The notes under the pieces are model-generated. The model made no database searches. It saw only the letters and a program-made list of their open reading frames with translations, and was not told where the DNA came from. Position numbers and translations under genes: made by a program. Of a stretch of 64,000 nt of DNA, positions 1 through 64,000 are shown piece by piece; positions within the stretch are counted from its first letter, which is position 1, and every line of letters begins with the position of its first letter. Origin of the DNA: an uncultured Acidimicrobiaceae bacterium (GTDB lineage: Bacteria > Actinomycetota > Acidimicrobiia > Acidimicrobiales > RAAP-2); contig CAVWMF010000007.1 of the NCBI GenBank assembly GCA_963756025.1, forward strand, positions 102,612 through 166,611, read 5' to 3'.

Positions 1-1073
1 CATGTCGCTTGCGCATGGGGATAGTCCGTCTCGAAACAAATCTGGTCCATGCCGATGGCGTCACGATTCCGCAAGCCGGTCTCGTCGTCGAAAATGCAGG
101 CGTAGACCCTCCCCCTGGCGTAGGTCGATGGCGGATTCGGGAGCGGGTTCCCGAACTGATCCCCCGGGAACTCGGCCCAGACCTTGTCGATTCGCTCCAA
201 CAGATACGGCATCCACCCTGCTTGGCCTTCTGAGTACGCCAACTTCAGATTGGAGAATCGTTCGAGAGTCCCCGAGATGAGGTAATCCGTCAGCGATCCG
301 ACCGCATTCTGCCAGTCCAACGTACAACCGACGATGAACGGTGCGTCGGGAGCCGTTGTGGGCATTTGCGAGGAGGATCCGATGTGCATGCAGACGACGG
401 TCTCGGTCTCGCTGCAGGCACGGAAAAACGGTTCCCAGAACCGGTCCTTGTCGTAGAGGGACGGCAATCCCAGTGGCACGGGCGACTCCGTGAATGAAAC
501 CGCATGGCTGCCCTTGGCGGCACAGCGGTGGATCTCGGCGGCGGCCAGGCCTGCGTCCCAGAGAGGAACGATCGTGAGTGGTATGAGACGGCCGCGGGCC
601 TCCTCGGCCGTCCAGTCGTCGATCATCCAGTCGTTGTACGCCTGCACGCACAGGAGGGCGAGCTCCTTGTCGTCGCGTTCGAGGAACGTCTGCCCACAGA
701 ACCGAGGCAGCGTATTGGGGAAGCAGACAGACGCCTCGATGTTGTCCAGGTCCATGTCGGCCAGGCGCTCGCGCCGTTTCCATGCTCCGGGACGGACGTG
801 GTCGAACGTGGTCAGCTCGGTGCTCAGGTGATCGAAGCCGACCGCTGCCTGCAGCATCATCAGAGGCGCCACGAGATCGTCGTAGAGCCACACGTCACTC
901 CAGTCGGCCTCGGGATCCTCCACCCAGCCCGCACCGTGACCGGCGTGGCGCATCCGCATACGGGCCACCCGGGGTCCCTGGTCCGCGTAGCGACTGGGAA
1001 GCCTGCTCTGCCACAGATCGGGCGGCTCGAGCACGTGGTCGTCCACCGAGATCAGCCTGAACGGATCCTGCAT
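1..1073 (-). CDS. amidohydrolase-2 (PF04909/ACMSD-like) family protein, 3' end lies outside the window
   Basis: Absent from the ORF track because it runs off the left edge. My own minus-strand translation from ATG 1073..1071 (GAAGGAGG just upstream) gives MQDPFRLISVDDHVLEPPDLWQSRLP...AYNDWMIDDW...CFETDYPHA, a close paralogue of 1242..2492. The + ORF 504..1112 is its antisense shadow. Confidence 0.85.
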   Translation of the reverse strand, partial: MQDPFRLISVDDHVLEPPDLWQSRLPSRYADQGPRVARMRMRHAGHGAGWVEDPEADWSDVWLYDDLVAPLMMLQAAVGFDHLSTELTTFDHVRPGAWKRRERLADMDLDNIEASVCFPNTLPRFCGQTFLERDDKELALLCVQAYNDWMIDDWTAEEARGRLIPLTIVPLWDAGLAAAEIHRCAAKGSHAVSFTESPVPLGLPSLYDKDRFWEPFFRACSETETVVCMHIGSSSQMPTTAPDAPFIVGCTLDWQNAVGSLTDYLISGTLERFSNLKLAYSEGQAGWMPYLLERIDKVWAEFPGDQFGNPLPNPPSTYARGRVYACIFDDETGLRNRDAIGMDQICFETDYPHAQAT

Positions 1074-1241
1074 CTGACTGCCTCCTTCTCAAGGCTGGTC
1101 TTCGGAGCCTAACGTGGAACCGGCGAGGGATGCCGATGGTCACGATCTGGACCATCCGGTGCAGGACGCAGGGCGGCAGGAGCCCCACCCGCGTTGGTAC
1201 GCTGCAGAATCGTCCGAACATCGCGGTGGGGAGCACGACGC

Positions 1242-2492
1242 ATGGAAACGGATCCGCAGAGCAACGACAGCCTCTGGATGATCTCCGTTGACGACCACGT
1301 CACCGAGCCCCCCGATCTGTGGACGTCGCGCCTACCCGCCCGGTTCCGCGAACAAGCACCGAGAGTCGAGAGGGACAGGGCGACCATTCGATTCGAGGGC
1401 GCAATGCCGAGGATCCACCGGGGGGATCCCGAAGGATCATGGGCGGACTTCTGGGTGTACGAGGACGTGCAGACCCCGCTCATGGCCATCACGAATTCTG
1501 TCGGGTTCGACGAAGAGGAGCTGCGAAAGGCGTATCGGGAAGGGAAGGTGGTTACCTACGAAGAGATTGCGCCAGGCTGCTGGCAACAGGGAGCTCGCCT
1601 TGATGCAATGTCGTTGAATCATGTCGAAGCGTCGCTTTGCTTCCCCAATATCATCCCGCGCTTCTGCGGACAGACGTTCTTCGAAAAGGGTGACCGCCAC
1701 CTCGGACTGCTTTGCATCAAGGCCTACAACGACTGGATGATCGACGACTGGTGCGCCGGCGCGGGAAAGGGGCGCCTCATACCCCTCACCCTCATTCCTC
1801 TCTGGGACGCCGATCTGGCTGCGGCCGAGGTGCGCCGCTGTGCGGGCAAGGGAGCACACGCGGTTTCGTTCTGCGAGAACCCGTCACAGCTCGGACTGCC
1901 TTCGTTCTACGAGGAGTCCAATTTCTGGGACCCCTTCTTCGAGGCGTGTCAGGAGACCGAGACGATGGTCAACCTGCACATCGGGTCTTCGTCCCAGCTG
2001 CCCACCACATCAGCGAAGGCGCCATATGTCGTGACGTCAATCCTGATGTTCCAGAACAGCATGGCCTCAATACTGGACATGATCTTCTCCGGAGTACTGG
2101 ACCGATTTCCGGGGCTGACCGTCGCGTATTCGGAAGGTCAGATCGGTTGGCTGCCCTATCTGATCAGACGGGCTGACGAGGTCTGGGCCGACCCCCACGA
2201 CGGGGGCACCGGCATCCGCATCGATCGCCCGCCCAGTAGCTACGTGGAGAACCGGATCTACGGTTGCATCTTCGACGATGACACGGCCCTGCGCTGCCGG
2301 GACCTCATCGGCACGAGCCAGATCATGTTCGAAGTCGACTATCCGCACGCCGCAGGCAGCTTTCCTCACACGGCGGCACTGGCCGACAAAATGTGCACCG
2401 AAGCCGGACTGAGTGCATCAGAGCGCTACCAGGTCATCCGCGGTAACGCCATACGGGCGTTCGGACTCGAGCGCTTCGGTATTTCTGCCTGA
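1242..2492 (+). CDS. amidohydrolase-2 (PF04909-like) family protein
   Basis: Track ORF 1194..2492. The internal ATG at 1242 (GGGGAG upstream) is the preferred start. Motifs: ISVDDHVTEPPDLW, AYNDWMIDDW, FEVDYPHA. Confidence 0.9.
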   Translation: METDPQSNDSLWMISVDDHVTEPPDLWTSRLPARFREQAPRVERDRATIRFEGAMPRIHRGDPEGSWADFWVYEDVQTPLMAITNSVGFDEEELRKAYREGKVVTYEEIAPGCWQQGARLDAMSLNHVEASLCFPNIIPRFCGQTFFEKGDRHLGLLCIKAYNDWMIDDWCAGAGKGRLIPLTLIPLWDADLAAAEVRRCAGKGAHAVSFCENPSQLGLPSFYEESNFWDPFFEACQETETMVNLHIGSSSQLPTTSAKAPYVVTSILMFQNSMASILDMIFSGVLDRFPGLTVAYSEGQIGWLPYLIRRADEVWADPHDGGTGIRIDRPPSSYVENRIYGCIFDDDTALRCRDLIGTSQIMFEVDYPHAAGSFPHTAALADKMCTEAGLSASERYQVIRGNAIRAFGLERFGISA

Positions 2493-2532
2493 GACGAACG
2501 CCCTGGGCCGTGCCTCCTCGGCGGTCACATGA

Positions 2533-2567
2533 ATATCCCCCGTGGCCAGAGAGGCCACGGGGGATAT
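2533..2567. terminator. perfect 15-bp stem / 5-nt loop hairpin between convergent genes (candidate bidirectional terminator)
   Basis: ATATCCCCCGTGGCC (2533..2547), loop AGAGA, GGCCACGGGGGATAT (2553..2567). It lies between the stop of 1242..2492 (+) and the stop of 2594..3814 (-). There is no clear T-tract. Confidence 0.5.
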
Positions 2568-2593
2568 CACAAGCGATCGGCGTCCTGCCTTTC

Positions 2594-3814
2594 CTAGGGC
2601 TTTCCCGCGATCGATGCGCCCGAAACGATCTTGCCGCAGGTCGGCTCCATTCCGCTCTGCAGGTGGAAGGTGGAACCTTTGTACTGCACGGTGTAGTCGC
2701 AGTCGGTCTGGCTGGTGTCGCTCCCTCGGCCCTGGAGGGCGAACGAGATCGAACGGCCTCCCCACAACCCCTGGGCGTTGTAGTTGTGAATGCCCTGCAT
2801 GGTGGTGATGAACTTCGCCTGGGTGGGATTCTTCCCGGCTGCCTTGAGGCCCTGGACGAGGGCATCAATGGAGAGGTAGCCGGCATACTCGTTCAGAGTC
2901 GGGTCCGTCGTCACCCCGGCGTACTTCTTGAGGTTGGTCTGCAACTTTTCGGTCGCCGCAGTGTGCATTTCAGATGGTTCGTAGGAGTCGGTGAAATAGA
3001 CGCCCTGGGCGATCTGCTTGGAATCGGGGCCGCCCTCGGTCAGGTCACCGCCATAGCCGGTAGGCAGGATGGCCTTGAACTTCACCCCGTCCTGCTTGAG
3101 CGCCTGCACCAGCGCGTACGACGTGGCCTGGGCGATTGCGGGGTACATGATGTTGACCCCCGCCGACTTCATCGCCAGAGCCACCGGGGCAACGTTGGTC
3201 GTCCCATACGGGAGCTGGGTGTTGGTGTAAGCGACCTTCAGGCCGGCCAACTTCGCCGATGCGGCGCCCCCCTCTTCGTCATCGTACGACGCCGGAGCGA
3301 TGGAGTAGGCCGCGCCGCCATACGACGTCCCGCCCAACTGCTTGTAGATCTTTCCCTGAAGAGTGGAGACCTTGGTGTAGTCGGCAAAACCGAAGACCGA
3401 GAACATATTGCCATCGGTCAACCACTCCGGACCATCGACATTCACCCCGATCACCGGGACGTGGTTTTGTGCGAGGTACGGAGCAGCAGAGAAGCCCAAC
3501 TGGGAGATCATGATCACCGCGTACACGTGATCCTGCTCCACCAGCTTCTGCGCCGCCGTCAGCGCACCGGTCGGCGAGGACGCGGTATCGACGATATCGG
3601 TCTTGACCTTGTACCCCTCGCTGGAGGCCAAACCGACGCCGGCCTTGATGCCCTGGGTCGTAGAGTTGCCGGTCACTGCTCCTGCTCCCGTCAGATCAGC
3701 AATGACGCCAACGGTTACCGTCGGTTCACTGGTCGCTGCGGAACTGGCCGAGGCCCCTGTCACCACGGCCCCCGAGATCAGGGCAGAGGCGAGGAGCACC
3801 TTCGAGAAGAACAC
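2594..3814 (-). CDS. ABC transporter substrate-binding protein, branched-chain amino acid (Leu/Ile/Val-binding, PF13458-like) type
   Basis: 406-aa ORF with a GTG start and AAGGGGG upstream. A signal-like N-terminus (LLASALISGAVVTGASASS) is followed by VGVIADLTGAGAVTG, typical of LivJ-type periplasmic binding proteins. Confidence 0.9.
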   Translation of the reverse strand: MFFSKVLLASALISGAVVTGASASSAATSEPTVTVGVIADLTGAGAVTGNSTTQGIKAGVGLASSEGYKVKTDIVDTASSPTGALTAAQKLVEQDHVYAVIMISQLGFSAAPYLAQNHVPVIGVNVDGPEWLTDGNMFSVFGFADYTKVSTLQGKIYKQLGGTSYGGAAYSIAPASYDDEEGGAASAKLAGLKVAYTNTQLPYGTTNVAPVALAMKSAGVNIMYPAIAQATSYALVQALKQDGVKFKAILPTGYGGDLTEGGPDSKQIAQGVYFTDSYEPSEMHTAATEKLQTNLKKYAGVTTDPTLNEYAGYLSIDALVQGLKAAGKNPTQAKFITTMQGIHNYNAQGLWGGRSISFALQGRGSDTSQTDCDYTVQYKGSTFHLQSGMEPTCGKIVSGASIAGKP

Positions 3815-3963
3815 TGTACTGCGACCCCCTTATTTGAAAAACCGCCACTCACTTTGTTGCGGAAGCGTTACGAATCAGCATAACTCGACGTCGATATCAA
3901 CTCAAGTCACTGCGTCGCGATCTCCCGGCCCGACCCCGCTGGTGGGCGATCGCGAGCGGTAGC

Positions 3964-4818
3964 GTGGCCGGCGTGCCATCACCCCCATGGGAAACCGTCC
4001 TCGAAGGCTTCGGCCGGTTGGAGGGACCGTGTTTTGATGCGGCCGGCAATTTCTACTTCTCCGATATCCAGCCCCCCGGCGAGGTCTACCGTCTCGATGC
4101 CGAGGGTCGCGTCACTTCGTTGACCGCGCGTGAACATGTCGGGGGTCTGGCGGCGCATGCACGAGGGGGTCTGGTGGCGACGGGCCACACCGTGATCGTG
4201 CTGCAACGCGACGGGGCCGCGGAAACCGTGCTCGAACCCGTTGACGGGTGGGGATTCAACGACCTCACGACAGATGCCGCCGGGAACGTGTTCGTGGGAA
4301 TGCACGGCGAGCGACCGAGGGCGGAGTCAGCGAACATCAGCGCCTCACTGTGGCGGATCGAGCCCGGCGGCCGCGCCAGGCGTTGCTACGACGGCATCGG
4401 GCTGACAAACGGGCTCCGCGTTTCGCCCGAAGGTCACCGCCTCTACCACAACGACACGGCGGCGAAGGTCGTGTGGGTGAGCGACATCGACGCCGAAGGT
4501 ATGCCGGTCAACCGCCGACTCCATCACGAACTTCAGTACGGGTCGCCGGACGGCATGACGGTCGACGAAGCGGGCTGTATCTGGGTCGCCGCCATCACTG
4601 CGGGCAAACTGCTTCGCATCGATCCGGACGGCAACGAGGACTACACCCTCGACACACCGAGCAAGTGGGTGGCGTCGGCGTGCTTCGGCGGTGACGAGGG
4701 CCGCGACCTGTACATCGTGACCTTCGGAGGAGAGCCGTATGACCCCGAGCGAACCGGCGGGGTCTATCGGACCCGGGTCGACGTGGCCGGAGCACCCTTG
4801 GCCCTCGCCAGAATCTGA
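3964..4818 (+). CDS. SMP-30/gluconolactonase/LRE-like beta-propeller protein
   Basis: 284-aa ORF. LEGPCFDAAGNFYFSD, FNDLTTDAAGNVFV, PDGMTVDEAGCIWVA and LYIVT repeats are typical of the SGL family. Confidence 0.85.
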   Translation: MAGVPSPPWETVLEGFGRLEGPCFDAAGNFYFSDIQPPGEVYRLDAEGRVTSLTAREHVGGLAAHARGGLVATGHTVIVLQRDGAAETVLEPVDGWGFNDLTTDAAGNVFVGMHGERPRAESANISASLWRIEPGGRARRCYDGIGLTNGLRVSPEGHRLYHNDTAAKVVWVSDIDAEGMPVNRRLHHELQYGSPDGMTVDEAGCIWVAAITAGKLLRIDPDGNEDYTLDTPSKWVASACFGGDEGRDLYIVTFGGEPYDPERTGGVYRTRVDVAGAPLALARI

Positions 4819-4884
4819 TCACTCTTTCCGACCCGGGCCCGGCGGTTGCCGGTTCTGTCGGGCAAGACGAGCCATCTGAGCTGG

Positions 4885-5154
4885 TCATTCGTCGCTCTCG
4901 TGTACCAGCGGATACCGGAGTTCGAGGTGGACGTCGCTCCATTGCGCCGCGTGGGCAAGAGCGTCCCGCACGTACAGCTCCAAGACGGCGGCCGGCACCA
5001 GACATTCGGCACAGGCCTCGGGCCCAGCCTCCACGTTCAGCACCAGGGCCTCGGTGTCCGCACGCTCCACCTTCAATGCGTATCCGTCTGCGCTGAGCAT
5101 CGACGCCACCGACGCGATCGCCTCTTGCAGCGCAGCAATGTCCCCGATGGTCAC
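4885..5154 (-). CDS. small NifU-C-terminal-like CxxC protein
   Basis: 89 aa. The GTG start overlaps the upstream stop (GTGA) and GGAGGG lies upstream. 'ADGYALKVERADTEALVLNVEAGPEACAECLVP' resembles the NifU-like C-terminal domain pattern with a CxxC. Confidence 0.6.
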   Translation of the reverse strand: MTIGDIAALQEAIASVASMLSADGYALKVERADTEALVLNVEAGPEACAECLVPAAVLELYVRDALAHAAQWSDVHLELRYPLVHESDE

Positions 5155-6248
5155 GCCAACCCTCCGTTCGAGGCGGGACGGATCTTGCGAGACACAATCT
5201 CGAAAGACGAGGCATACGTCTGTATGTAGACGGGGAAGTTGCCGGCGGGGCCGCCACAGACCACCACGTGGATGTCTTCTGCGCTGCCGGCCACATTCAA
5301 GGTGGTCTCATTGTCCCCGGACTCGACAGCTCCTCCCCGCTCGAAGCGCCCGCCTATCTTCCATCCGTTCTCCTTGACCCAGGCCGTACTCCGACGCCCC
5401 CGTTCGTAGAGTGCCCGGCTTATGTCCGCTTTGGACCAACCAGCACGCACGAACATGGCGGCAGGTTCGGGCGGCACCAGCAAGATGCCGAACCCTCCCT
5501 CGGCGAGCCTTCCCGCTCCGACGAGATAGTGCGCCACCGAGGCGATCCAATCCTCAGGCGACTCCTCGGCATGGTTCGACAGCATGATGTGGGCGCCCAC
5601 AGCGAAGGCCGACACCACGCTGTCCAGTGGGTCAAATCCGCGCATGACGTGCAGCGGGATCAGCTCGGGGAATGCTTCTTCGTTCTCGACGATGTGGTAC
5701 GCCACGTATTTGGCCGGCTGGCCCATGGTGGACCGATCGAGGACCGGCCGGCCGTGCGCGGGCGTCGTGCCGCTGCCACCTACCGAGCCCAGCACGTTGA
5801 GTTGGATCAGCCGCAGGGCCCTACCGATGGAGGCATTGGCCCGATTTCCCGGACCCAGGACGTTCCCGTGGCAGTTCATGTCGAGGGTGTGACGAATCGG
5901 CCCGTTCACGACGAACCCCAGGGCAAGGCTGCCGGTCGATGAGCTCGCGGTGTGAATGTCGAACGCAGGTTCCAACATGCACTCGACGAGCGCGATCACC
6001 ACGGGCAGGTGCTCAGGCAGGCAGCCCGCCATGATCGAGTTGATCGCGACCTTTTCCACCGTGACCGGACGGTCCCTCAGGGCGTAATAGCCGATCTCCT
6101 CTGACAGTGGGCGCTGCGCCGCATCGGCGAACGCAGCCAGACGTGCTGCCGTCGGCGGGACGATTGGTAAGCCGTCGGTCCAGCCATTGCGGTGATAGAG
6201 CTCGACCGCTTCCTCCCAGTCGGCCACCTCGAGCAGACGGGAGTCCAT
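5151..6248 (-). CDS. conserved protein of unknown function (365 aa)
   Basis: Clean protein-like composition with an AGGAG RBS before ATG 6248. Motifs are NGWTDGLPIVPPT, SIMAGCLPEHLP and NRANASIGRALRL. I cannot place it in a named enzyme family. Confidence 0.8.
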   Translation of the reverse strand: MDSRLLEVADWEEAVELYHRNGWTDGLPIVPPTAARLAAFADAAQRPLSEEIGYYALRDRPVTVEKVAINSIMAGCLPEHLPVVIALVECMLEPAFDIHTASSSTGSLALGFVVNGPIRHTLDMNCHGNVLGPGNRANASIGRALRLIQLNVLGSVGGSGTTPAHGRPVLDRSTMGQPAKYVAYHIVENEEAFPELIPLHVMRGFDPLDSVVSAFAVGAHIMLSNHAEESPEDWIASVAHYLVGAGRLAEGGFGILLVPPEPAAMFVRAGWSKADISRALYERGRRSTAWVKENGWKIGGRFERGGAVESGDNETTLNVAGSAEDIHVVVCGGPAGNFPVYIQTYASSFEIVSRKIRPASNGGLA

Positions 6249-6274
6249 TTCTTGTCTCCTACCCGCGCTGCGGA

Positions 6275-6802
6275 CTAGTTCCGCGCGCGATGCCCGCCGA
6301 GCACGATCTCGTGGAATTGTTCGGCCGCCCGGCGCGCCCGATCCAACAGTTCATCGTCGCCCACACTCCCGATCGGATGCTCGACGACAGCCCACCTCAT
6401 CTCTTCCATGCCACTGAGCCCAGCCATGATCCGAACGGCGTCGAGAAACGGGGGTGTGCTGACCAGGAGGGTCGGGATACCACGCCTTTCCAGCTCGATG
6501 GCGTTGGCAATACCCGATGAGCTGCAAGCGCCGCAGTCCCCGTTGGCCAGAATGACGGCATCGCATCCGTCGATATCTCCCCACTCGTCTGGCGACATCA
6601 GCATCTGAGGATGGTAGGTGCCGCGGGTCACGACGAAGTCGTAGGTGCCATGGAGATCCTCGGCGATCAAATCCAAGAGTCGGGACGCATTGAGTTTCTG
6701 GTTGCTGAAGAGGCCGAGCGTCTTGCCGTCGAGGGTTTCGAGCCTTGCGGAGAGCTCGTACTTCGACCCCCTTGCCTCCTGAATCGGATCCAGTACCTGC
6801 AT
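6275..6802 (-). CDS. CxxC redox-type protein, possibly the Cys form of the 'UGSC family (seleno)protein' group
   Basis: Track ORF 6275..6829 starts at TTG. ATG 6802 with GAAAGG upstream is preferred and gives 175 aa. It has a mid-protein 'ILANGDCGACSSSGIANAIE'. The family assignment is from memory only. Confidence 0.6.
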   Translation of the reverse strand: MQVLDPIQEARGSKYELSARLETLDGKTLGLFSNQKLNASRLLDLIAEDLHGTYDFVVTRGTYHPQMLMSPDEWGDIDGCDAVILANGDCGACSSSGIANAIELERRGIPTLLVSTPPFLDAVRIMAGLSGMEEMRWAVVEHPIGSVGDDELLDRARRAAEQFHEIVLGGHRARN

Positions 6803-6880
6803 GTCGTGGCGCCTTTCGTCTTCCCTCAATGCAGCATATCCACTTTCGAATTGAGCTCGGGGGGCCTTCCCGCGTCCGGA

Positions 6881-8620
6881 CTAGGTTGATCCGGCAGCAG
6901 GAGGAGGAGGCGTCAGCACGCGGCCAGGCCGCTGGCGGTGCCCCAGGGGCACCGAATCCGACCCGGCGCGGATGACGGTGCCGTTGACGAGGACATGCTC
7001 GATGCCTGTGGGTGCGTCAGCGAGTAATCGTTCCCCGTCCGCCGGCATGTCAAAGGCGCGCCGGATGGGCCCCGGCGAAACCGTGTCTGCATCGAAGACG
7101 ACCAGATCGGCAAAATACCCTGGTTCCACCCGCCCTCTCCCCTCCAGACCCAGGAGCGCGGCGGGCTCGGCGGAAAGCTTGCGCACCGCCATTTCGAGGG
7201 GGATGGCCCCCCTGTCGCGGACCCATTGTCCGAGGAGATCCGTCGGCAGAACCGCATCGCACAGCTGCGCCGGATGGGCGCCCGCATCGGACAATCCGAG
7301 GACGCACCCCGGAGCGCCGAGAAGCCGCGCCACCTCCACTGGGTCGTCGTTGCCGAATTTCAGCTCGATACGGGTCTGCAGGACGTCAGCGATGCCAAGG
7401 TTCAAGAGCAACTCTGAAGGGTCGAGACCGCGCACGGAAGCCAGCACCGCCAGGTCCTTTCCGACGGAATCGGGCGATGTCGGGCTTTCCGTGATGGTCA
7501 CCTGATGCCAGGGCACCGCAACGCCACCGGGAATGGTGACTTCTTCACGAAACCGGCGACGCCAGGAGGGATCCGCAAAACGACCGAGCCGCTCTCCCAC
7601 CGAAGCACCGCCCAGCTCGGTGATGCATGCCGCTCGGAAGACCGAGGGCATAGCGAGCGAACACGCGCCGACCAGCGGGCGGCATGACACCTGGGGATAC
7701 ACCTCGGTACCGCTCTCGAGTGATTCGAGGTGCATGGCGAGCCGGTCCCTGTGGGAGCCGTTGGCCATCGCGAGAAGGGCGATCCACGTGAACGGACGTC
7801 CGATCTCCCGCTGGAATCCGTACACCCGCTCCAGGTCGAAATTTCCTCCGGGATTGAACATGGCAATACCTGTCCCGGCGGCGCCGAGCACCCGCAGGAG
7901 TGCCTCGGTCTCTGCGGTCGAGGCGTACTGGCTCGGAGACGGGCGGCTGCCAGGTTGTGTCTTGGTGGCAAACCCCACAGCGCCTGCGGCGAGGCCCTCC
8001 GCCACGAGCCTCTGCATCTGCGAGATTTCATCCGGGGTCGCCTCCCGTTCGAGGGCGGCGGGACCCATCGCGGCGAATCGGACCGTCGAGTGCCCGATGA
8101 AGGAGGCGAAGTTGAGCAGTGGGCGACGTGCAGCGACGGCGTCCAGATAGGCGGCAAAGGTCGGGACCTCGGCGGGCACGCCCGCGTCGAGAGTCTCGAT
8201 AGCCATGTCCTCGAGGTCACGCAGCATCTCGAGGACCATCTGGCGGTGCTCCCGGGCCACCGGCGCCAGGGAGAACCCGCAGTTCCCGTTGACCACGGTC
8301 GTCACACCATGGTGACAGGACGATGAGAGGTGGGGGTCCCAGAAGACCTGCGCGTCGTAGTGCGAATGGATGTCGATGAAACCGGGAGCGACGACTCTCC
8401 CTGTGGCATCGATCACGTGATCTGCCCCACCGGCCGACAAGCCTGAGCCGACGGCGACGATCCTGTCACCGTCGACGGCGACGTCCACCCTTTTCGCCGG
8501 CGCGCCTGTGCCGTCGATCACTTCACCGCCCGCAATCAGGATCTTCGACAGTTGAACACCCCCAGTTGCGCGACCGTGGCGGCACCTCGCCCTGCGGCAA
8601 GCGTAACAATTACCCGGCAT
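6881..8620 (-). CDS. N-acyl-D-amino-acid deacylase (D-aminoacylase)-like amidohydrolase
   Basis: The longest ORF is 6881..8758, but its first ~45-65 residues are Arg/Cys-rich junk reaching the divergent gene. The conserved core starts at SKILIAGGEVIDGTG. Motifs: GFIDIHSHYD (HxH) and VNGNCGFSLAP. The start is uncertain; ATG 8620 is the nearest. Confidence 0.85.
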   Translation of the reverse strand: MPGNCYACRRARCRHGRATGGVQLSKILIAGGEVIDGTGAPAKRVDVAVDGDRIVAVGSGLSAGGADHVIDATGRVVAPGFIDIHSHYDAQVFWDPHLSSSCHHGVTTVVNGNCGFSLAPVAREHRQMVLEMLRDLEDMAIETLDAGVPAEVPTFAAYLDAVAARRPLLNFASFIGHSTVRFAAMGPAALEREATPDEISQMQRLVAEGLAAGAVGFATKTQPGSRPSPSQYASTAETEALLRVLGAAGTGIAMFNPGGNFDLERVYGFQREIGRPFTWIALLAMANGSHRDRLAMHLESLESGTEVYPQVSCRPLVGACSLAMPSVFRAACITELGGASVGERLGRFADPSWRRRFREEVTIPGGVAVPWHQVTITESPTSPDSVGKDLAVLASVRGLDPSELLLNLGIADVLQTRIELKFGNDDPVEVARLLGAPGCVLGLSDAGAHPAQLCDAVLPTDLLGQWVRDRGAIPLEMAVRKLSAEPAALLGLEGRGRVEPGYFADLVVFDADTVSPGPIRRAFDMPADGERLLADAPTGIEHVLVNGTVIRAGSDSVPLGHRQRPGRVLTPPPPAAGST

Positions 8621-8756
8621 CAGAGGAGGACGTGCTGTCCAGGACACACAGGCCGACCGGGTGCGATGGACGGGACGGCGGCACACCGAGCCATAGGGAT
8701 ACCCTGGCCGCGGGTGCGATGTCCGTTCTGCCCGATCGCCCAGCTCAGGAGGACCC

Positions 8757-9851
8757 ATGCGTGAATTCAGCTTGATATCATCGGACTCCCACGTGAAAAT
8801 GCCGGACGAGGCGTGGCAGGAGTACCTGGACCCGCGATTCCGTGCTCAAGCTCCGAGGATCGAACGGACCGATGAGGGAGATTTTCGGGTGTTCGAAGGT
8901 CAGCGCAGCCCGATCCTCGCCCTCGACAACCTGGCAGGGAAGGCACCCGAGGAATTCTCTCTCAACGTTCGCAAACTCGATGAGCAGCGCCCAGGCGCTT
9001 GGGATCCGGCTGAACGCATCAAGGATATGGACCTCGACGGCTTGGACGCCGAGGTCCTCTTCTTCGGCGGCCCACTCGTCACGACCGATCAGGCGTTGCG
9101 TCTCAACAGCGTTCGCGGCTATCACCGGTGGCTCTCGGACTTCTGTTCCTACGCCCCTGACCGGCTCCTCGGCATGGCGGCAATTCCGATCGATACACCC
9201 GACATCGCGGCCGAAGAGGTCCACTTCGCGAAGGAAAGCGGGCTCGTCGGCGGAACGATCCCACTCTTTCCCTCTGAAGGAGACTATTCGGACCGGAAGT
9301 GGGACAAAATGTGGCACGCATTTCTCGACACGGGATTACCGATTGCCCTGCACACCGGGTCCCGACGTCCCGGCACACCGGGCGCCAACATCTACGACAG
9401 TTCAGCACGGTTCATGACCGGCCTGGTGATGAACAAGATGACGATGGCCGAGGCGGTCTCCGAACTCATCCACGGGTTGGTGATGCAGCGCTTTCCCGAT
9501 CTGAAATTTCTTGCTGTCGAGGCGCAGATCGGCTGGATCTCCTTCGTCCAGTACTACATGGACCACTTGTGGGAGAAGCACCGGTATTGGACGAAGAGCG
9601 AACTGCAGGAGCCACCGAGTACCTACTTCCACCGACAGGTTTTTGCCACCTTCATGGAGGATCCTGTGGGCCTCCGGGAGTACGAGCACATCGGCGTCGA
9701 CAACATCATGTGGGCCAGCGACTATCCACATTCGGAGACCACGTGGCCCGACTCGAAGAAGCTGACCGACGAGTGGATGAGGTCATTTCCGGACCTCGAC
9801 CGCGAGAAGATTCTTTGGCGGAACTGTGCCGGCCTCTTCGGCCTCTCCTGA
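8757..9851 (+). CDS. amidohydrolase-2 (PF04909-like) family protein
   Basis: 364 aa. Motifs: LISSDSHVKMPDEAW, IMWASDYPHSE. Confidence 0.9.
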   Translation: MREFSLISSDSHVKMPDEAWQEYLDPRFRAQAPRIERTDEGDFRVFEGQRSPILALDNLAGKAPEEFSLNVRKLDEQRPGAWDPAERIKDMDLDGLDAEVLFFGGPLVTTDQALRLNSVRGYHRWLSDFCSYAPDRLLGMAAIPIDTPDIAAEEVHFAKESGLVGGTIPLFPSEGDYSDRKWDKMWHAFLDTGLPIALHTGSRRPGTPGANIYDSSARFMTGLVMNKMTMAEAVSELIHGLVMQRFPDLKFLAVEAQIGWISFVQYYMDHLWEKHRYWTKSELQEPPSTYFHRQVFATFMEDPVGLREYEHIGVDNIMWASDYPHSETTWPDSKKLTDEWMRSFPDLDREKILWRNCAGLFGLS

Positions 9852-9863
9852 TCCCGTCCAGGC

Positions 9864-10329
9864 TCAGGAGCCCGCCATTGGCAACTTGTGTGGGGGCCAC
9901 TTCTCCGGCGGATCCACGTAATCCGTCTTGTAGAACGTGTGGGCGCGAAAATCCGCGATGGAGGCGCCCTCGGGTCCGGCCCAGAACGAGTACGGCGTGC
10001 CGGCGGTGCGATAGACGCCCTCGCCCGCCTTCAGCACTCGATTTCCGTGGTGCACTTCGCCCTCGATGATGAATTCTGATGTAATCCACGTCATGGCGAT
10101 GGGTGGGCAGGAGTGTGCCGGGAGCCAATGTCACGATGGTCAGGCTCAACCCGTCGGTCTCGGGATTGGAGACCATGACCTTGCGCCCGGCGCGCCCGGC
10201 GAAATACGCCATCCCGCCCGGGGACCGGCTGCCACCGGTGGGATCGGGATCGAGCGGAGCGATTTTCTCGTCTTCCGAGCTGTGTCGCACATCGAAAAAC
10301 ACAGAGCGGTGTTTCTTGGGCGTCTCCAT
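9864..10329 (-). pseudogene. cupin-domain protein interrupted by a 1-nt frame change near 10085..10095
   Basis: ATG 10329 has a strong RBS (GGAGAGAGGGAA) and reads METPKKHRSVFFDV...LTIVTLAPGTLLPTHRHD in one frame. The cupin continues (TSEFIIEGEVHHGNRVLKAGEGVYRTAGTPYSF) in track ORF 9864..10094, one frame over. Track ORF 9706..10428 is a chimera of the real N-terminus plus out-of-frame text. Confidence 0.55.
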
Positions 10330-10360
10330 CGTTGCGTTCCCTCTCTCCGTCAAATTGCGA

Positions 10361-12076
10361 CTATCGGTCACGGACTGTGGTGTTGCCGGTCTGCCGTCCT
10401 GAGCGCAGCACGATCCCGGGCGCATCACCGGTGGGCTTACCGTCGGTCAGCACCTGAATGCCGTTGACCAGCACGGTCTTGACCCCGATGGGGTCGGCCA
10501 GCAGGCGCTTGTTGTCGCCGGGCAGGTCGAAAGCCGTCCGGGTCGGCGACGATCCCACCGTCTCAGGGTCGAAGAGGACCAGGTCGGCCTGGTAGCCCTC
10601 GGCGACCCGGCCGCGGCCGGTGAGACCGAACAAGCGGGCCGGAACATCACTCATCAGCTGGACCGCCTTCGCCATGCTCACCAGGCGGCGGCCCCGAAGA
10701 CAGTCGGCAAGAAATCTCGTAGGGTAGGCCGAGCCGAGCATGCGATCGAGGTGGGCCCCGGCATCCGAGCCGCCCAAGAGCACGTCGGGATCCCCCCACA
10801 GGTCCTGACGCAGCTTCCAATCCGCATCGCTGTCGGCACCTGGCAGCGGCCACAGCACCGTGCGCAACTCGTCTGCGGCGACGATGTCCACGATCGTCGT
10901 GAAGGGATCTTCGCCCCTCTCCGCGGCGATCTCCCCCACGACCCGGTTGCGATAGGGCTCGTTCACCTCACTGAAGACATCACCGATCATGTAGTTGGAG
11001 AAGTCGGACATGCGCTCGAGGATCGACCCCTTGGCCGATGCCAACATGGACGCCCTGACCTCCGGGTCGCGCAAGCGGCGGATCCGCTCAGGCACCTCCA
11101 CATTCAAAACGTCCCGCCAACCGGGGAGAATCCACATGGCGCAGTACGTGAGGAAACTCATGTTCTGGTCGGCGAAGATCGGCATGGTCAGCGCCACCAC
11201 CCGGCCGCCCGTCTCCCGGGCCCTTCGTGAAGGCCCGAGCTGGTGCTCGACGCGGTCGGCGTCGGCGGCGCTCGCAGCGAGCACATTCCAGTTGAGCGGA
11301 CTGTCGGCCAAAGAGCTCATCCTGGCCAGGAATTCGACTTCATGCTCATTGAACCGGCCGATACACCCCTCGGTGATCAACTCCAGGGAGGTCCCCTCCC
11401 GGTCAGCGAGCACCTCACAAAGGCGGAGCAACTCCACCTCGGACGCCCACCGGCTCGGCACCGGTTGACCGTCGCCGTCGATATGGGTCGACGACCGCGA
11501 CGTCGACAGGCCGAGCCCGCCCGCGTCGACCGATTGTTCGAAGAGCGCGACAATCCGCTCGAGTTCCTCGGGCGTCGCTTCCCTGCCGAAATCTTCCCCC
11601 ATGACGAACCTCCGCAACGCGGAATGCCCCACCATGAAGCCGGCGTTCACGGCGATCGCACCATCCAACGCATCCAGGTACTCCCCGAAGGACTCCCAAT
11701 TCCACGGCACCCCAAGCTCGAGCGCGGTCAACGGCATACCTTCGACCTGGGCCATCATCCGCCGTGTGTAGTCCGCGTCCCGCTCTCTCAGGGGGGCCAG
11801 CGTGAATCCACAGTTCCCCCCGATCACCGTCGTCACACCGTGCCAGATCGACGGGGTAGCCAATGGATCCCAGAACAGTTGTGCGTCGTAGTGCGTGTGA
11901 GGATCGACGAAGCCCGGGCTGACCACGAGCCCGTCCGCCTCGATCCGCGCCGCGGCCGGTTCGTCGATCGACCCGACCGCGACCACCCGCCCCTCGTGCA
12001 CGGCGACGTCCGCCTTTACCGGTTCTGACCCGGTACCGTCGACGACCAAGCCACCCGCGATCACCACATCGACCAT
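10361..12076 (-). CDS. D-aminoacylase-like amidohydrolase
   Basis: Track ORF runs to 12121. ATG 12076 (AAGGGGG upstream, downstream of the preceding stop) gives MVDVVIAGGLVVDGTG. Motifs: GFVDPHTHYD, GGNCGFTLAP. Confidence 0.9.
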   Translation of the reverse strand: MVDVVIAGGLVVDGTGSEPVKADVAVHEGRVVAVGSIDEPAAARIEADGLVVSPGFVDPHTHYDAQLFWDPLATPSIWHGVTTVIGGNCGFTLAPLRERDADYTRRMMAQVEGMPLTALELGVPWNWESFGEYLDALDGAIAVNAGFMVGHSALRRFVMGEDFGREATPEELERIVALFEQSVDAGGLGLSTSRSSTHIDGDGQPVPSRWASEVELLRLCEVLADREGTSLELITEGCIGRFNEHEVEFLARMSSLADSPLNWNVLAASAADADRVEHQLGPSRRARETGGRVVALTMPIFADQNMSFLTYCAMWILPGWRDVLNVEVPERIRRLRDPEVRASMLASAKGSILERMSDFSNYMIGDVFSEVNEPYRNRVVGEIAAERGEDPFTTIVDIVAADELRTVLWPLPGADSDADWKLRQDLWGDPDVLLGGSDAGAHLDRMLGSAYPTRFLADCLRGRRLVSMAKAVQLMSDVPARLFGLTGRGRVAEGYQADLVLFDPETVGSSPTRTAFDLPGDNKRLLADPIGVKTVLVNGIQVLTDGKPTGDAPGIVLRSGRQTGNTTVRDR

Positions 12077-12090
12077 GCCCGTAAACCCCC

Positions 12091-13224
12091 TTATGACGAG
12101 ACTGACTCTGCCCGCGTACAACTCCAGTTGAAAAGGTACTCGGCATTGCGCACCGTGATCATCTCGGCCTCATCGGCGGGAATGTCGGCGAACAGCTCAT
12201 CCACGATCTTCTGCGTGTTCGGCCACACGCAGCTGGAGTGCGGGTAGTCACACTCCCACAGGATGCGATCGATGCCGATGTCATGGCGGACCCGGAGGCC
12301 ATACGGCTCCTCGATCAAGCAGAACCACATGTTTCTCCGGCAGACGTCGGATGGGAGCACATCGTCGGTGCCGCTCCAGTACTTATGCCGCTTGTACATT
12401 CGGTCAGCGCGCTCGAGGGCACCGGGCACCCAGTTGATCCCACCCTCGGAGTAGACGATCTTGATGTCGGGGAATTTGCGGGGCACCGGGCTGTACATCA
12501 TCCCCAGAGCGTGCGTGATGGTCGGCACGAACCCGAGAGCAACCATCAAACTGGGGTTCGACTCAGGCGGCGTATACGGTCGCCAACCGCTGGAACCGAT
12601 GTGCATGCAGACGGCCGTCCCCGATTGCTCGCAGATGTCCCATACCGGATCCCAGAAGCTGTCGTAGTAGGAGGGCAAGCCCAAGAGACTCGTCTCTTCG
12701 GGGATGGTGATCGCCCGCAGACCCTTCTCCAGATTCCTCTCGATCTCCTTCACGGCGAGACCGGCGTCCCACAGCTGAACGATGGCCATCGGTATGAACA
12801 TGTCCGGAGCGGCTGCGCACCACTCGTCGAGCATGAAGTCGTTCCACGCCTTCACGCAGACGTCGGCCAGCTCACGGTCTTTGAGCTCGGGGAAGAGGGC
12901 TCCCCCGAATCGGGGAAGCGTCGGAAAATTGAGGCTCGCCATGATCCCCTCCGCCCGCAGATCCGCCGCGCGAGCGTTGGGGTCGTAACAGCCGGGAATC
13001 ATGTCGGAGAAGCGGACAGGATCGAAACTCCAATCCTCTTCAGGCTTCCCGGCGACTGCATTCAGACCGATCGTCGGCATCTTCGTTCCTTCGACGACCC
13101 AGAACTCCATCTCACCGTCGTCGATCACATGGGGGGCGTCCTCCAGAAACTTTCGTGGCACCCGCTTGGACCAGACGTCGGCCGGCTCGACGATGTGATC
13201 GTCAGCACTGAAGAGTGTTCTCAT
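12091..13224 (-). CDS. amidohydrolase-2 (PF04909-like) family protein
   Basis: Track ORF runs to 13263. ATG 13224 is preceded by GGAGGAAACAGA. Motifs: MRTLFSADDHIVEPADVW, AWNDFMLDEW, WECDYPHS. Confidence 0.9.
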   Translation of the reverse strand: MRTLFSADDHIVEPADVWSKRVPRKFLEDAPHVIDDGEMEFWVVEGTKMPTIGLNAVAGKPEEDWSFDPVRFSDMIPGCYDPNARAADLRAEGIMASLNFPTLPRFGGALFPELKDRELADVCVKAWNDFMLDEWCAAAPDMFIPMAIVQLWDAGLAVKEIERNLEKGLRAITIPEETSLLGLPSYYDSFWDPVWDICEQSGTAVCMHIGSSGWRPYTPPESNPSLMVALGFVPTITHALGMMYSPVPRKFPDIKIVYSEGGINWVPGALERADRMYKRHKYWSGTDDVLPSDVCRRNMWFCLIEEPYGLRVRHDIGIDRILWECDYPHSSCVWPNTQKIVDELFADIPADEAEMITVRNAEYLFNWSCTRAESVSS

Positions 13225-13304
13225 TCTGTTTCCTCCGTTATCGAGGGCATGCATCATGTTCACCGGTCCGCGGTGACGCCCGCCGCCGATCCGGCGCCTT
13301 CACG

Positions 13305-14111
13305 TCACTGCGGCAATCCCTGCAGGTGCTCGCGTTTGAATCCCCAGGGGGAGTGAACGGTCACCCCACCGTCCACGGCCAGCGTCTGCCCGGTGACCCG
13401 AGCGGCAAGATCCGAGCAAAGGAAGAGAACGGCGTTGGCAATATCACGCGCCCGGGGAGCGGCGAGAGGGTTGATCCCATTGACGTCGTACTCACCTTCG
13501 GGCTGATCCTCGTTGCCACTGCCCACATTGCCCGGAGCGACGGCGTTGGCCCGGATACCCCAGTGACCGTATTCGTCGGCGAACGTTCTGACGAGTGAGA
13601 TCACTCCCGCTTTCGCTGCGCCGTAGTGCAAATGGAACGCCGACGCGCCGATGCCGTCAACGGATGCGAGTGCCGCCAGCGCTCCCCCGGTGCCTTGGTC
13701 GATCATTCGCCTGCCGGCCGATCGGAACAGGTAGAAGACGTGCGTGAGGTTATTGGCGATGGCCCAGTCCCAATCCTCGTCGGTCGTCTTGTGCGCTTCC
13801 TCCCAGACGGTCCTCCCGATGATGTCGACGCAGACGTCCATGCCGCCCAGTTGCGCGACGGCCTCGTCCAACGCCCGCTCAACCTGGGCGGAGTCGGTCA
13901 TGTCGGCGACGATCGGGAACGCCTTCCCTCCCACCTCGGCGATGGCGTCAACGGTGCCTTGCGCCCGCCCCTCGTCGATGTCGATGCATGCAACTGTTGC
14001 GCCCGCCTCCGCAAACCGGACGGACGTCAGGCGCCCGTGCCCGGCCCGTTCAGGGATGTAACCGGCGCCGGAGACCACCACTCGCTTACCGCCCAGTCCG
14101 AGATCAATCAC
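13305..14111 (-). CDS. SDR family oxidoreductase
   Basis: 268 aa. It has KRVVVSGAG... in the Rossmann N-terminus, a YGAAK catalytic Tyr/Lys motif, and GIRANAVAPG. Confidence 0.9.
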   Translation of the reverse strand: MIDLGLGGKRVVVSGAGYIPERAGHGRLTSVRFAEAGATVACIDIDEGRAQGTVDAIAEVGGKAFPIVADMTDSAQVERALDEAVAQLGGMDVCVDIIGRTVWEEAHKTTDEDWDWAIANNLTHVFYLFRSAGRRMIDQGTGGALAALASVDGIGASAFHLHYGAAKAGVISLVRTFADEYGHWGIRANAVAPGNVGSGNEDQPEGEYDVNGINPLAAPRARDIANAVLFLCSDLAARVTGQTLAVDGGVTVHSPWGFKREHLQGLPQ

Positions 14112-14193
14112 CGCTGTCCTCCAATCGTCAGTGTCACGACGTTAACCCCGATCGACCATGGCCGCCTCGGAATTTTTGGACGGCGCGGCACCC

Positions 14194-15036
14194 TCACGCC
14201 ATGACCACGCCGCCGTTGGGTCGCAGCACCTGACCGGTCATATACCGGGATGCGTCCGCGGCCAGGAAGAGCATCGCCCACGCGATGTCCTCGGGAGTGC
14301 CGATGAGGCCGAGCGGGGACCCGGCCCTGCGACTGGCCAGATACTGCTCGCGTTGTTGCTCATCGGGAGAGCCATCGGGGCCGGCCCATCGTTGTGCGGT
14401 CATCGGTGACTCGACGAAGCCCGGGGCCACGGCATTGGCCCGGACCCCGCGGGGGCCGAGCTCAGCCGCCAGCACCCTGGTGAGCTGCATGACAGCAGCT
14501 TTGGTCATCCCATAGACCGAAAGCGTCGGCGCCGGCATCTCACCGCCGGCGGAGGCGACATTGACGATGGACCCACTTCCGGCCGCCGACATGACACGCC
14601 CCGCTGCCGCACAGCCCCAGTACACCCCTTTCAGATTGATATCGACGACCGCGTCGAGGTCGTGCTCCGTGGTATCGACAACCGAGGAATTCCGCAGAAT
14701 TCCGGCCACGTTGGCCCACACGTCGATGCGATCTCCGAGGCGCATCGCCTGGCGAGCCAACTCGTCCACGTCGGACTTGACGGAAACGTCGGTGGGTACG
14801 GGAACCCCGCCGTCGACGAGAGAAGCGGTCTCCTCGAGACCTGCTTTCGCGCAATCAGCCAGGACCACCCGAGCACCCGCTCGTGCGTAGAGGATCGCGG
14901 TGGCGCGGCCAATTCCCGAGGCCGCCCCCGTCACGACCGCTATCCGCCCTGCCAGGGAGATGCCGTCGACCACGTCGGGATGCACCCCCGCCCGATGTCC
15001 CTCCCCTCGGGCCCCGAGGTCTGCGTCCGGACCCAT
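14194..15036 (-). CDS. SDR family oxidoreductase
   Basis: Motifs: RIAVVTGAASGIGRA, NVASAGG, YGMTKAA, VRANAVAPG. The true start may be an internal GTG (about 14973). Confidence 0.85.
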   Translation of the reverse strand: MGPDADLGARGEGHRAGVHPDVVDGISLAGRIAVVTGAASGIGRATAILYARAGARVVLADCAKAGLEETASLVDGGVPVPTDVSVKSDVDELARQAMRLGDRIDVWANVAGILRNSSVVDTTEHDLDAVVDINLKGVYWGCAAAGRVMSAAGSGSIVNVASAGGEMPAPTLSVYGMTKAAVMQLTRVLAAELGPRGVRANAVAPGFVESPMTAQRWAGPDGSPDEQQREQYLASRRAGSPLGLIGTPEDIAWAMLFLAADASRYMTGQVLRPNGGVVMA

Positions 15037-15227
15037 CAGGGCCTGACCTCCGGCGGGGACTCGTGCCGCAGGTGGACGTGCACCCTCGCCCGCCCCTTTT
15101 GCAATATGGAAGCATTCTTCATGGTTGCGGCATTATGCCGCCGCAACATTCCAGTCGCAAGGGCCGAACAGTCCAGTGGCTGCGCAAAACCAGCGGGATC
15201 GCGCTCCGGACCCCGGTCACTGCGCAC

Positions 15228-15644
15228 TCAGCGGTCGGTCTGGAGCGGCTCGATGCCCCGCGCCGCGAGCAGGGCGGCGAACGCAGCAGGGTCGGCGGGA
15301 CGGGCGCTCGGGTCGCCTCCATAGAACTCCACGAGCTCGGTCCCGTCCGGACCGGCGACGATGGGACCGAACGTGGCGCCCTCCTCCAGGAAGATGACCG
15401 TCCCGGAACGGCAGTCAGTACCGCCGAAGGTGGCCGAGCCTCCGAGGATGTACACGACGTGGTTGCTGCTGTGCCCGTGCTCCTCGATCACCATCCCCGG
15501 GTCGTAGATCGTATAGATGAAGGTGCCGGACGGGCCGCGCCCCAAGATCTTGTTACGGACACACACACGGACCTCGCCGTGCTGTTGGGCCCGGCTCTCG
15601 CGCCATGGCATGTCATCGATGTGGGTGAAGATCACTTCAGGCAC
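15228..15644 (-). CDS. cupin-domain protein
   Basis: 138 aa. 'EEHGHSSNHVVYILGGSATFGG' matches the cupin motif. Confidence 0.8.
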   Translation of the reverse strand: MPEVIFTHIDDMPWRESRAQQHGEVRVCVRNKILGRGPSGTFIYTIYDPGMVIEEHGHSSNHVVYILGGSATFGGTDCRSGTVIFLEEGATFGPIVAGPDGTELVEFYGGDPSARPADPAAFAALLAARGIEPLQTDR

Positions 15645-15653
15645 ACGAAAACC

Positions 15654-16487
15654 TCAGGCCAGCTCGTCGGACGCGTATTCCCGAAATGGACCCGCCAGGT
15701 GGCCGCCATCCACCGGTATCGCCGCCCCGGTGAGGTAGCTGGACTCGTCGCTGGCGAGAAAGAGCACGACAGCGGCCACTTCCTCGGGGAGGCCCATGCG
15801 CCGGATCGGCTGGAGTTGCATCAGCCGTTCGAGTCGCGGACGCGCCGGGCTCTCCGGCCCACCCAGCATCGGCGTGTCGATCACCCCCGGATGAACCGAG
15901 TTGACCCTTATCCCGTAAGGCCCGAGCTCGATCGCCGCCGACTTGGTCATTCCGGTGACGGCGAACTTGCTGGCCACGTAACTCGTCATGCCGAGCATCC
16001 CGGCGAGACCGTCGATGGACGAAATGTTGATGATGGAGCCACGACCGCTCGCGACCAGTGCCTGCTTGGCGCAGCGCATGCCGTAGTAGACGCCGTTGAG
16101 GTTGACATCGATGATCCGGGCGTGTTCCTCGAGATCCATCCCTTCGAGCGTTCCCACGGCGCCGATGCCCGCATTGTTGACCAGGACGTGCAGCCCACCG
16201 AATCGATCCACTGCGGTCGCCACCGCCCCGTCCCATTGCTCGGGTGATCTGACGTCGAGCACCTGGAAGGAGGCGTTGCCACCCAACTCTTCCGCCAAGG
16301 CCTGTCCTTCATCCTCACGAACGTCACCGATGACCACCTTCGCTCCCTCCGCCGCGAAGAGGCGCGCCTCGGCCTCCCCCTGCCCGCGGGCCCCACCCGA
16401 AATCAGAGCGACCTTGCCGTCCAGACGTGTACCCACGCATCCCCCTCGAGTCAGTTTTCCTCGGCCGAGCTTCCGGACCTTCACCAT
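15654..16487 (-). CDS. SDR family oxidoreductase (3-alpha/20-beta-hydroxysteroid-dehydrogenase-like)
   Basis: Motifs: GKVALISGGARGQGEAEA, NNAGI, YVASKFAV, IRVNSVHPG. The N-terminal ~17 residues are doubtful, with an internal GTG about 16436. Confidence 0.9.
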   Translation of the reverse strand: MVKVRKLGRGKLTRGGCVGTRLDGKVALISGGARGQGEAEARLFAAEGAKVVIGDVREDEGQALAEELGGNASFQVLDVRSPEQWDGAVATAVDRFGGLHVLVNNAGIGAVGTLEGMDLEEHARIIDVNLNGVYYGMRCAKQALVASGRGSIINISSIDGLAGMLGMTSYVASKFAVTGMTKSAAIELGPYGIRVNSVHPGVIDTPMLGGPESPARPRLERLMQLQPIRRMGLPEEVAAVVLFLASDESSYLTGAAIPVDGGHLAGPFREYASDELA

Positions 16488-16513
16488 AAGCCCGAACAGC
16501 AGAGACCGCTATC

Positions 16514-17332
16514 GTGGACACCGTGTTGATCATCGACGCGCATCAGCATGTCGGCGACCTGGCCGATGCCCTGTCGTACGACGGCAGGGAACCAGGTCGG
16601 CCACCCGAGGTTGACGAAGACGCCAGGGCTCGCCTGGCCCACATGGACGCGTTGGGTGTCACATGGAGCGTGTTGCAACCTTCACACGGCTATCTGAGGG
16701 CGGAAGGGCTCGCGGCGACGCAGAGAGTGAACGACCGCATGGCGCGTTATCAGGCCTTCGCCCCGGATCGCTTCTGCGTGCTGGGCACCACCGAGCCGAT
16801 GCACGGCCAAGTTGGCGTCGAGGAGGTCGAGCGCCTCCATCGTTTGGGCCTGAAGGGCGTCGCGTGGCACCACCGCTTTCAGGGATGCTTCATCGACAGC
16901 AGGTGGATGTGGCCGACCCTCGAGCGCATGGCCGAGCTCGGACTCCTGCCACTCGTCCACGTGAACGCCGAGTCGAGTATGGAAGCCCATTGGCGGTTGC
17001 AACGTCTGGCTGTCGACTTTCCCGACCTCACTTTCCTGGCCATGGACGGGTTATGGACCTATGAGCGGGCGCGGCACGCCATGATCACCGCGCGCACGAC
17101 CCCCAATGTGATCTGGGACATGGGGGGCCCGGTGTGTTACATATCGGCCGACGAGTGGGTCGAACGCAACGGGTCGACGACGCTTTGCTTCAGCACGGGC
17201 AGCTACGGTCCGAGCGGGGCGGCCACCAAGCCTGCCCTTCTCTCCCAGCTGGAGGCAGCTGCCATGTCGGAGGAGGATCGCAACAACATCCTGGGCGGCA
17301 ACGTCGCCCGCGCATTCGACCTCACGTCGTGA
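16514..17332 (+). CDS. amidohydrolase-2 (PF04909-like) family protein, classical HxH type
   Basis: 272 aa with a GTG start. 'LIIDAHQHVG' makes it the only one of the seven paralogues with the HxH N-terminal signature. Confidence 0.85.
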   Translation: MDTVLIIDAHQHVGDLADALSYDGREPGRPPEVDEDARARLAHMDALGVTWSVLQPSHGYLRAEGLAATQRVNDRMARYQAFAPDRFCVLGTTEPMHGQVGVEEVERLHRLGLKGVAWHHRFQGCFIDSRWMWPTLERMAELGLLPLVHVNAESSMEAHWRLQRLAVDFPDLTFLAMDGLWTYERARHAMITARTTPNVIWDMGGPVCYISADEWVERNGSTTLCFSTGSYGPSGAATKPALLSQLEAAAMSEEDRNNILGGNVARAFDLTS

Positions 17333-17344
17333 GATGGCGGTGCA

Positions 17345-17995
17345 CTAGAAGACGCTGATGCGATCCGGAGCTCGCTCGGGTCGCGAGAGGGCACGGAGGA
17401 CGTGCAGATCTCCGTGCACTGAAACCGATGCGTCGAAGAGCGCGTCCAGAGCAGTGGTGAGTGCGAGGGCGGGAGGTGTGGAGGGCAGGCCCACGCTGCA
17501 GGCCAGATCGTCGGCGTGCACCACCAATTCTACGACGCGCGTCGCCAGATAGGCGGAGAAGGGAATCGTTTGTCCCGCCACGCCCGTCCCAGACGGAAGA
17601 CCGCGCCGCAGGAGCTCTTCGACGAGTAACACCCGGGCGTCGTAGGCATTGTGGACATCCTCCCATCCCCACGCCGCGACGTGGGCTCCGTCCACCCTCA
17701 CTTGACGTTGTTCGGGCAGATCAAGGTCCTCCGCCGTGCGGACGCTCAGCCATGTCCACCCTGTCTGCTCCGCTGCGGGCATTGCCACGGGCGCCTCGAA
17801 GGCGCTCTCGAGATGCTTACCGACTCGACGGACGATAAGGAACACGTGGCCGCAGATATCGCCGACCGTCATCAATTCCACTGCACCGGGTTCGGTCCAG
17901 GCGCCACGGACGTCGTCGGAGGCTAGTAAGGAGCCGGCGTAGCGGCTGGCCTCGAGAAAGGCCTCGATGGTTGGCGCTTCCGCAAACGATTTCAT
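17345..17995 (-). CDS. DinB-like / mycothiol-dependent maleylpyruvate-isomerase N-terminal domain family protein
   Basis: 216 aa. The N-terminal helical-bundle-like region (MTVGDICGHVFLIVRRVGKHLE) resembles the actinobacterial MDMPI_N/TIGR03083-type proteins as I remember them. This is a weak assignment. Confidence 0.5.
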   Translation of the reverse strand: MKSFAEAPTIEAFLEASRYAGSLLASDDVRGAWTEPGAVELMTVGDICGHVFLIVRRVGKHLESAFEAPVAMPAAEQTGWTWLSVRTAEDLDLPEQRQVRVDGAHVAAWGWEDVHNAYDARVLLVEELLRRGLPSGTGVAGQTIPFSAYLATRVVELVVHADDLACSVGLPSTPPALALTTALDALFDASVSVHGDLHVLRALSRPERAPDRISVF

Positions 17996-18009
17996 ACCGG
18001 TTGCGCTTG

Positions 18010-19179
18010 TCAGCGAACCTCGACAGGACAGCTGGTCATCAGGTTGAAGAAGTTGTTCGGACCGCGCACCGGCTCGCCCGCCAACTCCATCCGGTCCAGA
18101 TGCGTTCGTAGCTCCTCGAAAAGGACCCTCGCCTCCAGACGGGCCAGGCCCGCCCCCAAGCAGAAGTGCGGACCTCCGGCACCCAGAGAGTCGTGCCGAT
18201 TGGGGTTACGGCTGAGGTCAAATCGGTCGGGTTCGGGGAATTCGTTCTCATCCCGGTTGGCGGAGACCATCCACAGCGTTGTCCGCTGCCCGGCCTCGAT
18301 GACCTGCCCTCCGACCTCGATCGTCCGCAACGGCCACCTCGAGTGGTGCATGACCGGAGGGCAGAAGCGGAGCATCTCTTCGATCAGCAGCGCCGAATCG
18401 CATCCGGCGGCGACTGCATCGCGCACCTCGGGGCGCTCCAGCAGGCTCACGAGGCCGTGGGCGATCAAGTGCTTCGTCGTCTCGGCGCCACCACCGATGT
18501 AGACGCCGATCCACGCCCGCAACTCCTCCTGGCTCAGCGGGTGCCCATCCATGCGTGCGTCAAGTAGCTGGTCGACCAGATCGCCTCGGGGCTGACGGCG
18601 GTGCTCCTCGAGCAGCCGGTCCGCGTAGCGGTCTGACTCCTCGGCGTCTGACGGCTCCTGTGCACCGGAAAGCTGGGCGTCGACCCGACGCAGGATCGCC
18701 CCCTCGTCGGCCCGGGAAATGCCCATCAACTCCGCCATCACCCGGAACGGGAGCAACGTGGCGACACCGCGTACCCAGTCACCCCCTCCTGCTGCGGCGA
18801 ACTCGTCCACGAGTTCGCGGGCCAGGCTCCTGACCATGGGTTCTCGGGCCTTCACGGCACGGGGCATGAACGAGGAACTCACAAGACGCCGGTAGGCCGT
18901 GTGCTTCGGAGGGTCCATCGTCAGGATCGTCCTGTCCCCGGCGGGGGCATCGGCCGGCCCGTCCACGGTGCCGGCGCCGGATGGGCCAGCCCAACTGGAG
19001 AAGACCGTCGGATTGCGGTTGACCTCGCCAACCAGGTCATACGTCGATATCACCCAGTACTGGTCGGGCTCGTACCAGAAAACAGGAGCCTGCTTGCGCA
19101 GCTGGGCGAACGCGTCGAACGGTATCTCGTGGCCGAACTGCGCGTGACTCAAGTCGATTTCCACTGCAACGTCCGACAT
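18010..19179 (-). CDS. cytochrome P450 (canonical I-helix)
   Basis: 389 aa. I-helix GGGAETT, EXXR (EEMLRF), heme loop HFCLGAGLARLE. Confidence 0.9.
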   Translation of the reverse strand: MSDVAVEIDLSHAQFGHEIPFDAFAQLRKQAPVFWYEPDQYWVISTYDLVGEVNRNPTVFSSWAGPSGAGTVDGPADAPAGDRTILTMDPPKHTAYRRLVSSSFMPRAVKAREPMVRSLARELVDEFAAAGGGDWVRGVATLLPFRVMAELMGISRADEGAILRRVDAQLSGAQEPSDAEESDRYADRLLEEHRRQPRGDLVDQLLDARMDGHPLSQEELRAWIGVYIGGGAETTKHLIAHGLVSLLERPEVRDAVAAGCDSALLIEEMLRFCPPVMHHSRWPLRTIEVGGQVIEAGQRTTLWMVSANRDENEFPEPDRFDLSRNPNRHDSLGAGGPHFCLGAGLARLEARVLFEELRTHLDRMELAGEPVRGPNNFFNLMTSCPVEVR

Positions 19180-19335
19180 CGGCGGTCCCCCTGGTTCTGC
19201 ACAATGTTAGTAAGCACCGCGGGAATGCGATGACTGGAATCGTCCAGTTGGTACGGACAGCCCGAAACGGTCACCTGGTAAGTTCGATGGTCGACGGGCC
19301 CGACGCCGGCGTCCGCCGACCGGGAGGGAAGTCGA

Positions 19336-21042
19336 ATGCAGGACGTAGTTATTCGCGGCGGGTCCGTCGTCGACGGAACCGGGGCGGCACGGCGCACCGC
19401 GGACGTGGCGATCCACGACGGCAGGATCACGGCCATCGGCCGGGACGTGGGAAGCGGGCGGCGCACCATTGACGCGGACGGACTGATCGTGGCGCCCGGG
19501 TTCATCGATGTGCATACGCATCTCGATGTCCAAGGCTTCTGGGACTCGACGCTCAGTCCTTCACCACTGCACGGGGTGACGACCGTCTTCGGAGGCAACT
19601 GCGGGTTCAGCGTGGCTCCGCTCGACGCCGACGCGGCCGGCTACCTGCTTCCGATGCTCTCCCGTGTCGAGGGCATGCCGGTGACATCGCTCCAGTTGGG
19701 TGTCCCATGGGACTGGACCTCGACCGCCGACTACCTCGACCGCTTGGATGGAACGCTCGCCATCAACGCCGGGTTCATGGTCGGACACTGCGCACTGCGG
19801 CGGGTGGTGATGGGGGAAGCGGCCACCGAACGGTCGGCCACCCCGGACGAGATCGAGCGGATGTGTGACCTCCTCCGTGCCGGCCTCCGGGCCGGGGGGA
19901 TCGGATTCTCCTCGACCTGGTCGATCACCCATAACGACGCCGCTGGCCACCCCGTCCCCTCGCGGCACGCCACCGCCGACGAGCTCGTTGCTCTCGCCGC
20001 GGTCTGCGGCGAATTTCCAGGAACATCGCTCGAGTTCGTTGCGGGCCAGCAGTGGGACGACGCCCGGCGCCAGGTGATGGTGGACATGACCGTCGCGGCC
20101 CGACGGCCCCTGAACTGGAACCTCCTCGCCCCGTCGGCCCGCAGCCGCGAGGCGGCCTACCGTCAGCTCGAACTGTCGGACGTGGCCCGGGCGGCCGGGG
20201 GGAAGATCGTCGGCCTCGTGATCCCCTTCGTGGCCGAATTCCGCATGTCGTTCCACAGTGGATTCGTCCTCGACAGCTTCGACGGTTGGGGCGAAGCCAT
20301 GACGCTCCCGCCCGCTGAGAAGCTACGCCTGCTGGCCGACCCGGTGGCGAGGGACGGGCTGGCCCGCCTGGCCGCCGCGGACCCACGCCGTGTCGCGCTC
20401 GCCGACTGGGGAGCGAAGCGCATCATCGAGACCTTTACGCCGGAGACCAAACAGTACGAGGGCAGGAACGTCGGCGACATCGCAGCTGAGACGGGGAAGA
20501 CGGCATTCGACGCCCTGGTCGACATTGTGGTGGCCGACGGCCTGCGCACCGCCTTCACCTACGGCGCCGAAAGCGACGACCCTGCCGACTGGGACGTGCG
20601 GCGCGACCTGTGGCTCGACTCGCGCACGATCGTGGGCGGGTCGGACGCCGGTGCCCACTTGGACATGCTGTCAACGTTCAGCTTCGCCACCGACCTGCTC
20701 TCGATCGGCGTGCGCGAGCGCGGGCTCCTCACGACCGAGGAAGCGGTCCGGCTGCTCACATCGGAACCCGCAGAGCTCTATGGCCTTGTTGGCCGCGGGA
20801 CCCTGTGCGAGGGCGCGGTGGCGGACATCGTGGTGTTCGATGAGGAGACGGTCGGTCACGACCAGGTGCGTTCGAAGTTCGACCTCCCTGGAGGTGCGGG
20901 ACGACTGTACTGCGAGGGCACCGGGATCGAGCAGGTGCTCGTCAGCGGCGAGACCTTGGTGGCCGGCGGCGCGTTGACCGATGCCCGCGCAGGCACCATC
21001 CTGCGCTCCGGCCGCGATACCTCCACACCGTCTTTGGCGTAA
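19336..21042 (+). CDS. D-aminoacylase-like amidohydrolase
   Basis: 568 aa with a GGGAGGGAAG RBS. Motifs: MQDVVIRGGSVVDGTG, GFIDVHTHLD, GGNCGFSVAP. Confidence 0.9.
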   Translation: MQDVVIRGGSVVDGTGAARRTADVAIHDGRITAIGRDVGSGRRTIDADGLIVAPGFIDVHTHLDVQGFWDSTLSPSPLHGVTTVFGGNCGFSVAPLDADAAGYLLPMLSRVEGMPVTSLQLGVPWDWTSTADYLDRLDGTLAINAGFMVGHCALRRVVMGEAATERSATPDEIERMCDLLRAGLRAGGIGFSSTWSITHNDAAGHPVPSRHATADELVALAAVCGEFPGTSLEFVAGQQWDDARRQVMVDMTVAARRPLNWNLLAPSARSREAAYRQLELSDVARAAGGKIVGLVIPFVAEFRMSFHSGFVLDSFDGWGEAMTLPPAEKLRLLADPVARDGLARLAAADPRRVALADWGAKRIIETFTPETKQYEGRNVGDIAAETGKTAFDALVDIVVADGLRTAFTYGAESDDPADWDVRRDLWLDSRTIVGGSDAGAHLDMLSTFSFATDLLSIGVRERGLLTTEEAVRLLTSEPAELYGLVGRGTLCEGAVADIVVFDEETVGHDQVRSKFDLPGGAGRLYCEGTGIEQVLVSGETLVAGGALTDARAGTILRSGRDTSTPSLA

Positions 21043-21057
21043 GCGCGACGGGAAAGC

Positions 21058-22725
21058 TCAGGTCTCTTCCGTCATCGCATCGCCCAGATAGTGGCTCAAC
21101 ACCTCTTTGCCGGCAGCACTGGCTGGTCCGATCCAGGCCAGCTCACCCCGCTGGAGGACGAGGGACACGTCGGCAAAGGCCAGGGCGCGGTGTACGTACT
21201 GCTCGATCATGATGACCGTGACACCCGCTTCACGAGCCCGGCCCAGTCCCTCGAAAACCAGATCGACCATTTTTGGAGCCAGGCCGAGGGACAGCTCGTC
21301 GGCGACGACCAGCTTGGACGCTGAGGCCAACGCGCGGGCAAGAGACAGCATCTGCTGCTCGCCCCCGGAGAGAGAGGAAGCCACCTGTCGCCGGCGCGAG
21401 GCCAGGGCGGGGAAGATGGTGAGCGCCAGATCGACCGACTCCCGTCGAGCTTGACGACCTTCCAGATTCCCCGCGGCCATGCGGAGGTTGTCGAGTACGG
21501 TGAGCCCGCGAAAGACGCCTCGACCTTCGGGCAGATGCACAAGACCCTTACGGCGAATTCGGTGGGCGGGCCAGTCACAGATATCCTCGCCGTCGAAGAC
21601 GACACTGCCCGCGTGCGGGCGGACCAGACCCGACAGGGCGCGGGCAAGGGTGCTCTTGCCGGCACCGTTGGCGCCCAACACCGAGAGGACCTGACCGGAT
21701 TCGACCCGGAACGACACGCCGGAGAGGGCGAGAGCATCTCCGTAGCGCACCGAGAGATCTTGGACGACGAGTGCCCCCGCGGCGTCCGGGGAGTCCACGG
21801 AGTCCACCCGCGGCTCCGCCACGAGCAATGCCGGGGTGGTGTCGGACATGACCGGGTCGTCGTCAGCCTCTGGCTCGACGCTCGACGCGATTTCCTCACC
21901 GAGGTACGCCGCGCGCACCGCGGTGTTGGAACGCACGTCGTCGGGGGAACCGTTCGCGATCATGATCCCGAAATCCAGGACGTAGATGTTGCTGCACATT
22001 CGCATCACCAGTTCCACGTCGTGCTCGACGAGCAGCACGGAGATACCCCGCTCGTGGGCGACCTGGAGCAACGTGCTCTCGAAGCGTTCCGTCTCCGAGG
22101 AGTCCAAGCCCGAGGACGGTTCGTCCAGGAGGAGAACTTTCGGGGACGTCGCCAGTGCCCGGCCGAGCTCGACGAGGCGGGCAAAGCCCAGTGGCAACCC
22201 GAGGGCGGACCGTTCGGCCACAGAATTCAATCCGAGGAGTCCGACCAACTCGTCGACCTGGGCACTTTCGGCCGCATCGACGGGACGAAGGCTGCCCATG
22301 GTGAGGAGATCCGACCAGACGCGCCGTTTGGCGTATCGGGCCCGATACCCGAGCAGTATGTGCTCACGCACGGTCAGACCGGAAAACAGCTCGGGATGCT
22401 GAAAGGTGCGCGCCAATCCGCGGGCGGCGCGCTTTTGCGGGCGGAAGTTCGTGAGGTCCTCGCCGTCCAGGCGCACCTCGCCGGCGGTGGGGCGGAGCAG
22501 ACCGGACAACACCCCGAAGAGAGTGCTCTTTCCGGCGCCGTTGGGGCCGACCAACCCGACGATCGTCGCAGGCGCCACAGCCAGATCGACGTTGTCGAGG
22601 GCGACCAGGCCTCCGAAGTGCACGGTGACCCCGGTGCACTCCAGGTGACCGCGACGTCGCGATGCCCCGTCGCTCTCGCTCTCCGGTTGCCCGTTGGTGG
22701 ACACCGTGGCGGGTGACCCGGTCAC
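21058..22725 (-). CDS. ABC transporter ATP-binding protein, fused LivG-like + LivF-like domains
   Basis: 555 aa with two Walker A loops (GPNGAGKST, GANGAGKST), Walker B LLLDEP and VVADE, and LSGGEQQ in the second half. ATGA overlap with the permease gene. Confidence 0.9.
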   Translation of the reverse strand: MTGSPATVSTNGQPESESDGASRRRGHLECTGVTVHFGGLVALDNVDLAVAPATIVGLVGPNGAGKSTLFGVLSGLLRPTAGEVRLDGEDLTNFRPQKRAARGLARTFQHPELFSGLTVREHILLGYRARYAKRRVWSDLLTMGSLRPVDAAESAQVDELVGLLGLNSVAERSALGLPLGFARLVELGRALATSPKVLLLDEPSSGLDSSETERFESTLLQVAHERGISVLLVEHDVELVMRMCSNIYVLDFGIMIANGSPDDVRSNTAVRAAYLGEEIASSVEPEADDDPVMSDTTPALLVAEPRVDSVDSPDAAGALVVQDLSVRYGDALALSGVSFRVESGQVLSVLGANGAGKSTLARALSGLVRPHAGSVVFDGEDICDWPAHRIRRKGLVHLPEGRGVFRGLTVLDNLRMAAGNLEGRQARRESVDLALTIFPALASRRRQVASSLSGGEQQMLSLARALASASKLVVADELSLGLAPKMVDLVFEGLGRAREAGVTVIMIEQYVHRALAFADVSLVLQRGELAWIGPASAAGKEVLSHYLGDAMTEET

Positions 22726-24716
22726 CGTTCCGCCTCGGCGCCGACGCCGGCAAGACTGCCTGTTCGGTCCCGGCCCGCGCCCGGATCATCCTTGCGGGCG
22801 CTAGGCCCCGGCCACGCTCGGGAGATGAGAGCGCTCAGTTGGCGCCCGTTCTGGAGGATCGCGCCCTCGGGATGTTGGGCGACGGTGATCGCGCCCAAGC
22901 CGAACAGGATGGCCGGCACCTCCGACCACCGCGTGGGGATGTAGGACTGGAACACGGCGGGCAGCATCGCGAAGGTCAATCCGCCCAGCGCTGCGGCGGA
23001 GATGGAGCGCACCCCCAGGGTCACGACGACCGCGAGCCACACCAGCCCGCCGAACGTGTCGTAGGAGAGCGGCTGGGCCACCCCTGAATACATAGCCAGA
23101 AAGCCGCCACCGACGGCCGCGACAAAGGCGCCCAGTGCGCCCACGATGACTTTCACCTGGAGGACGCTGAGCCCCAGCGTGAGGGAGGCCGGTTCGCTGT
23201 CACGCACCGCCCGTAGCGCCAATCCGCTCGTCGAGCGGCGCAGATTGAGGGTGAGGATCGCGAAAACGATGAACACCCCAAACGTGAGATAGCAAAACGC
23301 CATGTTGCCCTGGGCAAAGCTGGGACGGTTGAGCGGCACGCCGATCCCTCCCTGGGCAAAGCGGCTCAGGGTGAACACCAGCCCTTCCACCAGGAGCCCG
23401 AACGTCAGTGTGACGAGAGCGACATAGAGGTCCCCGAGACGGACGGTGAGCAAACCGATGACGGCTCCCAACGCGGCGGCGATCACCCCTCCCATGACGA
23501 TCGCCAGCAGAACAGGTACGTGCCACTGGGTCACGAACTGGGCTGCGGTAAGCGCGCCCAATCCGGCGAAGATGACCTGTGACAGCCACAACATCCCACC
23601 TTCACCAGTGACGAGCGTGAAGGTGAGAAAGATGACCGAGTAACAGAACCCGAGAGCGACCAACCCGAGCCAATAGGCAGAGCCATGGAAAATGAGGGGG
23701 AACGCCGCCACGATGGCAATCGGGATGAGCCCGAGGAGTGCCCTGCGCCCCTTGAGGGCTCCGGCCTCGCCCGTTCCTTCATCCTGATTCGCAGGTTTCA
23801 CCGCCTGGTCGAGAGGGCCGGCGACGCCGGCGTCCTCGTCGAGCTTGCCGGATCTCACGAGGTAGTAGATGAGGGCTACCACAATGAAGACGAAGGGGAT
23901 ACTCGGGACGATGGCACCCGTGAACGGGCTCGTCGGAGGCAGGTACTTCTGAATGACGTCGGTCACGACACCCATGGCCAACGACGCGATCACAGCACCG
24001 GCCAGCGAGTGCAGACGGGCCACCACCACGGCGGCGAATGCCGCCGCCATCAACGTCGTCATTCCCGCAGTCGTGAGGCCTTGCGATGGGGCCACCAGGA
24101 TCCCGGCCAAACCGGCGAGGGTGGCGGTGAACGCCCACACCCCGACGGCCACCCGACCCGGGTTGGTCCCCGAGAGGGACGTCATGGCCTCGGAGTCGAC
24201 CATGGCGCGAACCCTTAACCCGACCTCCGTGAAGCGCAAGACGGCGATACCGATGATGACCACGAAGAGCAAGAACCCGTAGGTGATGAGCTGGTCGGTG
24301 GTCAGCGGGGTGCCAAGGAAATCGATCGGCTTGTCGCCCAACGACGCCAGGCCGGGAGCCGAAGTGATGGACTGGGTGCCGAAGGAGATATCCGCAATGG
24401 GGGGCAGCGCAACCGAAAGTCCGATCGTGCAGACCAGCTTGATCAAGGTCGACTTTCCCCGGAGGTGCCGGAAGAGGAGGGCGTAGAGCACGACCCCCAT
24501 GAGCGGCGCCACGACCAGGATCGACACGGCCCCTGCGGAGTCGGTCTGCCACCCGTGCTGCGAGTTGAGCCAGTAGTAGAAGCGGGCTACGAAGTAGGCC
24601 ATGGACCCGAACGCAAAGTTCAGGACGCCGGCCGACACGAACGTGAAGACCAGACTCGCGGAGGCGATGGCGTAAATCGAGCCGAGCGCCAGTCCGGCTA
24701 TGAGATACGGCAGCAT
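22722..24716 (-). CDS. ABC transporter permease, fused LivH-like + LivM-like halves
   Basis: 664 aa, highly hydrophobic throughout. A LivH-type N-terminus (MLPYLIAGLALGSIYAIASASLV) and a second permease half are joined by a hydrophilic linker (DEDAGVAGPLDQAVKPANQDEGTGE). Confidence 0.9.
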   Translation of the reverse strand: MLPYLIAGLALGSIYAIASASLVFTFVSAGVLNFAFGSMAYFVARFYYWLNSQHGWQTDSAGAVSILVVAPLMGVVLYALLFRHLRGKSTLIKLVCTIGLSVALPPIADISFGTQSITSAPGLASLGDKPIDFLGTPLTTDQLITYGFLLFVVIIGIAVLRFTEVGLRVRAMVDSEAMTSLSGTNPGRVAVGVWAFTATLAGLAGILVAPSQGLTTAGMTTLMAAAFAAVVVARLHSLAGAVIASLAMGVVTDVIQKYLPPTSPFTGAIVPSIPFVFIVVALIYYLVRSGKLDEDAGVAGPLDQAVKPANQDEGTGEAGALKGRRALLGLIPIAIVAAFPLIFHGSAYWLGLVALGFCYSVIFLTFTLVTGEGGMLWLSQVIFAGLGALTAAQFVTQWHVPVLLAIVMGGVIAAALGAVIGLLTVRLGDLYVALVTLTFGLLVEGLVFTLSRFAQGGIGVPLNRPSFAQGNMAFCYLTFGVFIVFAILTLNLRRSTSGLALRAVRDSEPASLTLGLSVLQVKVIVGALGAFVAAVGGGFLAMYSGVAQPLSYDTFGGLVWLAVVVTLGVRSISAAALGGLTFAMLPAVFQSYIPTRWSEVPAILFGLGAITVAQHPEGAILQNGRQLSALISRAWPGPSARKDDPGAGRDRTGSLAGVGAEAER

Positions 24717-24926
24717 CCGCTCACCCCCCCGGCTGGGTTGCTCACGTCAAACAAGGGTCTCATTGTTCAGCGTCCCCCTCTGCGAATCCGAGCGAATTGC
24801 GAACATCCAGCGTTGACGGAGCCCATGTAGATTAGCAACCTCGATCAAAGAGTCAAAGCCCACAGTCAACGGATCCACTCGCTCAGTTTCGGCACTCTTG
24901 TGGCGCGGGTCAGGTGCACTGCAGGA

Positions 24927-26003
24927 TCAGGCAGCGACGCCCAAACGGGGCAGGACTTCGCCTGCCAGCAGCTCCATGGATTCGAACCAAGGTTCGGGCG
25001 CTTCGGAATAGTCGTACCCGAGCTGCACCAACGAGCCGAAGGGCCCTACCACGTCGACCATTCCCCGGAGCTTCTCGACGACGGTATCTACCGATCCCAC
25101 CAGACAATTGGTTCTGATGAAGTATTCCGCGTCGACCTCATTGTCCTCCACGCGGGGGTCGTGTTTGACAAGACCCAAGTGGCCGGCTCCGCGCAACTGA
25201 GGAAGGAGGAACTCGTTCAGCATCCGCCCCATGGCGCCGTTGATCGTGTGATCGTACGCCTCGTCGTCCGTGTCAGCGACGAAGACGTCACGTACCACCC
25301 GCCAGAGATCGCGTTCGGCGATCCGGCCCACCTCCGCAGCGCCCGCCTCTACCGTCTCCCAGTGACCACGCACGTAATCCAGGCCGAGGTTGAGACTCAG
25401 CGGGATGTAACCGCGTTGGCCGCACACCCGCAGGGATTCGGACTTAGGGCTCAACGATGTGATCCCGATCGGTGGATGCGGTTCCTGAAATGGCCGGAGG
25501 TGGAATCCGTTGTTCCCGCTGATCTCAGGTCGGGAGACGGTCCAATGTTCGCCCGTCGCTCCGAATGGGTCGGGCGCAGCCCAGAGGCCCAGGATGATGT
25601 CGAGAGCTTCCCACATCATCCGACGATTTTCTCCACCCTTCCCATCGACATCGAACAGCCTGAAATCCGACGAGACCCCGCCGGCGCCGACCCCGAAGAG
25701 AAGGCGACCCTGCAGGAGATGGTCGAGATAGGCCACCCGGTGGGCAAGCTCCGCCGGGTGATGGTAGGGAAGCAGGTGTGCGCCCGTTCCGAGGCGGATG
25801 TGATCTGTTTGCAAAAAGGCCTGGGCCAAAAGGAGATCCGGTGCAGGGCATGGTTCCCACACGGCCGTGAAGTGTTCGCCGACCCAGGCCTCCGAATACC
25901 CCAGTTGATCAGCCCTCGAGATGACCTCCAAATCCCAGGTTGCGCCTTCTCGAATCGATCGTTCCGGTGGGTGGCAGGGCATCATGAACAATCCGAGCTT
26001 CAT
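24927..26003 (-). CDS. LLM-class (luciferase-like) flavin-dependent oxidoreductase, LimB-like
   Basis: Track ORF runs to 26084. ATG 26003 gives MKLGLFMMPCHPPERS...LGYSEAWVGEHF...GTGAHLLPYHHP...GRLLFGVGAGG, the pattern I associate with limonene-monooxygenase-type LLM proteins. Confidence 0.85.
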   Translation of the reverse strand: MKLGLFMMPCHPPERSIREGATWDLEVISRADQLGYSEAWVGEHFTAVWEPCPAPDLLLAQAFLQTDHIRLGTGAHLLPYHHPAELAHRVAYLDHLLQGRLLFGVGAGGVSSDFRLFDVDGKGGENRRMMWEALDIILGLWAAPDPFGATGEHWTVSRPEISGNNGFHLRPFQEPHPPIGITSLSPKSESLRVCGQRGYIPLSLNLGLDYVRGHWETVEAGAAEVGRIAERDLWRVVRDVFVADTDDEAYDHTINGAMGRMLNEFLLPQLRGAGHLGLVKHDPRVEDNEVDAEYFIRTNCLVGSVDTVVEKLRGMVDVVGPFGSLVQLGYDYSEAPEPWFESMELLAGEVLPRLGVAA

Positions 26004-26115
26004 GTTTGCCTTTTCCCCCACGACGGAACAGTTTTCGACATCGATGTCGACTTCAAGAGTAGTTGGCGTTCTGGCAGTTGGCAATTACTCGGGGGGCGCT
26101 TCCTGTGAGGACTGT

Positions 26116-26952
26116 TCAGGGACAAGTGACCCCGCAATCGACGGGCAGGGTTATGCCGGTGACGGCGCGCGCCTCGTCGGAAACCAGCCACAGAATGGCG
26201 TCACTCACATCCTTTGGCTCGAGAAGATTTATCGGCAACAACCGGGGTGCGATCTCGACCACGTCCGCATTGTCGGTGTGGAATTGCTGGAACACATCGT
26301 TTATCACCATGGGTGTCGCCACGCCCATGGGGTGGACCGTGTTGACCCGGATGCCGTGGCGGCCGAGGAGCTTCGCATAGCCCCTCATCAGACCCACCAC
26401 GCCGTGCTTGGACGCACAATAGGCAGCAATCCCGCCTGTGCCGTTGTGCATGCCGCTGAGGCCGGCCGCCGAACTGGTGATGACGATGGATCCGCCCCGT
26501 CCTCCGTCTATCAATGGCTGCTGGGTAACCCGGATCGTGTTGTAGACGCCGGTCAACATCACGCCAACGGCGTCCATCCACCGGCCCGCCGCTTGGTCGA
26601 GGGTCTCCGGCTGCCCACCGACGTGCAGGACACCGGCATTGGCGATGACGATGTCGAGACGGCCGAAGGTGGCCAGGGTCTCTTGTACTGCCTCGTCCAT
26701 GGCGTGGATGTCACGCACGTCGGCAATGATGGGTAAGCAACGCCGATCGAGCTCTTCGACCGACTTTGCCGTCTCGTCGAGATCCTCGGGCGACGACATC
26801 GGGTAGGGCACCGAATCGATCTGATGGGCGATGTCGAGGGCGACGACATCGGCTCCTTCGCTCGCCAACCGGATGGCGTGCGACCTTCCCTGTCCACGTG
26901 CTGCTCCGGTGATCAGGGCGACTTTTCCCTGCACACGGCCATCGTTTGGCAT
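26116..26952 (-). CDS. mycofactocin-coupled-type SDR family oxidoreductase (carveol-dehydrogenase-like)
   Basis: 278 aa. GKVALITGAARGQGRSHA is followed by the characteristic insertion 'DIAHQIDSVPYPMSSPEDLDET', YCASKHGVVGL and VNTVHP. It is a close paralogue of 32551..33387. Confidence 0.85.
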   Translation of the reverse strand: MPNDGRVQGKVALITGAARGQGRSHAIRLASEGADVVALDIAHQIDSVPYPMSSPEDLDETAKSVEELDRRCLPIIADVRDIHAMDEAVQETLATFGRLDIVIANAGVLHVGGQPETLDQAAGRWMDAVGVMLTGVYNTIRVTQQPLIDGGRGGSIVITSSAAGLSGMHNGTGGIAAYCASKHGVVGLMRGYAKLLGRHGIRVNTVHPMGVATPMVINDVFQQFHTDNADVVEIAPRLLPINLLEPKDVSDAILWLVSDEARAVTGITLPVDCGVTCP

Positions 26953-27006
26953 CTCCCAACCTTTCAGTAGGCGGCCGCACCCCGTACCGGACGGTGCGTC
27001 ACAACG

Positions 27007-28530
27007 TCATTGTGTATTGATCCAGACGGACTTGGTATTGAGGAAACCCTCCAGCGATTCTGCCCCCGCCTCCTTGCCCCAACCACTCGTTTTGTAACCA
27101 CCAAACGGAACGCCGGGGTCGAGCGTGTTGTAGGTGTTGACCCACACCGTGCCCGCCTGCAGGGCCTCTGCCATTCGGTGGGCCTTGCCGATGTCACGCG
27201 TCCACACGCCGCCGGCCAAGCCGAAACTGGTGGCGTTCGCCCGCGCCACGACCTCGTCGAAGGAGTCGAAAGGCAGGATGGCCGCCACCGGGCCGAAGAT
27301 CTCTTCGCGTGCGATGCGCATGGAGTCCCGGACGTCGGCGAACACCGTCGGCTCCATGAAATACCCTTGCGCCAGATCCCCCTCGACGACCCTCCCGCCT
27401 CCGGCGACGAGCCGGGCACCCTCGTCCTGCCCGCTCTCGACAAAGCCGATCACGCGGCCAAGGTGCTTCTCCGTAATGACCGGGCCGTGGGTGGTCTCGG
27501 GGTCGAGACTATTCCCCACTTTCAGTGCACCCGCCGACTCGGCCAACCGTCGGACCACCTCCTCGTAGACGGGACGCTCGACGAAGAGGCGCGTGCCGTT
27601 GGAGCAGCCCTGGCCAGAGTTGGCGAACACCATGAGGGCCGCCGTCGCCACGGCCCGATCGATATCGCTGTCGGCGAAAATGATGTGCGGCGACTTGCCG
27701 CCCAGTTCGAGGGTGAGCCTCTTCATATTGCCGGCAGCCAGACGGATGAGCTCCTGCCCCACCGTGGTGGACCCGGTGAACACGATGCTGTCGACATCAG
27801 GGCTCTCGGCGATGGCGATCCCTGCTTTCGGTCCACCGGTGACGAGGTTGAGGACCCCCTCGGGCAAGCCGGCCTCGAGGCACAGTTCGGCGGTCCGAAG
27901 AATGGTCAGGCTGGCATCGTCGGCCGGCTTGACCACCATTGTGCAGCCCGTCGCGATGATGGCCCCGAGCTTCTTGATGAACTGTGTGAACGGGCTGTTG
28001 TACGGAATATAGGCCCCCACCACTCCGATCGGCTCCTTGCGGGTATAAGTGAACATTCCGGGCACCGAATTCGGCAGGGTCTCACCGCCGATCTTCGTGG
28101 CCCACCCGGCCATATACCTGATCATGTCCGTGATGCCTTCCGCACCGAAGCGTGGATCCGGCCCCACCGGCGTACCCATGTCGACTGCGGTGAGTACCTT
28201 GAGTTCGGCGTAGTTCGCCTCGAGGACGTCAGCGATCCTCCAGAGAAGTCGCTGCCGGGCTGCAGGGGACGTCGTGCGCCACGAGCCTTCGAAGGTCGCC
28301 CGGGCCGCTCCAACGGCGAGCGAGACGTCGTCGGCGTCAGCGTCTGCAACGTCGGCAATCACCTGGCCCGTTGAGGGATTTCGACTTTGCATCGTCCGAC
28401 CCGAAGCTGCCTCCACCCACCGATCGCCGATGAGCAACTTCTTCGGGCCGCCCCCGAGAAACGAAAGATCTGCAGTAGATGAAGTGGTAACTGAGGCCAT
28501 CATGACTCCCTTGGACGAAGCTCCTGTCAC
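27007..28530 (-). CDS. NAD(P)-dependent aldehyde dehydrogenase
   Basis: 507 aa. Motifs: ELGGKSP (catalytic Glu) and FANSGQGCSNGTRLFV (Cys nucleophile). Confidence 0.9.
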   Translation of the reverse strand: MTGASSKGVMMASVTTSSTADLSFLGGGPKKLLIGDRWVEAASGRTMQSRNPSTGQVIADVADADADDVSLAVGAARATFEGSWRTTSPAARQRLLWRIADVLEANYAELKVLTAVDMGTPVGPDPRFGAEGITDMIRYMAGWATKIGGETLPNSVPGMFTYTRKEPIGVVGAYIPYNSPFTQFIKKLGAIIATGCTMVVKPADDASLTILRTAELCLEAGLPEGVLNLVTGGPKAGIAIAESPDVDSIVFTGSTTVGQELIRLAAGNMKRLTLELGGKSPHIIFADSDIDRAVATAALMVFANSGQGCSNGTRLFVERPVYEEVVRRLAESAGALKVGNSLDPETTHGPVITEKHLGRVIGFVESGQDEGARLVAGGGRVVEGDLAQGYFMEPTVFADVRDSMRIAREEIFGPVAAILPFDSFDEVVARANATSFGLAGGVWTRDIGKAHRMAEALQAGTVWVNTYNTLDPGVPFGGYKTSGWGKEAGAESLEGFLNTKSVWINTQ

Positions 28531-28636
28531 ACGCCCGTCCCGTGCGCAAGGTTCCCGCGCGTGCTGGACGCCACATTCTCGGCGAGAATTCTCGGATTTG
28601 CAACTACCTTCTCAAACGAGGCCGACGACGGTTCGT

Positions 28637-29914
28637 TCAGCCGAAGACGACAGGCACCCCATTCACGCCTCGATGCTCCAGACCGATGATCCGCGCCGCA
28701 GGAGCATCCGCATCGAACCGGAGGTTCGGCAGGCGGTCGAGGACGGCGTTCATGGCGACGGTCATCTCGGCTCGGGCGACATGCATCCCGAGGCAGACGT
28801 GTGGTCCGCTGATAAATGCCAGATTGGGCTCTACTTTGCGGTACGGATCGAAGCGATCAGGGTCCTCCCACCGCTCCGGGTCCCGGTTGGCGGCTCCCAT
28901 GTTCAGTTCGATCACCGACCCGGCCGGGATCTGCACACCGCAGAGGTCGGCGTCGCGCACGACGAGGCGGCGAATGATCGTTGCCGTGGGCTCCCATCGG
29001 AGGACTTCTTCGATGGCTCCTTTCAGGAGCTGCCGGTCACGGCGGACGGCGTCGAGGAGATCGGGCTGCCGGAGCAGCGCGACGAGCAGGATACCGAGTT
29101 GGCGCCAGGTCGTCCCCGAACCGGCGGTGAGGATGAGCCGGGCGAACCCGTAGATTTCGTCGTCCGTAAGGAAGTGGCGCCGGCCATCCTCCTCGATCTC
29201 GCTCTGGACGAGCATCGTGATGACATCGTCGCGGGGCTCGGCTCGCCGCTCCTCGATCACCCGCTTGAGCATGGCGGTGGTCCTCTCCGCCCGATCCTTG
29301 AGCGTATCGGCCCCCTCCTCCGCGCTGTAGGCCATGCCACCCTCTGCACCCTCTCGAAAGTCGAGGGCCTCGTCACGCGTCAACCCGAAGCTCGACGTGA
29401 TCGTCTGCAACGGTATCCGCGAACAGTATTCAGCATTGAGCTCGGCATTCCCCCGCCCCTCGAAGCCGGACATCGCCTCATCGACCAGCCACTGGATCCA
29501 CTTGTCGATCCACCACTGTGCCCGCTTCGGCGTGAACGCCGGTTGCGCCAGCGCCCGATACCGCCGATGCTCGGCTCCCACCATCTCGAGCATGCTCTTG
29601 CCCATTGTCTTTGTCGTCATCCCGGCGTAGAAGGTGGACGAGAAGACTTCGTTGTCGCGGAATGCGATGTCATTCGCTTGGAAGCTGAACGCTGAGTAGA
29701 CCGGCCGGTTGTGCACCCCACCGAGGCCACCCGGCGCGTCGTAGCCCATGAGCTCTCGAACGGTGCCCCGGTGCACGGGCGAAGCGTCCCGCAATTCCGC
29801 CCACACCGGATAAGGGTCCTCGACGAGGATTCCGCCATCGGTCGCCATGACGTGGCGCTCGACGTCATAGAGCTCCTTGAACCGATCGGCATGCGACTTG
29901 CTCTCAATTGCCAC
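28637..29914 (-). CDS. cytochrome P450 (atypical I-helix TAGSGTTW)
   Basis: 425 aa. EXXR (EEVLRW), heme loop FISGPHVCLGMHVARAE. Paralogue of 31218..32486 and 55517..56767. Confidence 0.9.
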   Translation of the reverse strand: MAIESKSHADRFKELYDVERHVMATDGGILVEDPYPVWAELRDASPVHRGTVRELMGYDAPGGLGGVHNRPVYSAFSFQANDIAFRDNEVFSSTFYAGMTTKTMGKSMLEMVGAEHRRYRALAQPAFTPKRAQWWIDKWIQWLVDEAMSGFEGRGNAELNAEYCSRIPLQTITSSFGLTRDEALDFREGAEGGMAYSAEEGADTLKDRAERTTAMLKRVIEERRAEPRDDVITMLVQSEIEEDGRRHFLTDDEIYGFARLILTAGSGTTWRQLGILLVALLRQPDLLDAVRRDRQLLKGAIEEVLRWEPTATIIRRLVVRDADLCGVQIPAGSVIELNMGAANRDPERWEDPDRFDPYRKVEPNLAFISGPHVCLGMHVARAEMTVAMNAVLDRLPNLRFDADAPAARIIGLEHRGVNGVPVVFG

Positions 29915-29955
29915 TCGAGATCCTTCCTGTTCTCACGATTCTGAGGTTACGACGA

Positions 29956-31227
29956 TCACGAGGACCGGTCATTCGACCGATCACCGCCACCGATCGAAAG
30001 TAACGACCGGTCCAGATCCGACACCCTGGCGCACCCGAGGAGGGACATTGTCCGGATGACGTCAGCCCGCAACCAGTCGAGGACGCGATCGACGCCGCGC
30101 TCCCCCGCCGCACCCAGTCCGTACAGGTAGGCACGGCCGGCCATGGCCGCGGTCGCACCGGCTGCCACCGCCTTCACTATGTCGCTCCCGCGGCGGACTC
30201 CTCCGTCACAGATGATCTCCGTCGTGCCCCCGACAGCATCGGCCACCGGTGCCACCAAACCCAGGGTGGCGGGCGCTCCGTCGAGCTGGCGCCCCCCATG
30301 GTTGGACAGCGCGATGGCCTCGACACCGATGTCGGCCGCCAGCCGGGCGTCGTCAACGGTCTGGATCCCCTTGAGGACGATTGGACCATCCCATATATTC
30401 CTGAGCCAGTCGACGTCGTCCCAGGACAAACTCGGATCGAACTGGGCGTTGATGTAGTCCGACAAATTCACCGGCGAGCTTCCATCGCCCACGTCCTTGC
30501 CGAGGACGTTGGCGAAGCGGATCGGCTCGCTACGCAGAAATTCCCAGGTCCAGCCCGGATGAAGCGCTCCATCCACGATGGTGCGAAGGCCGACCGTCGG
30601 CGGAAGAGAGAAGCCCCGACGAGCGTCGCGTTCCCGGCGTCCGAACACTGCCGTGTCAACGGTGAGCATCAGGGCCTCGTACCGGCACGCGGCGGCGCGC
30701 TGGATCATTTCCTTGACGAGGCCACGGTCCCGCCAGGCGTAGACCTGGAACCACAACCGTCCTTCGCTGACGCTCCTGACCTCTTCGATGGAGCGGGTGC
30801 TCAGGGTCGACAACGTGTAGGGAAGTCCAGCCCGTTCGGCGGCGGCGGCAACCGCGAGCTCGCCCGCCGGATTGGCGATGCGCGTAAAGCCCGTCGGCGC
30901 CAGAACCAGCGGAAAGGCGAGCTCGCCTCCGAGGAGCGTCGACGTCGGGACGACCTCACTGAGGCCGCGCAACACTCGTGGCTTGAACATGACGGCCTCA
31001 AAGGCTTCCCGGTTCGCGGCAAGGGTCACCTCGCCCTCCGCCGCACCATCGATATAGTCGAATACCCCCCCGGGCAATCTCCTTTTGGACAGACGTCGTA
31101 GATCGTCGACCGAGGCCGCATGGGCCAGTCGACGACTGACCGGATCAGTCTCGAAGCGGCCGAAACGAACGACGGACCGAAACGTCTGAAGGGGGTTCGA
31201 CCGTGCCGGTCCTGTTCTCAGCCCCAT
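29956..31227 (-). CDS. FMN-dependent alpha-hydroxy-acid dehydrogenase/oxidase, LldD1/MftD-like
   Basis: 423 aa. Motifs: DDLRRLSKRRLPGGVFDYIDGAAEGE, WFQVYAWRDR, FDPSLSWDDVDWL, LSNHGGRQLD. The N-terminal extension and overall pattern recall the MftD (Rv0694-type) branch. The start is uncertain because of a 10-nt overlap with the upstream P450. Confidence 0.85.
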   Translation of the reverse strand: MGLRTGPARSNPLQTFRSVVRFGRFETDPVSRRLAHAASVDDLRRLSKRRLPGGVFDYIDGAAEGEVTLAANREAFEAVMFKPRVLRGLSEVVPTSTLLGGELAFPLVLAPTGFTRIANPAGELAVAAAAERAGLPYTLSTLSTRSIEEVRSVSEGRLWFQVYAWRDRGLVKEMIQRAAACRYEALMLTVDTAVFGRRERDARRGFSLPPTVGLRTIVDGALHPGWTWEFLRSEPIRFANVLGKDVGDGSSPVNLSDYINAQFDPSLSWDDVDWLRNIWDGPIVLKGIQTVDDARLAADIGVEAIALSNHGGRQLDGAPATLGLVAPVADAVGGTTEIICDGGVRRGSDIVKAVAAGATAAMAGRAYLYGLGAAGERGVDRVLDWLRADVIRTMSLLGCARVSDLDRSLLSIGGGDRSNDRSS

Positions 31228-32486
31228 AGAACGGGAACATGCGAAGGCCCACGCTCGTAGAGACCGATGATCGACGGTGGTTCGGCGTCGGGATCGAGCC
31301 GCAGATTCGGCAACCGATCAATGAGCGCGTTGATCGCAGTGGTCAGTTCGGCCCGGGCGACATGCATCCCGAGACAGATATGGGAGCCTGAGGCAAAAGC
31401 AAGTGACGATTGTGGACGCCGGTGGATGTCGTAGTCGTCCGGGTGGTCCCAGCGGGCCGGGTCCCGATTGGCGGCACCGATACAAAGGTGCACCGCCGCC
31501 CCCGCCGGAATGTCGACGCCGGCGATCGTGGTCTCTTCAGCGGCCCATCGGGTGAACATCGGATCCGTGACGTTCCACCGCAGAGACTCGTCGATGACGC
31601 TCCGAAGGAGCGACCTGTCCTGCCGGACCTCGTCCAGAACGCCCGGAGTCGAAAGCAAGGCCACGAGCGTGATACCCATTTGCTTCCAGGTGGTCCCAGA
31701 ACCTCCGGCCAGCAGGAGGTTGGAGAAACCCATGATCTCGTCGTCGCTGAGCCGATGAGGGGAACCGTCCTCATCCTTCACTTCCGAGTGGCACAACACG
31801 CTGATGAGGTCATCTTTCGGATGCTCCCGGCGGGAGGCGATGATCGGAATGATGAACTCGTCGAGCGGACGCCCGTTGTCCATGCCTTCGACGGCGGCCC
31901 GCACTTCGAGGGCTTCGCCGATGGTGAGCCCGAAACTCCCGGTGATCGTCAGCATCGGAATGGCGGCGTCGAAGTCCACATTGAGCTCGGCCCGCCCGTC
32001 TGCTTCAAAGCCGTCAATGAGGGAGTGCACCGTTGTCGTGATCCAGTTCTCCATCCACCATTTGGCCTTTGCCGGTACGAACGCCGGCTGTACCAACGCT
32101 CTGTAGCGCCGGTGCTCCATCCCATTCATGTACAGCATGCTGGAGTCGATCCCGCTGCCTGCCTCCCGGAGGACTCCGGGCGGTGACGAGAGAAAGAGGG
32201 CCTCGTTGCGGTAGACGGCGTCGCACTCGGCATAGGAGAAGACCGAAAAGTGCGGCCGGCCCGGATCCGGAACACCGTGAAAGCTGGCGGTCCCCTTGAA
32301 TCCGATCAGCTCGTGCATGGTCCCTTCGTGGACCGGTCCAGACTCTCGAAGGCGGTGCATCGGTGCGTAGAGGTCATCCGTATAGGCGACATATCGCCCG
32401 CCATCGACGCGGAGACGAAGGTCGAAGAGCTCCCGAATCTTCTCACGGTCCAAGTCAAGGCTCGTCATGTCGTGCGCTCTCCTCAT
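31218..32486 (-). CDS. cytochrome P450 (atypical I-helix AGGSGTTW)
   Basis: 422 aa. EXXR (DESLRW), heme loop FASGSHICLGMHVARAE. Confidence 0.9.
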   Translation of the reverse strand: MRRAHDMTSLDLDREKIRELFDLRLRVDGGRYVAYTDDLYAPMHRLRESGPVHEGTMHELIGFKGTASFHGVPDPGRPHFSVFSYAECDAVYRNEALFLSSPPGVLREAGSGIDSSMLYMNGMEHRRYRALVQPAFVPAKAKWWMENWITTTVHSLIDGFEADGRAELNVDFDAAIPMLTITGSFGLTIGEALEVRAAVEGMDNGRPLDEFIIPIIASRREHPKDDLISVLCHSEVKDEDGSPHRLSDDEIMGFSNLLLAGGSGTTWKQMGITLVALLSTPGVLDEVRQDRSLLRSVIDESLRWNVTDPMFTRWAAEETTIAGVDIPAGAAVHLCIGAANRDPARWDHPDDYDIHRRPQSSLAFASGSHICLGMHVARAELTTAINALIDRLPNLRLDPDAEPPSIIGLYERGPSHVPVLWG

Positions 32487-32550
32487 CTAGGAATTGCAAA
32501 GCAATTGGCCGCATTGAACGCTGCGCCAGCGCGTATCGCTGGGACGTGAC

Positions 32551-33387
32551 TCAGGGGCAGGTGACCCCGGAGTCGACGGGCAGCGTGATGCCCGTGATGG
32601 CACGAGCCTCGTCGGATACGAGAAACAAGATGGCGTCGCTGACGTCTTTGGGGTCGAGCAGCGTAATGGGGAGGAGCCGAGGAGAGATCTCCAGCACATC
32701 GGAATGGTCGGCGTGATACTTCTGGAACTGTTCGTTGACGACCATGGGGGTCGCCACGCCCATGGGGTGAACGCTGTTCACCCTGATGTTATGACGACCG
32801 AGGAGCTTGGCGTAACCCCTCATGAGGCCGACGACGCCATGCTTGGCCGCACAATAGGCTGCGATTCCGCCGGTCCCGTCGTGCATACCACTCAGACCCG
32901 CGGTCGAGCTGGTGATCACGATGCACCCTCCCTGGCGCTGGTCGATCAACGGTTGCTGCACCACGCGAATAGTGTTGTAGACGCCGGTGAGCATGACGCC
33001 AAGGGCATCGGTCCACCGCAGGGCGGATTCGTCCAGCGTCTCCCCCCCACCCGAGATGTGAAGAATTCCCGCATTGGCGAGAACAATGTCAAGCCGGCCG
33101 AATTCCGCCATCGTTTCCTGCACAGCGGTTTCCATGGCATGGATGTCGCGCACGTCCGCAACGATCGGCAGGCAGCGGCGACCGGCTTTTTCCACCAACC
33201 TCACCGTCTCGTTCAGATCCTCCTTGGTGGACATCGGGTAGGAGATCGAGTCGATCTGCTCAGCGATGTCAAGGGCCACGATGTCGGCGCCTTCCCGCGC
33301 CAGGACCTCGGCATGGGAGCGACCCTGGCCTCTCGCAGCTCCGGTGATGAATGCCACCTTGCCTCGGACTCGACCAGTGTCGCCCAT
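32551..33387 (-). CDS. mycofactocin-coupled-type SDR family oxidoreductase
   Basis: Track ORF runs to 33417. ATG 33387 gives MGDTGRVRGKVAFITGAARGQGRSHA with the insertion 'DIAEQIDSISYPMSTKEDLNET'. It shares a C-terminal GVTCP with 26116..26952. Confidence 0.85.
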   Translation of the reverse strand: MGDTGRVRGKVAFITGAARGQGRSHAEVLAREGADIVALDIAEQIDSISYPMSTKEDLNETVRLVEKAGRRCLPIVADVRDIHAMETAVQETMAEFGRLDIVLANAGILHISGGGETLDESALRWTDALGVMLTGVYNTIRVVQQPLIDQRQGGCIVITSSTAGLSGMHDGTGGIAAYCAAKHGVVGLMRGYAKLLGRHNIRVNSVHPMGVATPMVVNEQFQKYHADHSDVLEISPRLLPITLLDPKDVSDAILFLVSDEARAITGITLPVDSGVTCP

Positions 33388-33565
33388 CTCTCTGTGTCCT
33401 TTCGCTTCACGAGCCACCCGACGGGCATCTCGTCGATCTCAGCGGGCAACCCCGGGAATCCACTGCTCGCCTCGGCAATCGAAAATTGCTTTCCAAATGT
33501 TAGGGCAAAGTTGGAATCAGGTCCAGCAGCTCCGATAAGGGCTGGTCGTGAGTATTCTCCATTCC

Positions 33566-34153
33566 ATGAAGATCGGCGTGGTCTCCGACATCCACTGCAA
33601 TGCGCACGCGTTGGCCGTGGCTCTGCGCAGGCTCGAGGGCCAGGTCGACGAAGTCTTTGTTGCCGGCGATGCCATCTACGAATACCGGTTCTCGAGCGAG
33701 GTCATCGGGATGATCCGGCGGGGGGGCTTTCCCTATGTCCTCGGCAACCACGAGATGGGGATGCTGGCTCCAGGCGGTGAGCGGGCGCGGCTCGCTCCCG
33801 GAGTGGATGCCGACGATGTCCGGTTCGTCTCTGAGCGCCCGTCCAGCGTCGAATGCCATATCGGAGGGCGATCGATCACCATGGTCCACGCAAGCCCGTG
33901 GCCCCCCTATGACCGCTACCTCAGCGAATACGACCCGGAATGGAATCGCTGCGAAGAGCTCGGTGCGGACTTTCTGATTACCGGTCACACCCACGTTCCG
34001 ATGGTGAAGAGAGTTGGCCGGACGGTCATCATCAACCCGGGATCGCTGGGCGAATCCCACGATGCAGGAACGGGACCCGCACTTTCCTATGCCGTGGTCG
34101 ATCTATCGTCGGACGAAGTCGAGATAGTGCGGATCCCCGACCCTCAATTCTAG
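33566..34153 (+). CDS. metallophosphoesterase family protein (YfcE/MJ0936-like)
   Basis: ATG 33566 gives MKIGVVSDIHCN. Further motifs: VAGDAIYE, LGNHE, ITGHTHVP. Confidence 0.8.
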   Translation: MKIGVVSDIHCNAHALAVALRRLEGQVDEVFVAGDAIYEYRFSSEVIGMIRRGGFPYVLGNHEMGMLAPGGERARLAPGVDADDVRFVSERPSSVECHIGGRSITMVHASPWPPYDRYLSEYDPEWNRCEELGADFLITGHTHVPMVKRVGRTVIINPGSLGESHDAGTGPALSYAVVDLSSDEVEIVRIPDPQF

Positions 34154-34262
34154 GATGGGTCCGGACATTTCATCCAGCGTCGCTCCGCATTTGCCGTTGG
34201 GCCATTTGCTGTCGCACAGTTTAGTGTCGCATCACGCCGCCGCCGCCAACGAGGAGTAGGGC

Positions 34263-34889
34263 TTGCGCAAGTCCACAGACACCACGCCAGTGGGCCGACC
34301 CCGCCGATTCGACGACGAGACCGAACGTCGCCTCTTGATCGAGGCCGCGATCCGCGTCATGGAGCGCAACGACTACTCCGACATGTCGGTCGGCGAGATT
34401 CTGGCCGAAGCAGGCCTGTCCACCCGGGCCTTCTATCGCCATTACGATTCGAAGGAAGCGTTGCTGGAAACCTTCCTGCTCCATGAAGCCGAGTCGGTGG
34501 GTCGCTCCCTCGGACGCGTGGTGGCCGCCGCGCCAGACCCTGCCGCTGCCGTCGAAGCCTGGCTCGACCGTTTCCTCGACGTCTTCTTCGTGCCACGACG
34601 GGCACGGCGGGCAGCCATGCTGGCTGCCGCCGCCACGCGCTCGTCCGGCCCGAGCGCTGAGATGATGATCCGACTGCGCGAAATCGCCTGCCGACCGCTT
34701 GTCGCAGCACTGCGCGCGGGAAACGACGTTGGCCTCCTTTACTCCCCCAGGCCTGACGCCGACGCGTACAGCATTCACGATCTGGTGGTGGCAAGTATGC
34801 ACGCGAGTGGTTCTGGAGATCTCGATCGCACGGAAACCAGAGCGCATGTCGTCCGCTATGCCTGGCCGGCGCTCCGCCTGACGCCGTAA
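34263..34889 (+). CDS. TetR/AcrR family transcriptional regulator
   Basis: 208 aa with a TTG start. The HTH region is 'YSDMSVGEILAEAGLSTRAFYRHYDSKEALL'. Confidence 0.85.
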   Translation: MRKSTDTTPVGRPRRFDDETERRLLIEAAIRVMERNDYSDMSVGEILAEAGLSTRAFYRHYDSKEALLETFLLHEAESVGRSLGRVVAAAPDPAAAVEAWLDRFLDVFFVPRRARRAAMLAAAATRSSGPSAEMMIRLREIACRPLVAALRAGNDVGLLYSPRPDADAYSIHDLVVASMHASGSGDLDRTETRAHVVRYAWPALRLTP

Positions 34890-34951
34890 CATCGCCGGCC
34901 GGATCCGGACGTCGGATCAAATGATTCCAACGTGGCTCGAGAGGGGAAACC

Positions 34952-35749
34952 GTGAAGCAGTTGTTCGGCCTGGATGGTGAACGAGCCCTGGTGGTCGGGG
35001 GCGGCTACGGAAGTGGATATCTGCTCTCGCAGCTCCTGGTGGAGGCCGGGGCCTCGGTCGCCATCGCCGACATCAACGGCGACCGGGCCCGGAGCGCCGC
35101 GACCCGGATCGGCGGACACGCCATCGTGGCCGACGTCACCACCGAAGCCGGCGCCAATGCAGCCGTGGACGAGGCCCACGCCCTTCTCGGTGGCCTGACC
35201 CGCGTCGCCAACATCGTCGGGCTCGTCGACCCTCGACCGTTCCTCGACAGCGATACGGAGCATTGGGAGGCACAACTGCGGATGAACCTCTGGTCGCAAT
35301 GGTTCGTCTGTCACGCCGCCGGTCGCCACATGGTCGCCGAGGGGGGCGGGGCCATCGCCATGGTGGCGTCGGTCAGTGGGCTCTACGGCGCACGGAACCA
35401 GGCAGCATACGGGGCGGCCAAAGCGGGTGTCATGTCGCTCGCACGTACGCTCGCCGATGAGTGGGGTCCGCACGGCGTCCGCATAAACTGCATTGCACCT
35501 GACATCACCGCGGTGCCGCGCCTCGTTGAGAACATGCCCGAACCGGAGGACGAGGCTCTCGCTCGCTTCGATGCCATGGCGGTCAGCGAGGGTGTCCCGT
35601 TGCGACGGTTCGGCCGCACCCACGAGCTCGCCGGACCGCTCCTGTTCCTGCTCTCGGACATGTCATCGTTCATGACAGGTCAGACCCTTGTCGTCGATGG
35701 CGGAACAATCGTGCACTTTCCGCATCGGACATCCGCTGACTCCCCCTGA
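34952..35749 (+). CDS. SDR family oxidoreductase
   Basis: 265 aa. Motifs: ALVVGGGYGSG (atypical Gly motif), YGAAKAGV, VRINCIAPD. Confidence 0.85.
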   Translation: MKQLFGLDGERALVVGGGYGSGYLLSQLLVEAGASVAIADINGDRARSAATRIGGHAIVADVTTEAGANAAVDEAHALLGGLTRVANIVGLVDPRPFLDSDTEHWEAQLRMNLWSQWFVCHAAGRHMVAEGGGAIAMVASVSGLYGARNQAAYGAAKAGVMSLARTLADEWGPHGVRINCIAPDITAVPRLVENMPEPEDEALARFDAMAVSEGVPLRRFGRTHELAGPLLFLLSDMSSFMTGQTLVVDGGTIVHFPHRTSADSP

Positions 35750-35840
35750 ATCGTAAGGGCGGGCAATGGACGCGACGTAACGTGGCCGGCGCACGAAGAG
35801 GGAGCGGGCAACGGGACACCCGACATGGCAGAGTGGCGCT

Positions 35841-37238
35841 ATGTCTCCAGTAGAACGAATCTGGTCCGGTGGTAGCGAAGGTCCGCTCGCGGGGGTCCGG
35901 GTCGTGGACCTCGGTCAGTACGTCGCGGGACCCCTCCTCGGAATGTTGCTCGCCGATCAAGGCGCCGATGTCGTCCGGGTCGATCCGCCGGGCGGCCCCC
36001 GCTGGGACACGCCCGTCAATGCGGTACTCCTGCGGGCTCGCCGGAGCCTCGTTCTCGACCTGACGGACGAGAGGGATCGCGCCCGGGTGGAAGCACTGAT
36101 CGCCTCCGCCGATGTCCTCATCGAGAACTTCCGTCCTGGCGTCGCTGACCGGCTGGGGATCGGACCCTCCCTCGCGATGGCACGCAACGCCGGCCTGGTG
36201 TACGTGTCGCTTCCCGGCTTCGGGACCGGGGACCCTCGCGCCGGCGTCGCAGCGTGGGAGGGGGTGGTGATGGCGGCCACCGGGGCCTATGTCGTACCCG
36301 AGCGTGAGGAACCGGTGTTTTCGGCACTTCCCCTCGGATCGGTGTTCGCCGCGCTCGAGTCGGCTGTGGCCGTCGTCGGCGCGTTGATCGCCCGGGATCG
36401 GGACGGTCTGGGTCAACGCGTGCAGATGCCGCTCTTCGATGCGCTCTTCGAGGCGGGTGGCGCCGGTCCGGTGGTCGAACGTCCGGAACCATTCAAGTAC
36501 GGCGACTTGGCCCTGGCGTGGTACCGCTGCGCCGACGGTCGGTATATCGCCCTCGCCTCGGCATGGTTCCGTCATCTCGAATGGTTCGTACGGGCAGCGG
36601 GTTGTCAGGCATGGATCGACGAAGGACTCGTCGACTATGACCGGATGATGACCGAGCCGGCTGTGGTCGAGGAGGTGCGCGCCCGCCTCGTCCATCTCTT
36701 TGCCCAGCGGCCGGCCCTCGAATGGGAGGCGTTCGGGCGCGTCCACGGGTGCTCATTGGCCATGCCCAGGTCGCTGGCCGAATGGCTCGACGAGGACCAC
36801 CCTCTGGCTGCGGGAGCACTTGTCGACGGCGAGGATCCTCAACTCGGGCGGGTGCGCATGCCAGGTCGAGCCGTCCGGGTATCGGCGTTCCCCGACGTCG
36901 CCATCACATCCCGACGCCCGGCAGGGTCGGACGATGCTGAACTCCGGGACGCGTTCGGACGAATTCCTGGCCGAAACCACCGCCCCGGCGTCAGGCGGTC
37001 CGACGCCGCGATCGGCGAGCTCGGCCCCGCCGCTCACCGGCGTGCGGGTACTCGACCTGACCCGCGTGGCGGCGGCACCCACGGCCACCAAACTGCTCGC
37101 CCAGTTCGGCGCCGACGTCATCAAGATCGACACCGACCCGAGCGGCCGGGCGTTGGTGAACGAACCGATCGGGCACGACGTGGTCAACCGGGGCAAACGG
37201 TCCATCCGGCTCGATCTCTACGACCCGGCCGACCGTGA
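35841..37238 (+). CDS. family III (CaiB/BaiF) CoA-transferase domain. The last ~95 codons of the ORF are out-of-frame read-through over a second CoA-transferase domain.
   Basis: LAGVRVVDLGQYVAGPLLGMLLADQGADVVRVDPPGG and ADVLIENFRPGVADRLGIG mark domain 1. The domain appears to end about 'PAGSDDAELRDAFG' (~36960). After that the text turns Arg/Pro-rich, while another frame (ATG 36934) reads PPLTGVRVLDLTRVAAAPTATKLLAQFGADVIKID. Confidence 0.7.
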   Translation: MSPVERIWSGGSEGPLAGVRVVDLGQYVAGPLLGMLLADQGADVVRVDPPGGPRWDTPVNAVLLRARRSLVLDLTDERDRARVEALIASADVLIENFRPGVADRLGIGPSLAMARNAGLVYVSLPGFGTGDPRAGVAAWEGVVMAATGAYVVPEREEPVFSALPLGSVFAALESAVAVVGALIARDRDGLGQRVQMPLFDALFEAGGAGPVVERPEPFKYGDLALAWYRCADGRYIALASAWFRHLEWFVRAAGCQAWIDEGLVDYDRMMTEPAVVEEVRARLVHLFAQRPALEWEAFGRVHGCSLAMPRSLAEWLDEDHPLAAGALVDGEDPQLGRVRMPGRAVRVSAFPDVAITSRRPAGSDDAELRDAFGRIPGRNHRPGVRRSDAAIGELGPAAHRRAGTRPDPRGGGTHGHQTARPVRRRRHQDRHRPERPGVGERTDRARRGQPGQTVHPARSLRPGRP

Positions 37239-38122
37239 GGTACTCGAGCGCGCTGCTCTCGACGGCCGACGTCGTCTTCCAGAATTTCACACTCGGTGTC
37301 GACCAGCGGCTCGGCATCGACGAGTCGTCGGTACGCCAGGTCGCCCCCGACGTCGTCTACACGTATCTCAACGCCTACGGCACCGAGGGCCCCTGGGCGG
37401 ACGCTCGCGGCTATGCCGACCTTCTCAACTGCGCCACAGGGATCAGCGAACGCACGATCGGCGATGTCGAGCTCGCCAGCGGTCACCCGCTCCTGGCGGT
37501 CGACCGTCCCCGCTGGCCGTTCACTGACTACGCAGCGGGAGCGCTCGGCGCCTTCGCCACCATGCTCGGGCTGTTGCAGCGCGGGCGGACAGGGATCGCG
37601 GCGCGCGTCGAGACCACGCTGGAGCGTGCAGCGGCGCTGGAGCAGGTCATCTACGCCCTCGATTACGTCGGACGTGACATCGACGAGCCGCGTGGCGACG
37701 CGCCCGGTTGGTCACCGCTGCAACGCCTCTATGCGACCGCCGACGGAACTGTCTTCGTGGGCGCGGCCGTTTCCCAGGGCGGTGACCTGCTGAAGGCCCT
37801 CGGTGCCGATGTCGTGGAGAACCTCCCCGATGCGTTCGCCGGGACCAGTACGCAGAGCGTCATCGATGCTCTGCGTGCGCTCGATATCGGCGTCCATCGG
37901 GTCGAACCGCCGGGGCGCCTCCTCGCCGACGACGGGGTCGCGGCGAAGGTTGGCCTGCGGGTCGAGGACTACTCCGAGACCAATGGGAGGGTCCTGATGG
38001 TGGGGCCGGTCGCCCGGCTGTCCCGCACCCCGTCGGTCGCCGGAGCCTTGGCCCGGTCCTTCGGCGGCAATTCCGAAGAAATCCGCCGCGAGATGGGTTT
38101 CGGCGCCGCCTCGTCGCCCTGA
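37235..38122 (+). CDS. family III CoA-transferase, C-terminal two-thirds of a second domain (frame-shifted relative to its own N-terminus)
   Basis: The GTG start overlaps the preceding stop (GTGA). It begins mid-domain at 'LLSTADVVFQNFTLGVDQRLGID'. The matching N-terminal third (…KRSIRLDLYDPADREVLER) is in a different frame at 36934..~37250. Confidence 0.7.
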   Translation: MRYSSALLSTADVVFQNFTLGVDQRLGIDESSVRQVAPDVVYTYLNAYGTEGPWADARGYADLLNCATGISERTIGDVELASGHPLLAVDRPRWPFTDYAAGALGAFATMLGLLQRGRTGIAARVETTLERAAALEQVIYALDYVGRDIDEPRGDAPGWSPLQRLYATADGTVFVGAAVSQGGDLLKALGADVVENLPDAFAGTSTQSVIDALRALDIGVHRVEPPGRLLADDGVAAKVGLRVEDYSETNGRVLMVGPVARLSRTPSVAGALARSFGGNSEEIRREMGFGAASSP

Positions 38123-38143
38123 GCTCCGATTCTCAGGAGCCGC

Positions 38144-39100
38144 TTACGAGCGACGCCGTACCCACGTCGAGGTCCTCCGTGGCACATCGCCCTCGACCTC
38201 TACCTCGCCGGCGTCACGCAGATAGAGGAGGTGCGCGTACATGGAACCCGCCGCTCCCCGCCACAATTTCTTGCTCGTCTGCGCGTAGACACGGGGGACG
38301 AGCGCGGCGATCGTCGCCGGTCCGGCGTCGAGCGCCGCGAGAAGATGCTCACCTCGCTCGCGACGATGGGCGAGAAAGGCCCGCACAAGATCCTGCGGCT
38401 CCTCCACCGGTGGCCCGTGGGTCGGGAGGTAGCGACGGTCCTGCTCCCGATCGAGGAGCTTTTCAAGGCTGGCCTGATATTCACCCAGATTACCGTCAGG
38501 CGGCGAGACGACGGTCGTGGACCAGCCCATGACGTGATCACCCGAACACAGCGTGCTCTCTTCCCGGAAGAAGTAGCAGAGATGGTTCGAGGCATGTCCC
38601 GGCGTGTGGACAGCGTCGAACGTCCACCCGTCGCCCTCGATGACATCGCCGTCTCGCACGACCACATCGGGTTCGAACGCCTGGTCGCCGCCGAGCTTGG
38701 GCATTGCCTGTGCGGTGCCGTCAGCCCGCAGAGGAAGGTCGGCCAGTGGGTTGCCGTCAGCTTCGGGATCGCCGAACACCACGGCATCGTCGACCAGCGT
38801 GGCCAGGTCAGGTACCACCCGCTGCGGCCCGAAGCCGTAGGTAACGGCTCCGGTGCGCTGCTGGAGCAGCGCAGATGCCGGCGAGTGGTCACTGTGGGTG
38901 TGCGTGATCAACAGGTGGGTGATCCGCTCGCCGGGATCCAGCGCGGCGAGTACCCGTTCCACGTGCGCGTCATCGAGCGGGCCGGGGTCGACGACCGCGA
39001 CCTCGCCGCGGCCGATGAGGTATGTGCCCGTGCCGTGGTAGGTGAACGGCCCCGGATTCTCGGCGAGCACCCGCCGGACAAGCGGCGAGACGCGGACCAC
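38144..39100 (-). CDS. MBL-fold metallo-hydrolase
   Basis: 318 aa with an HxHxDH motif 'LITHTHSDHSP'. Confidence 0.85.
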   Translation of the reverse strand: MVRVSPLVRRVLAENPGPFTYHGTGTYLIGRGEVAVVDPGPLDDAHVERVLAALDPGERITHLLITHTHSDHSPASALLQQRTGAVTYGFGPQRVVPDLATLVDDAVVFGDPEADGNPLADLPLRADGTAQAMPKLGGDQAFEPDVVVRDGDVIEGDGWTFDAVHTPGHASNHLCYFFREESTLCSGDHVMGWSTTVVSPPDGNLGEYQASLEKLLDREQDRRYLPTHGPPVEEPQDLVRAFLAHRRERGEHLLAALDAGPATIAALVPRVYAQTSKKLWRGAAGSMYAHLLYLRDAGEVEVEGDVPRRTSTWVRRRS

Positions 39101-39147
39101 CTCGCCGTACCTCGCCTCGAGCTCGCTGACGTAGGGAATGGTGACGA

Positions 39148-40308
39148 TCAGGAGTCCTCAGGAAGCTCGGTGCCATCTTCAGGCGCCGGGGGCACATGGG
39201 GGAAGAGCTCCTGGAACGCGCCCTTGGTGATCCGCTCCCGTTGCGCGGGTGTCAGGTCGTCGACGAGTTCGTGGAGCGTCTTCTGCGTGTGCCCGAATGT
39301 GCCTTCGAGGTGCGGGTAGTCACTGCCCCAGCAGACGTTCTGGTAGCCCATGGCGGCCAGCGCCTGTGGCGCCGAGCGATCATGCTGGAACGATGCGTAG
39401 ACGTTCTCGAAGAGGTACTCACTGGGGAGACGCTTGAACTTCGGCCATACCTGGTTGACGTGCTGGCGGTAGGCCTCGTCAAGGCGGTCGGCCATGAAGG
39501 GCACCCATGTGGCACCCCCTTCGGAGACAACGCACTTGAGCGTGGGGTGCCGGTCGAAGACGCCGCTCGCCACCAACTTCGCCGCCGCGAGCTGCATGTG
39601 GTAGCTGGCCTCGTAGTAATTCATCAGGTGGCCGCCGGGACCCCCGTGGTACGTGCCGTTGAACGTGTCGGCCTCGTGAGGGTCGCTACCGGCGTGGAAT
39701 CCGACGTGCATGCCGGCCTCGGCCATCACGGCCCAGAGCGGGTGCCAGTCGTCCCGGTGCCAGTTCGGTCCGCTGATGGTCGGCGAGGTGGGGAGCATGG
39801 CGATCTTGAAGCCCATGTCTGCAGTGCGTTCCACCTCCGCCACCGCCGTCTCCACGCTCAGCGTCGGGATCATCGCCGTACAGACGTAGCGGTCCGAGAA
39901 CCGCTGGTACTCGATGGCCCAGTCATTGATCACCTGACAACCTGCGAGCATGAGCTGCGGGTCGCGCATCGAGTGCATCCACATGCCGACCGACGTGTAG
40001 ACGAGCTCACCCCAGACACCCTCCTGGTTGAGGTCCTTGAGCCGCAGCCGCTTGTCGTTCTGCCCCGGCGCACGCTCCACGACGTTCAAACCGGTCTCCG
40101 GATCCACCATCGGCCGTTTCGCGAAGGGAACCTTTCGCCGGAACTCCTGGCCGTCGACGTAGATCGTCTCGAACTGCCCGTCCTCGTCGCGCACCGCCCG
40201 CGGCATCCGGTCGGCCAGGTCGGCCGGCAGGTTCTCCTGAAACAACTCGAATGGCTCCATCAGGTGGGAGTCTCCCGAATTGGCCCAGATCTTCTTCTCC
40301 ACAGTCAC
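39148..40308 (-). CDS. amidohydrolase-2 (PF04909-like) family protein
   Basis: 386 aa. Motifs: WANSGDSHLMEPFELF, VINDWAIEY, CWGSDYPHLE. GTG 40308 overlaps the DUF35 stop; a second GTG at 40302 is also possible. Confidence 0.9.
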   Translation of the reverse strand: MTVEKKIWANSGDSHLMEPFELFQENLPADLADRMPRAVRDEDGQFETIYVDGQEFRRKVPFAKRPMVDPETGLNVVERAPGQNDKRLRLKDLNQEGVWGELVYTSVGMWMHSMRDPQLMLAGCQVINDWAIEYQRFSDRYVCTAMIPTLSVETAVAEVERTADMGFKIAMLPTSPTISGPNWHRDDWHPLWAVMAEAGMHVGFHAGSDPHEADTFNGTYHGGPGGHLMNYYEASYHMQLAAAKLVASGVFDRHPTLKCVVSEGGATWVPFMADRLDEAYRQHVNQVWPKFKRLPSEYLFENVYASFQHDRSAPQALAAMGYQNVCWGSDYPHLEGTFGHTQKTLHELVDDLTPAQRERITKGAFQELFPHVPPAPEDGTELPEDS

Positions 40309-40781
40309 TCCTTCTCACCGTCTTTGATCGGACGGAATCGCGGTGTTGACATTTCCTCATTCACGTGCTCGAAGACGATGCGAACACGTGAGCCGATGCT
40401 GATCTCCTCGGGCTCGCACTCGATGATGTTCACGAGCATCCGGGCCCCTTCACCCTGGGTTCCGTCGAGCTCGACAATGCCCGACACATAGGGAACCACA
40501 GCCGCAAGGTCAGGGTGCAGGGGGTGGCGCACGATGGTGTAGCTGTACACCGTCCCCAGCCCCGAGAGCTCCACCCACTCGGCCTCAAAGCTCTGACAGA
40601 CATAACAGATCGGGTACGGCGGAAGACGGAATGTGCCGCAGTTGGTGCAGCGGGGCATGACCAGGCGGTCTTCGCGCGCCGCATCCCAGAAGGGCTGCGT
40701 CGTCGGGTCGGCGAAGGTTCGCTTCTGCATGGTCGGGAAGACCCCCTTGCGGAGCTCACCGAAGGAACTGGTTATCGTCAT
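40305..40781 (-). CDS. DUF35 Zn-ribbon/OB-fold protein
   Basis: 158 aa with a GGAGG RBS. The Zn-ribbon is 'CTNCGTFRLPPYPICYVC', followed by an OB-fold-like C-terminus (GTVYSYTIV...VSGIVELD). Confidence 0.85.
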   Translation of the reverse strand: MTITSSFGELRKGVFPTMQKRTFADPTTQPFWDAAREDRLVMPRCTNCGTFRLPPYPICYVCQSFEAEWVELSGLGTVYSYTIVRHPLHPDLAAVVPYVSGIVELDGTQGEGARMLVNIIECEPEEISIGSRVRIVFEHVNEEMSTPRFRPIKDGEKE

Positions 40782-40789
40782 TTGTCTGC

Positions 40790-42001
40790 TTACCTCCGTA
40801 GGAGTGTGCCGCCCATGGGCAGCAGTGAGGTTCCGCCGGTGACCAGAGCGATCTCAGCTCCGTCGACTTGATTTATTGCCGTGCCGCGCAGCTGCTCGAC
40901 CGCCTCCATGATGTGGCTCATGCCGAGGAGATACGCCTCCGACAAGTTGCCCCCGTGTGTGTTCACCGGGATGGAGCCGGTCTTCCAACGGATGTTGCCG
41001 TCAGCGACGAATGGGCCACCTTCGCCCTTTGCGCAGAAGCCGTAGTCCTCGAGCTGCATGAGAACCATCGGCACGAAGTTGTCGTAGATCAACGCGACGT
41101 CGACATCCTCCGGGCCGACGCCCGCCATCTCGTACATCCGGCGCGCCGGGTATCTCGACCCTGACGACACGAGGTCGTCCTCTGCCATCTGGAGCCACTT
41201 CCAATTGAGAGGTCCGGTCCGCCCGGGGCCACCGTGCGCCGAGCCCATGACATAGACCGGTGGGTGGCGCAGGTCCTTGGCTCGCTCGGCCGACACCGTG
41301 ATCGCCGCCACGCAGCCGTCAGTCTCGAGCGTGAAGTCGAAGAGGCACAGAGGATCGGCGATCATCCGTGCGTTGAAGTAGTCGTCCATTGTCAACGGGG
41401 TCTTCTTGATCGCCTTCGGACGCCTTGTGGCGTTGTCACGCGTCGAAATCGCAATTTCGGCGAAATGCTCGCGGGTGGTGCCGTACTTGTGCATGTGCCG
41501 CTTCGCGATCAGCGCCGCCGCGTGGCCGGGGCCCAACAACCCGTCATTGGCGGTGAAACCCATGTACGGAGAAGCGATGCCAAGGCCGGCGGTGCCATAC
41601 GTCAGCTGGGGTCCGTTCTCCGTCGCGACGGCACTCCCGCCAAGTCGACGATGTGCTTGCTGCACGGGGTAGGCCGTCACGACGCACGTTGCCATGCCGG
41701 CGTGGATAGCGGATGCAGCCAGGCCGATCGATGCGCCCGAGGCCCCGCCACCGCCCGTCGTGGTCGCGGTGTAGCGAACCTCGGGGACACCCAGTGCTGC
41801 GGCGACTTCCGCCGGCTCGAACGAACTCGCATACAGCGCGAAGCCGTCAACATCCTTCACGGTGAGTCCAGCGTCGTCGAGAGCGGTCAGGATTGATTTG
41901 CAGACGAGACTCAGCTCCGACTCCTGCGGATACGACTGCCCGCGCTTGTAATACTGGGTCCCGCCCACACCGACAACGGCGGCCTGATCCTTCATGGTCA
42001 T
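40790..42001 (-). CDS. thiolase-fold (SCP-x/lipid-transfer-protein-like) protein
   Basis: 403 aa with a GGGGGAGGA RBS. Motifs: AAVVGVGGTQYYKRG and NTHGGNLSEAY. No Cys is seen where thiolases carry the nucleophile (TTGGGGASGASIGLAASAI). Confidence 0.9.
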   Translation of the reverse strand: MTMKDQAAVVGVGGTQYYKRGQSYPQESELSLVCKSILTALDDAGLTVKDVDGFALYASSFEPAEVAAALGVPEVRYTATTTGGGGASGASIGLAASAIHAGMATCVVTAYPVQQAHRRLGGSAVATENGPQLTYGTAGLGIASPYMGFTANDGLLGPGHAAALIAKRHMHKYGTTREHFAEIAISTRDNATRRPKAIKKTPLTMDDYFNARMIADPLCLFDFTLETDGCVAAITVSAERAKDLRHPPVYVMGSAHGGPGRTGPLNWKWLQMAEDDLVSSGSRYPARRMYEMAGVGPEDVDVALIYDNFVPMVLMQLEDYGFCAKGEGGPFVADGNIRWKTGSIPVNTHGGNLSEAYLLGMSHIMEAVEQLRGTAINQVDGAEIALVTGGTSLLPMGGTLLRR

Positions 42002-42071
42002 CGCAAGGTCCTCCCCCTCGTGTTACATCCTGTCGTCATCGGGCGTCGTCCTTCCTGTTCCTCGTCGGCGG

Positions 42072-44501
42072 TCATCCCACGACATCCTTCGCCCGCAGGT
42101 CGGCGATCTCGTCCCTGCTGTAACCGAGCTCCTCGAGCACCGCATCGGTTGCGTTCCCACAGAGAACTCCTGCCTTGGCCTGCACGGTCGAGCGCGAAAA
42201 CCGTACGATAGGCGCCAATCGCGGGTGCTCGTCGAATATCGGATGCGTCACGTCGGCGAGGTAACCGCTGGCCCGTCCATAGTCGTCGCTCATCAAGAGT
42301 CCCTCGACGGGACCGGTGGTGACCGCCACGCATGCGACATCGGCTGCCGTCAAGTCCCGTTGCCATTCGTCTTTGCCCCGCCTGATGAAGACGCCGGCCA
42401 GAAGCTCGCACAGGCCGTCGTCGTTGGCCCGGCGGTCGGTCTCGGTGGCGAACCGGGGGTCGGCTCGGAGATCCACATATGGTGCGAGCGCCTCGGCGAG
42501 CTCATCCCACTCCCTCGGCTGCGGGGCCGCCAGGAACACCCACCCGTCGGCCGCGTCATAGATCCGGTACCGTGCTGCCGGCCCGCGCATCTCCGGACCT
42601 GCAGACAAACCACCAGCGGCGCCCGGGACATCGATGACATGGTCCGCCATGGCGTGAGCGGTCGAGAGCAGCATCGACGCCACCACCTGTTGGCCGCCGG
42701 CGCCGCGCCGGCGTGCCAGGAGTCCCAGGAGCGCCGCCGTCGCCACACCGAGCGCCCCGATGCCGTCGGCCGACGCATACTTCGTGGCGCTGGCCGAACG
42801 CAGGAGCATGCTGCGGGCCACGACCTCGTCGAAGCTGATCGAGGGATCCTGGGGGCCGGGCCCACCGAGATGAGCCGCCGCAATTCCTCCGGCCGCGCCG
42901 AAGCTCGGCGCGAAGGAGGCCCGATCACCGTATGGCCCCCCGATGCCGTACCCCGACCCGTTCACGTAGACGATATCGGGATTGATCTTCTGCAATGTCT
43001 CGAAGTCGAATCCACCACGCTCGGCCGCACCGGCCCGGAAGCCGTTCACCACCACGTCCGCCTGCGCCGCCAGCTTGTGCAGGATGTCACGGCCTTCCGG
43101 CGTTCGGATGTCGACCGCCACGCTTTCCTTGCCCTGCATGACCTTGCCGCCACCGATCTCAGGGAACTGTGGTACCTGGCGACGGATCGAGTCCCCTTCC
43201 AGCTGCTCGACCTTGATGACGCGCGCCCCGAGATCGGCCAGCATGGTCGGTCCGTAGGGCGCCGCATACTGCACGGCAAGCTCGAGGACGGTCACGCCCT
43301 CCAAAGGCGCCCGGACTCGTGCGGACCCGTCCATGATCGGCCGGGGGTCCCAATCCTCTTGGTCGGCGTCGCCCATTCTCGGGGCCGGTCCCCGTACGGC
43401 CCCCGGGGTTGCCGTCATGCTGAACTGTGGGCCGGGCTGGCGCACGCTACCGGACCCGGGAACGGCGAGCTCAATGATGGAGCGGTCGTGCACGAGTTGC
43501 GGATGGTCGAGCGCCTCGGGCCCATCCCGATACAGTTCGGCCGTCACGTCGTGGTCGGCTTCGAAGACCGCCTGCCACTCGGCGAGGGTCCGGTCCCGCA
43601 CCCCCTCGAGCATCCGCTGCATCAACTCCTCGCGCTGCGCCTCATCCTCGAGGATGGGGATTCCCTCCCACTTCGGGTCGGTCAGCATCCAGCCCAAGTC
43701 GAGTGTCCGCATGAACGACTCGAAGAGATGCGGTCGATTTTGCGCGAACTGCAACCAGCGCCCGTCCTTGGTCTGGCCCACCAAGAGCCGATAGACAAAA
43801 TGGTGCGACGTGGCCGGCGCCGTGACGAATGCCTCAGGCCATCTTGTGGCGACCAGGTACGTGTACCACGACGACGACGCTCCCTCATGGATCGTCACCG
43901 CCTGGGCCAGATTCGTCTCGACCCACTGCCCTCGGCCACTCTGGTCGCGCTCGAGCAACGCTGAGAGGATCCCCTGGAGCGCCCCGTGCGTGGCCGCGAA
44001 CGTGCACCACGGAGTGGTGACGAAGGGGGGTCGCCCGCCAGGGCTCATGCCACTGAACGACCCGTAGACACCGAGAACGGAGGCCACCACGGCCTCGTAT
44101 CCTTTGAGGTGCGCCCAGGGCCCCCGCCGGCCGAAACCAGTGACGGACGTGTACACGAGCCCGGGGTTGACCGCCTCCAACGCTTCGTAACCCAGGCCCA
44201 GCCGATCTGCGACACCGGGACGGAACGTCTCGATCAGCACATCGGCGCCGGCAGCGAGGGAGCGGACGCGCGCAATGCCCTCAGGTGTACCGAGGTCCGC
44301 CACGACGCTCCGCTTGCCCCGCCCGAAGAGGGGAAACGCCCGCTGCTGACGTAGCCGGCTTCCGCCCGGAGGTTCGACCCAGATGACATCGGCGCCGTAG
44401 TCGGCCAGGGTCTGGCTGACTTGAGCTCCGACGCGGTCAGGCGAGAGATCGACGACGCGCACGCCATCGAGCGGCCCGCTCGCTTGTTCTGACACTGCCA
44501 C
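42072..44501 (-). CDS. two-domain (tandem) family III CoA-transferase
   Basis: Track ORF runs to 44651. GTG 44501 with GGAGGAGG upstream gives VAVSEQASGPLDGVRVVDLS. The second domain starts at 'APLEGVTVLELAVQYAAPYGPTMLADLGARVIKVE'. Confidence 0.9.
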   Translation of the reverse strand: MAVSEQASGPLDGVRVVDLSPDRVGAQVSQTLADYGADVIWVEPPGGSRLRQQRAFPLFGRGKRSVVADLGTPEGIARVRSLAAGADVLIETFRPGVADRLGLGYEALEAVNPGLVYTSVTGFGRRGPWAHLKGYEAVVASVLGVYGSFSGMSPGGRPPFVTTPWCTFAATHGALQGILSALLERDQSGRGQWVETNLAQAVTIHEGASSSWYTYLVATRWPEAFVTAPATSHHFVYRLLVGQTKDGRWLQFAQNRPHLFESFMRTLDLGWMLTDPKWEGIPILEDEAQREELMQRMLEGVRDRTLAEWQAVFEADHDVTAELYRDGPEALDHPQLVHDRSIIELAVPGSGSVRQPGPQFSMTATPGAVRGPAPRMGDADQEDWDPRPIMDGSARVRAPLEGVTVLELAVQYAAPYGPTMLADLGARVIKVEQLEGDSIRRQVPQFPEIGGGKVMQGKESVAVDIRTPEGRDILHKLAAQADVVVNGFRAGAAERGGFDFETLQKINPDIVYVNGSGYGIGGPYGDRASFAPSFGAAGGIAAAHLGGPGPQDPSISFDEVVARSMLLRSASATKYASADGIGALGVATAALLGLLARRRGAGGQQVVASMLLSTAHAMADHVIDVPGAAGGLSAGPEMRGPAARYRIYDAADGWVFLAAPQPREWDELAEALAPYVDLRADPRFATETDRRANDDGLCELLAGVFIRRGKDEWQRDLTAADVACVAVTTGPVEGLLMSDDYGRASGYLADVTHPIFDEHPRLAPIVRFSRSTVQAKAGVLCGNATDAVLEELGYSRDEIADLRAKDVVG

Positions 44502-44661
44502 CGATGGGCCCCTCCTCCGCTTTGCGACCCGAGCGTACCGACCGCCCCGACTATTTGCAAGTCGGATTTCAAATGCCGGACGAAAATCCCCGGCAGCTCT
44601 ACCTGAACGGCCGCCCCGGCCTTCAAGCATTGGAACCCAGGTTTGTGACAAGGTATGTGGC

Positions 44662-45399
44662 GTGTCGCAGGAGTTTCTGCTCAGAGCCGTTTCCCTGGAC
44701 GTGCGCTATGGGGCGTCCCGAGCCCTCTTCGACGTGTCCCTGGACATCCCGGCGGGCGAGGTCGTGGCCCTCCTCGGTCCGAATGGGGCGGGCAAGAGCA
44801 CATTCGCACGTGCGCTGTCCGGGCTCGTCCCGCTTACCTCGGGCTCGGTCCAGTTCGACGGGCAAGACATCTCCAAAATGCCGGCCCACCGGCGTCAAAC
44901 CTCCGGGCTGACGTATATTCCCGAGGGGCGAGGGATCTTTCCCGGACTGTCGGTGCTGGACAACCTCAAGATGGCCGCCCGGCGGGCCGGCACCCGGGCC
45001 GAGCGAGAAGCCGCTGTCGAACGAGCCATCGATCTCTTCCCGATCCTCGGGAAGAGATCTCGCCAACGAGCGGGCAGCCTGTCCGGAGGCGAGCAGCAGA
45101 TGCTCTCGCTGGGTCGGGCGCTCGCGGTCGAGCCCAAGCTGCTCATCGCAGACGAGATGTCGCTCGGACTGGCGCCGATCGTCGTCGACTCGGTCTTCCA
45201 GAGCTTGGAACAGGTACGGGATTCCGGCATTTCCGTCCTGCTGATCGAGCAGTTCGTCCACCGGGCCCTTGGAATCGCAAACCACTGTGTGATCCTGGCC
45301 CGGGGTCGCGTTGGTTGGTCCGGTCCGGCGGCCGAAGCGGGATCCGAGGTACTTGATCGTTACCTCGGGGATGCGACCACCGCAACGGCAAACGGCTGA
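44662..45399 (+). CDS. ABC transporter ATP-binding protein, LivF-like, with no adjacent permease
   Basis: 245 aa. Motifs: GPNGAGKST, LSGGEQQML, LLIADE. It resembles the C-terminal half of 21058..22725 (shared IEQxVHRAL and YLGDA). Confidence 0.9.
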   Translation: MSQEFLLRAVSLDVRYGASRALFDVSLDIPAGEVVALLGPNGAGKSTFARALSGLVPLTSGSVQFDGQDISKMPAHRRQTSGLTYIPEGRGIFPGLSVLDNLKMAARRAGTRAEREAAVERAIDLFPILGKRSRQRAGSLSGGEQQMLSLGRALAVEPKLLIADEMSLGLAPIVVDSVFQSLEQVRDSGISVLLIEQFVHRALGIANHCVILARGRVGWSGPAAEAGSEVLDRYLGDATTATANG

Positions 45400-45503
45400 A
45401 CTTCGGCCACAGGCCCGTTTGACCGGTCGAGGCCGTTCGTGGCGCGCCGCCCGGTCCCCTACCCGCTGCGGGGTTTGCGGCTGATCATGCAGCAAGTTGT
45501 GAA

Positions 45504-46187
45504 TTGCCGTATCCCTTCGAATTATGTAACCTGACCAGGGTGTCAGCGCCGGCTAAACCCCGACGCACGCAGGTCGAACGTCGCCGGCTGTCCGAACGCG
45601 CCCTGCTCGTCGCTGCAGCGGAGATCATCGCCGAACGGGGGGTCAGTGGCGCCTCGCTCGCCAGTATCAGCGAGCGTGCCGGCACCAGCCGGGGCCTGCC
45701 GACCCACCACTTCGGTACCAAGGAAGCGCTCGTCTCCCAGGTTGCCAGCAGCGCCCAGGACAGGGTTGTCGCCGAGACGGTGGCTGCCGTGAAGAAGGCG
45801 CATCGTGACGTCGCCGACCTGTCCGCCCTCGAGCTGGTACGGACAACGGTTGACACATACCTCGAAATGTTCGAAGAGCCCACAGCCGATGAACGGGCCC
45901 TGATCGTGATGTGGGGCGCGACATTCCCTTCCGAGTCCTCGCTCGAGGGGATGGCGGAGGCCGATCAGCGGGCCTTTGACGGCTGGACCGAGCTGATCGA
46001 GCGAGGACAGGAGGACGGATCGATCCGATCCGACGTCGATCCGGAAGTCACCGCCGTTGTCCTTCAGGGCTTGATCCGTGGCGTCGCGGCGATCCTGCTC
46101 ACACAGCCCGATGGGGCACACGCTCTCCAGTCCCGTCGGACGGTCGACCAATGGCTGGCTGCTGCGCTCACCCCGCCCTTCGCCTGA
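45504..46187 (+). CDS. TetR/AcrR family transcriptional regulator
   Basis: The HTH is 'VSGASLASISERAGTSRGLPTHHFGTKEALV'. The start is uncertain: TTG 45504 or GTG 45540. Confidence 0.85.
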   Translation: MPYPFELCNLTRVSAPAKPRRTQVERRRLSERALLVAAAEIIAERGVSGASLASISERAGTSRGLPTHHFGTKEALVSQVASSAQDRVVAETVAAVKKAHRDVADLSALELVRTTVDTYLEMFEEPTADERALIVMWGATFPSESSLEGMAEADQRAFDGWTELIERGQEDGSIRSDVDPEVTAVVLQGLIRGVAAILLTQPDGAHALQSRRTVDQWLAAALTPPFA

Positions 46188-46211
46188 AGGCTCGCCGGCC
46201 CGGCCGATACT

Positions 46212-47399
46212 TCATCCCACGGCTCCCCGCAAGGGGCGGAAGGACGATCTGACCTCGTCGACGAAGATATCCGGCTGCTCGAATGCCGCGAAATGGCCGC
46301 CCTTTGCGGGTTCGTTCCACCAGTGGATGTTGGTGAAACGCGTCTCGGCCCAGCGTCGCGACGGGCGTCGGATCTCCCGCGGGAAGACCGAACAGCCGGT
46401 CGGGACGGTGATGGGGCCCATCTGCCTGGCCAGGGCAGCCGGGTCGGCCATTGCCGCCGGGCCTGCACTCTCCCAGTAGAGGCGGGCCGATGAGGCCCCC
46501 GTGCCGGTAAACCAATAAACCGTTGCGTTGTCGAGCAGTTGGTCCCTCGTGAAGACGTTGTATGGATCCCCGTCACAATCGGTCCACGCCCAGAACTTCT
46601 CAACGACCCAGGCCAGCTGTCCCACTGGGGAATCGACCAACCCGTAGCCGAGCGTCTGGGGCCTCGTGGACTGTTGGTGTTGGTACCCGGTCCCCCATTT
46701 CGTGTGCCACTCGAAGTCTGCAATGTTCTGCCGCTCCTGGGCTGTGGCATCATCGGTCAACGGTCCGAGCATCACAGTCGGCATGTTGACGTGAATGCCG
46801 ACGACGCGGTCCTGATGGGTCTGACCGAGCAAGCTCGTCACCGCTGAACCCCAGTCACCACCCTGGGCGCCGTAGCGTTCATAGCCGAGCCGGGACATCA
46901 ACGTGGCCCACGCGTCGGCGACCCACGGTACCCCTCGCCCTCGTTGTCTCGGCTTGTCGCTGAACCCGTAGCCGGGTAGCGACGGGCACACGACGGAAAA
47001 GGCATCGCTTGGATCGCCACCATGGGCGGCGGGGTCGGTGAGGGGCCCGATCACGTCGAGGAACTCGACGTACGTTCCCGGCCAGCCGTGGGTGATCACC
47101 AGGGGCAGCGCGTCGGGCTCGCGTGAGCGGGCGTGAACGAAATGGATGTCGAGGTCGTCAATGCGGGTTGTGAACTGGGGCCATTCGTTCATGCGGCGGG
47201 TCGCAGCATCGAAGTCGTAGTCGTCGAGCCAGTGGGCCGCCAGCTCCTGGACGAACTCGAGGGGAACCCCTTGCGACCAGTCGTTCACGGTCTCTTGTTC
47301 GGCCCAGCGCGTGCTGCGCAAGCGTCGGCGAAGATCGTCGATGGCGATCGGGTCGAATGCGACCTCGAAATCAGCAACATCATCCATGCCCGAGCTCAT
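46212..47399 (-). CDS. epoxide hydrolase (N-terminal EHN domain + alpha/beta hydrolase)
   Basis: Track ORF runs to 47486; ATG 47399 is preferred. Motifs: ITHGWPGTYVEF (HGxP oxyanion motif) and GGDWGS (Asp nucleophile). Confidence 0.9.
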   Translation of the reverse strand: MSSGMDDVADFEVAFDPIAIDDLRRRLRSTRWAEQETVNDWSQGVPLEFVQELAAHWLDDYDFDAATRRMNEWPQFTTRIDDLDIHFVHARSREPDALPLVITHGWPGTYVEFLDVIGPLTDPAAHGGDPSDAFSVVCPSLPGYGFSDKPRQRGRGVPWVADAWATLMSRLGYERYGAQGGDWGSAVTSLLGQTHQDRVVGIHVNMPTVMLGPLTDDATAQERQNIADFEWHTKWGTGYQHQQSTRPQTLGYGLVDSPVGQLAWVVEKFWAWTDCDGDPYNVFTRDQLLDNATVYWFTGTGASSARLYWESAGPAAMADPAALARQMGPITVPTGCSVFPREIRRPSRRWAETRFTNIHWWNEPAKGGHFAAFEQPDIFVDEVRSSFRPLRGAVG

Positions 47400-47532
47400 G
47401 TGACCCCCAAGTCCAAGGTGTGTTCTCGAAAGCATGTTGCCACGAATCACGCTCGACACCCATGTCGGAGGGTCCCCGTCGTTCATGGCCCCGGCGAGGG
47501 GTTGCCTGGTATGCGATCATCTCAATGGAGAA

Positions 47533-50016
47533 ATGGCGCGTCAGGATACGCGCTGGATCGGGGACGAAGGTATCGTGCGCCAAGCGCTGAGTGATCTGAG
47601 GGTTGTCGAGCTCGGGGTGGGTTTTGCCGCGGGATGGTGCGGCAAGGCCTTTGCCGACCTCGGTGCCGATGTGCTGAAGGTGGAGTCGCCCGAGGGCGAC
47701 CCGCTCCGGGTCGACACCGGGCTCTTTGCGCACCTGCATACCAATAAGCGGAGTGCCGTCGTCGATGTCAATCCGGCGTCTGTCGCCTCTCTCCTGCCAT
47801 TCCTCGACGGCGTTGATCTCATCATCGAGACGCCCGGCTTCCGCAGCCTCGCTGACTGGGGCATCGACCGTGACGAGTTCATAGCGGGCACGCGCGGTCT
47901 GACGGTCGCTGCGATCACGGGCTTCGGCGCCACGGGCCCCTACGCCGGATATGGGTGGAGTGACCTGATCGCCCAAGCATTCAGCGGAACGATCGTCATG
48001 GATCAGCGGGGTCCGGTCAAACTGCCGATGTCACTCGGCGAGGCCGCGGTCGGGCATACGGCGGCACTCGGCGCACTGGCCGCGGTGTTGCGTGCCCGCG
48101 CGACCGGCGTGGGTGCGTTCCTCGACTGCTCCGCCGTGGAGGCACTGGCCGCCAGCCCGGCACGGATCTCGCGCTATCTGGGATGGGAGTACAGCGGACG
48201 GGCGGAGACACATCAGGCGGCGCCGACAAGCAGCGACACGCTCCTTCCGCTCGGGGTTTTTCCGTGCGCCGACGGCTACGTGGCCATGATGATGACGACG
48301 CAGCAGCTTCCCGAAATGCTCACCGTGCTCGGGAGCGATGACCTCATTGCGGCGTTCGCACGGCCGGATGCCTTCATGCGGACCGAGACGAAGGAGGTCC
48401 TCGACGGCGTGCTCTATCCGTGGCTGCTCGAACGGACGCGCCAGGAGATCACGGACATCGCGCAGGCCGCGGGGTGGCCCGTCACCCCGGTCAACGAGCC
48501 TGCTGAGTTGCTCGAGGCCGACCATCTCCACCAGCGAGGCTTCTGGGTTCACACCAATGACGACGAGCTCGGCCAGTTCCTCCTCCCGGGTGCGCCCTAT
48601 CGGCTCACCGAAGGCGGCTGGAAGCTCCGGCGGAATGCGCCACGTCTGGGCGAAGGTAACGCTCTGGCCCGGGCAGGCGATGTGCAGGCACCGCCACCCC
48701 CGATCGCTGTGCCCGACCCCGATGCACCACCGCTCGGGGACCTGCGCGTCTTGGACCTGACCACTGTCTGGTCGGGTCCTTACCTCACCTCTCTTCTCGG
48801 TGACCTCGGCGCCGAAGTCATCCGCGTCGAGACGCCGCGTGTGTTCCCGCCCACCACGAAGGGATACGTCCCGCGTCCGGAAACGAACATGGTGCTCGGC
48901 GCGCTCGCACGATTGTACGGTCCGCTTGCGCCGGGACGGGAGGATCGGCCCTACAACCGCCATGCCATGAACAATTCATTGGCGCGGGGCAAGCGCTCAT
49001 GCACGCTCGATGTCCGTATTCCCGAACAGCGTGAGATGTTCATGCGCCTCGTCGCCGTCAGTGATGTGCTGGTCGAAAATCTCAAATCAACGACACTGCA
49101 TCAGATGGGCATCCACGAGACCGAGCTGTTGAAGGTAAATCCGCGCATGATCGTCCTCAGGCTGCCGCCCGCCGGTCTCTCCGGAGACTGGGCTCACTAC
49201 ACGGGTTTCGGCGGTCAATTCGACGGCCTCACCGGTCTGACCACCCTCATCGGGCATCGGGGTACCTCGCTGACCGAATCGCCGTCCACCCAGCACATGG
49301 ACAGCGTCACCGGACCCGCTGGAGCATTTGCGACCCTCGCCGCGTTGCACCACCGAAGCGCCACCGGGCGCGGTCAAGTCGTGGAGCTCGCCCAGAGCGA
49401 AAACCTGTTGGCTGAACTCGGTGATGTCTTCGTGAATCTGCAGCTCGGCACCGCACCGAGAAAATTCGGCAATCGTGACCCGCACGTTGCGCCACAGGGC
49501 ATGTATCTGTGCGCTGACGGGTCCTGGCTGGCCATCACGGTCCACAGCGATGACGCCTGGCAAGGCCTCACGAAGGCGCTCGGACGCGCTGATCTCGCAG
49601 AAGATCAACGGCTCGTCGACTGCGCCGGAAGGCAAGCGGCGCACGACGAGATTGACGAAGCAATCGTCGCGTGGACGGCAACAGTGGAGTCCCAAGCCGC
49701 GTTCTCCGCCCTTCAGGACGCAGGGGTCGCAGCGGCGCCGGTCGGATCAGACGCCACGCTGGCATCGGATCCGCACATCGCATCCCGGCAATGGATCCGG
49801 CCGCTGACCAGCCTTGACGTCGGCACCTACAACCATTTCGGACACGCATTCCGTGGCATCCCGATGGCATGGGAACGAGGTGCGCCGACTCTCGGCCAAG
49901 ACAACGAGTACGTGTTCAAAAAGATCCTGGGTGTCAGCGACGACGAGTACGAGCGCCTCGTCTCGTCCGGGGTCGCGACGAACGACTACGTGGATCGGGA
50001 CGGCAACCCTTACTGA
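47533..50016 (+). CDS. two-domain (tandem) family III CoA-transferase
   Basis: Track ORF starts at 47434. ATG 47533 (GGAGAA upstream) gives MARQDTRW...LSDLRVVELGVGFAAGWCGKAFADLGADVLKVE. The second domain starts at 'PPLGDLRVLDLTTVWSGPYLTSLLGDLGAEVIRVE'. Confidence 0.9.
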   Translation: MARQDTRWIGDEGIVRQALSDLRVVELGVGFAAGWCGKAFADLGADVLKVESPEGDPLRVDTGLFAHLHTNKRSAVVDVNPASVASLLPFLDGVDLIIETPGFRSLADWGIDRDEFIAGTRGLTVAAITGFGATGPYAGYGWSDLIAQAFSGTIVMDQRGPVKLPMSLGEAAVGHTAALGALAAVLRARATGVGAFLDCSAVEALAASPARISRYLGWEYSGRAETHQAAPTSSDTLLPLGVFPCADGYVAMMMTTQQLPEMLTVLGSDDLIAAFARPDAFMRTETKEVLDGVLYPWLLERTRQEITDIAQAAGWPVTPVNEPAELLEADHLHQRGFWVHTNDDELGQFLLPGAPYRLTEGGWKLRRNAPRLGEGNALARAGDVQAPPPPIAVPDPDAPPLGDLRVLDLTTVWSGPYLTSLLGDLGAEVIRVETPRVFPPTTKGYVPRPETNMVLGALARLYGPLAPGREDRPYNRHAMNNSLARGKRSCTLDVRIPEQREMFMRLVAVSDVLVENLKSTTLHQMGIHETELLKVNPRMIVLRLPPAGLSGDWAHYTGFGGQFDGLTGLTTLIGHRGTSLTESPSTQHMDSVTGPAGAFATLAALHHRSATGRGQVVELAQSENLLAELGDVFVNLQLGTAPRKFGNRDPHVAPQGMYLCADGSWLAITVHSDDAWQGLTKALGRADLAEDQRLVDCAGRQAAHDEIDEAIVAWTATVESQAAFSALQDAGVAAAPVGSDATLASDPHIASRQWIRPLTSLDVGTYNHFGHAFRGIPMAWERGAPTLGQDNEYVFKKILGVSDDEYERLVSSGVATNDYVDRDGNPY

Positions 50017-50078
50017 ACGAGCAGCAAGCAGTTTCTGAGGCAAAGGCCCGGGGAGGGGCGCTGATCACTCAGTGAACC

Positions 50079-50200
50079 CGAAATCTGTAGAGCAGCCGAT
50101 TTTTTCCTCACGGAAACGCAATGACCAGGCCAAACCGGTCAGCCGACCTTCTTGACGATGGTCCATACCTTGACTACAGTTCTACAGAAGAAATCTACAG
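50079..50200. promoter_or_regulatory. cluster of CTACAG / CTGTAG motifs (candidate operator)
   Basis: CTACAG occurs at 50174..50179, 50182..50187 and 50195..50200, with an inverted copy CTGTAG at 50085..50090. The outer copies share a longer context: GAAATCTGTAG and GAAATCTACAG. Confidence 0.35.
50152..50180 (+). promoter_or_regulatory. candidate sigma-70-type promoter TTGACG-N17-TACAGT
   Basis: TTGACG at 50152..50157, a 17-nt spacer, and TACAGT at 50175..50180. It sits in the lower-GC 352-nt gap upstream of the LLM gene 50369..51514. Confidence 0.4.
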
Positions 50201-50368
50201 TCGCTCTAGCGACCACCACGGGCGGGGGAATCATGTTCAGCCGAGCTCGCAGAACCTGCAGGCCATCGATGCCGGCAGAATCTGACGTGTCCGTTCCGCA
50301 TCCCCTGCCCCACCCTTGATCACACGTCAACCCAAGGCACCATCCGCCGGACCCGACAGGAGATTGAC

Positions 50369-51514
50369 ATGAAGCTGGACCTTCTCTACGAAGTGCAAGC
50401 CCCCAAACCGTGGCCGGACAAGCCGTATCCCTACAATCAGCGCGAGGCGGAACAGGCCGCCTACTTCGAGGCGATCGAGCAGATCAAGTTGGCCGACAAG
50501 CTCGGGTTCGGCACCGTCTGGGTCGTGGAGCACCACTTCCGGATCGAGCGGTCGCACATGCCGGTGAACGACGTGTTCCTCGCCGCCTTGTCACAGGTCA
50601 CCGACCAGATCCGCCTCGGCTTCGGTGTGACGCTCACCCCGAGCAAGTTTCGCCACCCCGTCCACACCGCGGAAACGGTCGCTGCCGTCGACCTCCTGAG
50701 CCGCGGACGTGTCGAGTGGGGCACTGGGCGTTCGATACCGCACGAGCAGAAGGCATTCGGCGTGGACCCCGAAACCAGCCGTGAGTCGTGGAAGGACGCA
50801 ATTGAGGCGGTGGTCGCCATGTGGGAACAGGAGAAGTTCAGCTGGGACTCCGAGTTCATGAAATTTCCCGAATTCCCGTCCTACGAGGGCGACACGCGCT
50901 CCATCACGCCCAAGCCCTACCAGGACCCGCATCCGCCGGCGTGGATGGCGGCAGTCAGCCCCGGCAGCGTCGAGCTGGCCGGCCAGCTCGGCCTGGGCAT
51001 GCTCGCTCTCACGATCATGCAGCCGGTCGACGAGCTCGCACGGCGCATCAAGATCTACCGCGAGGCCTCCGCAAACTGCACCGAACCTCTGACGCGGGTG
51101 AAGAACACCAAGGTCGCGCCCTACACGCTTGTCCACTGCGCCGAAGACATGGAGCGCGCCGAGTCATACGGGATATGGGACTCGGTAGGCTGGTGGTACG
51201 ACCACATGGCCCAATTCCTCATTGATTGGGAGCTCCCTCCCAACGTGTCCGCAGAAGAGATCGAGAAGCTCTTTCCCCGGCTCCGTGAGACGCAGGCCGG
51301 CAAGGTCGATCCGAAATTCTTCAACGACCAGGACATGGTCATCGTCGGCAATCCGGAGCAATGTCTCGAAAAGCTCGCTCGCTACCAGGACATCGGCTGT
51401 GACTCGGTCATCTGCTATGTGCAGTTCGGTCAGCTCCACCATGACCAGGTGATGGAGTCGATCGAGGTTCTCGGGAAGCACGTGATCCCGACACTCGAGC
51501 AGCGCTCCAGTTGA
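50369..51514 (+). CDS. LLM-class (luciferase-like) flavin-dependent oxidoreductase
   Basis: 381 aa with an AGGAG RBS. Motifs: MKLDLLYEVQ, LGFGTVWVVEHHF, IRLGFGVT, GRVEWGTGRS. Confidence 0.9.
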   Translation: MKLDLLYEVQAPKPWPDKPYPYNQREAEQAAYFEAIEQIKLADKLGFGTVWVVEHHFRIERSHMPVNDVFLAALSQVTDQIRLGFGVTLTPSKFRHPVHTAETVAAVDLLSRGRVEWGTGRSIPHEQKAFGVDPETSRESWKDAIEAVVAMWEQEKFSWDSEFMKFPEFPSYEGDTRSITPKPYQDPHPPAWMAAVSPGSVELAGQLGLGMLALTIMQPVDELARRIKIYREASANCTEPLTRVKNTKVAPYTLVHCAEDMERAESYGIWDSVGWWYDHMAQFLIDWELPPNVSAEEIEKLFPRLRETQAGKVDPKFFNDQDMVIVGNPEQCLEKLARYQDIGCDSVICYVQFGQLHHDQVMESIEVLGKHVIPTLEQRSS

Positions 51515-51643
51515 GCATGACGCCCCGGGCGTGCGTCGACGTCGCCGAGGCGCAGGGTCATGTGAGCCCCGGCGCCATGACAGGGTACGCCGGGGACGCA
51601 CGTTCAATGCGGGCGGACCGTTTCCCGAGAAGCGGCTGATCCC

Positions 51644-52489
51644 ATGGGTCGTCAGGTCCCCGCCGTGGAACGGGCCCTCGAGATCCTCGAGTTGCTTGCA
51701 GACCGCACTCCGGAGCTCCTCGGCCTCTCCGAGATCGCGCGCGCGCTCGCCATGAACAAGGCGAGCTGCCATGCGACACTCACGTTGCTGGCCGACCGTA
51801 GTTACCTCATTCGTCATGACGACAAGACCTACTCTCTCGGTCCCGGGATGCTGCCGATCGCCAATAGCTTCCTGCACGACCAGAACGCGCTGCCTTTTGC
51901 GCGTGTCGAAATGGCGAACTTGGGACGCGAGCTCAATCTCGATTGCGTTGCAAGTAGCGTCGTCGGCTCCGAGATCGTGATCCTCGCCCACACGCCCTCG
52001 CCCGGATCGTTCGGCATCAACATGCGGGTCGGTTCCAGGTTCCCGCTGGTGCCTCCGATCGGCACCGTCTTCCTGGCGTGGGCAGACCGCGATCGGGTAC
52101 AGCATTGGCTCGCCGGCCTCGGCGATCAGATATCACCCCAAAAACGCGAACGTCACTTGGACGCGCTGGCGCTGGTACGTGAACGTGGTTACTCGGTGGC
52201 CATCGGCAAGACCGCCGGCGAGAGCCCGGGAATGGCCGGCGACGTCGATGACTATCTCCTTTTCGAGCTGGAGACACAGCGCCTCCCGGTGGCGCACATC
52301 GCCGCGCCGGTCTTCGATCCCGAAGGGAAGGTCCGGCTCGCTCTCACCGTCGTCGCGTTCCGGGATCAAATCACTTCACAGGAAATTCCCGTCGTCATGC
52401 AAAGGCTGACTGCGGCCACGGCCCGGGTGGCCCGGGCGACCTGGGGGGTGGCTCCGGAGTCCTCCAGCGCTTCACTCGTGACATCCTGA
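51644..52489 (+). CDS. IclR family transcriptional regulator
   Basis: 281 aa. An N-terminal wHTH (VERALEILELLADRTPELLGLSEIARALAMNKASCHATL) is followed by an IclR effector domain. Confidence 0.9.
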   Translation: MGRQVPAVERALEILELLADRTPELLGLSEIARALAMNKASCHATLTLLADRSYLIRHDDKTYSLGPGMLPIANSFLHDQNALPFARVEMANLGRELNLDCVASSVVGSEIVILAHTPSPGSFGINMRVGSRFPLVPPIGTVFLAWADRDRVQHWLAGLGDQISPQKRERHLDALALVRERGYSVAIGKTAGESPGMAGDVDDYLLFELETQRLPVAHIAAPVFDPEGKVRLALTVVAFRDQITSQEIPVVMQRLTAATARVARATWGVAPESSSASLVTS

Positions 52490-52534
52490 GGGATATGGAG
52501 ACGCCTCGCCCGGCGGCCCCGAAGGGATCGGCGC

Positions 52535-53734
52535 TCACGGATCGGCGCTGTAGACGACTGCCCCACCGAAGTGCGGCGACGAATGGCAGGCCAGACCTAT
52601 GGAAGCTTGTTCACGTTGGCGAGCACCGGCTCTCCGGGACAGCTGGAGATAGCACTCGAGCATCTGCGGAATCCCGTGCATTCGCCCGTTGCCGAGCGCT
52701 CCACCGCCGGAGAGCACCGGCAGGGCATCAGGACGATCACTGTCGATGCCTCCATCCTCGATGAACCGGTGGGCTTCGCCTTGCGGACAAAGGCCCAGCG
52801 CCTCGAGCCAGAAGTAGACAAAGGGGGAGAAGCCGTCGTAGACCTGCGGGAGATCGACATCGCGGGGCCCTATACCGGCGCTCTCCCAGAGACGCCGTGC
52901 CGTCTCTTCCCCGACCCCCATGATGTCGTCGAGCGGCCAGTGAAGCGGCAGCCGGTTCGTTGTCGGACACCCCGTGGCGTATCCGGACACATACACGGGT
53001 CGGTTCGGGAGATCACGGGCCCGCTCGGCCGATGTAAAGACAAAGACGGCCGCGCCATCCACCGGAATATCGCAGTCGTAGCGACAGATCGGGTCGCTGA
53101 TCATTGGAGCCGAGAGATACTCGTCTCGCGTGAGGGGCTTGTCATGCCAGTACGACCAAGGGATTCGTGAACCATTTTTGCGAGCCTCGACGAGAACGGT
53201 GGCCATCGCTTCCCGACTGGCTCCGTAGCGTTGGAGGTATTCGTTGTAGGGAAGGGCGATCATGGAAATCGGCCCGAAGTAGCCCTGGGGCGCCGTCCAC
53301 TGCTGACCGCCCCGCGCTTCCCGCATGACATTGCCGTGATACGAGCCTTGCGGATTGTGCAGAGCACGGTGCATCACCACGTGGTTCGCCGCACCAGTGG
53401 CGATGGCATTGACAGCCAACGCCACCGCCCCGGGAATCTGACCGAAACCCTGGAATCCGGCGGCGTAGCGGGGGTTGATGCCGAGGCTCTGGGCCAACCA
53501 GTTCGCCGAGACCAGACTCACACCGTCCTCGGCGTCGTGTGAGCCGGCGGACGGGAAGAGGCTGCCCGTGACGAAGCCGTCCACCATGTCCACCTCGAGG
53601 CCGGCGTCACGGATGGCCGTGCGAGCCGTGTCCACCGTCAAGGCCCCCAGCGACCTCGCGTCATGTTTCACGACGGGACTGTGGGCATAGCCCACAACAG
53701 CCACGCGGTTTCTCGAGGCGAAGCGCGGGCTCAC
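52535..53734 (-). CDS. thiolase-fold (lipid-transfer-protein-like) protein
   Basis: Track ORF 52535..54319 is over-extended. GTG 53734 (GGAGGA upstream, GTGA overlap with the DUF35 stop) gives VSPRFASRNRVAVVGYAHS. No Cys is seen at the usual nucleophile position (FQGFGQIPGAVALAVNAI). Confidence 0.85.
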   Translation of the reverse strand: MSPRFASRNRVAVVGYAHSPVVKHDARSLGALTVDTARTAIRDAGLEVDMVDGFVTGSLFPSAGSHDAEDGVSLVSANWLAQSLGINPRYAAGFQGFGQIPGAVALAVNAIATGAANHVVMHRALHNPQGSYHGNVMREARGGQQWTAPQGYFGPISMIALPYNEYLQRYGASREAMATVLVEARKNGSRIPWSYWHDKPLTRDEYLSAPMISDPICRYDCDIPVDGAAVFVFTSAERARDLPNRPVYVSGYATGCPTTNRLPLHWPLDDIMGVGEETARRLWESAGIGPRDVDLPQVYDGFSPFVYFWLEALGLCPQGEAHRFIEDGGIDSDRPDALPVLSGGGALGNGRMHGIPQMLECYLQLSRRAGARQREQASIGLACHSSPHFGGAVVYSADP

Positions 53735-54153
53735 GTCCGATCCTCCAGGACGAATGCCGGCACCGCGACACCCGGCGCAATGTCCTCGAAAGCCACACGA
53801 ACCGCCCTTCCGAGGTGAAGGGCCTCTTCGGGGGCATCGAGGAGGCGGCCGATGAGGCGGAGTTCGGGCTGCTCTGCGAGTTCGACATCCACCAAGATGA
53901 ACGGCACTTCGAATCCCGGCAGAAACGATTGGCACACCACCGTCCACGACCTGACCGTTCCCCTTCCACTGACCGGTAGGAACGTGAACGCAGGCTCGGT
54001 GCTCCCGCAATGCGGGCACACCGTCCCCGGTGGGTGGGTGCGCGCGCCGCACACCGCGCACTGAGCCATCGTCAGGACGTGCTCGCGTGTCGCATTCCAA
54101 TACGGTGCGGAACGACCGTCCGGAATCGGCGTGACGCGAGAATCGACGCTCAT
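53731..54153 (-). CDS. DUF35 Zn-ribbon/OB-fold protein
   Basis: 140 aa with the Zn-ribbon 'CAVCGARTHPPGTVCPHCG'. ATGA overlap with the upstream CoA-transferase. Confidence 0.85.
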   Translation of the reverse strand: MSVDSRVTPIPDGRSAPYWNATREHVLTMAQCAVCGARTHPPGTVCPHCGSTEPAFTFLPVSGRGTVRSWTVVCQSFLPGFEVPFILVDVELAEQPELRLIGRLLDAPEEALHLGRAVRVAFEDIAPGVAVPAFVLEDRT

Positions 54154-55367
54154 GGTATGACCCCAGCTTCATGGAGTCCGGAGATATCGTCCCAGGTGTA
54201 ACCCAGTTCGGCCAATATGGTTTCCGTGTGCTCGCCATGTTCGGGTGCTCGCCGTAGCTCAGGCGGCGATTCATTGAATTGGACCGGCACCGCAGGCAGT
54301 CGGTAGGTCGGCACTCCATCGATCACGACGTCACCGATATACCCATTGGCCGCTACCTGTGGATCCTCGAGGAGCTCGCTGATGGACTGCACCGGCGCCC
54401 ACGGGGCATCGAGTCCTTTGAGAAGCTCTTTCCATTCGGCGAACGTCCGCCGGCCGAACTCCTCGTCCAGCAGCGCGACGCATGCGGCTGAATTTGATCG
54501 TCGGGCCGCCATGTCGATGAAGCGAGGATCATCAGCCAGATCCGGCCGCCCGATGATCCGGCAGAAATCGGACCAGTAGCGATCAGCTTCGAGAAAAACG
54601 AGTTGGATGTGACGGAGGTCTTTCGTGCGATAAGAACCGACGAGCGGATTGAAGCTCCTTTGCCGGCTGTCTGCCGGCGCTGGCGCCGGGTCATCGCCCC
54701 CGAGGGCAGCCAGGAGATCAGACGAGAGCGTCCACATGGCCGTGGCGAGCAAGGAGACATCGACGACGGAGCCCGTGCCGGTCCGGGTTCTTTCGAGTAA
54801 CGCGGCCGATATTCCGAAGGCCAGGGCCATCGCACCATTGCGATCACCCATCGCGCCCCGCTGCATGATCGGCTGGTCCCGCTCGGGTGGTGTGAGCACA
54901 TAAGCGAGACCGCCTCTGGCGAAGAACGCCGAAGAGTCGTAGCCGGCCTGATTGGCATCAGGACCTCTCACGCCGTAGCCATTGCCGCGCGCATACACGA
55001 GCGTGGGATACCGGCTTCTGAGAGTGTCAGCATCGAGACCGAGGCGCCCCAGAGCGGCGGGGCGCAAGTTGGTGAGGAACACGTCGGCGGATGCCAGCAG
55101 CTGATGGAGCACAGCCAATCCCTGTTCCTGCTGCACGTCCAGCGCAATGGACCGCTTGCCCCGGTTGGCCAACGCCATCGAGAGATTCACACCGTCGCGA
55201 TCGCTTCCGATCCCCTGCGACGCGAGACCGCGGTAGGGATCTCCCTTGAGATGCTCGATGTGCACCACATCGGCCCCCCAATCGGCCAGCAATGCTCCGG
55301 CAACCGGCACAAAGACCCACTCCGCGAGCTCGACCACACGAACGCCTTCGAATGCACCCTTACCCAT
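54150..55367 (-). CDS. family III (CaiB/BaiF) CoA-transferase, single domain
   Basis: 405 aa. Motifs: FEGVRVVELAEWVFVPVAGALLADWGADVVHIE and GAMGDRNGAMALAFGISAALLERTRTGTGSVVDVS. Confidence 0.9.
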   Translation of the reverse strand: MGKGAFEGVRVVELAEWVFVPVAGALLADWGADVVHIEHLKGDPYRGLASQGIGSDRDGVNLSMALANRGKRSIALDVQQEQGLAVLHQLLASADVFLTNLRPAALGRLGLDADTLRSRYPTLVYARGNGYGVRGPDANQAGYDSSAFFARGGLAYVLTPPERDQPIMQRGAMGDRNGAMALAFGISAALLERTRTGTGSVVDVSLLATAMWTLSSDLLAALGGDDPAPAPADSRQRSFNPLVGSYRTKDLRHIQLVFLEADRYWSDFCRIIGRPDLADDPRFIDMAARRSNSAACVALLDEEFGRRTFAEWKELLKGLDAPWAPVQSISELLEDPQVAANGYIGDVVIDGVPTYRLPAVPVQFNESPPELRRAPEHGEHTETILAELGYTWDDISGLHEAGVIP

Positions 55368-55516
55368 GCTTCCCCCTTAGAGTCCCCCCGCTTTGGTTCG
55401 CAGAAGGATCTGCGCCCTTCATCCGCTCGGAGCGGTGGAGGGTTCCCCGCCCGGAACGATCGGGTCGAGCACGACGAGCGGAATCACCCTGTCCTCTTCC
55501 CCTCTGTGTGCGTGCG

Positions 55517-56767
55517 CTATCCGAACAAAACGGGGATCGCAGTTGCGCCACGCTCGTAAAAGCCGATGTAGCGGGGCGGTTCGACGTCGGGATCGAGCCG
55601 GAGATTGGGCAGCCTGTCCAGCAGCGCATTGATACCGACGGTCATCTCCGCCCGGGCCACGTGCATGCCGAGACAGATATGGGCGCCGTTGCCGAAGGCC
55701 AAGCTGGGCTTGAGCGATCGCGTAATCTCGAACTCATCGGGCCGTTCCCAACGAGCGGGGTCCCGATTTGCCGCACCCAGGCAGATGTGGAGCACGGATC
55801 CCTTCGGCACCTCTACACCATGGAAGTCGATGTCTTCTGTGACCCAGCGCGAGAACATGGGGTCGGTCGGCAGCCAGCGCAGGGATTCCTCGATGGCCGG
55901 CCGCAGGAGCGTCCGATCTTCGCGCACAGCCTGCAGCATGTCGGGACGCTGAAGAAGCGCAGCCAGCGTGATTCCCATCTGCTTCCACGTGGTCCCCGAT
56001 CCCGCCGTGAGAAGAAGGATCGTGAATGAGTAGATCTCGGCGTCGGTGAGGCGATGCGTCTGCCCATCCTCGTCGTTGATCTCGGCCTCGACGAGGATGC
56101 TGATGAGATCGTCCTGGGGCGACTGGCGCCTGGCCGCAACGATCGGCTTGATGATCTCCACCACTTTGGACGGATCCCCGAGGGCGGCGCGGATATCGAG
56201 AGCCTGTTCGACGGGAACGCCGAAGCTGCCGGTGATGGTCAGGACGGGAATGGCGGCACAGAAGTCGACATTGAGCTCCGCGCTGCCCTTTCCCTGAAAG
56301 CTGTCGATGAGGATGTCGACCGTCGTCTCAATCCAGTTCTTGATCCACCATTGCGCACGTGCCGGTACGAACGAGGGCTGTACGAGAGACCGGTAACGAC
56401 GATGTTGGCTGCCACCCATGGACAACATGCTGTTGAGGGGACTTATGTCGTCGGTGGAGAGCTCAATCGCTTCGGGAGATGAGGCGAAGACCTTGTCATC
56501 GCGATAGACGCTGTCGCAGGCGGCATAGCTGAACGCGGAGAAGTGTGGACGATCAGGGAACGGCAGTCCGTGGAAAAAGGCCGGGCCGTCGAACCCGGTG
56601 AGCTCGTGGACGATGCCCGGGTGCACCGGGGCTTGCTCACGGAGGTCCGCCCAGATCGGGTAGGGATCGTCCTCGTAATTGCCACCGAACAGGGCGTTGA
56701 AGTTGGCGCGCAGATCAAAAAGTTGACGGACCCGTTCGGCGTCGAGAACTGGAGTCGCCTCAGGCAT
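55517..56767 (-). CDS. cytochrome P450 (atypical I-helix TAGSGTTW)
   Basis: Track ORF runs to 56971; ATG 56767 gives MPEATPVLDAERVRQLFDL. EXXR (EESLRW), heme loop FGNGAHICLGMHVARAE. Confidence 0.9.
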   Translation of the reverse strand: MPEATPVLDAERVRQLFDLRANFNALFGGNYEDDPYPIWADLREQAPVHPGIVHELTGFDGPAFFHGLPFPDRPHFSAFSYAACDSVYRDDKVFASSPEAIELSTDDISPLNSMLSMGGSQHRRYRSLVQPSFVPARAQWWIKNWIETTVDILIDSFQGKGSAELNVDFCAAIPVLTITGSFGVPVEQALDIRAALGDPSKVVEIIKPIVAARRQSPQDDLISILVEAEINDEDGQTHRLTDAEIYSFTILLLTAGSGTTWKQMGITLAALLQRPDMLQAVREDRTLLRPAIEESLRWLPTDPMFSRWVTEDIDFHGVEVPKGSVLHICLGAANRDPARWERPDEFEITRSLKPSLAFGNGAHICLGMHVARAEMTVGINALLDRLPNLRLDPDVEPPRYIGFYERGATAIPVLFG

Positions 56768-56814
56768 CTGGTGCCGCGGTGCGTCGTGGATCGGCCGGTG
56801 ACGACATGGATCGG

Positions 56815-57036
56815 TCAGGCTCCTTCTTCGTCGGTTGCGATGCTGAGAGCCCCGGTTGGGCACGCCTCCACCGCAACGCGGATGTCCTCGGGTGCGTCGG
56901 TTATCGGATCGACCAGCACCGCCTTCGCCTCGCCATCGTGCGTGAAGGTACCCGCCGCGTAGACGAGGCACACGCCGCTGCCGATGCAGATGTCGCGGTC
57001 GATCACGATCTTCAATGGGCTGCCGGACTCAGGCAT
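56815..57036 (-). CDS. small ferredoxin, probably [3Fe-4S] type
   Basis: 73 aa read from ATG 57036 inside track ORF 56815..57348. MPESGSPLKIVIDRDICIGSGVCLVYAAG...EACPTGAL shows the C-x2-S-x2-C...CP pattern. It lies directly upstream of a P450, and its ATG lies inside the last codons of the preceding gene. Confidence 0.8.
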   Translation of the reverse strand: MPESGSPLKIVIDRDICIGSGVCLVYAAGTFTHDGEAKAVLVDPITDAPEDIRVAVEACPTGALSIATDEEGA

Positions 57037-58231
57037 CGGCCAGAACCGGGATCTCGGCGGGGGTGAAGCGGTACAACTTTTCCGCGTTGCCCCGGAGGAT
57101 CTTGTACTGAACCTCAGGGGAAAGATGGCCGATCTGCTTCTTGACGACCGAGATGCAGTTCGGCCAGGTCGAATCTGAGTGCGGATAGTCGGTCTCGCAC
57201 ATGACGTTGCCCACACCGATCTCATCGATGGAGGCGATCCCATGGGCGTCGTCGATGAAGCAGCCGTACACGTGATCACGGAAGAGGCCCCGGATGTCGA
57301 GGGTGTCGAGGTCCACCTCAGTGGTGGCGTGGCCCATGAATTGCACACCGCGCTGCACCCAGTAGCGCTGCTTGTCGAGGACCTGCTCCGCCCGCTCCAA
57401 GAAGTACGGCATCCATCCGATCTCGCCCTCCGACAGAGCGATCTTCAGTCCGGGGAATCGGGTGAACATCCCACTGAACAACCAAGCCAGCATCGCTCCC
57501 GACGTGCGGATCGCCCCCCACGACAGGTTGGCCATGAACGGTGAGTCCGGGGCGATCTGGGGCATCGTCGAGGAAGACCCGACATGCATGCACACCACCA
57601 TCCCGGTCTCGGAAGCGGTGGACATCACGGGATCCCAGTAGCGGTCCTTGTCATGGATCGTGGGGAGGCCCAACGGCGCGGGGTTTTCCGAAAAAGCGAA
57701 GGCCGTCGCGCCCTTCGCGGCGCATCGCTCCATCTCCTTCGACGCCAAAGCCGGATCCCACATCGGGATCAAGACGAGCGGGATGTAGCGGCCGGGGGCC
57801 GCTCCACACCACTCGTCGAGCATCCAGTCGTTGTAGGCCTGGAGGCAGACAAACCCGAACTCACGGTCACTCGCCTCCATGAACAGCTGCCCGCAGAATC
57901 TGGTGACGGTCGGAAAACACAGCGACGCCAGGATGCCCGCCCGATTCATGTCGTCGAGCCGCGCTGTCGGGTCATAACACCCGGGTCGCATCTCGGCGTA
58001 CGTGACCGCTTCGGGACTGAACTCCTCCTTGGACTTTCCAGCGACCGCGCTCAGCCCCGAGCTGGGGAACCGCTTTCCGTCGTACAGCCAGAACTCCATA
58101 TCCCCCTCGACCACCATGTGGGGCGCCCGGTCACGATCCTTGGCGGGTACCCGGTCGACCCAGACGTGCGGTGGCTCGAGGACGTGATCATCGACGGAGA
58201 TGAGCCAGTCCAGAGACTTGTCAAATGCCAT
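57029..58231 (-). CDS. amidohydrolase-2 (PF04909-like) family protein
   Basis: Track ORF runs to 58261. ATG 58231 (GGGGGA upstream) gives MAFDKSLDWLISVDDHVLEPPHVW. Further motifs: AYNDWMLDEW, CETDYPHSD. Confidence 0.9.
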   Translation of the reverse strand: MAFDKSLDWLISVDDHVLEPPHVWVDRVPAKDRDRAPHMVVEGDMEFWLYDGKRFPSSGLSAVAGKSKEEFSPEAVTYAEMRPGCYDPTARLDDMNRAGILASLCFPTVTRFCGQLFMEASDREFGFVCLQAYNDWMLDEWCGAAPGRYIPLVLIPMWDPALASKEMERCAAKGATAFAFSENPAPLGLPTIHDKDRYWDPVMSTASETGMVVCMHVGSSSTMPQIAPDSPFMANLSWGAIRTSGAMLAWLFSGMFTRFPGLKIALSEGEIGWMPYFLERAEQVLDKQRYWVQRGVQFMGHATTEVDLDTLDIRGLFRDHVYGCFIDDAHGIASIDEIGVGNVMCETDYPHSDSTWPNCISVVKKQIGHLSPEVQYKILRGNAEKLYRFTPAEIPVLADA

Positions 58232-58336
58232 TGTCCCCCTTTGCGCGTCGTGCGGAGCCACGACGGTAGAGCATGGTTCTACTCAAACAGGGGATCGCAC
58301 CCTCGTCAAGTCCCCTGCGGTCGGCGATGGAGAGCC

Positions 58337-59281
58337 TCAACCCGTCGCCGTGGCAGCCGCGTATTCATGGAGGGCCGGCACGACCTCCGCGAAAAGCCGG
58401 TCGAGGACCGGTCGCTGGTCCGCTCCTGCCGTTGCAGCGTGGAACACGAAATGACGGGCGCCTGCGTCGTAGAAGGCACAGAGTTTGGCCGTCACCTCGG
58501 ACGGAGTTCCAGCGGCGGCGACGCTGTCGATCATGCGGCTGAAATCCTGGTTGTACGTGCCGCCCATCGTTCGGGCCGCCTCCTCCCGGGCAATGTCGCC
58601 GTCAGGGTTGATATTGAGGAAGACCCAGACGCACCAGGAGAAACCATCGAGATCCCGCCCTGCTTCTCCGGCCGCGTTCTTGATGACGGCCACCGATTCG
58701 GCGTACCGGCGGGGCGAGTACATATAGGGGAACCAGCCGTCACCGAGTGTCGCGGCCCGTCGCATCGCCGGTTCCTTCCGACCGGCCACCACGATCGGGG
58801 GCCCGCCGGGCTGGAGGGGCGCCGGATGGATCTTCACATCCTCCATCGAGTAGTAGCGACCTTCGTGGGTGATCTCCGTGGCCGTCCACAACCGGCGAAG
58901 GAGAGGGATGATCTCGTTCGTCCGGCGGCCGCGCTCCTCGAGCGGGACGCCGACGGCCCGGAATTCTTGCGGATACTCGCCGCCGATCCCGACACCGAGC
59001 ATCAGCCGCCCGCCCGTGGCGCGATCGAGATCTGCGATCTGCTTTGCCACCAGTGCCGGCGGGTAGAGCGGGAGCAGGAGGATGGAGCAACCGACGATCA
59101 CCCGTTCGGTGACCGTTGCCAGCCGGGCCAGGCCGATCATGACCTCCGGGCTCGGGTTGCGCGACGCGATGTGCCCACCCACCCAGAGCGAATCGAGTTC
59201 CCGGGCCTCGAGTTCGTGCACCTCTCGAGCATCGCCGGCGGCGACGAGGCCGATCCGGATCTGGGAATCGGGCTCTGTCAT
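58337..59281 (-). CDS. LLM-class oxidoreductase, probable F420-dependent (Rv2161c-like) type
   Basis: Track ORF 58337..59695 is over-extended. ATG 59281 (ATGA overlap with the upstream stop, GGGAGG upstream) gives MTEPDSQIRIGLVAAG...LDSLWVGGH...GRLMLGVGIGGE, 314 aa. Confidence 0.85.
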   Translation of the reverse strand: MTEPDSQIRIGLVAAGDAREVHELEARELDSLWVGGHIASRNPSPEVMIGLARLATVTERVIVGCSILLLPLYPPALVAKQIADLDRATGGRLMLGVGIGGEYPQEFRAVGVPLEERGRRTNEIIPLLRRLWTATEITHEGRYYSMEDVKIHPAPLQPGGPPIVVAGRKEPAMRRAATLGDGWFPYMYSPRRYAESVAVIKNAAGEAGRDLDGFSWCVWVFLNINPDGDIAREEAARTMGGTYNQDFSRMIDSVAAAGTPSEVTAKLCAFYDAGARHFVFHAATAGADQRPVLDRLFAEVVPALHEYAAATATG

Positions 59282-61638
59282 TGGAGAACCTCCCTGAGCT
59301 GCTCTCGTTCGCCGGCCGAAAGCGAGAGGATCTTGTCCAGGATGTCGTCGTTGTCCTGACCGATCAACGGCCCGTGACGGAGCTCGACATCGAGATCGGA
59401 GAACAACCAGGGCTGCCGCATCACGCGGGTTCGCCCGATTTCGGGATGCTCGATCTCCACGAACACCCCGCGGGCTGCGAGATGCGGATCGGCCGCCAGC
59501 ATTTCGTTGGTCATCACCGCCATAGCGGGAACGCCCGCAGCTTGCAGGGTGGCGAACGCACCGAGCGATTCCCGCTGCGAAGTCCACGCCGTGATGGCTT
59601 CGTCGATCTCGGCGCGTGCGGCCCGCCGGGCATCCGCCGTCGGATACTGCGCCAGCCAGGCGTCGCGCCCGATCACCGAACAGAGAGCCTTCCATTCGGC
59701 CTCCTCGGTGATCGCCACGGCTACCCAGTCGTCAACTCCGGCAGAGGGGTAGACGTCGTGTGGGGCGTGCGCGCGATGACCGTTCCCCACCCGGATCTCC
59801 CAGGGAACGCCCAGCTGTTCGGCGAGGAGCGCATCGGGTGAGGAGGCCGCAGCGACCTCCCGCGATGCGAGGTCGATGTGCTGGCCCTCCCCGCTGCGGG
59901 CTCGATGCAGCAAGGCGGCCAGCGCTGCCACCGCGAGTGCGCTACCGCTGCGAAAGTCGGTGGACTCCCCTATCTCCGACGGTGGGCCGTCGGCGTAGCC
60001 TGTCTGCTCAGAGAGTCCCCCCGTCGCTCCGAAGATACTTGCGAGGCCGGCAGCCATGGCCTCGGGCCCGGTGGAGCCGTTCGCCGATGAGGAAATGACG
60101 ATCAGATCAGGACGTTTCGCCAGGAGGCTTGTGGCGTCGAGACCGAACCTCGCCATGACGCCTGGACGGAAGTTGTCGACGACGACGTCGACGTGATCGA
60201 CGAGGCGGTGTGCCAGCGCCAGTCCTTCCGTTCGGGAGAGATCAACCTGGAATGACCGCTTGGCGAGGTTCAACTCGTTGAAGTTCGGGGAGCGGTTGAT
60301 GCCCCCGTAGTCCGCCAGGAAGCCCCGCCGTGCCGGGTCGGGTCGGCGCGTCGATTCGACCTTGATGACCTCCGCCCCGAGCAGGGCCAGCAGACAAGTC
60401 CCGTAGGGGCCGGCGGCGGCCCAGGTGAAGTCCAGGATGCGGACGCCCTCCAGAGCGCGGCCAGGAGGAAGGCGCGGCTTGGCTGTCGCCTCATCGGAGA
60501 AACCTTCGGAACCACCCACTCCCCGTGCCGATTTGATGTCAATCGGAGTGGCGGAGAATTTGTAGGGGGGGCCTGGTACGACCATTCGCCCACCGGCGCC
60601 ATCGTCGATCTCGCGGAAGAAGCCGCGATGGCGGAGCTGCGGCGACGCCAGGAGGTCCGACGGCTTCGCATACGCGCCGACAGGGGCACCAAGCGGAGCC
60701 AATATCTGCACCACCTCGGCCTTGTCGTGCGCTCGGCACCATGCCTGCATCGCGGTTGCAGCCAGCTCGGCGTTCTCCATCCGGGCCGCGGCGGTCGCTA
60801 TCCGTTCATCGGCGAGCTGTCCGGCCTCGGGTGAGGCCGCCAGGGCATCCCACTGATCCGGTGTCATGCCGACGAGCTGCACCCAGCCGTCACGACAGTG
60901 CATCATGCCCATGAACCCGTAGCGACCACCGTCTCGATGCATCACTATGCCGTCGTTGTTGAAGCGACTGAGTCGGGTGCGATTGAGGGTCAGCTCCGCC
61001 TCCTGGATGGAGACGTCCACGCGTTGCCCCCGACCCGTCCGAAGCCGGTCGTACATCGCCACCAGGGCGGCGACCGCGGCGTTCCAACCGGCGTCGTACT
61101 CGGCGAGTTCGGCGCCGGCCTGGAGAGGGGGTCGTTCGGGAAACGCCTTGAAACCGGGGCCGCTCGGCAGGATCGATCCCTCGCCGCCTGCGTGGAAGGA
61201 GACCAGGTGACTGGCACGGTGCCTGGCATACGGCCCGGTGAGACCGAACGGAGTGATGACCAGTACCGTCGTCGCCTCGTCCAACCCCTCCTGGGCGTAC
61301 CAGGTGGGGTCGTCGGTGACGACCAGGTCGAACCCCGCGGCCACATCCTGGCGCTCCGGGGTCTGTTCCGGCGCTTTGGAGACGGTCCGGCTCGCCTTGC
61401 CAGTGTTCAAGTAGAGGAAGAGCCCTCCGGGTTCGCTCGGGGAAGCATCGCTTCGCCGCGGCCCCCACAATCGAGACGGGTGGCCACCGGGGGGCTCCAC
61501 TTTCACGACCTCGGCCCCGAGGTCACTCATGACCTTTGCGCAGAATGAGGCGGCAACGCCGTCGGCTAGCTCCAACACCCGCCAGCCGGCCAGCGCTCCG
61601 TTCGAAGAACCTTCCTCCGCGTCATTTCGGTTAGGCAC
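59278..61638 (-). CDS. two-domain (tandem) family III CoA-transferase
   Basis: 786 aa with a GTG start and GAGGG upstream. Domain 1 is LAGWRVLELADGVAASFCAKVMSDLGAEVVKVE. Domain 2 is ALEGVRILDFTWAAAGPYGTCLLALLGAEVIKVE. Confidence 0.9.
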   Translation of the reverse strand: MPNRNDAEEGSSNGALAGWRVLELADGVAASFCAKVMSDLGAEVVKVEPPGGHPSRLWGPRRSDASPSEPGGLFLYLNTGKASRTVSKAPEQTPERQDVAAGFDLVVTDDPTWYAQEGLDEATTVLVITPFGLTGPYARHRASHLVSFHAGGEGSILPSGPGFKAFPERPPLQAGAELAEYDAGWNAAVAALVAMYDRLRTGRGQRVDVSIQEAELTLNRTRLSRFNNDGIVMHRDGGRYGFMGMMHCRDGWVQLVGMTPDQWDALAASPEAGQLADERIATAAARMENAELAATAMQAWCRAHDKAEVVQILAPLGAPVGAYAKPSDLLASPQLRHRGFFREIDDGAGGRMVVPGPPYKFSATPIDIKSARGVGGSEGFSDEATAKPRLPPGRALEGVRILDFTWAAAGPYGTCLLALLGAEVIKVESTRRPDPARRGFLADYGGINRSPNFNELNLAKRSFQVDLSRTEGLALAHRLVDHVDVVVDNFRPGVMARFGLDATSLLAKRPDLIVISSSANGSTGPEAMAAGLASIFGATGGLSEQTGYADGPPSEIGESTDFRSGSALAVAALAALLHRARSGEGQHIDLASREVAAASSPDALLAEQLGVPWEIRVGNGHRAHAPHDVYPSAGVDDWVAVAITEEAEWKALCSVIGRDAWLAQYPTADARRAARAEIDEAITAWTSQRESLGAFATLQAAGVPAMAVMTNEMLAADPHLAARGVFVEIEHPEIGRTRVMRQPWLFSDLDVELRHGPLIGQDNDDILDKILSLSAGEREQLREVLQ

Positions 61639-61695
61639 AGTAACTACCCTCGATCGTCCGGAGGAGTATTCCGCCAGTTTCGGAGCGTAGTCTTA

Positions 61696-62565
61696 TCACC
61701 GCCGGGCCTGGACTTCACTCGGCGTGCGTCCCCCGCTACGCCTGGTGGCAACGAGGGCAGCGTTTCGTACGTGCTCTCCATAGGCCACAATCTGCTCTGC
61801 TGACATCCCGGGCGGGAAACCGTCGAGAGTGATCGCCACCAGTGACTCCCCTGCGGGGTCGAACACAGGCGAGGCAATCATGACGACGTCGTAACGCGGC
61901 CCTACATCGACGGAGCCCACCACCTTGTACGAGCGTTCGCGCAATCCGGCGAAGAGTTCGTCAGGTGACCCCGGTGCCCTCGCGCTGGGCCAAGGGGACG
62001 CCGATCGGCCCACCGGCAGGGCGGCTTCGAGGCCGACGGCCCAACCCCTTTCCCGCACCTCCCCGAGGACGGCCTCCATGCCGTCCGGGTCTTCGGCGTG
62101 GGCCAACCATCGATCGGGATCTCCCCATGCGACAAAGACGGCACCGATTGGAGGTTCGAGGGGAAGCCGTCGACCCACCTGGGCACCGACCCCCCGGGGG
62201 CGATGTTCACCGGCACGTGCCAAGAAGACGATCTCCTCTCCGGCGACCGCCGTCACGGCGACCCCGAGGCCCAACTCCTCGCTGAGTCGCCTTGCCTCAT
62301 CACGGGCGTGGTCGATCGCCGGGTGGCGCTCCAGGGCGGCACTCCCGAGGGCGACCACCGATGGACCGAGGGTGTAGGTACGCAGCCGAGGGTGGCGGCG
62401 CACGTATCCCGACTCGGCCAGCGCGCCGAGCACCGCGTGGGTCGACGCCAGATTGATCTCGAGGTGCGTCGCCAGGGCGGAGAGGCTGTACTGCTCTTCG
62501 CTGTGCGCAGCAAGGAAGTTCAGCACGGCCACCGCTCGGGTCGCCGCCAGGGCGGGGCGGGCCAT
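61696..62565 (-). CDS. IclR family transcriptional regulator
   Basis: 289 aa. The wHTH region is TRAVAVLNFLAAHSEEQYSLSALATHLEINLASTHAVL. Confidence 0.9.
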   Translation of the reverse strand: MARPALAATRAVAVLNFLAAHSEEQYSLSALATHLEINLASTHAVLGALAESGYVRRHPRLRTYTLGPSVVALGSAALERHPAIDHARDEARRLSEELGLGVAVTAVAGEEIVFLARAGEHRPRGVGAQVGRRLPLEPPIGAVFVAWGDPDRWLAHAEDPDGMEAVLGEVRERGWAVGLEAALPVGRSASPWPSARAPGSPDELFAGLRERSYKVVGSVDVGPRYDVVMIASPVFDPAGESLVAITLDGFPPGMSAEQIVAYGEHVRNAALVATRRSGGRTPSEVQARR

Positions 62566-62655
62566 TTTCCTATTCCTACTTCGAGCGTTTCGTTATTGCA
62601 AAACTCGTTTGAATGCCGCAGAGCGTCTACGTTGGCGCCCGTGACGAACATCGCA

Positions 62656-63672
62656 ATGCCGACGACGCTCGAAGAGGTCCTCGACCCCGAGTGGCTGAGC
62701 GGGGCGCTCGAGGACATCACCGATGAGGACCGCATCGTCGCGGTCGAGATGGTCGATTCCTCGCAGACCCTGGCCCAGAAGGTGCGGTTCCGGGTCACGG
62801 CCGAGAGTTCCGACGGTCGCCGGCGCATCAGGTCCTACTGCATCAAGGCGCACCTCGACGGGTCGCCCGGAACCACCCTTTTGTCCGAAGCGCACTTCTA
62901 CCGGGAGCTGGGCCCGCTGCTCGATCTGCGTACGCCGCACGCCTACCATACGGCCGTCGATGACGCTGCGGGGCAGGCGATGATCATCATGGACGACATT
63001 GTCGACATCGGCGGCCGGTTTCTCAACGCGCAAAATCCCTATTCCCTCGACACCGCGCGCGGCTCCCTGGCCCAACTCGCTCGTCTTCACGCGTCGACGT
63101 GGGATGGCGCTCGAACTGCGGGCATGGACTGGCTCTCACCCCGGATCCGGATAATGGCCGAGATGTATCCGACCGACATTCTCCAGACACTCCTCGACGA
63201 CGGCCGCGGTCCCGACTCAGCACCGGAGCTCCGTGATGCACAGAACCTGGTCGAGGCAGTGAAACGCACCGGCGACCACCCGGTCACCTGTGTGATCCAC
63301 GGCGATACGCACTCGGGCAACGTGTACCTCGACCGCGAAGGACGGCCCAGTTGGCTCGATTGGCAGATCGTGCAGCGTGGGAACTGGGCGACGGACATCA
63401 GCTATCACTTGGGTACGGTTCTCGACGTCGAGACCCGGCGCGCCCATGAGGGCGAGCTACTGCGTTACTACTTGCGGGAGCTGGAAACCAACGGGATCGC
63501 CGCCCCGGAGTGGGATGAGGCGTGGGACAAGTACACGCTCAGCTTCTCCTACGGGTACTTCCTCTGGGTCATCACGCAGATCAGCTCTCGAGAAGTGGTG
63601 CTGATCCACATCCCGCGCCTCGCTGCCGCCCTGGCCGACCACGAGACGTTTCGCAGACTCGGGGTGATCTGA
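62656..63672 (+). CDS. phosphotransferase (APH/choline-kinase-like, PF01636-type) family protein
   Basis: Track ORF 62098..63672 is over-extended across the IclR gene. ATG 62656 gives MPTTLEEVLDPEWL (GTG 62641 is also possible). The catalytic loop is VIHGDTHSGNVYLD, followed by WLDWQ. Confidence 0.85.
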   Translation: MPTTLEEVLDPEWLSGALEDITDEDRIVAVEMVDSSQTLAQKVRFRVTAESSDGRRRIRSYCIKAHLDGSPGTTLLSEAHFYRELGPLLDLRTPHAYHTAVDDAAGQAMIIMDDIVDIGGRFLNAQNPYSLDTARGSLAQLARLHASTWDGARTAGMDWLSPRIRIMAEMYPTDILQTLLDDGRGPDSAPELRDAQNLVEAVKRTGDHPVTCVIHGDTHSGNVYLDREGRPSWLDWQIVQRGNWATDISYHLGTVLDVETRRAHEGELLRYYLRELETNGIAAPEWDEAWDKYTLSFSYGYFLWVITQISSREVVLIHIPRLAAALADHETFRRLGVI

Positions 63673-63730
63673 GAGGTCGGCGGGCGCGTCCCGGGGCGGG
63701 CCAGGCCCAATGCCCATGCGGGTGATCGTC

Positions 63731-64000
63731 CTACGTGGCGAACGGCTCCACGTGCTTCGAATCGAAGTAATCGCGCCACTTCTCGATCTTGCCGGCCTTC
63801 ATTTCGAAGGCGCCCATCACGTACAAATCGTGGAACGCCGTTTCGCCGGGCTTTTGAAAGCGTTCGAGCCGCTCGGCGAGTACGACATCGCCATCGGCGA
63901 CGAGGTGGAGGACCTCAAGGTCGACACGCCACCCGTCGCGATAGCGGCTGAGGGCGTCATACGCCTGGTCGGGGCCGACGCGGGGATGGCTCGGCCACGG
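63731..64000 (-). CDS. SnoaL/NTF2-like protein, limonene-1,2-epoxide-hydrolase-like, 5' end outside the window
   Basis: My own minus-strand translation gives ...DGWRVDLEVLHLVADGDVVLAERLERFQKPGETAFHDLYVMGAFEMKAGKIEKWRDYFDSKHVEPFAT* with stop TAG at 63733..63731. The 'GKI..WRDYFD' ending recalls the LEH family. Confidence 0.6.
   Translation of the reverse strand, partial: PWPSHPRVGPDQAYDALSRYRDGWRVDLEVLHLVADGDVVLAERLERFQKPGETAFHDLYVMGAFEMKAGKIEKWRDYFDSKHVEPFAT

Follow-up and report, generated by a model that had tools for sequence, protein, structure and literature searches.

Three adjacent minus-strand genes in the window (the whole stretch of 64,000 nt analyzed here) probably encode a multi-subunit reductase of a thiol/selenol-dependent kind, here in its all-cysteine form, composed of a catalytic subunit (ORF-2), a redox subunit of the UGSC family (ORF-1), and an exchangeable electron-relay module (ORF-3). 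The conserved core of this system is the pair of ORF-2 and the UGSC protein, not the trio; ORF-3 is clade-limited and exchangeable with other redox domains.

ORF-1 (6275..6802, minus strand) encodes a Cys-type UGSC-family protein of 175 aa counted from its ATG, which we propose as the small redox subunit. Its partner ORF-2 (5151..6248, minus strand; 365 aa) would act in catalysis or substrate binding, and ORF-3 (4885..5154, minus strand; 89 aa, GTG start), with a NifU/Nfu C-terminal fold and a CxxC motif, may serve as an electron or dithiol relay. Re-reading the sequence bore out the ORFs, spacings and ribosome-binding sites given for the three minus-strand genes in the preliminary description of this DNA, and all the motifs that it had listed are present (NGDCGACSSSG, NGWTDGLPIVPPT, NRANASIGRALRL, and EACAECLVP). 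Each gene has its own Shine-Dalgarno sequence, namely GAAAGG at 6817..6812 for ORF-1 (9 nt ahead of the ATG), AGGAG at 6260..6256 for ORF-2 (7 nt spacing), and GGAGGG at 5165..5160 for ORF-3 (5 nt spacing). An alternative TTG at 6829 would extend ORF-1 to 184 aa; we favor the ATG at 6802 because the N-termini of its homologs read MxxxxLDPVQEP and its exact database match (P0121) is 175 aa long. There are 26 nt between the ORF-1 stop (TAG, 6277..6275) and the ORF-2 ATG (6248), while the GTG of ORF-3 (5154..5152) lies over the TGA of ORF-2 (5153..5151), forming a GTGA start/stop overlap (5151..5154, minus strand) that is predicted to couple the translation of the two genes. In many relatives the ORF-2 and ORF-3 units are a single polypeptide.

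Upstream of ORF-1, and separated from its ATG by 78 nt, is an amidohydrolase-superfamily gene (6881..8620, minus strand; Pfam Amidohydro_3), for which NCBIfam gave only generic matches under the cut-off. No terminator-like site was found between this gene and ORF-1, nor any promoter-like or terminator-like site within the operon, and the amidohydrolase gene is possibly co-transcribed with ORF-1. It does not recur at other loci and is therefore placed outside the conserved module. Elsewhere in the window there are no further copies of the module and no tRNA genes, including tRNA-Sec, and none of the three proteins matches a PADLOC defense model at E-values up to 0.1.

The arrangement of the ORF-2 and UGSC genes is not due to chance, since the pair recurs across phyla and is also found as natural fusions. 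A same-strand UGSC gene occurs within 600 nt of 70 of 83 ORF-2 copies (80 loci), at a median distance of 73 nt, and the other 13 copies have no UGSC gene nearby. These 80 loci span Chloroflexota, Rokubacteria/Methylomirabilota, Burkholderiales, Actinomycetota, Binatia, SAR324, and others, and the fusions exist in both orders (UGSC-ORF2 and ORF2-UGSC). No conserved third gene emerged among 482 clustered neighbor ORFs or when the 127 nearest neighbors were surveyed with Pfam. The three-gene cassette that had been suggested as a unit thus holds for ORF-2 and UGSC, syntenic in these 70 copies, but not for ORF-3, which is restricted to one clade.

Besides UGSC and ORF-3, the domains found fused to ORF-2 are FeThRed_B, AhpC-TSA/Redoxin, Thioredoxin_8, and Pyr_redox_2, each a thiol-redox module. 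The fused FeThRed_B domain keeps CPC/CPC/CHC intact, and at one locus (L086) a Sec-type UGSC gene is followed by an FTRβ-ORF2 fusion. Together with the UGSC fusions, these architectures strongly back the earlier proposal of a thiol/disulfide redox module. The surroundings of the module consist of variable catabolic genes, transporters, and regulators (LysR, AraC or IclR). Single loci and single genomes hold several divergent paralogous ORF-2/UGSC pairs, and tandem ORF2-ORF2 fusions occur as well; such multiplicity and such variable catabolic flanks are enzyme-like traits.

A general antioxidant or thiol-homeostasis role, in which the pair would reduce peroxides, sulfoxides or protein disulfides instead of serving as a substrate-specific catabolic reductase, would agree with the fusions to AhpC-TSA/Redoxin and thioredoxin-like domains, with CMD/AhpD-like genes within a few kb at three of five close loci, and with thiol oxidoreductases being most of the selenoproteins in aerobic aquatic bacteria (PMC2398784). 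Nevertheless, we consider this role unlikely in view of the divergent paralogous pairs within single loci and genomes and the placement of the pair in variable catabolic operons alongside regulators and transporters, and the Arg-rich conserved pocket residues of ORF-2 (see below) better suit a diversified, substrate-specific family.

The likeness of ORF-1 to Cys-form UGSC proteins, pointed out earlier, is upheld by Pfam UGSC PF24696 (139.8 bits against a cut-off of 25, E = 1.3e-40), with residues 2-167 covering profile positions 1-170 of 172, but not at the level of the NCBIfam equivalog NF041046, where ORF-1 reaches 107.2 of the 125 bits required (the best E-value of that search among 66 Cys-type relatives is 5.4e-34). 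Its redox motif C90-G-A-C93 (6524..6535, minus strand; C90 at 6535..6533 and C93 at 6526..6524) shares its position with that of the UGSC family (the “UGSC-containing protein” of Zhang and Gladyshev) and aligns with uGSC, uGAC, and uGGC; U90-G91-x-C93 is universal across 75 distant UGSC homologs. A third cysteine (U-x-x-C-x-x-C) is found in 35 of these 75 members and is missing from ORF-1. The Cys form to which ORF-1 belongs is the minority, as 255 Sec and 21 Cys members were counted in the GOS data (PMC2398784). The AF2 model of ORF-1 (pLDDT 89) is flavodoxin-like, matching WrbA, a flavodiiron flavodoxin domain, and a GH3 C-terminal domain, and places C90-G-A-C93 at the N-terminus of helix 91-106, following strand 82-86. 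No thioredoxin-fold protein is among the top 50 structure matches of this model, which speaks against the thioredoxin-like fold suggested for UGSC in 2008 (PMC2398784).

In other genomes, the codon corresponding to C90 is an in-frame TGA in 78 of 78 UGSC genes next to ORF-2, followed by a covarying SECIS-like hairpin in which 86.9% of cells pair, vs. 18-51% in slid controls, and whose 40 double-sided changes were reached by none of 500 shuffles. Selenocysteine recoding, raised in the preliminary description as a test of ORF-1 orthologs, is thus borne out in them, while ORF-1 in the window has TGC (Cys) at C90 and no hairpin was found there. Gene callers split or truncate Sec-type UGSC genes, and the module is therefore systematically under-annotated.

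The ORF-2 family consists of 6,325 clusters at 50% identity and is unnamed. Neither a curated family nor a solved structure was found for it, in line with the initial impression that it resembles no nameable enzyme family: profile and phmmer searches gave no match in Pfam, NCBIfam or the PDB (the PDB profiles were built from 36 and 68 members, and 75 and 68 relatives were scanned one by one), and the check for a confident match to a characterized family with profiles and Foldseek returned none. Two candidate identities were rejected, namely the Terminase_5 HTH, which matches 16 of 75 relatives only in a three-helix element (residues 263-297) and defines no function, and PRK13799, whose matches to 2 of 68 relatives at an E-value of about 0.01 are chance-like. 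The signature GWTDGLPIVPPT at residues 22-33 (6150..6185, minus strand) was used as a family-specific search pattern; across 84 ORF-2 homologs, conservation is 95% or higher at G22, W23, D25, G26, L27, P28, and P31. The sole conserved cysteine of the family is C76 in the motif A74-G75-C76 (6021..6029, minus strand), kept in 80 of 84 distant homologs, and AGC is invariant in 57 long architectures. The remaining four copies have Ala or Gly at this position and still adjoin a Sec-type UGSC gene, so Cys76 is not indispensable; its loss does not correlate with the absence of UGSC.

Among the known systems closest to the module are the selenoprotein B reductases of Stickland metabolism (D-proline reductase PrdA/PrdB; glycine, sarcosine, and betaine reductase GrdE/GrdB, GrdF, GrdH), with which the Sec form of UGSC shares U-x-x-C and the TGA plus SECIS. 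The GrdB model is matched by 66 of 66 UGSC members and the PrdB model by 64 of 66, always over about 40 residues around the redox site (ORF-1 residues 78-118 align to GrdB 336-372 and PrdB 137-176). This similarity is local and sub-threshold, with a best E-value of 1.7e-5 and scores far under the family cut-offs, and over their full lengths TIGR01917, TIGR04483, and TIGR01918 do not match ORF-1 (15.8 vs. 602, 13.6 vs. 300, and 12.2 vs. 65 bits respectively). The redox cysteine is followed by 85 aa in UGSC, in agreement with the ~84 and ~89 positions left at that point in the GrdB and PrdB models. The selenoprotein B reductases likewise comprise a small-to-medium redox subunit and a separate large catalytic subunit encoded alongside it, the role that we propose for ORF-2, and their Se-S center is re-reduced by a thiol-redox partner, for which we propose a counterpart in the UGSC module. 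In contrast, UGSC is shorter (175 aa vs. about 240 in PrdB and 430 in GrdB), the module in the window is Cys throughout, and its relatives are hosted mostly by aerobic soil and aquatic bacteria, not by Stickland amino-acid-fermenting anaerobes. A precedent for redox chemistry on a flavodoxin-like fold is the thioredoxin-coupled arsenate reductase ArsC of S. aureus pI258, an α/β protein of the LMW-PTPase type whose Cys relay ends in a thioredoxin-reduced disulfide. It is a single-subunit enzyme without a partner like ORF-2, and we found no sequence or specific fold match between ArsC and the UGSC module.

This likeness could be taken further, with ORF-2 as a proenzyme that self-cleaves between G75 and C76 by cysteinolysis to form an N-terminal pyruvoyl group, which would bind an amine whose C-N bond UGSC then cleaves reductively, as an analog of PrdA/PrdB or GrdE/GrdB. 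In ORF-2 the sole conserved cysteine is directly behind an invariant Gly, and this A-G-C recalls the sites at which PanD and phosphatidylserine decarboxylase are cleaved between Gly and Ser; the redox site of UGSC is like that of GrdB/PrdB, and adjacent amidohydrolases could supply amines or amino acids. Further, PrdA/PrdB pairs a processed catalytic subunit, whose pyruvoyl derives from Cys, with a small U-x-x-C selenoprotein (PMC11229817). However, the Gly_reductase, PrdA, and GrdE models do not match ORF-2 or its 75 and 68 diverse relatives (E-values up to 10 and 5), leaving no detectable relation of ORF-2 to PrdA or GrdE. A confident model places the A-G-C between two helices and not in a strained β-turn, the four copies lacking Cys76 read A-G-A or A-G-G although they pair with Sec-UGSC, and a PrdH-like gene does not recur in the neighborhoods. 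A pyruvoyl-type reductase therefore seems quite improbable.

ORF-3 had been called NifU-C-terminal-like, which applies to its fold but not to its Pfam score. It has no match to Pfam NifU PF01106 at E-values up to 1, and on the fused homologs this profile reaches at best 18.5 bits (cut-off 27) and matches just 3 of 75 members. The folds of ORF-2 and ORF-3 were modeled on a natural ORF2-ORF3 fusion (P0008), whose ORF-3-homologous domain matched NifU C-terminal domains in Foldseek (2z51, 2m5o, 2jnv, 1th5, 1xhj, 1veh; probability 0.96-1.0, target TM 0.37-0.65), including CnfU (2z51), the human NFU1 C-terminal domain (2m5o), and the rice NifU-like C-terminal domain. Shared features are the α/β fold, a CxxC before a helix, and a size of about 70-90 aa. 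The motif C48-A-E-C51 of ORF-3 (5002..5013, minus strand; C48 at 5013..5011 and C51 at 5004..5002) is part of an A-C-x-x-C-L-V-P that is invariant across 41 family members and differs from the Nfu consensus. Unlike NifU/Nfu, ORF-3 is coupled or fused to ORF-2, outside Fe-S assembly contexts: about 39 of the top 120 homologs carry the domain as a fusion with ORF-2, free-standing copies are rare (5 clusters), most loci lack it, and FTR-β or Trx-like domains replace it in other lineages. PrdH was rejected as an analog of ORF-3, being described as a dimer with R32 as key residue and no mention of a CxxC.

Having the fold of an Fe-S carrier, ORF-3 may bind a cluster instead of acting as a dithiol, and the PDB folds that score best against ORF-2 belong to class I fumarate hydratases (7xky_A, Foldseek E = 3.5e-4, probability 0.89). 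One might therefore regard ORF-2 as distant kin of these enzymes, with a [4Fe-4S] cluster on its C76 and on C90 and C93 of UGSC and with ORF-3 as a dedicated Nfu-like carrier, all the more since many Sec-type UGSC proteins have U-x-x-C-x-x-C and the FTR-β domains fused to ORF-2 are Fe-S proteins. We consider an Fe-S enzyme very improbable: the best fold match has TM 0.25/0.34 (above 0.5 being expected) and an rmsd of 15.9 Å, weak enough to reject both the class I fumarate hydratase and the “Toblerone-fold” for ORF-2, which has one conserved Cys where a three-Cys [4Fe-4S] ligand set would be needed; the third UGSC cysteine is inconstant and absent from ORF-1, U-x-x-C is a classic redox motif, we know of no precedent for an Fe-S cluster ligated by Sec, fusion partners of the Trx-like and AhpC-like kinds are cluster-free, and most loci do without ORF-3.

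In the thiol/selenol-dependent reductase that we favor, ORF-2 would be the large subunit of a complex with ORF-1, and its conserved D25, R136, R143, N151, and E188 would line the binding pocket for the substrate, which is probably a small organic anion, with C76 nearby. The flavodoxin-fold ORF-1 would display C90-x-x-C93 (Sec-x-x-Cys in most relatives) at its helix N-terminus, from which C90 or Sec may attack the bound substrate or an adduct on Cys76 of ORF-2. C93 would then resolve the intermediate, yielding a disulfide or selenenylsulfide, to which ORF-3, the NifU-fold CxxC protein, may return reducing equivalents. In other lineages, the electron input would likely come through the domains that are joined to ORF-2 there (ferredoxin:thioredoxin-reductase-β, thioredoxin-like or AhpC-like).

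The preliminary description singled out this locus as a candidate undescribed system. It is not entirely undescribed: UGSC entered the lists of selenoprotein families in about 2005-2008, and PMC2398784 already mentions a “UGSC/Unknown_1” fusion, but neither was ever characterized. Few selenoproteins are as abundant in ocean and freshwater metagenomes as the UGSC proteins, which reviews up to 2026 list as uncharacterized (PMC2398784, PMC13188914). We tentatively suggest that ORF-2 and UGSC might represent an unrecognized, widespread class of (seleno)cysteine-dependent reductases, a counterpart, in the aerobic world, to the selenoprotein-B reductases of Stickland metabolism, with a new catalytic fold, many substrate-specific paralogs, and exchangeable inputs (Nfu-like, FTR-β, and Trx-like). 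UGSC now has a near-obligate partner, whose family of over 6,000 clusters has no Pfam, NCBIfam or PDB match. The all-Cys version in the window is of practical value here, as E. coli can make it without selenocysteine machinery. If our reading is true, it would give a function and a partner to a highly abundant aquatic selenoprotein family that has lacked an assigned function for ~20 years, and the orphan selenoprotein would become a defined two- or three-component enzyme, open to expression and assay.

All three genes lie on the minus strand of the window: ORF-1, which encodes a UGSC selenoprotein-family protein (6275..6802; 175 aa from ATG, or 184 aa if a TTG at 6829 is used), is separated by 26 nt from ORF-2 (5151..6248; 365 aa), which is joined by a GTGA overlap to ORF-3 (4885..5154; 89 aa, GTG start). 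Shine-Dalgarno sites precede the starts (GAAAGG at 9 nt, AGGAG at 7 nt, and GGAGGG at 5 nt respectively), so the tightly packed layout given in the preliminary description is correct. For ORF-1, ATG is the likely start, given the N-termini of homologs and an identical 175-aa database entry (P0121). The window (64.6% G+C; closest named relatives, Actinomycetota MAGs) contains one copy of each gene and no tRNA genes. An amidohydrolase-superfamily cluster (6881-12121: Amidohydro_3, Amidohydro_2, a small cupin-like ORF, and Amidohydro_3) flanks the ORF-2/UGSC module and is syntenic in a related Actinomycetota contig (L083, 9283-13690); three further Amidohydro_2 genes and one CMD gene lie just past the window start in locus L001. 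The amidohydrolase at 6881, whose start could be 8620 or, giving a 625-aa ORF, 8758, may be co-transcribed with the module, and is not conserved together with it.

We surveyed 80 loci from Dehalococcoidia, other Chloroflexota, Rokubacteria/Methylomirabilota, Burkholderiales, Acidimicrobiia, Binatia, SAR202, SAR324, and others. A same-strand UGSC gene lies at most 600 nt from 70 of the 83 ORF-2 copies (median gap 73 nt; downstream in 57 pairs, upstream in 13), while 13 copies have no UGSC nearby. Of the proposed trio, therefore, the ORF-2/UGSC pair is linked across taxa, but ORF-3 is not, being present in only one of the 80 loci, 3 kb off. Within the closer clade of Cys-type loci, UGSC precedes ORF-2; L084 has ORF-3 as a gene of its own, L085 and the P0055 locus have it fused, and L083 lacks it. 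No recurrent third gene emerged from sequence clustering of 482 neighbor ORFs or from a Pfam census of the 127 nearest neighbors, where no family exceeded three members; the flanks vary, with catabolic genes, transporters, and regulators of the LysR, AraC, or IclR type. Three of five close loci inspected have CMD/AhpD-like genes (PF02627, itself a CxxC or CxxU redox family) no more than a few kb from the module (L001 7624-7869; L085 9972-10607; P0055 locus 1057-1782), possibly by chance.

In all 78 UGSC genes adjoining ORF-2 in these loci, the codon aligned to C90 of ORF-1 is TGA, giving the motifs uGSC (69), uGGC (5), and uGAC (4), and the frame is open and conserved on either side. A 9-bp hairpin lies 13 nt downstream, its apical A-G-U almost invariant; 86.9% of cells pair, vs. 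18-51% with the 3' partner slid. Its 40 double-sided changes (e.g., C-G to G-C in 13 sequences, none unpaired) were equaled in 0 of 500 shuffles, although coding constraints and relatedness inflate these statistics. In position and shape it nevertheless looks like a bacterial SECIS element, so the suggested check for Sec-encoding ORF-1 orthologs came out positive. The window gene has TGC and no SECIS-like hairpin, and belongs to the minority all-Cys version, given 255 Sec and 21 Cys forms in the GOS tally (PMC2398784). The hairpin also encodes the post-Sec motif S-S-C-S-V-H-D and its variants (L003-L082, e.g., L008 7074-7592; L086 970-1518), where Cys-type proteins, including that of the window, read S-S-S-G-I-A-N; part of the motif's amino-acid conservation is thus probably an RNA constraint. 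In L072 (contig CAXQPB010000052.1, 5998-7578), from a MAG labeled Nitrosopumilus sp., an ORF-2 then UGSC pair has the in-frame TGA and a bacterial-type in-frame hairpin despite the archaeal label, which suggests mis-binning or horizontal transfer. Gene callers split or cut Sec-type genes at the TGA, as in L086, where UGSC is called as 91-aa and 83-aa fragments (970-1245, 1267-1518). This probably explains why we retrieved 162 UGSC proteins, vs. more than 2,957 ORF-2 matches.

ORF-1 matches Pfam UGSC (PF24696) at E 1.3e-40, which upholds its identification as a Cys-form member, although it falls below the NCBIfam equivalog cut-off (107 vs. 125 bits). Its AlphaFold2 model (pLDDT 89, pTM 0.86) has a three-layer α/β sandwich architecture, and the closest solved structures are flavodoxin-like (WrbA, a flavodiiron flavodoxin domain, and a GH3 C-terminal domain; TM ~0.4-0.5). 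A "likely Trx-like fold" was proposed for UGSC (PMC2398784), but the model does not support it, as the top 50 structure matches include no thioredoxin-fold protein. C90-G-A-C93 is located at the N-terminus of helix 91-106, directly after strand 82-86, a typical place for a redox-active CxxC. Further, all 66 UGSC relatives tested weakly match glycine reductase selenoprotein B (best 7e-5), 64 match PrdB (best 1.7e-5), and 62 match GrdF, always over residues ~78-118, aligned to the Sec region of those models; the 85 residues after C90 approximate the remainder of the GrdB (~84) and PrdB (~89) models. From these alignments we infer that UGSC may be related, in minimal form, to the domain of selenoprotein B that bears Sec.

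Our best-supported reading, which we consider reasonably probable, is that ORF-2/UGSC is a (seleno)cysteine-dependent reductase. ORF-2 would bind the substrate, UGSC would supply the nucleophilic and resolving Sec/Cys-x-x-Cys pair, and a variable CxxC or Fe-S module, in the window the Nfu-fold ORF-3, would re-reduce that pair. The PrdA/PrdB and GrdE/GrdB reductases work in a similar way (PMC11229817); however, UGSC scores far under the PrdB/GrdB cut-offs and neither PrdA nor GrdE is related to ORF-2, placing the pair outside those families. Among the 148 best ORF-2 family representatives are 22 UGSC-ORF2, 3 ORF2-UGSC, 8 tandem ORF2, and 3 ORF2-ORF3 fusions. Many 75-100-aa N-terminal extensions on ORF-2 are the post-Sec half of UGSC, and many entries with an 80-100-aa extension are really Sec-containing UGSC-ORF2 fusions. 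Other fused domains are in every case thiol-redox modules: the ferredoxin:thioredoxin reductase catalytic chain, N-terminal in P0355 (CPC/CPC/CHC intact) and C-terminal in P0283, in the slot held by ORF-3 in the window; AhpC-TSA/Redoxin (P0299, P0339, P0392); Thioredoxin_8 (P0352, CPTC); and a Pyr_redox_2 fragment (P0251). L086 and L087 have an FTRβ-ORF2 fusion directly after a Sec-UGSC, which is the window's three-part logic with a different third part. These fusions favor the earlier view of the cassette as a thiol/disulfide redox module. A general antioxidant role, to which the AhpC-TSA/Redoxin fusions might also be fitted, seems unlikely beside the varied catabolic flanks.

As first described, ORF-2 fits no nameable family: the protein itself, profiles of 36 or 68 members, and per-member scans (75 and 68 relatives) gave no Pfam, NCBIfam, or PDB match. 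The family is large, with more than 2,957 matches in a 90%-clustered database, at least 592 stretches in reference genomes, and, at 50% identity, 6,325 clusters (E up to 1e-3) or 1,459 (E up to 1e-30). For structure we modeled P0008, a natural ORF2-ORF3 fusion 70% identical to ORF-2 (pLDDT 91.6, pTM 0.83). PDB matches to its ORF-2 body are poor; the class I fumarate hydratase α-subunit (E 3.5e-4) was not accepted as the fold, with TM 0.25/0.34 and rmsd ~16 Å. Residues 263-297 (window 5358-5462; GWSKADISRALYERGRRSTAWVKENGW) form a three-helix element, probably structural; in 16 of 75 members it matches Pfam's helix-turn-helix model Terminase_5 (best E 3.3e-5). Across 84 homologs (34-51% identity), GWTDGLPxxP, A74-G75-C76, G116-P117, R136, G142-R143, N151, and E188 are conserved, C76 being the sole conserved cysteine (80/84). 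Cleavage at G75|C76 for a pyruvoyl mechanism would draw on this conservation, yet we hold it quite improbable: in four paralogs beside Sec-type UGSC, the second copies in L019-L021 and L040, A-G-A or A-G-G replaces A-G-C. These and the 13 UGSC-less copies limit any model in which Cys76 or UGSC is indispensable. Two or three paralogous pairs within one 13-kb locus (L019, L020, L021, L040, L042, L073), the Cys-less second copies, and tandem ORF2-ORF2 proteins of ~710 aa (P0253, P0257, P0260, P0264) hint that hetero-oligomers may form in which one subunit lacks the Cys.

The NifU likeness claimed for ORF-3 holds at the fold level but not for the Pfam NifU profile. ORF-3 itself has no Pfam match, and three fused homologs match NifU below threshold (best E 0.0023), while the homologous domain of the P0008 model resembles NifU/Nfu C-terminal domains (2z51, 2m5o, 2jnv, 1th5, 1xhj, 1veh; probability 0.96-1.0, target TM 0.37-0.65). 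The 41 family members compared all keep A-C-x-x-C-L-V-P unchanged. ORF-3 seldom stands alone (only five clusters), whereas ~39 of the 120 closest ORF-2 homologs carry a C-terminal ORF-3 domain, so the GTGA overlap marks a version in which this frequent fusion is split into two genes. An Fe-S site between subunits, its cluster donated by ORF-3, would suit the Nfu-like fold, but with ORF-3 so rarely near the pair it is very doubtful.

Since the mid-2000s UGSC has been listed among selenoproteins with no assigned function, as it still is in 2022 and 2026 reviews; a "UGSC/Unknown_1" fusion was recorded in 2008 (PMC2398784), and Unknown_1 may be ORF-2. The system is thus only partly undescribed: we found no published account of the near-obligate pairing, the ORF-2 family size, the flavodoxin-like fold and GrdB/PrdB redox-site link of UGSC, or the interchangeable Nfu, FTR-β, and Trx modules. 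UGSC is badly under-represented in protein databases. The cultured isolate Sheuella amnicola NBD-18 (L037; NZ_JAAGRN010000009.1, 6004-7570) carries a Sec-type ORF-2 then UGSC pair, which makes it a convenient host for genetic work and 75Se labeling. We rate the module as a predicted thiol/selenol reductase whose redox site resembles that of selenoprotein B and whose catalytic subunit, ORF-2, is new.

Follow-up and report, generated by a model that had tools for sequence, protein, structure and literature searches.

Genes A, B, and C, three long open reading frames in the DNA stretch of 64,000 nucleotides analysed here (the window), probably encode single-chain versions of a two-subunit family III CoA-transferase of the BbsE/BbsF type. 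Each chain has two modules, and only the C-terminal module (C-module) carries an Asp at the catalytic position. The two-module, one-Asp layout is real, widespread, and already known. It is not a new class, since the same asymmetry is visible in the BbsEF structures and DddD is reportedly a characterised tandem enzyme. The original prediction had named a well-characterised fused architecture as a point against it; this applies in part, to the layout but not to A, B, and C themselves, which are new members of it.

The proposal that each polypeptide is a covalent pseudo-dimer with one catalytic site gained support from five lines of evidence. These are the invariant Asp in the C-module, as opposed to the variable site in the N-terminal module (N-site, N-module), throughout the families; the AlphaFold models, in which both modules are predicted to form one rigid body; the best matches of the N- and C-modules to chains A and B of BbsEF, respectively; a CoA adduct on the BbsEF chain that resembles the C-modules; and the same asymmetry in unfused, overlapping gene pairs.

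Tandem genes and the catalytic column

Two full-length matches to PF02515 (E ~1e-143), above the gathering score, were found in each of A, B, and C, and one in gene D (Table 1). Locus E is broken by two frameshifts, near 36880-36895 and near 37250-37257, and both its parts match PF02515. The inventory made earlier from the open reading frames, namely three intact tandem genes, one broken tandem locus, and one single-domain form, therefore stood, and all the motifs quoted with it were found in their places. The linker between the modules had been described as Pro/Ala-rich; that of A is (AGDVQAPPPPIAVPDPDAPP), while those of B and C are less so. The orthologues of A listed, at least 120 in number, are ~813 aa long, and in most of them the start codon lies ~14 codons inside that of A.

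Table 1. Features of the window discussed in the text, in order of position
Feature	Position	Strand	Basis or remark
Locus E, tandem CoA-transferase pseudogene, B subtype	35841..38122	+	three-frame translation and tblastn with B
Reading frames of locus E	35874-36893, 36880-37257, 37253-38122	+	
Ser167 of E, N-site	36339-36341	+	alignment (LGSVF)
C-module Asp of E	37526-37528	+	alignment (FTDYA)
DUF35 Zn-ribbon/OB-fold gene	40305-40781	-	Pfam OB_ChsH2_C and zf-ChsH2
Thiolase-like gene	40790-42001	-	directly downstream of B; Pfam Thiolase_C_1
Gene B, fused family III CoA-transferase, second subtype	42072..44501	-	809 aa, two PF02515 modules
Asp579 of B, C-module, predicted nucleophile	42765-42767	-	alignment
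Thr167 of B, N-module, Asp169 position	44001-44003	-	alignment (WCTFA motif)
Gene A, fused family III CoA-transferase	47533..50016	+	827 aa, two PF02515 stretches
Modules of A	N-module ~aa 1-375; linker ~aa 376-400; C-module ~aa 401-827		
Glu170 of A, N-module, Frc/CaiB Asp169 position	48040..48042	+	alignment (LGEAA motif)
Asp590 of A, C-module, predicted catalytic nucleophile	49300..49302	+	aligned with Frc/CaiB Asp169 and 9fn0_B Asp178
Luciferase-like monooxygenase gene	50369..51514	+	directly downstream of A; Pfam Bac_luciferase
Thiolase-like gene	~52535-53700	-	downstream of D, beside DUF35 gene
DUF35 gene	53731-54153	-	directly downstream of D
Gene D, ordinary single-module family III CoA-transferase	54150..55367	-	405 aa, one PF02515 match
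Asp175 of D, Asp169 column	54843-54845	-	alignment
Luciferase-like monooxygenase gene, second copy	58337-59695	-	directly downstream of C; Pfam Bac_luciferase
Gene C, fused family III CoA-transferase, BbsE-like plus BbsF-like	59278..61638	-	786 aa, two PF02515 modules
Asp561 of C, C-module, predicted nucleophile	59956-59958	-	alignment
Asp182 of C, N pocket	61093-61095	-	invariant
Glu180 of C, N-module, Asp169 position	61099-61101	-	alignment (LAEYD); variable
His144 of C, N pocket	61207-61209	-	invariant

We then aligned the nine modules with CaiB, Frc, and YfdE of E. coli (NC_000913), the BbsEF chains of PDB entry 9fn0, and MCR of M. tuberculosis (reference sequence 100% identical to 1x74_A). 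At the column of Asp169 of Frc and CaiB, the N-modules had Glu170 (A), Thr167 (B), Glu180 (C), and Ser167 (E), and Asp was present in D (Asp175) and in the C-modules of A (Asp590), B (Asp579), C (Asp561), and E. The alignment confirmed what had been proposed by eye, that is, Asp in the single-domain enzyme and in the four C-terminal domains and its replacement in the N-terminal ones, none of which has Asp at the catalytic position. The EYD motif of C lies where it had been reported, and its supposed ambiguity was settled, as Glu180 takes the Asp169 position both by alignment and by the helix register of the AlphaFold model, and Asp182 follows two residues later in the helix. According to PDB titles, the mutated residues are Asp169 in Frc and CaiB and Asp175 in Rv3272; an Asp169-to-Glu mutant of Frc has been made and crystallised (1vgr).

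The C-module Asp was found in all of 132 divergent fused proteins, and the N-site in the same set was occupied by E27, Q21, S16, D13, A12, Y10, H9, and L6. Since Asp was present there in 13 of the 132, its loss from the N-module is not universal. Within the families, the C-module Asp was likewise invariant (40/40 orthologues of A, 112/112 of B, and 102/102 of C). The N-site column contained E23, L10, Q5, and S2 in the A family, so that Glu170 is not conserved; S90, T18, A3, and G1 in the B family, never a carboxylate and with a conserved P-W-C-S-F motif there; and E34, Y25, D20, and H8 among the 102 orthologues of C.

The N-sites had been called degenerate, which is correct as regards the absent Asp but does not extend to decay. 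The mean pairwise identities of the N- and C-modules in the three families were 0.61/0.67, 0.585/0.584, and 0.54/0.63, and to judge from these values purifying selection on the N-modules is nearly as strong as on the C-modules. The N-modules keep most positions of the Rossmann-type and CoA-binding motifs; Asn96 (Frc numbering) and a G-N..A-P..Y loop are conserved in the C-modules only. This loop may belong to the small domain expected opposite the pocket of the N-module. Fisher tests for a correlation with the N-modules that keep Asp, of which there are only 13, gave p = 0.03 for Asn96 and no significant value for the loop residues. In the C family, five residues of the N pocket (His144, Glu153, Arg169, Gln173, and Asp182) were invariant among 102 orthologues, and two more nearly so (His149 in 100/102 and Asn186 in 94/102); by its residues, the pocket looks like a working site more than a mere scaffold.

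Relation to known family III enzymes

For both A and C, the best match of the N-module was chain A of 9fn0 and that of the C-module was chain B. The E-values were 2.5e-32 (A) and 5.7e-28 (C) for the N-modules against BbsEF chain A and 4e-44, with a Foldseek TM of 0.87, for the C-modules against chain B. The title of PDB entry 9fol reads 'D178-CoA adduct'; counted on the alignment, Asp178 belongs to chain B, and chain A has Tyr in the same column. BbsEF, like the fused enzymes, has two paralogous subunits with the nucleophile on only one of them (adduct on chain B/D). The BbsEF subunits are the products of two genes, whereas A, B, and C are one open reading frame each, and the fused modules share only ~30% identity with BbsE and BbsF. 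No specific likeness to BbsE/F was seen in B and E, whose N-modules are nearest to SUGCT, FAR, and MCR, that of B to SUGCT and MCR-like proteins; the C-module of B is nearest to Frc and gene D. A literature search found no description of the BbsEF structure or of fused family III enzymes.

Plasmids of Rhodococcus qingshengii and Salipiger abyssi carry unfused gene pairs with a 4-nt overlap. These pairs have the same module order, with Glu at the site in gene 1 and Asp in gene 2, and the pair of R. qingshengii stands in a bbs-like operon. P0389, a 'BbsF subunit' according to JGI, was rejected as a naturally split counterpart of C; its contig has the N-module in another frame, and on this sequence P0389 is a frameshifted, truncated fused gene.

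The homodimeric enzymes Frc, YfdW, CaiB, YfdE, SUGCT, and Mct have the same fold and motifs as the fused modules and share with the fused C-modules the Asp at the start of helix alpha-7. Their active sites lie at the subunit interface and are two and equivalent, in contrast to the one canonical site of the fused proteins; gene D encodes an ordinary enzyme of this homodimer type. The fold is also that of the alpha-methylacyl-CoA racemase MCR (1x74), with which the N-module of B aligns end to end (E ~1e-28). An MCR-type racemase reading of the N-modules was nevertheless rejected, as none of them has the His126/Asp156 pair: the His126 column has S, Y, S, and W in A, B, C, and E, respectively, and the Asp156 column, which is the Asp169 column, has no Asp in any of the four. 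The halves of the fused chains match family III chains with TM values of 0.8-0.87, and no fused chain was found among the solved structures of the PDB copy searched, all the PDB matches (35/35) having 456 residues or fewer. Nor was any NCBIfam equivalog cut-off reached (best scores 104-279 bits versus 413-750) when the proteins were scored as formyl-CoA transferase, succinate-glutarate CoA-transferase, succinyl-CoA:mesaconate CoA-transferase, L-carnitine CoA-transferase, CoA:oxalate CoA-transferase, or mesaconyl-CoA isomerase.

A, B, and C share their tandem architecture with DddD of Marinomonas sp. MWYL1 (UniProt A6W2K8), a DMSP CoA-transferase/lyase. This enzyme reportedly has ~830 aa in two tandem CaiB-like modules, with the catalytic residue, Asp602, in the second. 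The numbering of Asp590, Asp579, and Asp561 is consistent with this when compared by number only. Unlike DddD of Marinomonas, the fused genes described here belong to an actinobacterial lineage of soil or peat. As a type III CoA-transferase, DddD carries out cleavage coupled to CoA transfer, and its gene neighbourhood comprises dddT (a BCCT transporter), dddB, dddC, and dddR (PMC8163506), none of which was found beside A, B, or C in the window. A fused gene of Pseudooceanicola had no ddd neighbours either, nor did two further plasmid loci prove to be ddd clusters. DddD is the best Swiss-Prot match of CaiB/BaiF paralogues of SAR202, for which lyase functions were put forward as speculation (PMC5395668). 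Ten Lys-rich cluster representatives had generic names only.

Proposed mechanism and alternative readings

In the reading that we prefer, the two modules of one chain would together form the interlocked pair of rings that is typical of family III enzymes, with the C-module, at the level of sequence, as the enzyme proper. Its Asp (Asp590 of A, Asp579 of B, Asp561 of C) would attack the donor acyl-CoA to give a mixed anhydride and then an aspartyl-CoA thioester, from which CoA would move to the acceptor acid. As it has no Asp at the site, the N-module presumably cannot run this anhydride/thioester chemistry and would be indispensable as the partner of the one active site. The fusion would hold the stoichiometry at 1:1 and determine which of the several paralogues in the cell pair with each other. 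The N-site Asp of 13/132 fused proteins, the conserved N pocket of the C family, the possible position of the G-N..A-P..Y loop, the lack of BbsE/F likeness in B and E, and the incomplete bbs-like route in the window speak against this reading.

A nucleophile could in principle be present in the N-module as well, in the form of Glu170 (A), Asp182 (C), or Ser/Thr167 (B), so that both modules would be CoA-transferase sites. The invariance of Asp182 in 102/102 C orthologues, only two residues off the canonical column, and the Glu and Asp found at the N-site of 27 and 13 of the 132 fused proteins are in its favour, yet we consider this very unlikely. Glu170 gives way to Leu, Gln, or Ser in 17/40 orthologues, the B family never has a carboxylate, Asp182 is out of the helix register by two residues and would point ~200 degrees away, the N-modules do not have the Asn96 and G-N..A-P loop that accompany Asp in all the C-modules, and the Asp169-to-Glu mutant of Frc is reportedly essentially inactive. 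A second functional site of another kind, that is, a regulatory ligand or CoA site or a lyase, hydratase, or isomerase acting on the C-module thioester, is unlikely too, if clearly less so. The near-equal conservation of the N-modules, their retained Rossmann-type and CoA-binding positions, the conserved pocket residues of the C family, and the P-W-C-S-F motif of the B family all agree with it, as do the CoA transfer followed by cleavage in DddD (PMC8163506) and the speculation on SAR202 lyases (PMC5395668). However, the conserved residues differ among the A, B, and C families, which argues against a common second chemistry, there is no MCR-type His126/Asp156 pair, no experimental datum ties the lyase step of DddD to its N-module, and a structural role in the shared interface could also explain the conservation. 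It is a doubtful proposition, offered tentatively, that the N-module of the C family, and perhaps that of other fused families, serves as a repurposed active or ligand site, built in the C family from His144, His149, Glu153, Arg169, Gln173, and Asp182, that acts on or senses the C-module CoA thioester. If this were true, a single chain would combine two functions, that of a transferase and that of a lyase, isomerase, or hydratase, which could also account for the lyase step of DddD.

How the modules pair is a separate matter from what the N-site does. AlphaFold modelled the whole chains of A (pLDDT 84.6, pTM 0.91) and C (pLDDT 91.3, pTM 0.94), in both cases predicting one rigid body for the two modules. 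It is the pTM that suggests interlock and intramolecular pairing, and a domain-swapped dimer, with the N-module of one chain interlocked with the C-module of another, would fit it equally well. The monomer run is blind to cis versus trans pairing, the linkers of 25-40 residues are compatible with a swap, and the BbsEF crystal has four chains (A-D in 9fn0). As the models nonetheless put both modules of one chain together, and as the linker of C is predicted confidently (pLDDT ~85 or more), we regard domain swapping as rather improbable. That the long reading frames are an artefact, in which an error of assembly or sequencing has merged two neighbouring genes, has a negligible probability and was rejected, even though locus E is frameshifted and some database relatives are frameshifted fragments. 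The survey of ~800-aa fusions that had been suggested returned hundreds of collinear proteins from many phyla; the length was 700-899 aa in 131 of the best 150 cluster representatives at 50% identity, and fused coding sequences are annotated in finished plasmids of cultured isolates, such as Bosea sp. NBC_00550 (2382 nt). Fused enzymes turned out to be very common in Acidimicrobiia, other Actinomycetota, Dehalococcoidia/SAR202-type Chloroflexota, Desulfobacterales, and some Proteobacteria.

Gene surroundings and implications

The window is an oxygenase-rich catabolic island of an actinobacterium of the Acidimicrobiia type. The thiolase-like and DUF35 genes at 40305..42001 (-) form a BbsB/BbsA-like pair beside B, although they score far under the cut-offs of the NCBIfam BbsA and BbsB models (29 and 98 bits versus 250 and 750). 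The bbs operon has BbsAB, and thiolase/DUF35 partners here adjoin B and D. The remainder of the bbs/bss setting (benzylsuccinate synthase, BbsG dehydrogenase, BbsH hydratase, and BbsCD) is not matched in the window, whose bbs-type gene content amounts to the thiolase/DUF35 pairs and short-chain dehydrogenases only. No acyl-CoA dehydrogenase, enoyl-CoA hydratase, or glycyl-radical enzyme (benzylsuccinate synthase) was found among the window open reading frames scanned; without the first two, the window does not encode a complete bbs-like route. The host and its oxygenase-rich context are also unlike the bbs setting. The pairing with a luciferase-like monooxygenase gene recurs in one relative of C. 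Across 49 loci with fused genes, the neighbours included another CoA-transferase (14 loci), a thiolase (11), a luciferase-like monooxygenase (8), and DUF35 (5), which is a loose association.

Gene context suggests that the fused enzymes would load CoA, without ATP, onto carboxylic acids supplied by neighbouring P450s, luciferase-like monooxygenases, amidohydrolase-type hydrolases or decarboxylases, and short-chain dehydrogenases, and that the resulting thioesters may pass to the thiolase/DUF35 cleavage enzymes.

Annotation pipelines name these proteins 'CaiB-like' or 'CoA transferase' and are silent on the fact that a single module is capable of catalysis. The single-site view corrects how many 'CoA-transferase active sites' are counted when the degradation of recalcitrant carbon is modelled from genomes, and shows experimenters which Asp to mutate. 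As a natural system, the fused enzymes also lend themselves to the question of why an interlocked dimer retains a nucleophile-free partner.

Tandem CoA-transferase genes and their catalytic column

Full-length CoA_transf_3 (PF02515) stretches were found with Pfam twice in each of the fused family III CoA-transferases A, B, and C (E about 1e-143) and once in D, which bears out the original prediction of a tandem two-domain layout in the former and of the usual ~400-aa single-domain form in the latter. Locus E, thought to be a broken tandem gene, turned out to be so, and since its frame is shifted at two places, it is either a pseudogene or a carrier of two sequence errors. The Pro/Ala-rich linker proposed for these proteins holds for A (AGDVQAPPPPIAVPDPDAPP), those of B and C being less rich in Pro and Ala. 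In the C-terminal module of A, the second strand is followed by an insertion of ~40 residues (VFPPTTKGYVPRPETN...DRPYNRH, A residues about 435 to 476), which AlphaFold modeled in part with low confidence and which has many positions that do not vary among orthologues (P435, P439, P440, G444, P449, Y462, D471, R472, N475, and R476).

Features of the window (A to D from ORF listing and translation)
Feature	Position	Strand	Remarks
A, fused	47533-50016	+	827 aa, counted from the ATG of the original prediction
B, fused	42072-44501	-	809 aa
C, fused	59278-61638	-	786 aa
D, single-module	54150-55367	-	405 aa
E, tandem gene of the A/B/C kind	35841-38122		Split over three frames
Frameshifts in E	near 36880-36895 and 37250-37257
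Insertion in C-module of A	48835-48960
Segment lacking in PMLV01000113.1	40071-44010		About 3.9 kb
APH/EcKL-domain protein	62098-63672	+	524 aa
IclR regulator	61696-62565	-	Upstream of C
ORF with no Pfam match	5151-6248	-	365 aa
UGSC-family protein (PF24696)	6275-6829	-
Liv-type ABC transporter	21058-24716	-	ORFs of 555 and 664 aa

The modules, each one PF02515 domain, were aligned by MAFFT L-INS-i with Escherichia coli CaiB, Frc, and YfdE (from NC_000913), with the two subunits of the heteromeric enzyme BbsEF (9fn0 chains A, BbsE-like, and B, BbsF-like, via phmmer alignment to the PDB), and with Mycobacterium tuberculosis MCR, whose sequence was checked against the PDB and agrees with all 360 residues of 1x74_A that were compared (100% identity). 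The column of the catalytic Asp169 of Frc/CaiB is also that of MCR Asp156. As predicted, Asp occupies it in D (D175) and in all four C-modules (D590 in A, D579 in B, D561 in C, and likewise in E), as it does in 9fn0 chain B, and it is replaced in the N-modules of A (E170), B (T167), and E (S167); 9fn0 chain A has Tyr. The EYD motif in the N-module of C, previously considered ambiguous, has its Glu (E180) in this column, so no Asp stands there; its Asp182 sits two residues deeper in helix alpha-7, as judged from the spacing to the G-R-G-Q motif and from the helix boundaries of the AlphaFold model, and so is not in register with the canonical Asp. The His126/Asp156 pair of the 1x74-verified MCR was found in none of the aligned N-modules.

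AlphaFold2 models built with orthologue alignments had a pLDDT of 84.6 and a pTM of 0.91 for A and of 91.3 and 0.94 for C, and given these pTM values both modules of a chain are predicted with confidence to form one rigid body; from the models we infer that they interlock and do so intramolecularly. In a Foldseek search of the PDB, the top-ranking chains were D and B of BbsEF (TM 0.87, normalised by target), followed by YfdW, SUGCT, and Frc, with BbsEF chain A lower down. None of the 35 PDB sequence matches was of fused length, the longest having at most 456 residues, and the solved structures among them therefore include no fused protein.

Conservation in the fused family

The observation on the modules of A, B, C, and E was confirmed and, judging by the sequences of relatives, extends to the family level. 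The divergent set comprised A, B, and C together with 129 proteins, each representing one 50%-identity cluster; all 132 proteins were halved, and every half was aligned with the references.

Residues at the Asp169 column in fused proteins
Set	Identity	n	C-module Asp	N-module residues
A orthologues	57-94%	40	D590, 40/40	E23, L10, Q5, S2
B orthologues	50-100%	112	D579, 112/112	S90, T18, A3, G1
C orthologues	49-100%	102	D561, 102/102	E34, Y25, D20, H8
Divergent		132	132/132	E27, Q21, S16, D13, A12, Y10, H9, L6

The N-position of the 112 B orthologues is never acidic and sits in a conserved P-W-C-S-F motif. Across the 132 proteins, most positions of the Rossmann and CoA-binding motifs are conserved in N- and C-halves alike; conservation of Asp169, Asn96 (Frc numbering), and the G-N..A-P..Y loop is confined to the C-modules, and the N-modules lack the C-terminal helix. 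N-module states are shared with BbsE and C-module states with BbsF.

The N-domain had been proposed to hold a degenerate or regulatory site. The N-modules are not decaying, their mean pairwise identity being near that of the C-modules (0.61 and 0.67, respectively, in the A family, 0.585 and 0.584 in the B family, and 0.54 and 0.63 in the C family). The invariant C-module Asp, the variable N-position, and the high pTM of both models together support the predicted single catalytic site per polypeptide, each chain probably pairing it with a nucleophile-free partner. Thirteen of the 132 divergent proteins (e.g., P0150, P0194, P0218, and P0247) have retained Asp at this site of the N-module, within CaiB-like ADF or ADY motifs, and could have two active sites per chain; in most of these 13, Asn96 and the G-N..A-P loop are nonetheless absent.

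Genomic context and probable role

Among the ORFs scanned, the window encodes at least 8 Amidohydro_2 and 3 Amidohydro_3 proteins, 7 short-chain dehydrogenases, 4 P450s, 4 luciferase-like monooxygenases, an aldehyde dehydrogenase, an epoxide hydrolase, a Liv-type ABC transporter, IclR and TetR regulators, an FMN-dependent 2-hydroxyacid dehydrogenase, and an SMP-30/gluconolactonase-like protein; neither an acyl-CoA dehydrogenase nor an enoyl-CoA hydratase turned up among them. Over its whole length (1-64000) it is a dense catabolic island with a paralogue make-up like that described for SAR202. A thiolase-like and DUF35 pair directly follows B and another follows D, and a luciferase-like monooxygenase gene follows A and another C; neighbours vary among 49 related fused loci (thiolase in 11, monooxygenase in 8, DUF35 gene in 5). 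From this context, the role is most likely ATP-free activation of the carboxylic acids made by the oxidative and hydrolytic enzymes of the window, which matches that proposed for the SAR202 paralogues (PMC5395668).

The best genome match was an Acidimicrobiaceae MAG from palsa, with a syntenic locus and 86% protein identity for A. The closest relative, PMLV01000113.1 (Acidimicrobiaceae MAG), is syntenic at about 82% nucleotide identity and lacks the end of an Amidohydro_2 gene, a DUF35 gene, a thiolase gene, and most of B, of which only a remnant of the 5' part is left; this difference and pseudogene E suggest fast turnover of CoA-transferase paralogues. Elsewhere, the APH/EcKL (ecdysteroid-kinase-like) phosphotransferase domain occupies the C-terminal half of a protein whose N-terminal half (about 240 residues) has no family match and whose ORF overlaps that of the opposite-strand IclR regulator. 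The UGSC-family gene adjoins the ORF with no Pfam match among amidohydrolase genes, and the Liv-type transporter is apparently fused into one ORF with two ATPase domains (555 aa) and one with two permease domains (664 aa).

Relation to BbsEF and DddD

BLAST among the modules gave two subtypes, A with C and B with E. The N-modules of A and C group with 9fn0 chain A (108-137 bits) and their C-modules with chain B (162-210 bits); the N-modules of B and E group together (137 bits), that of B being nearest to SUGCT, FAR, and MCR-like proteins and its C-module to D and Frc. JGI labels C-module fragments "BbsF subunit"; no window CoA-transferase reached an NCBIfam equivalog cut-off. The PDB lists 9fol under the title "BbsEF, D178-CoA adduct", and Asp178, counted along the phmmer alignment to 9fn0, is the Asp of chain B; the C-module-like subunit is therefore the catalytic one in BbsEF, unlike its Tyr-bearing, N-module-like partner.

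A tblastn search of plasmids returned 786 records, in 39 of which most of A was covered at one place. Of these 39, some hold a fused gene annotated as one CDS (e.g., 2382 nt in Bosea sp. NBC_00550), and others hold a split form, two CoA-transferase genes overlapping by 4 nt, N-like then C-like as in the fused order, as in Rhodococcus qingshengii NZ_CP147922 and Salipiger abyssi pPABY7. At the Asp169 column, each of these two pairs has Glu in its first gene and Asp in its second, and the second gene is 36-39% identical to the C-module of A or C. In the Rhodococcus operon (34437-43455), genes for two acyl-CoA dehydrogenases come first, followed by the CoA-transferase pair, a MaoC hydratase pair made up of N and C halves, a thiolase with an OB-fold protein, and finally two short-chain dehydrogenases, one annotated as mycofactocin-coupled; this is the full enzyme set of bbs-like beta-oxidation, a complete operon in an aerobic actinobacterium.

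DddD reportedly has about 830 aa, two tandem CaiB-like modules, and a catalytic Asp602. If this layout is right, DddD is a characterised example of the fused form with its nucleophile in the C-module, and the idea of an uncharacterised class is partly refuted, the window members themselves being uncharacterised. As a type III acyl-CoA transferase, DddD performs CoA transfer and then cleavage (PMC8163506); a subset of SAR202 CaiB/BaiF paralogues has Marinomonas DddD as the best Swiss-Prot hit, and lyase functions have been speculated for them (PMC5395668).

The N-module pocket region of the C family has invariant His144, Glu153, Pro158, Gly160, Pro167, Arg169, Pro171, and Asp182, with His149 in 100/102 and Asn186 in 94/102 sequences; Gln173 and Gly175 are also invariant in a 64-sequence subset. 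Since the asymmetry is known from BbsEF and the fusion, reportedly, from DddD, the layout is of an already known kind, to which A, B, and C add new members, as yet uncharacterised; the sole feature that might prove new is the polar and strongly conserved pocket of the C-family N-module.
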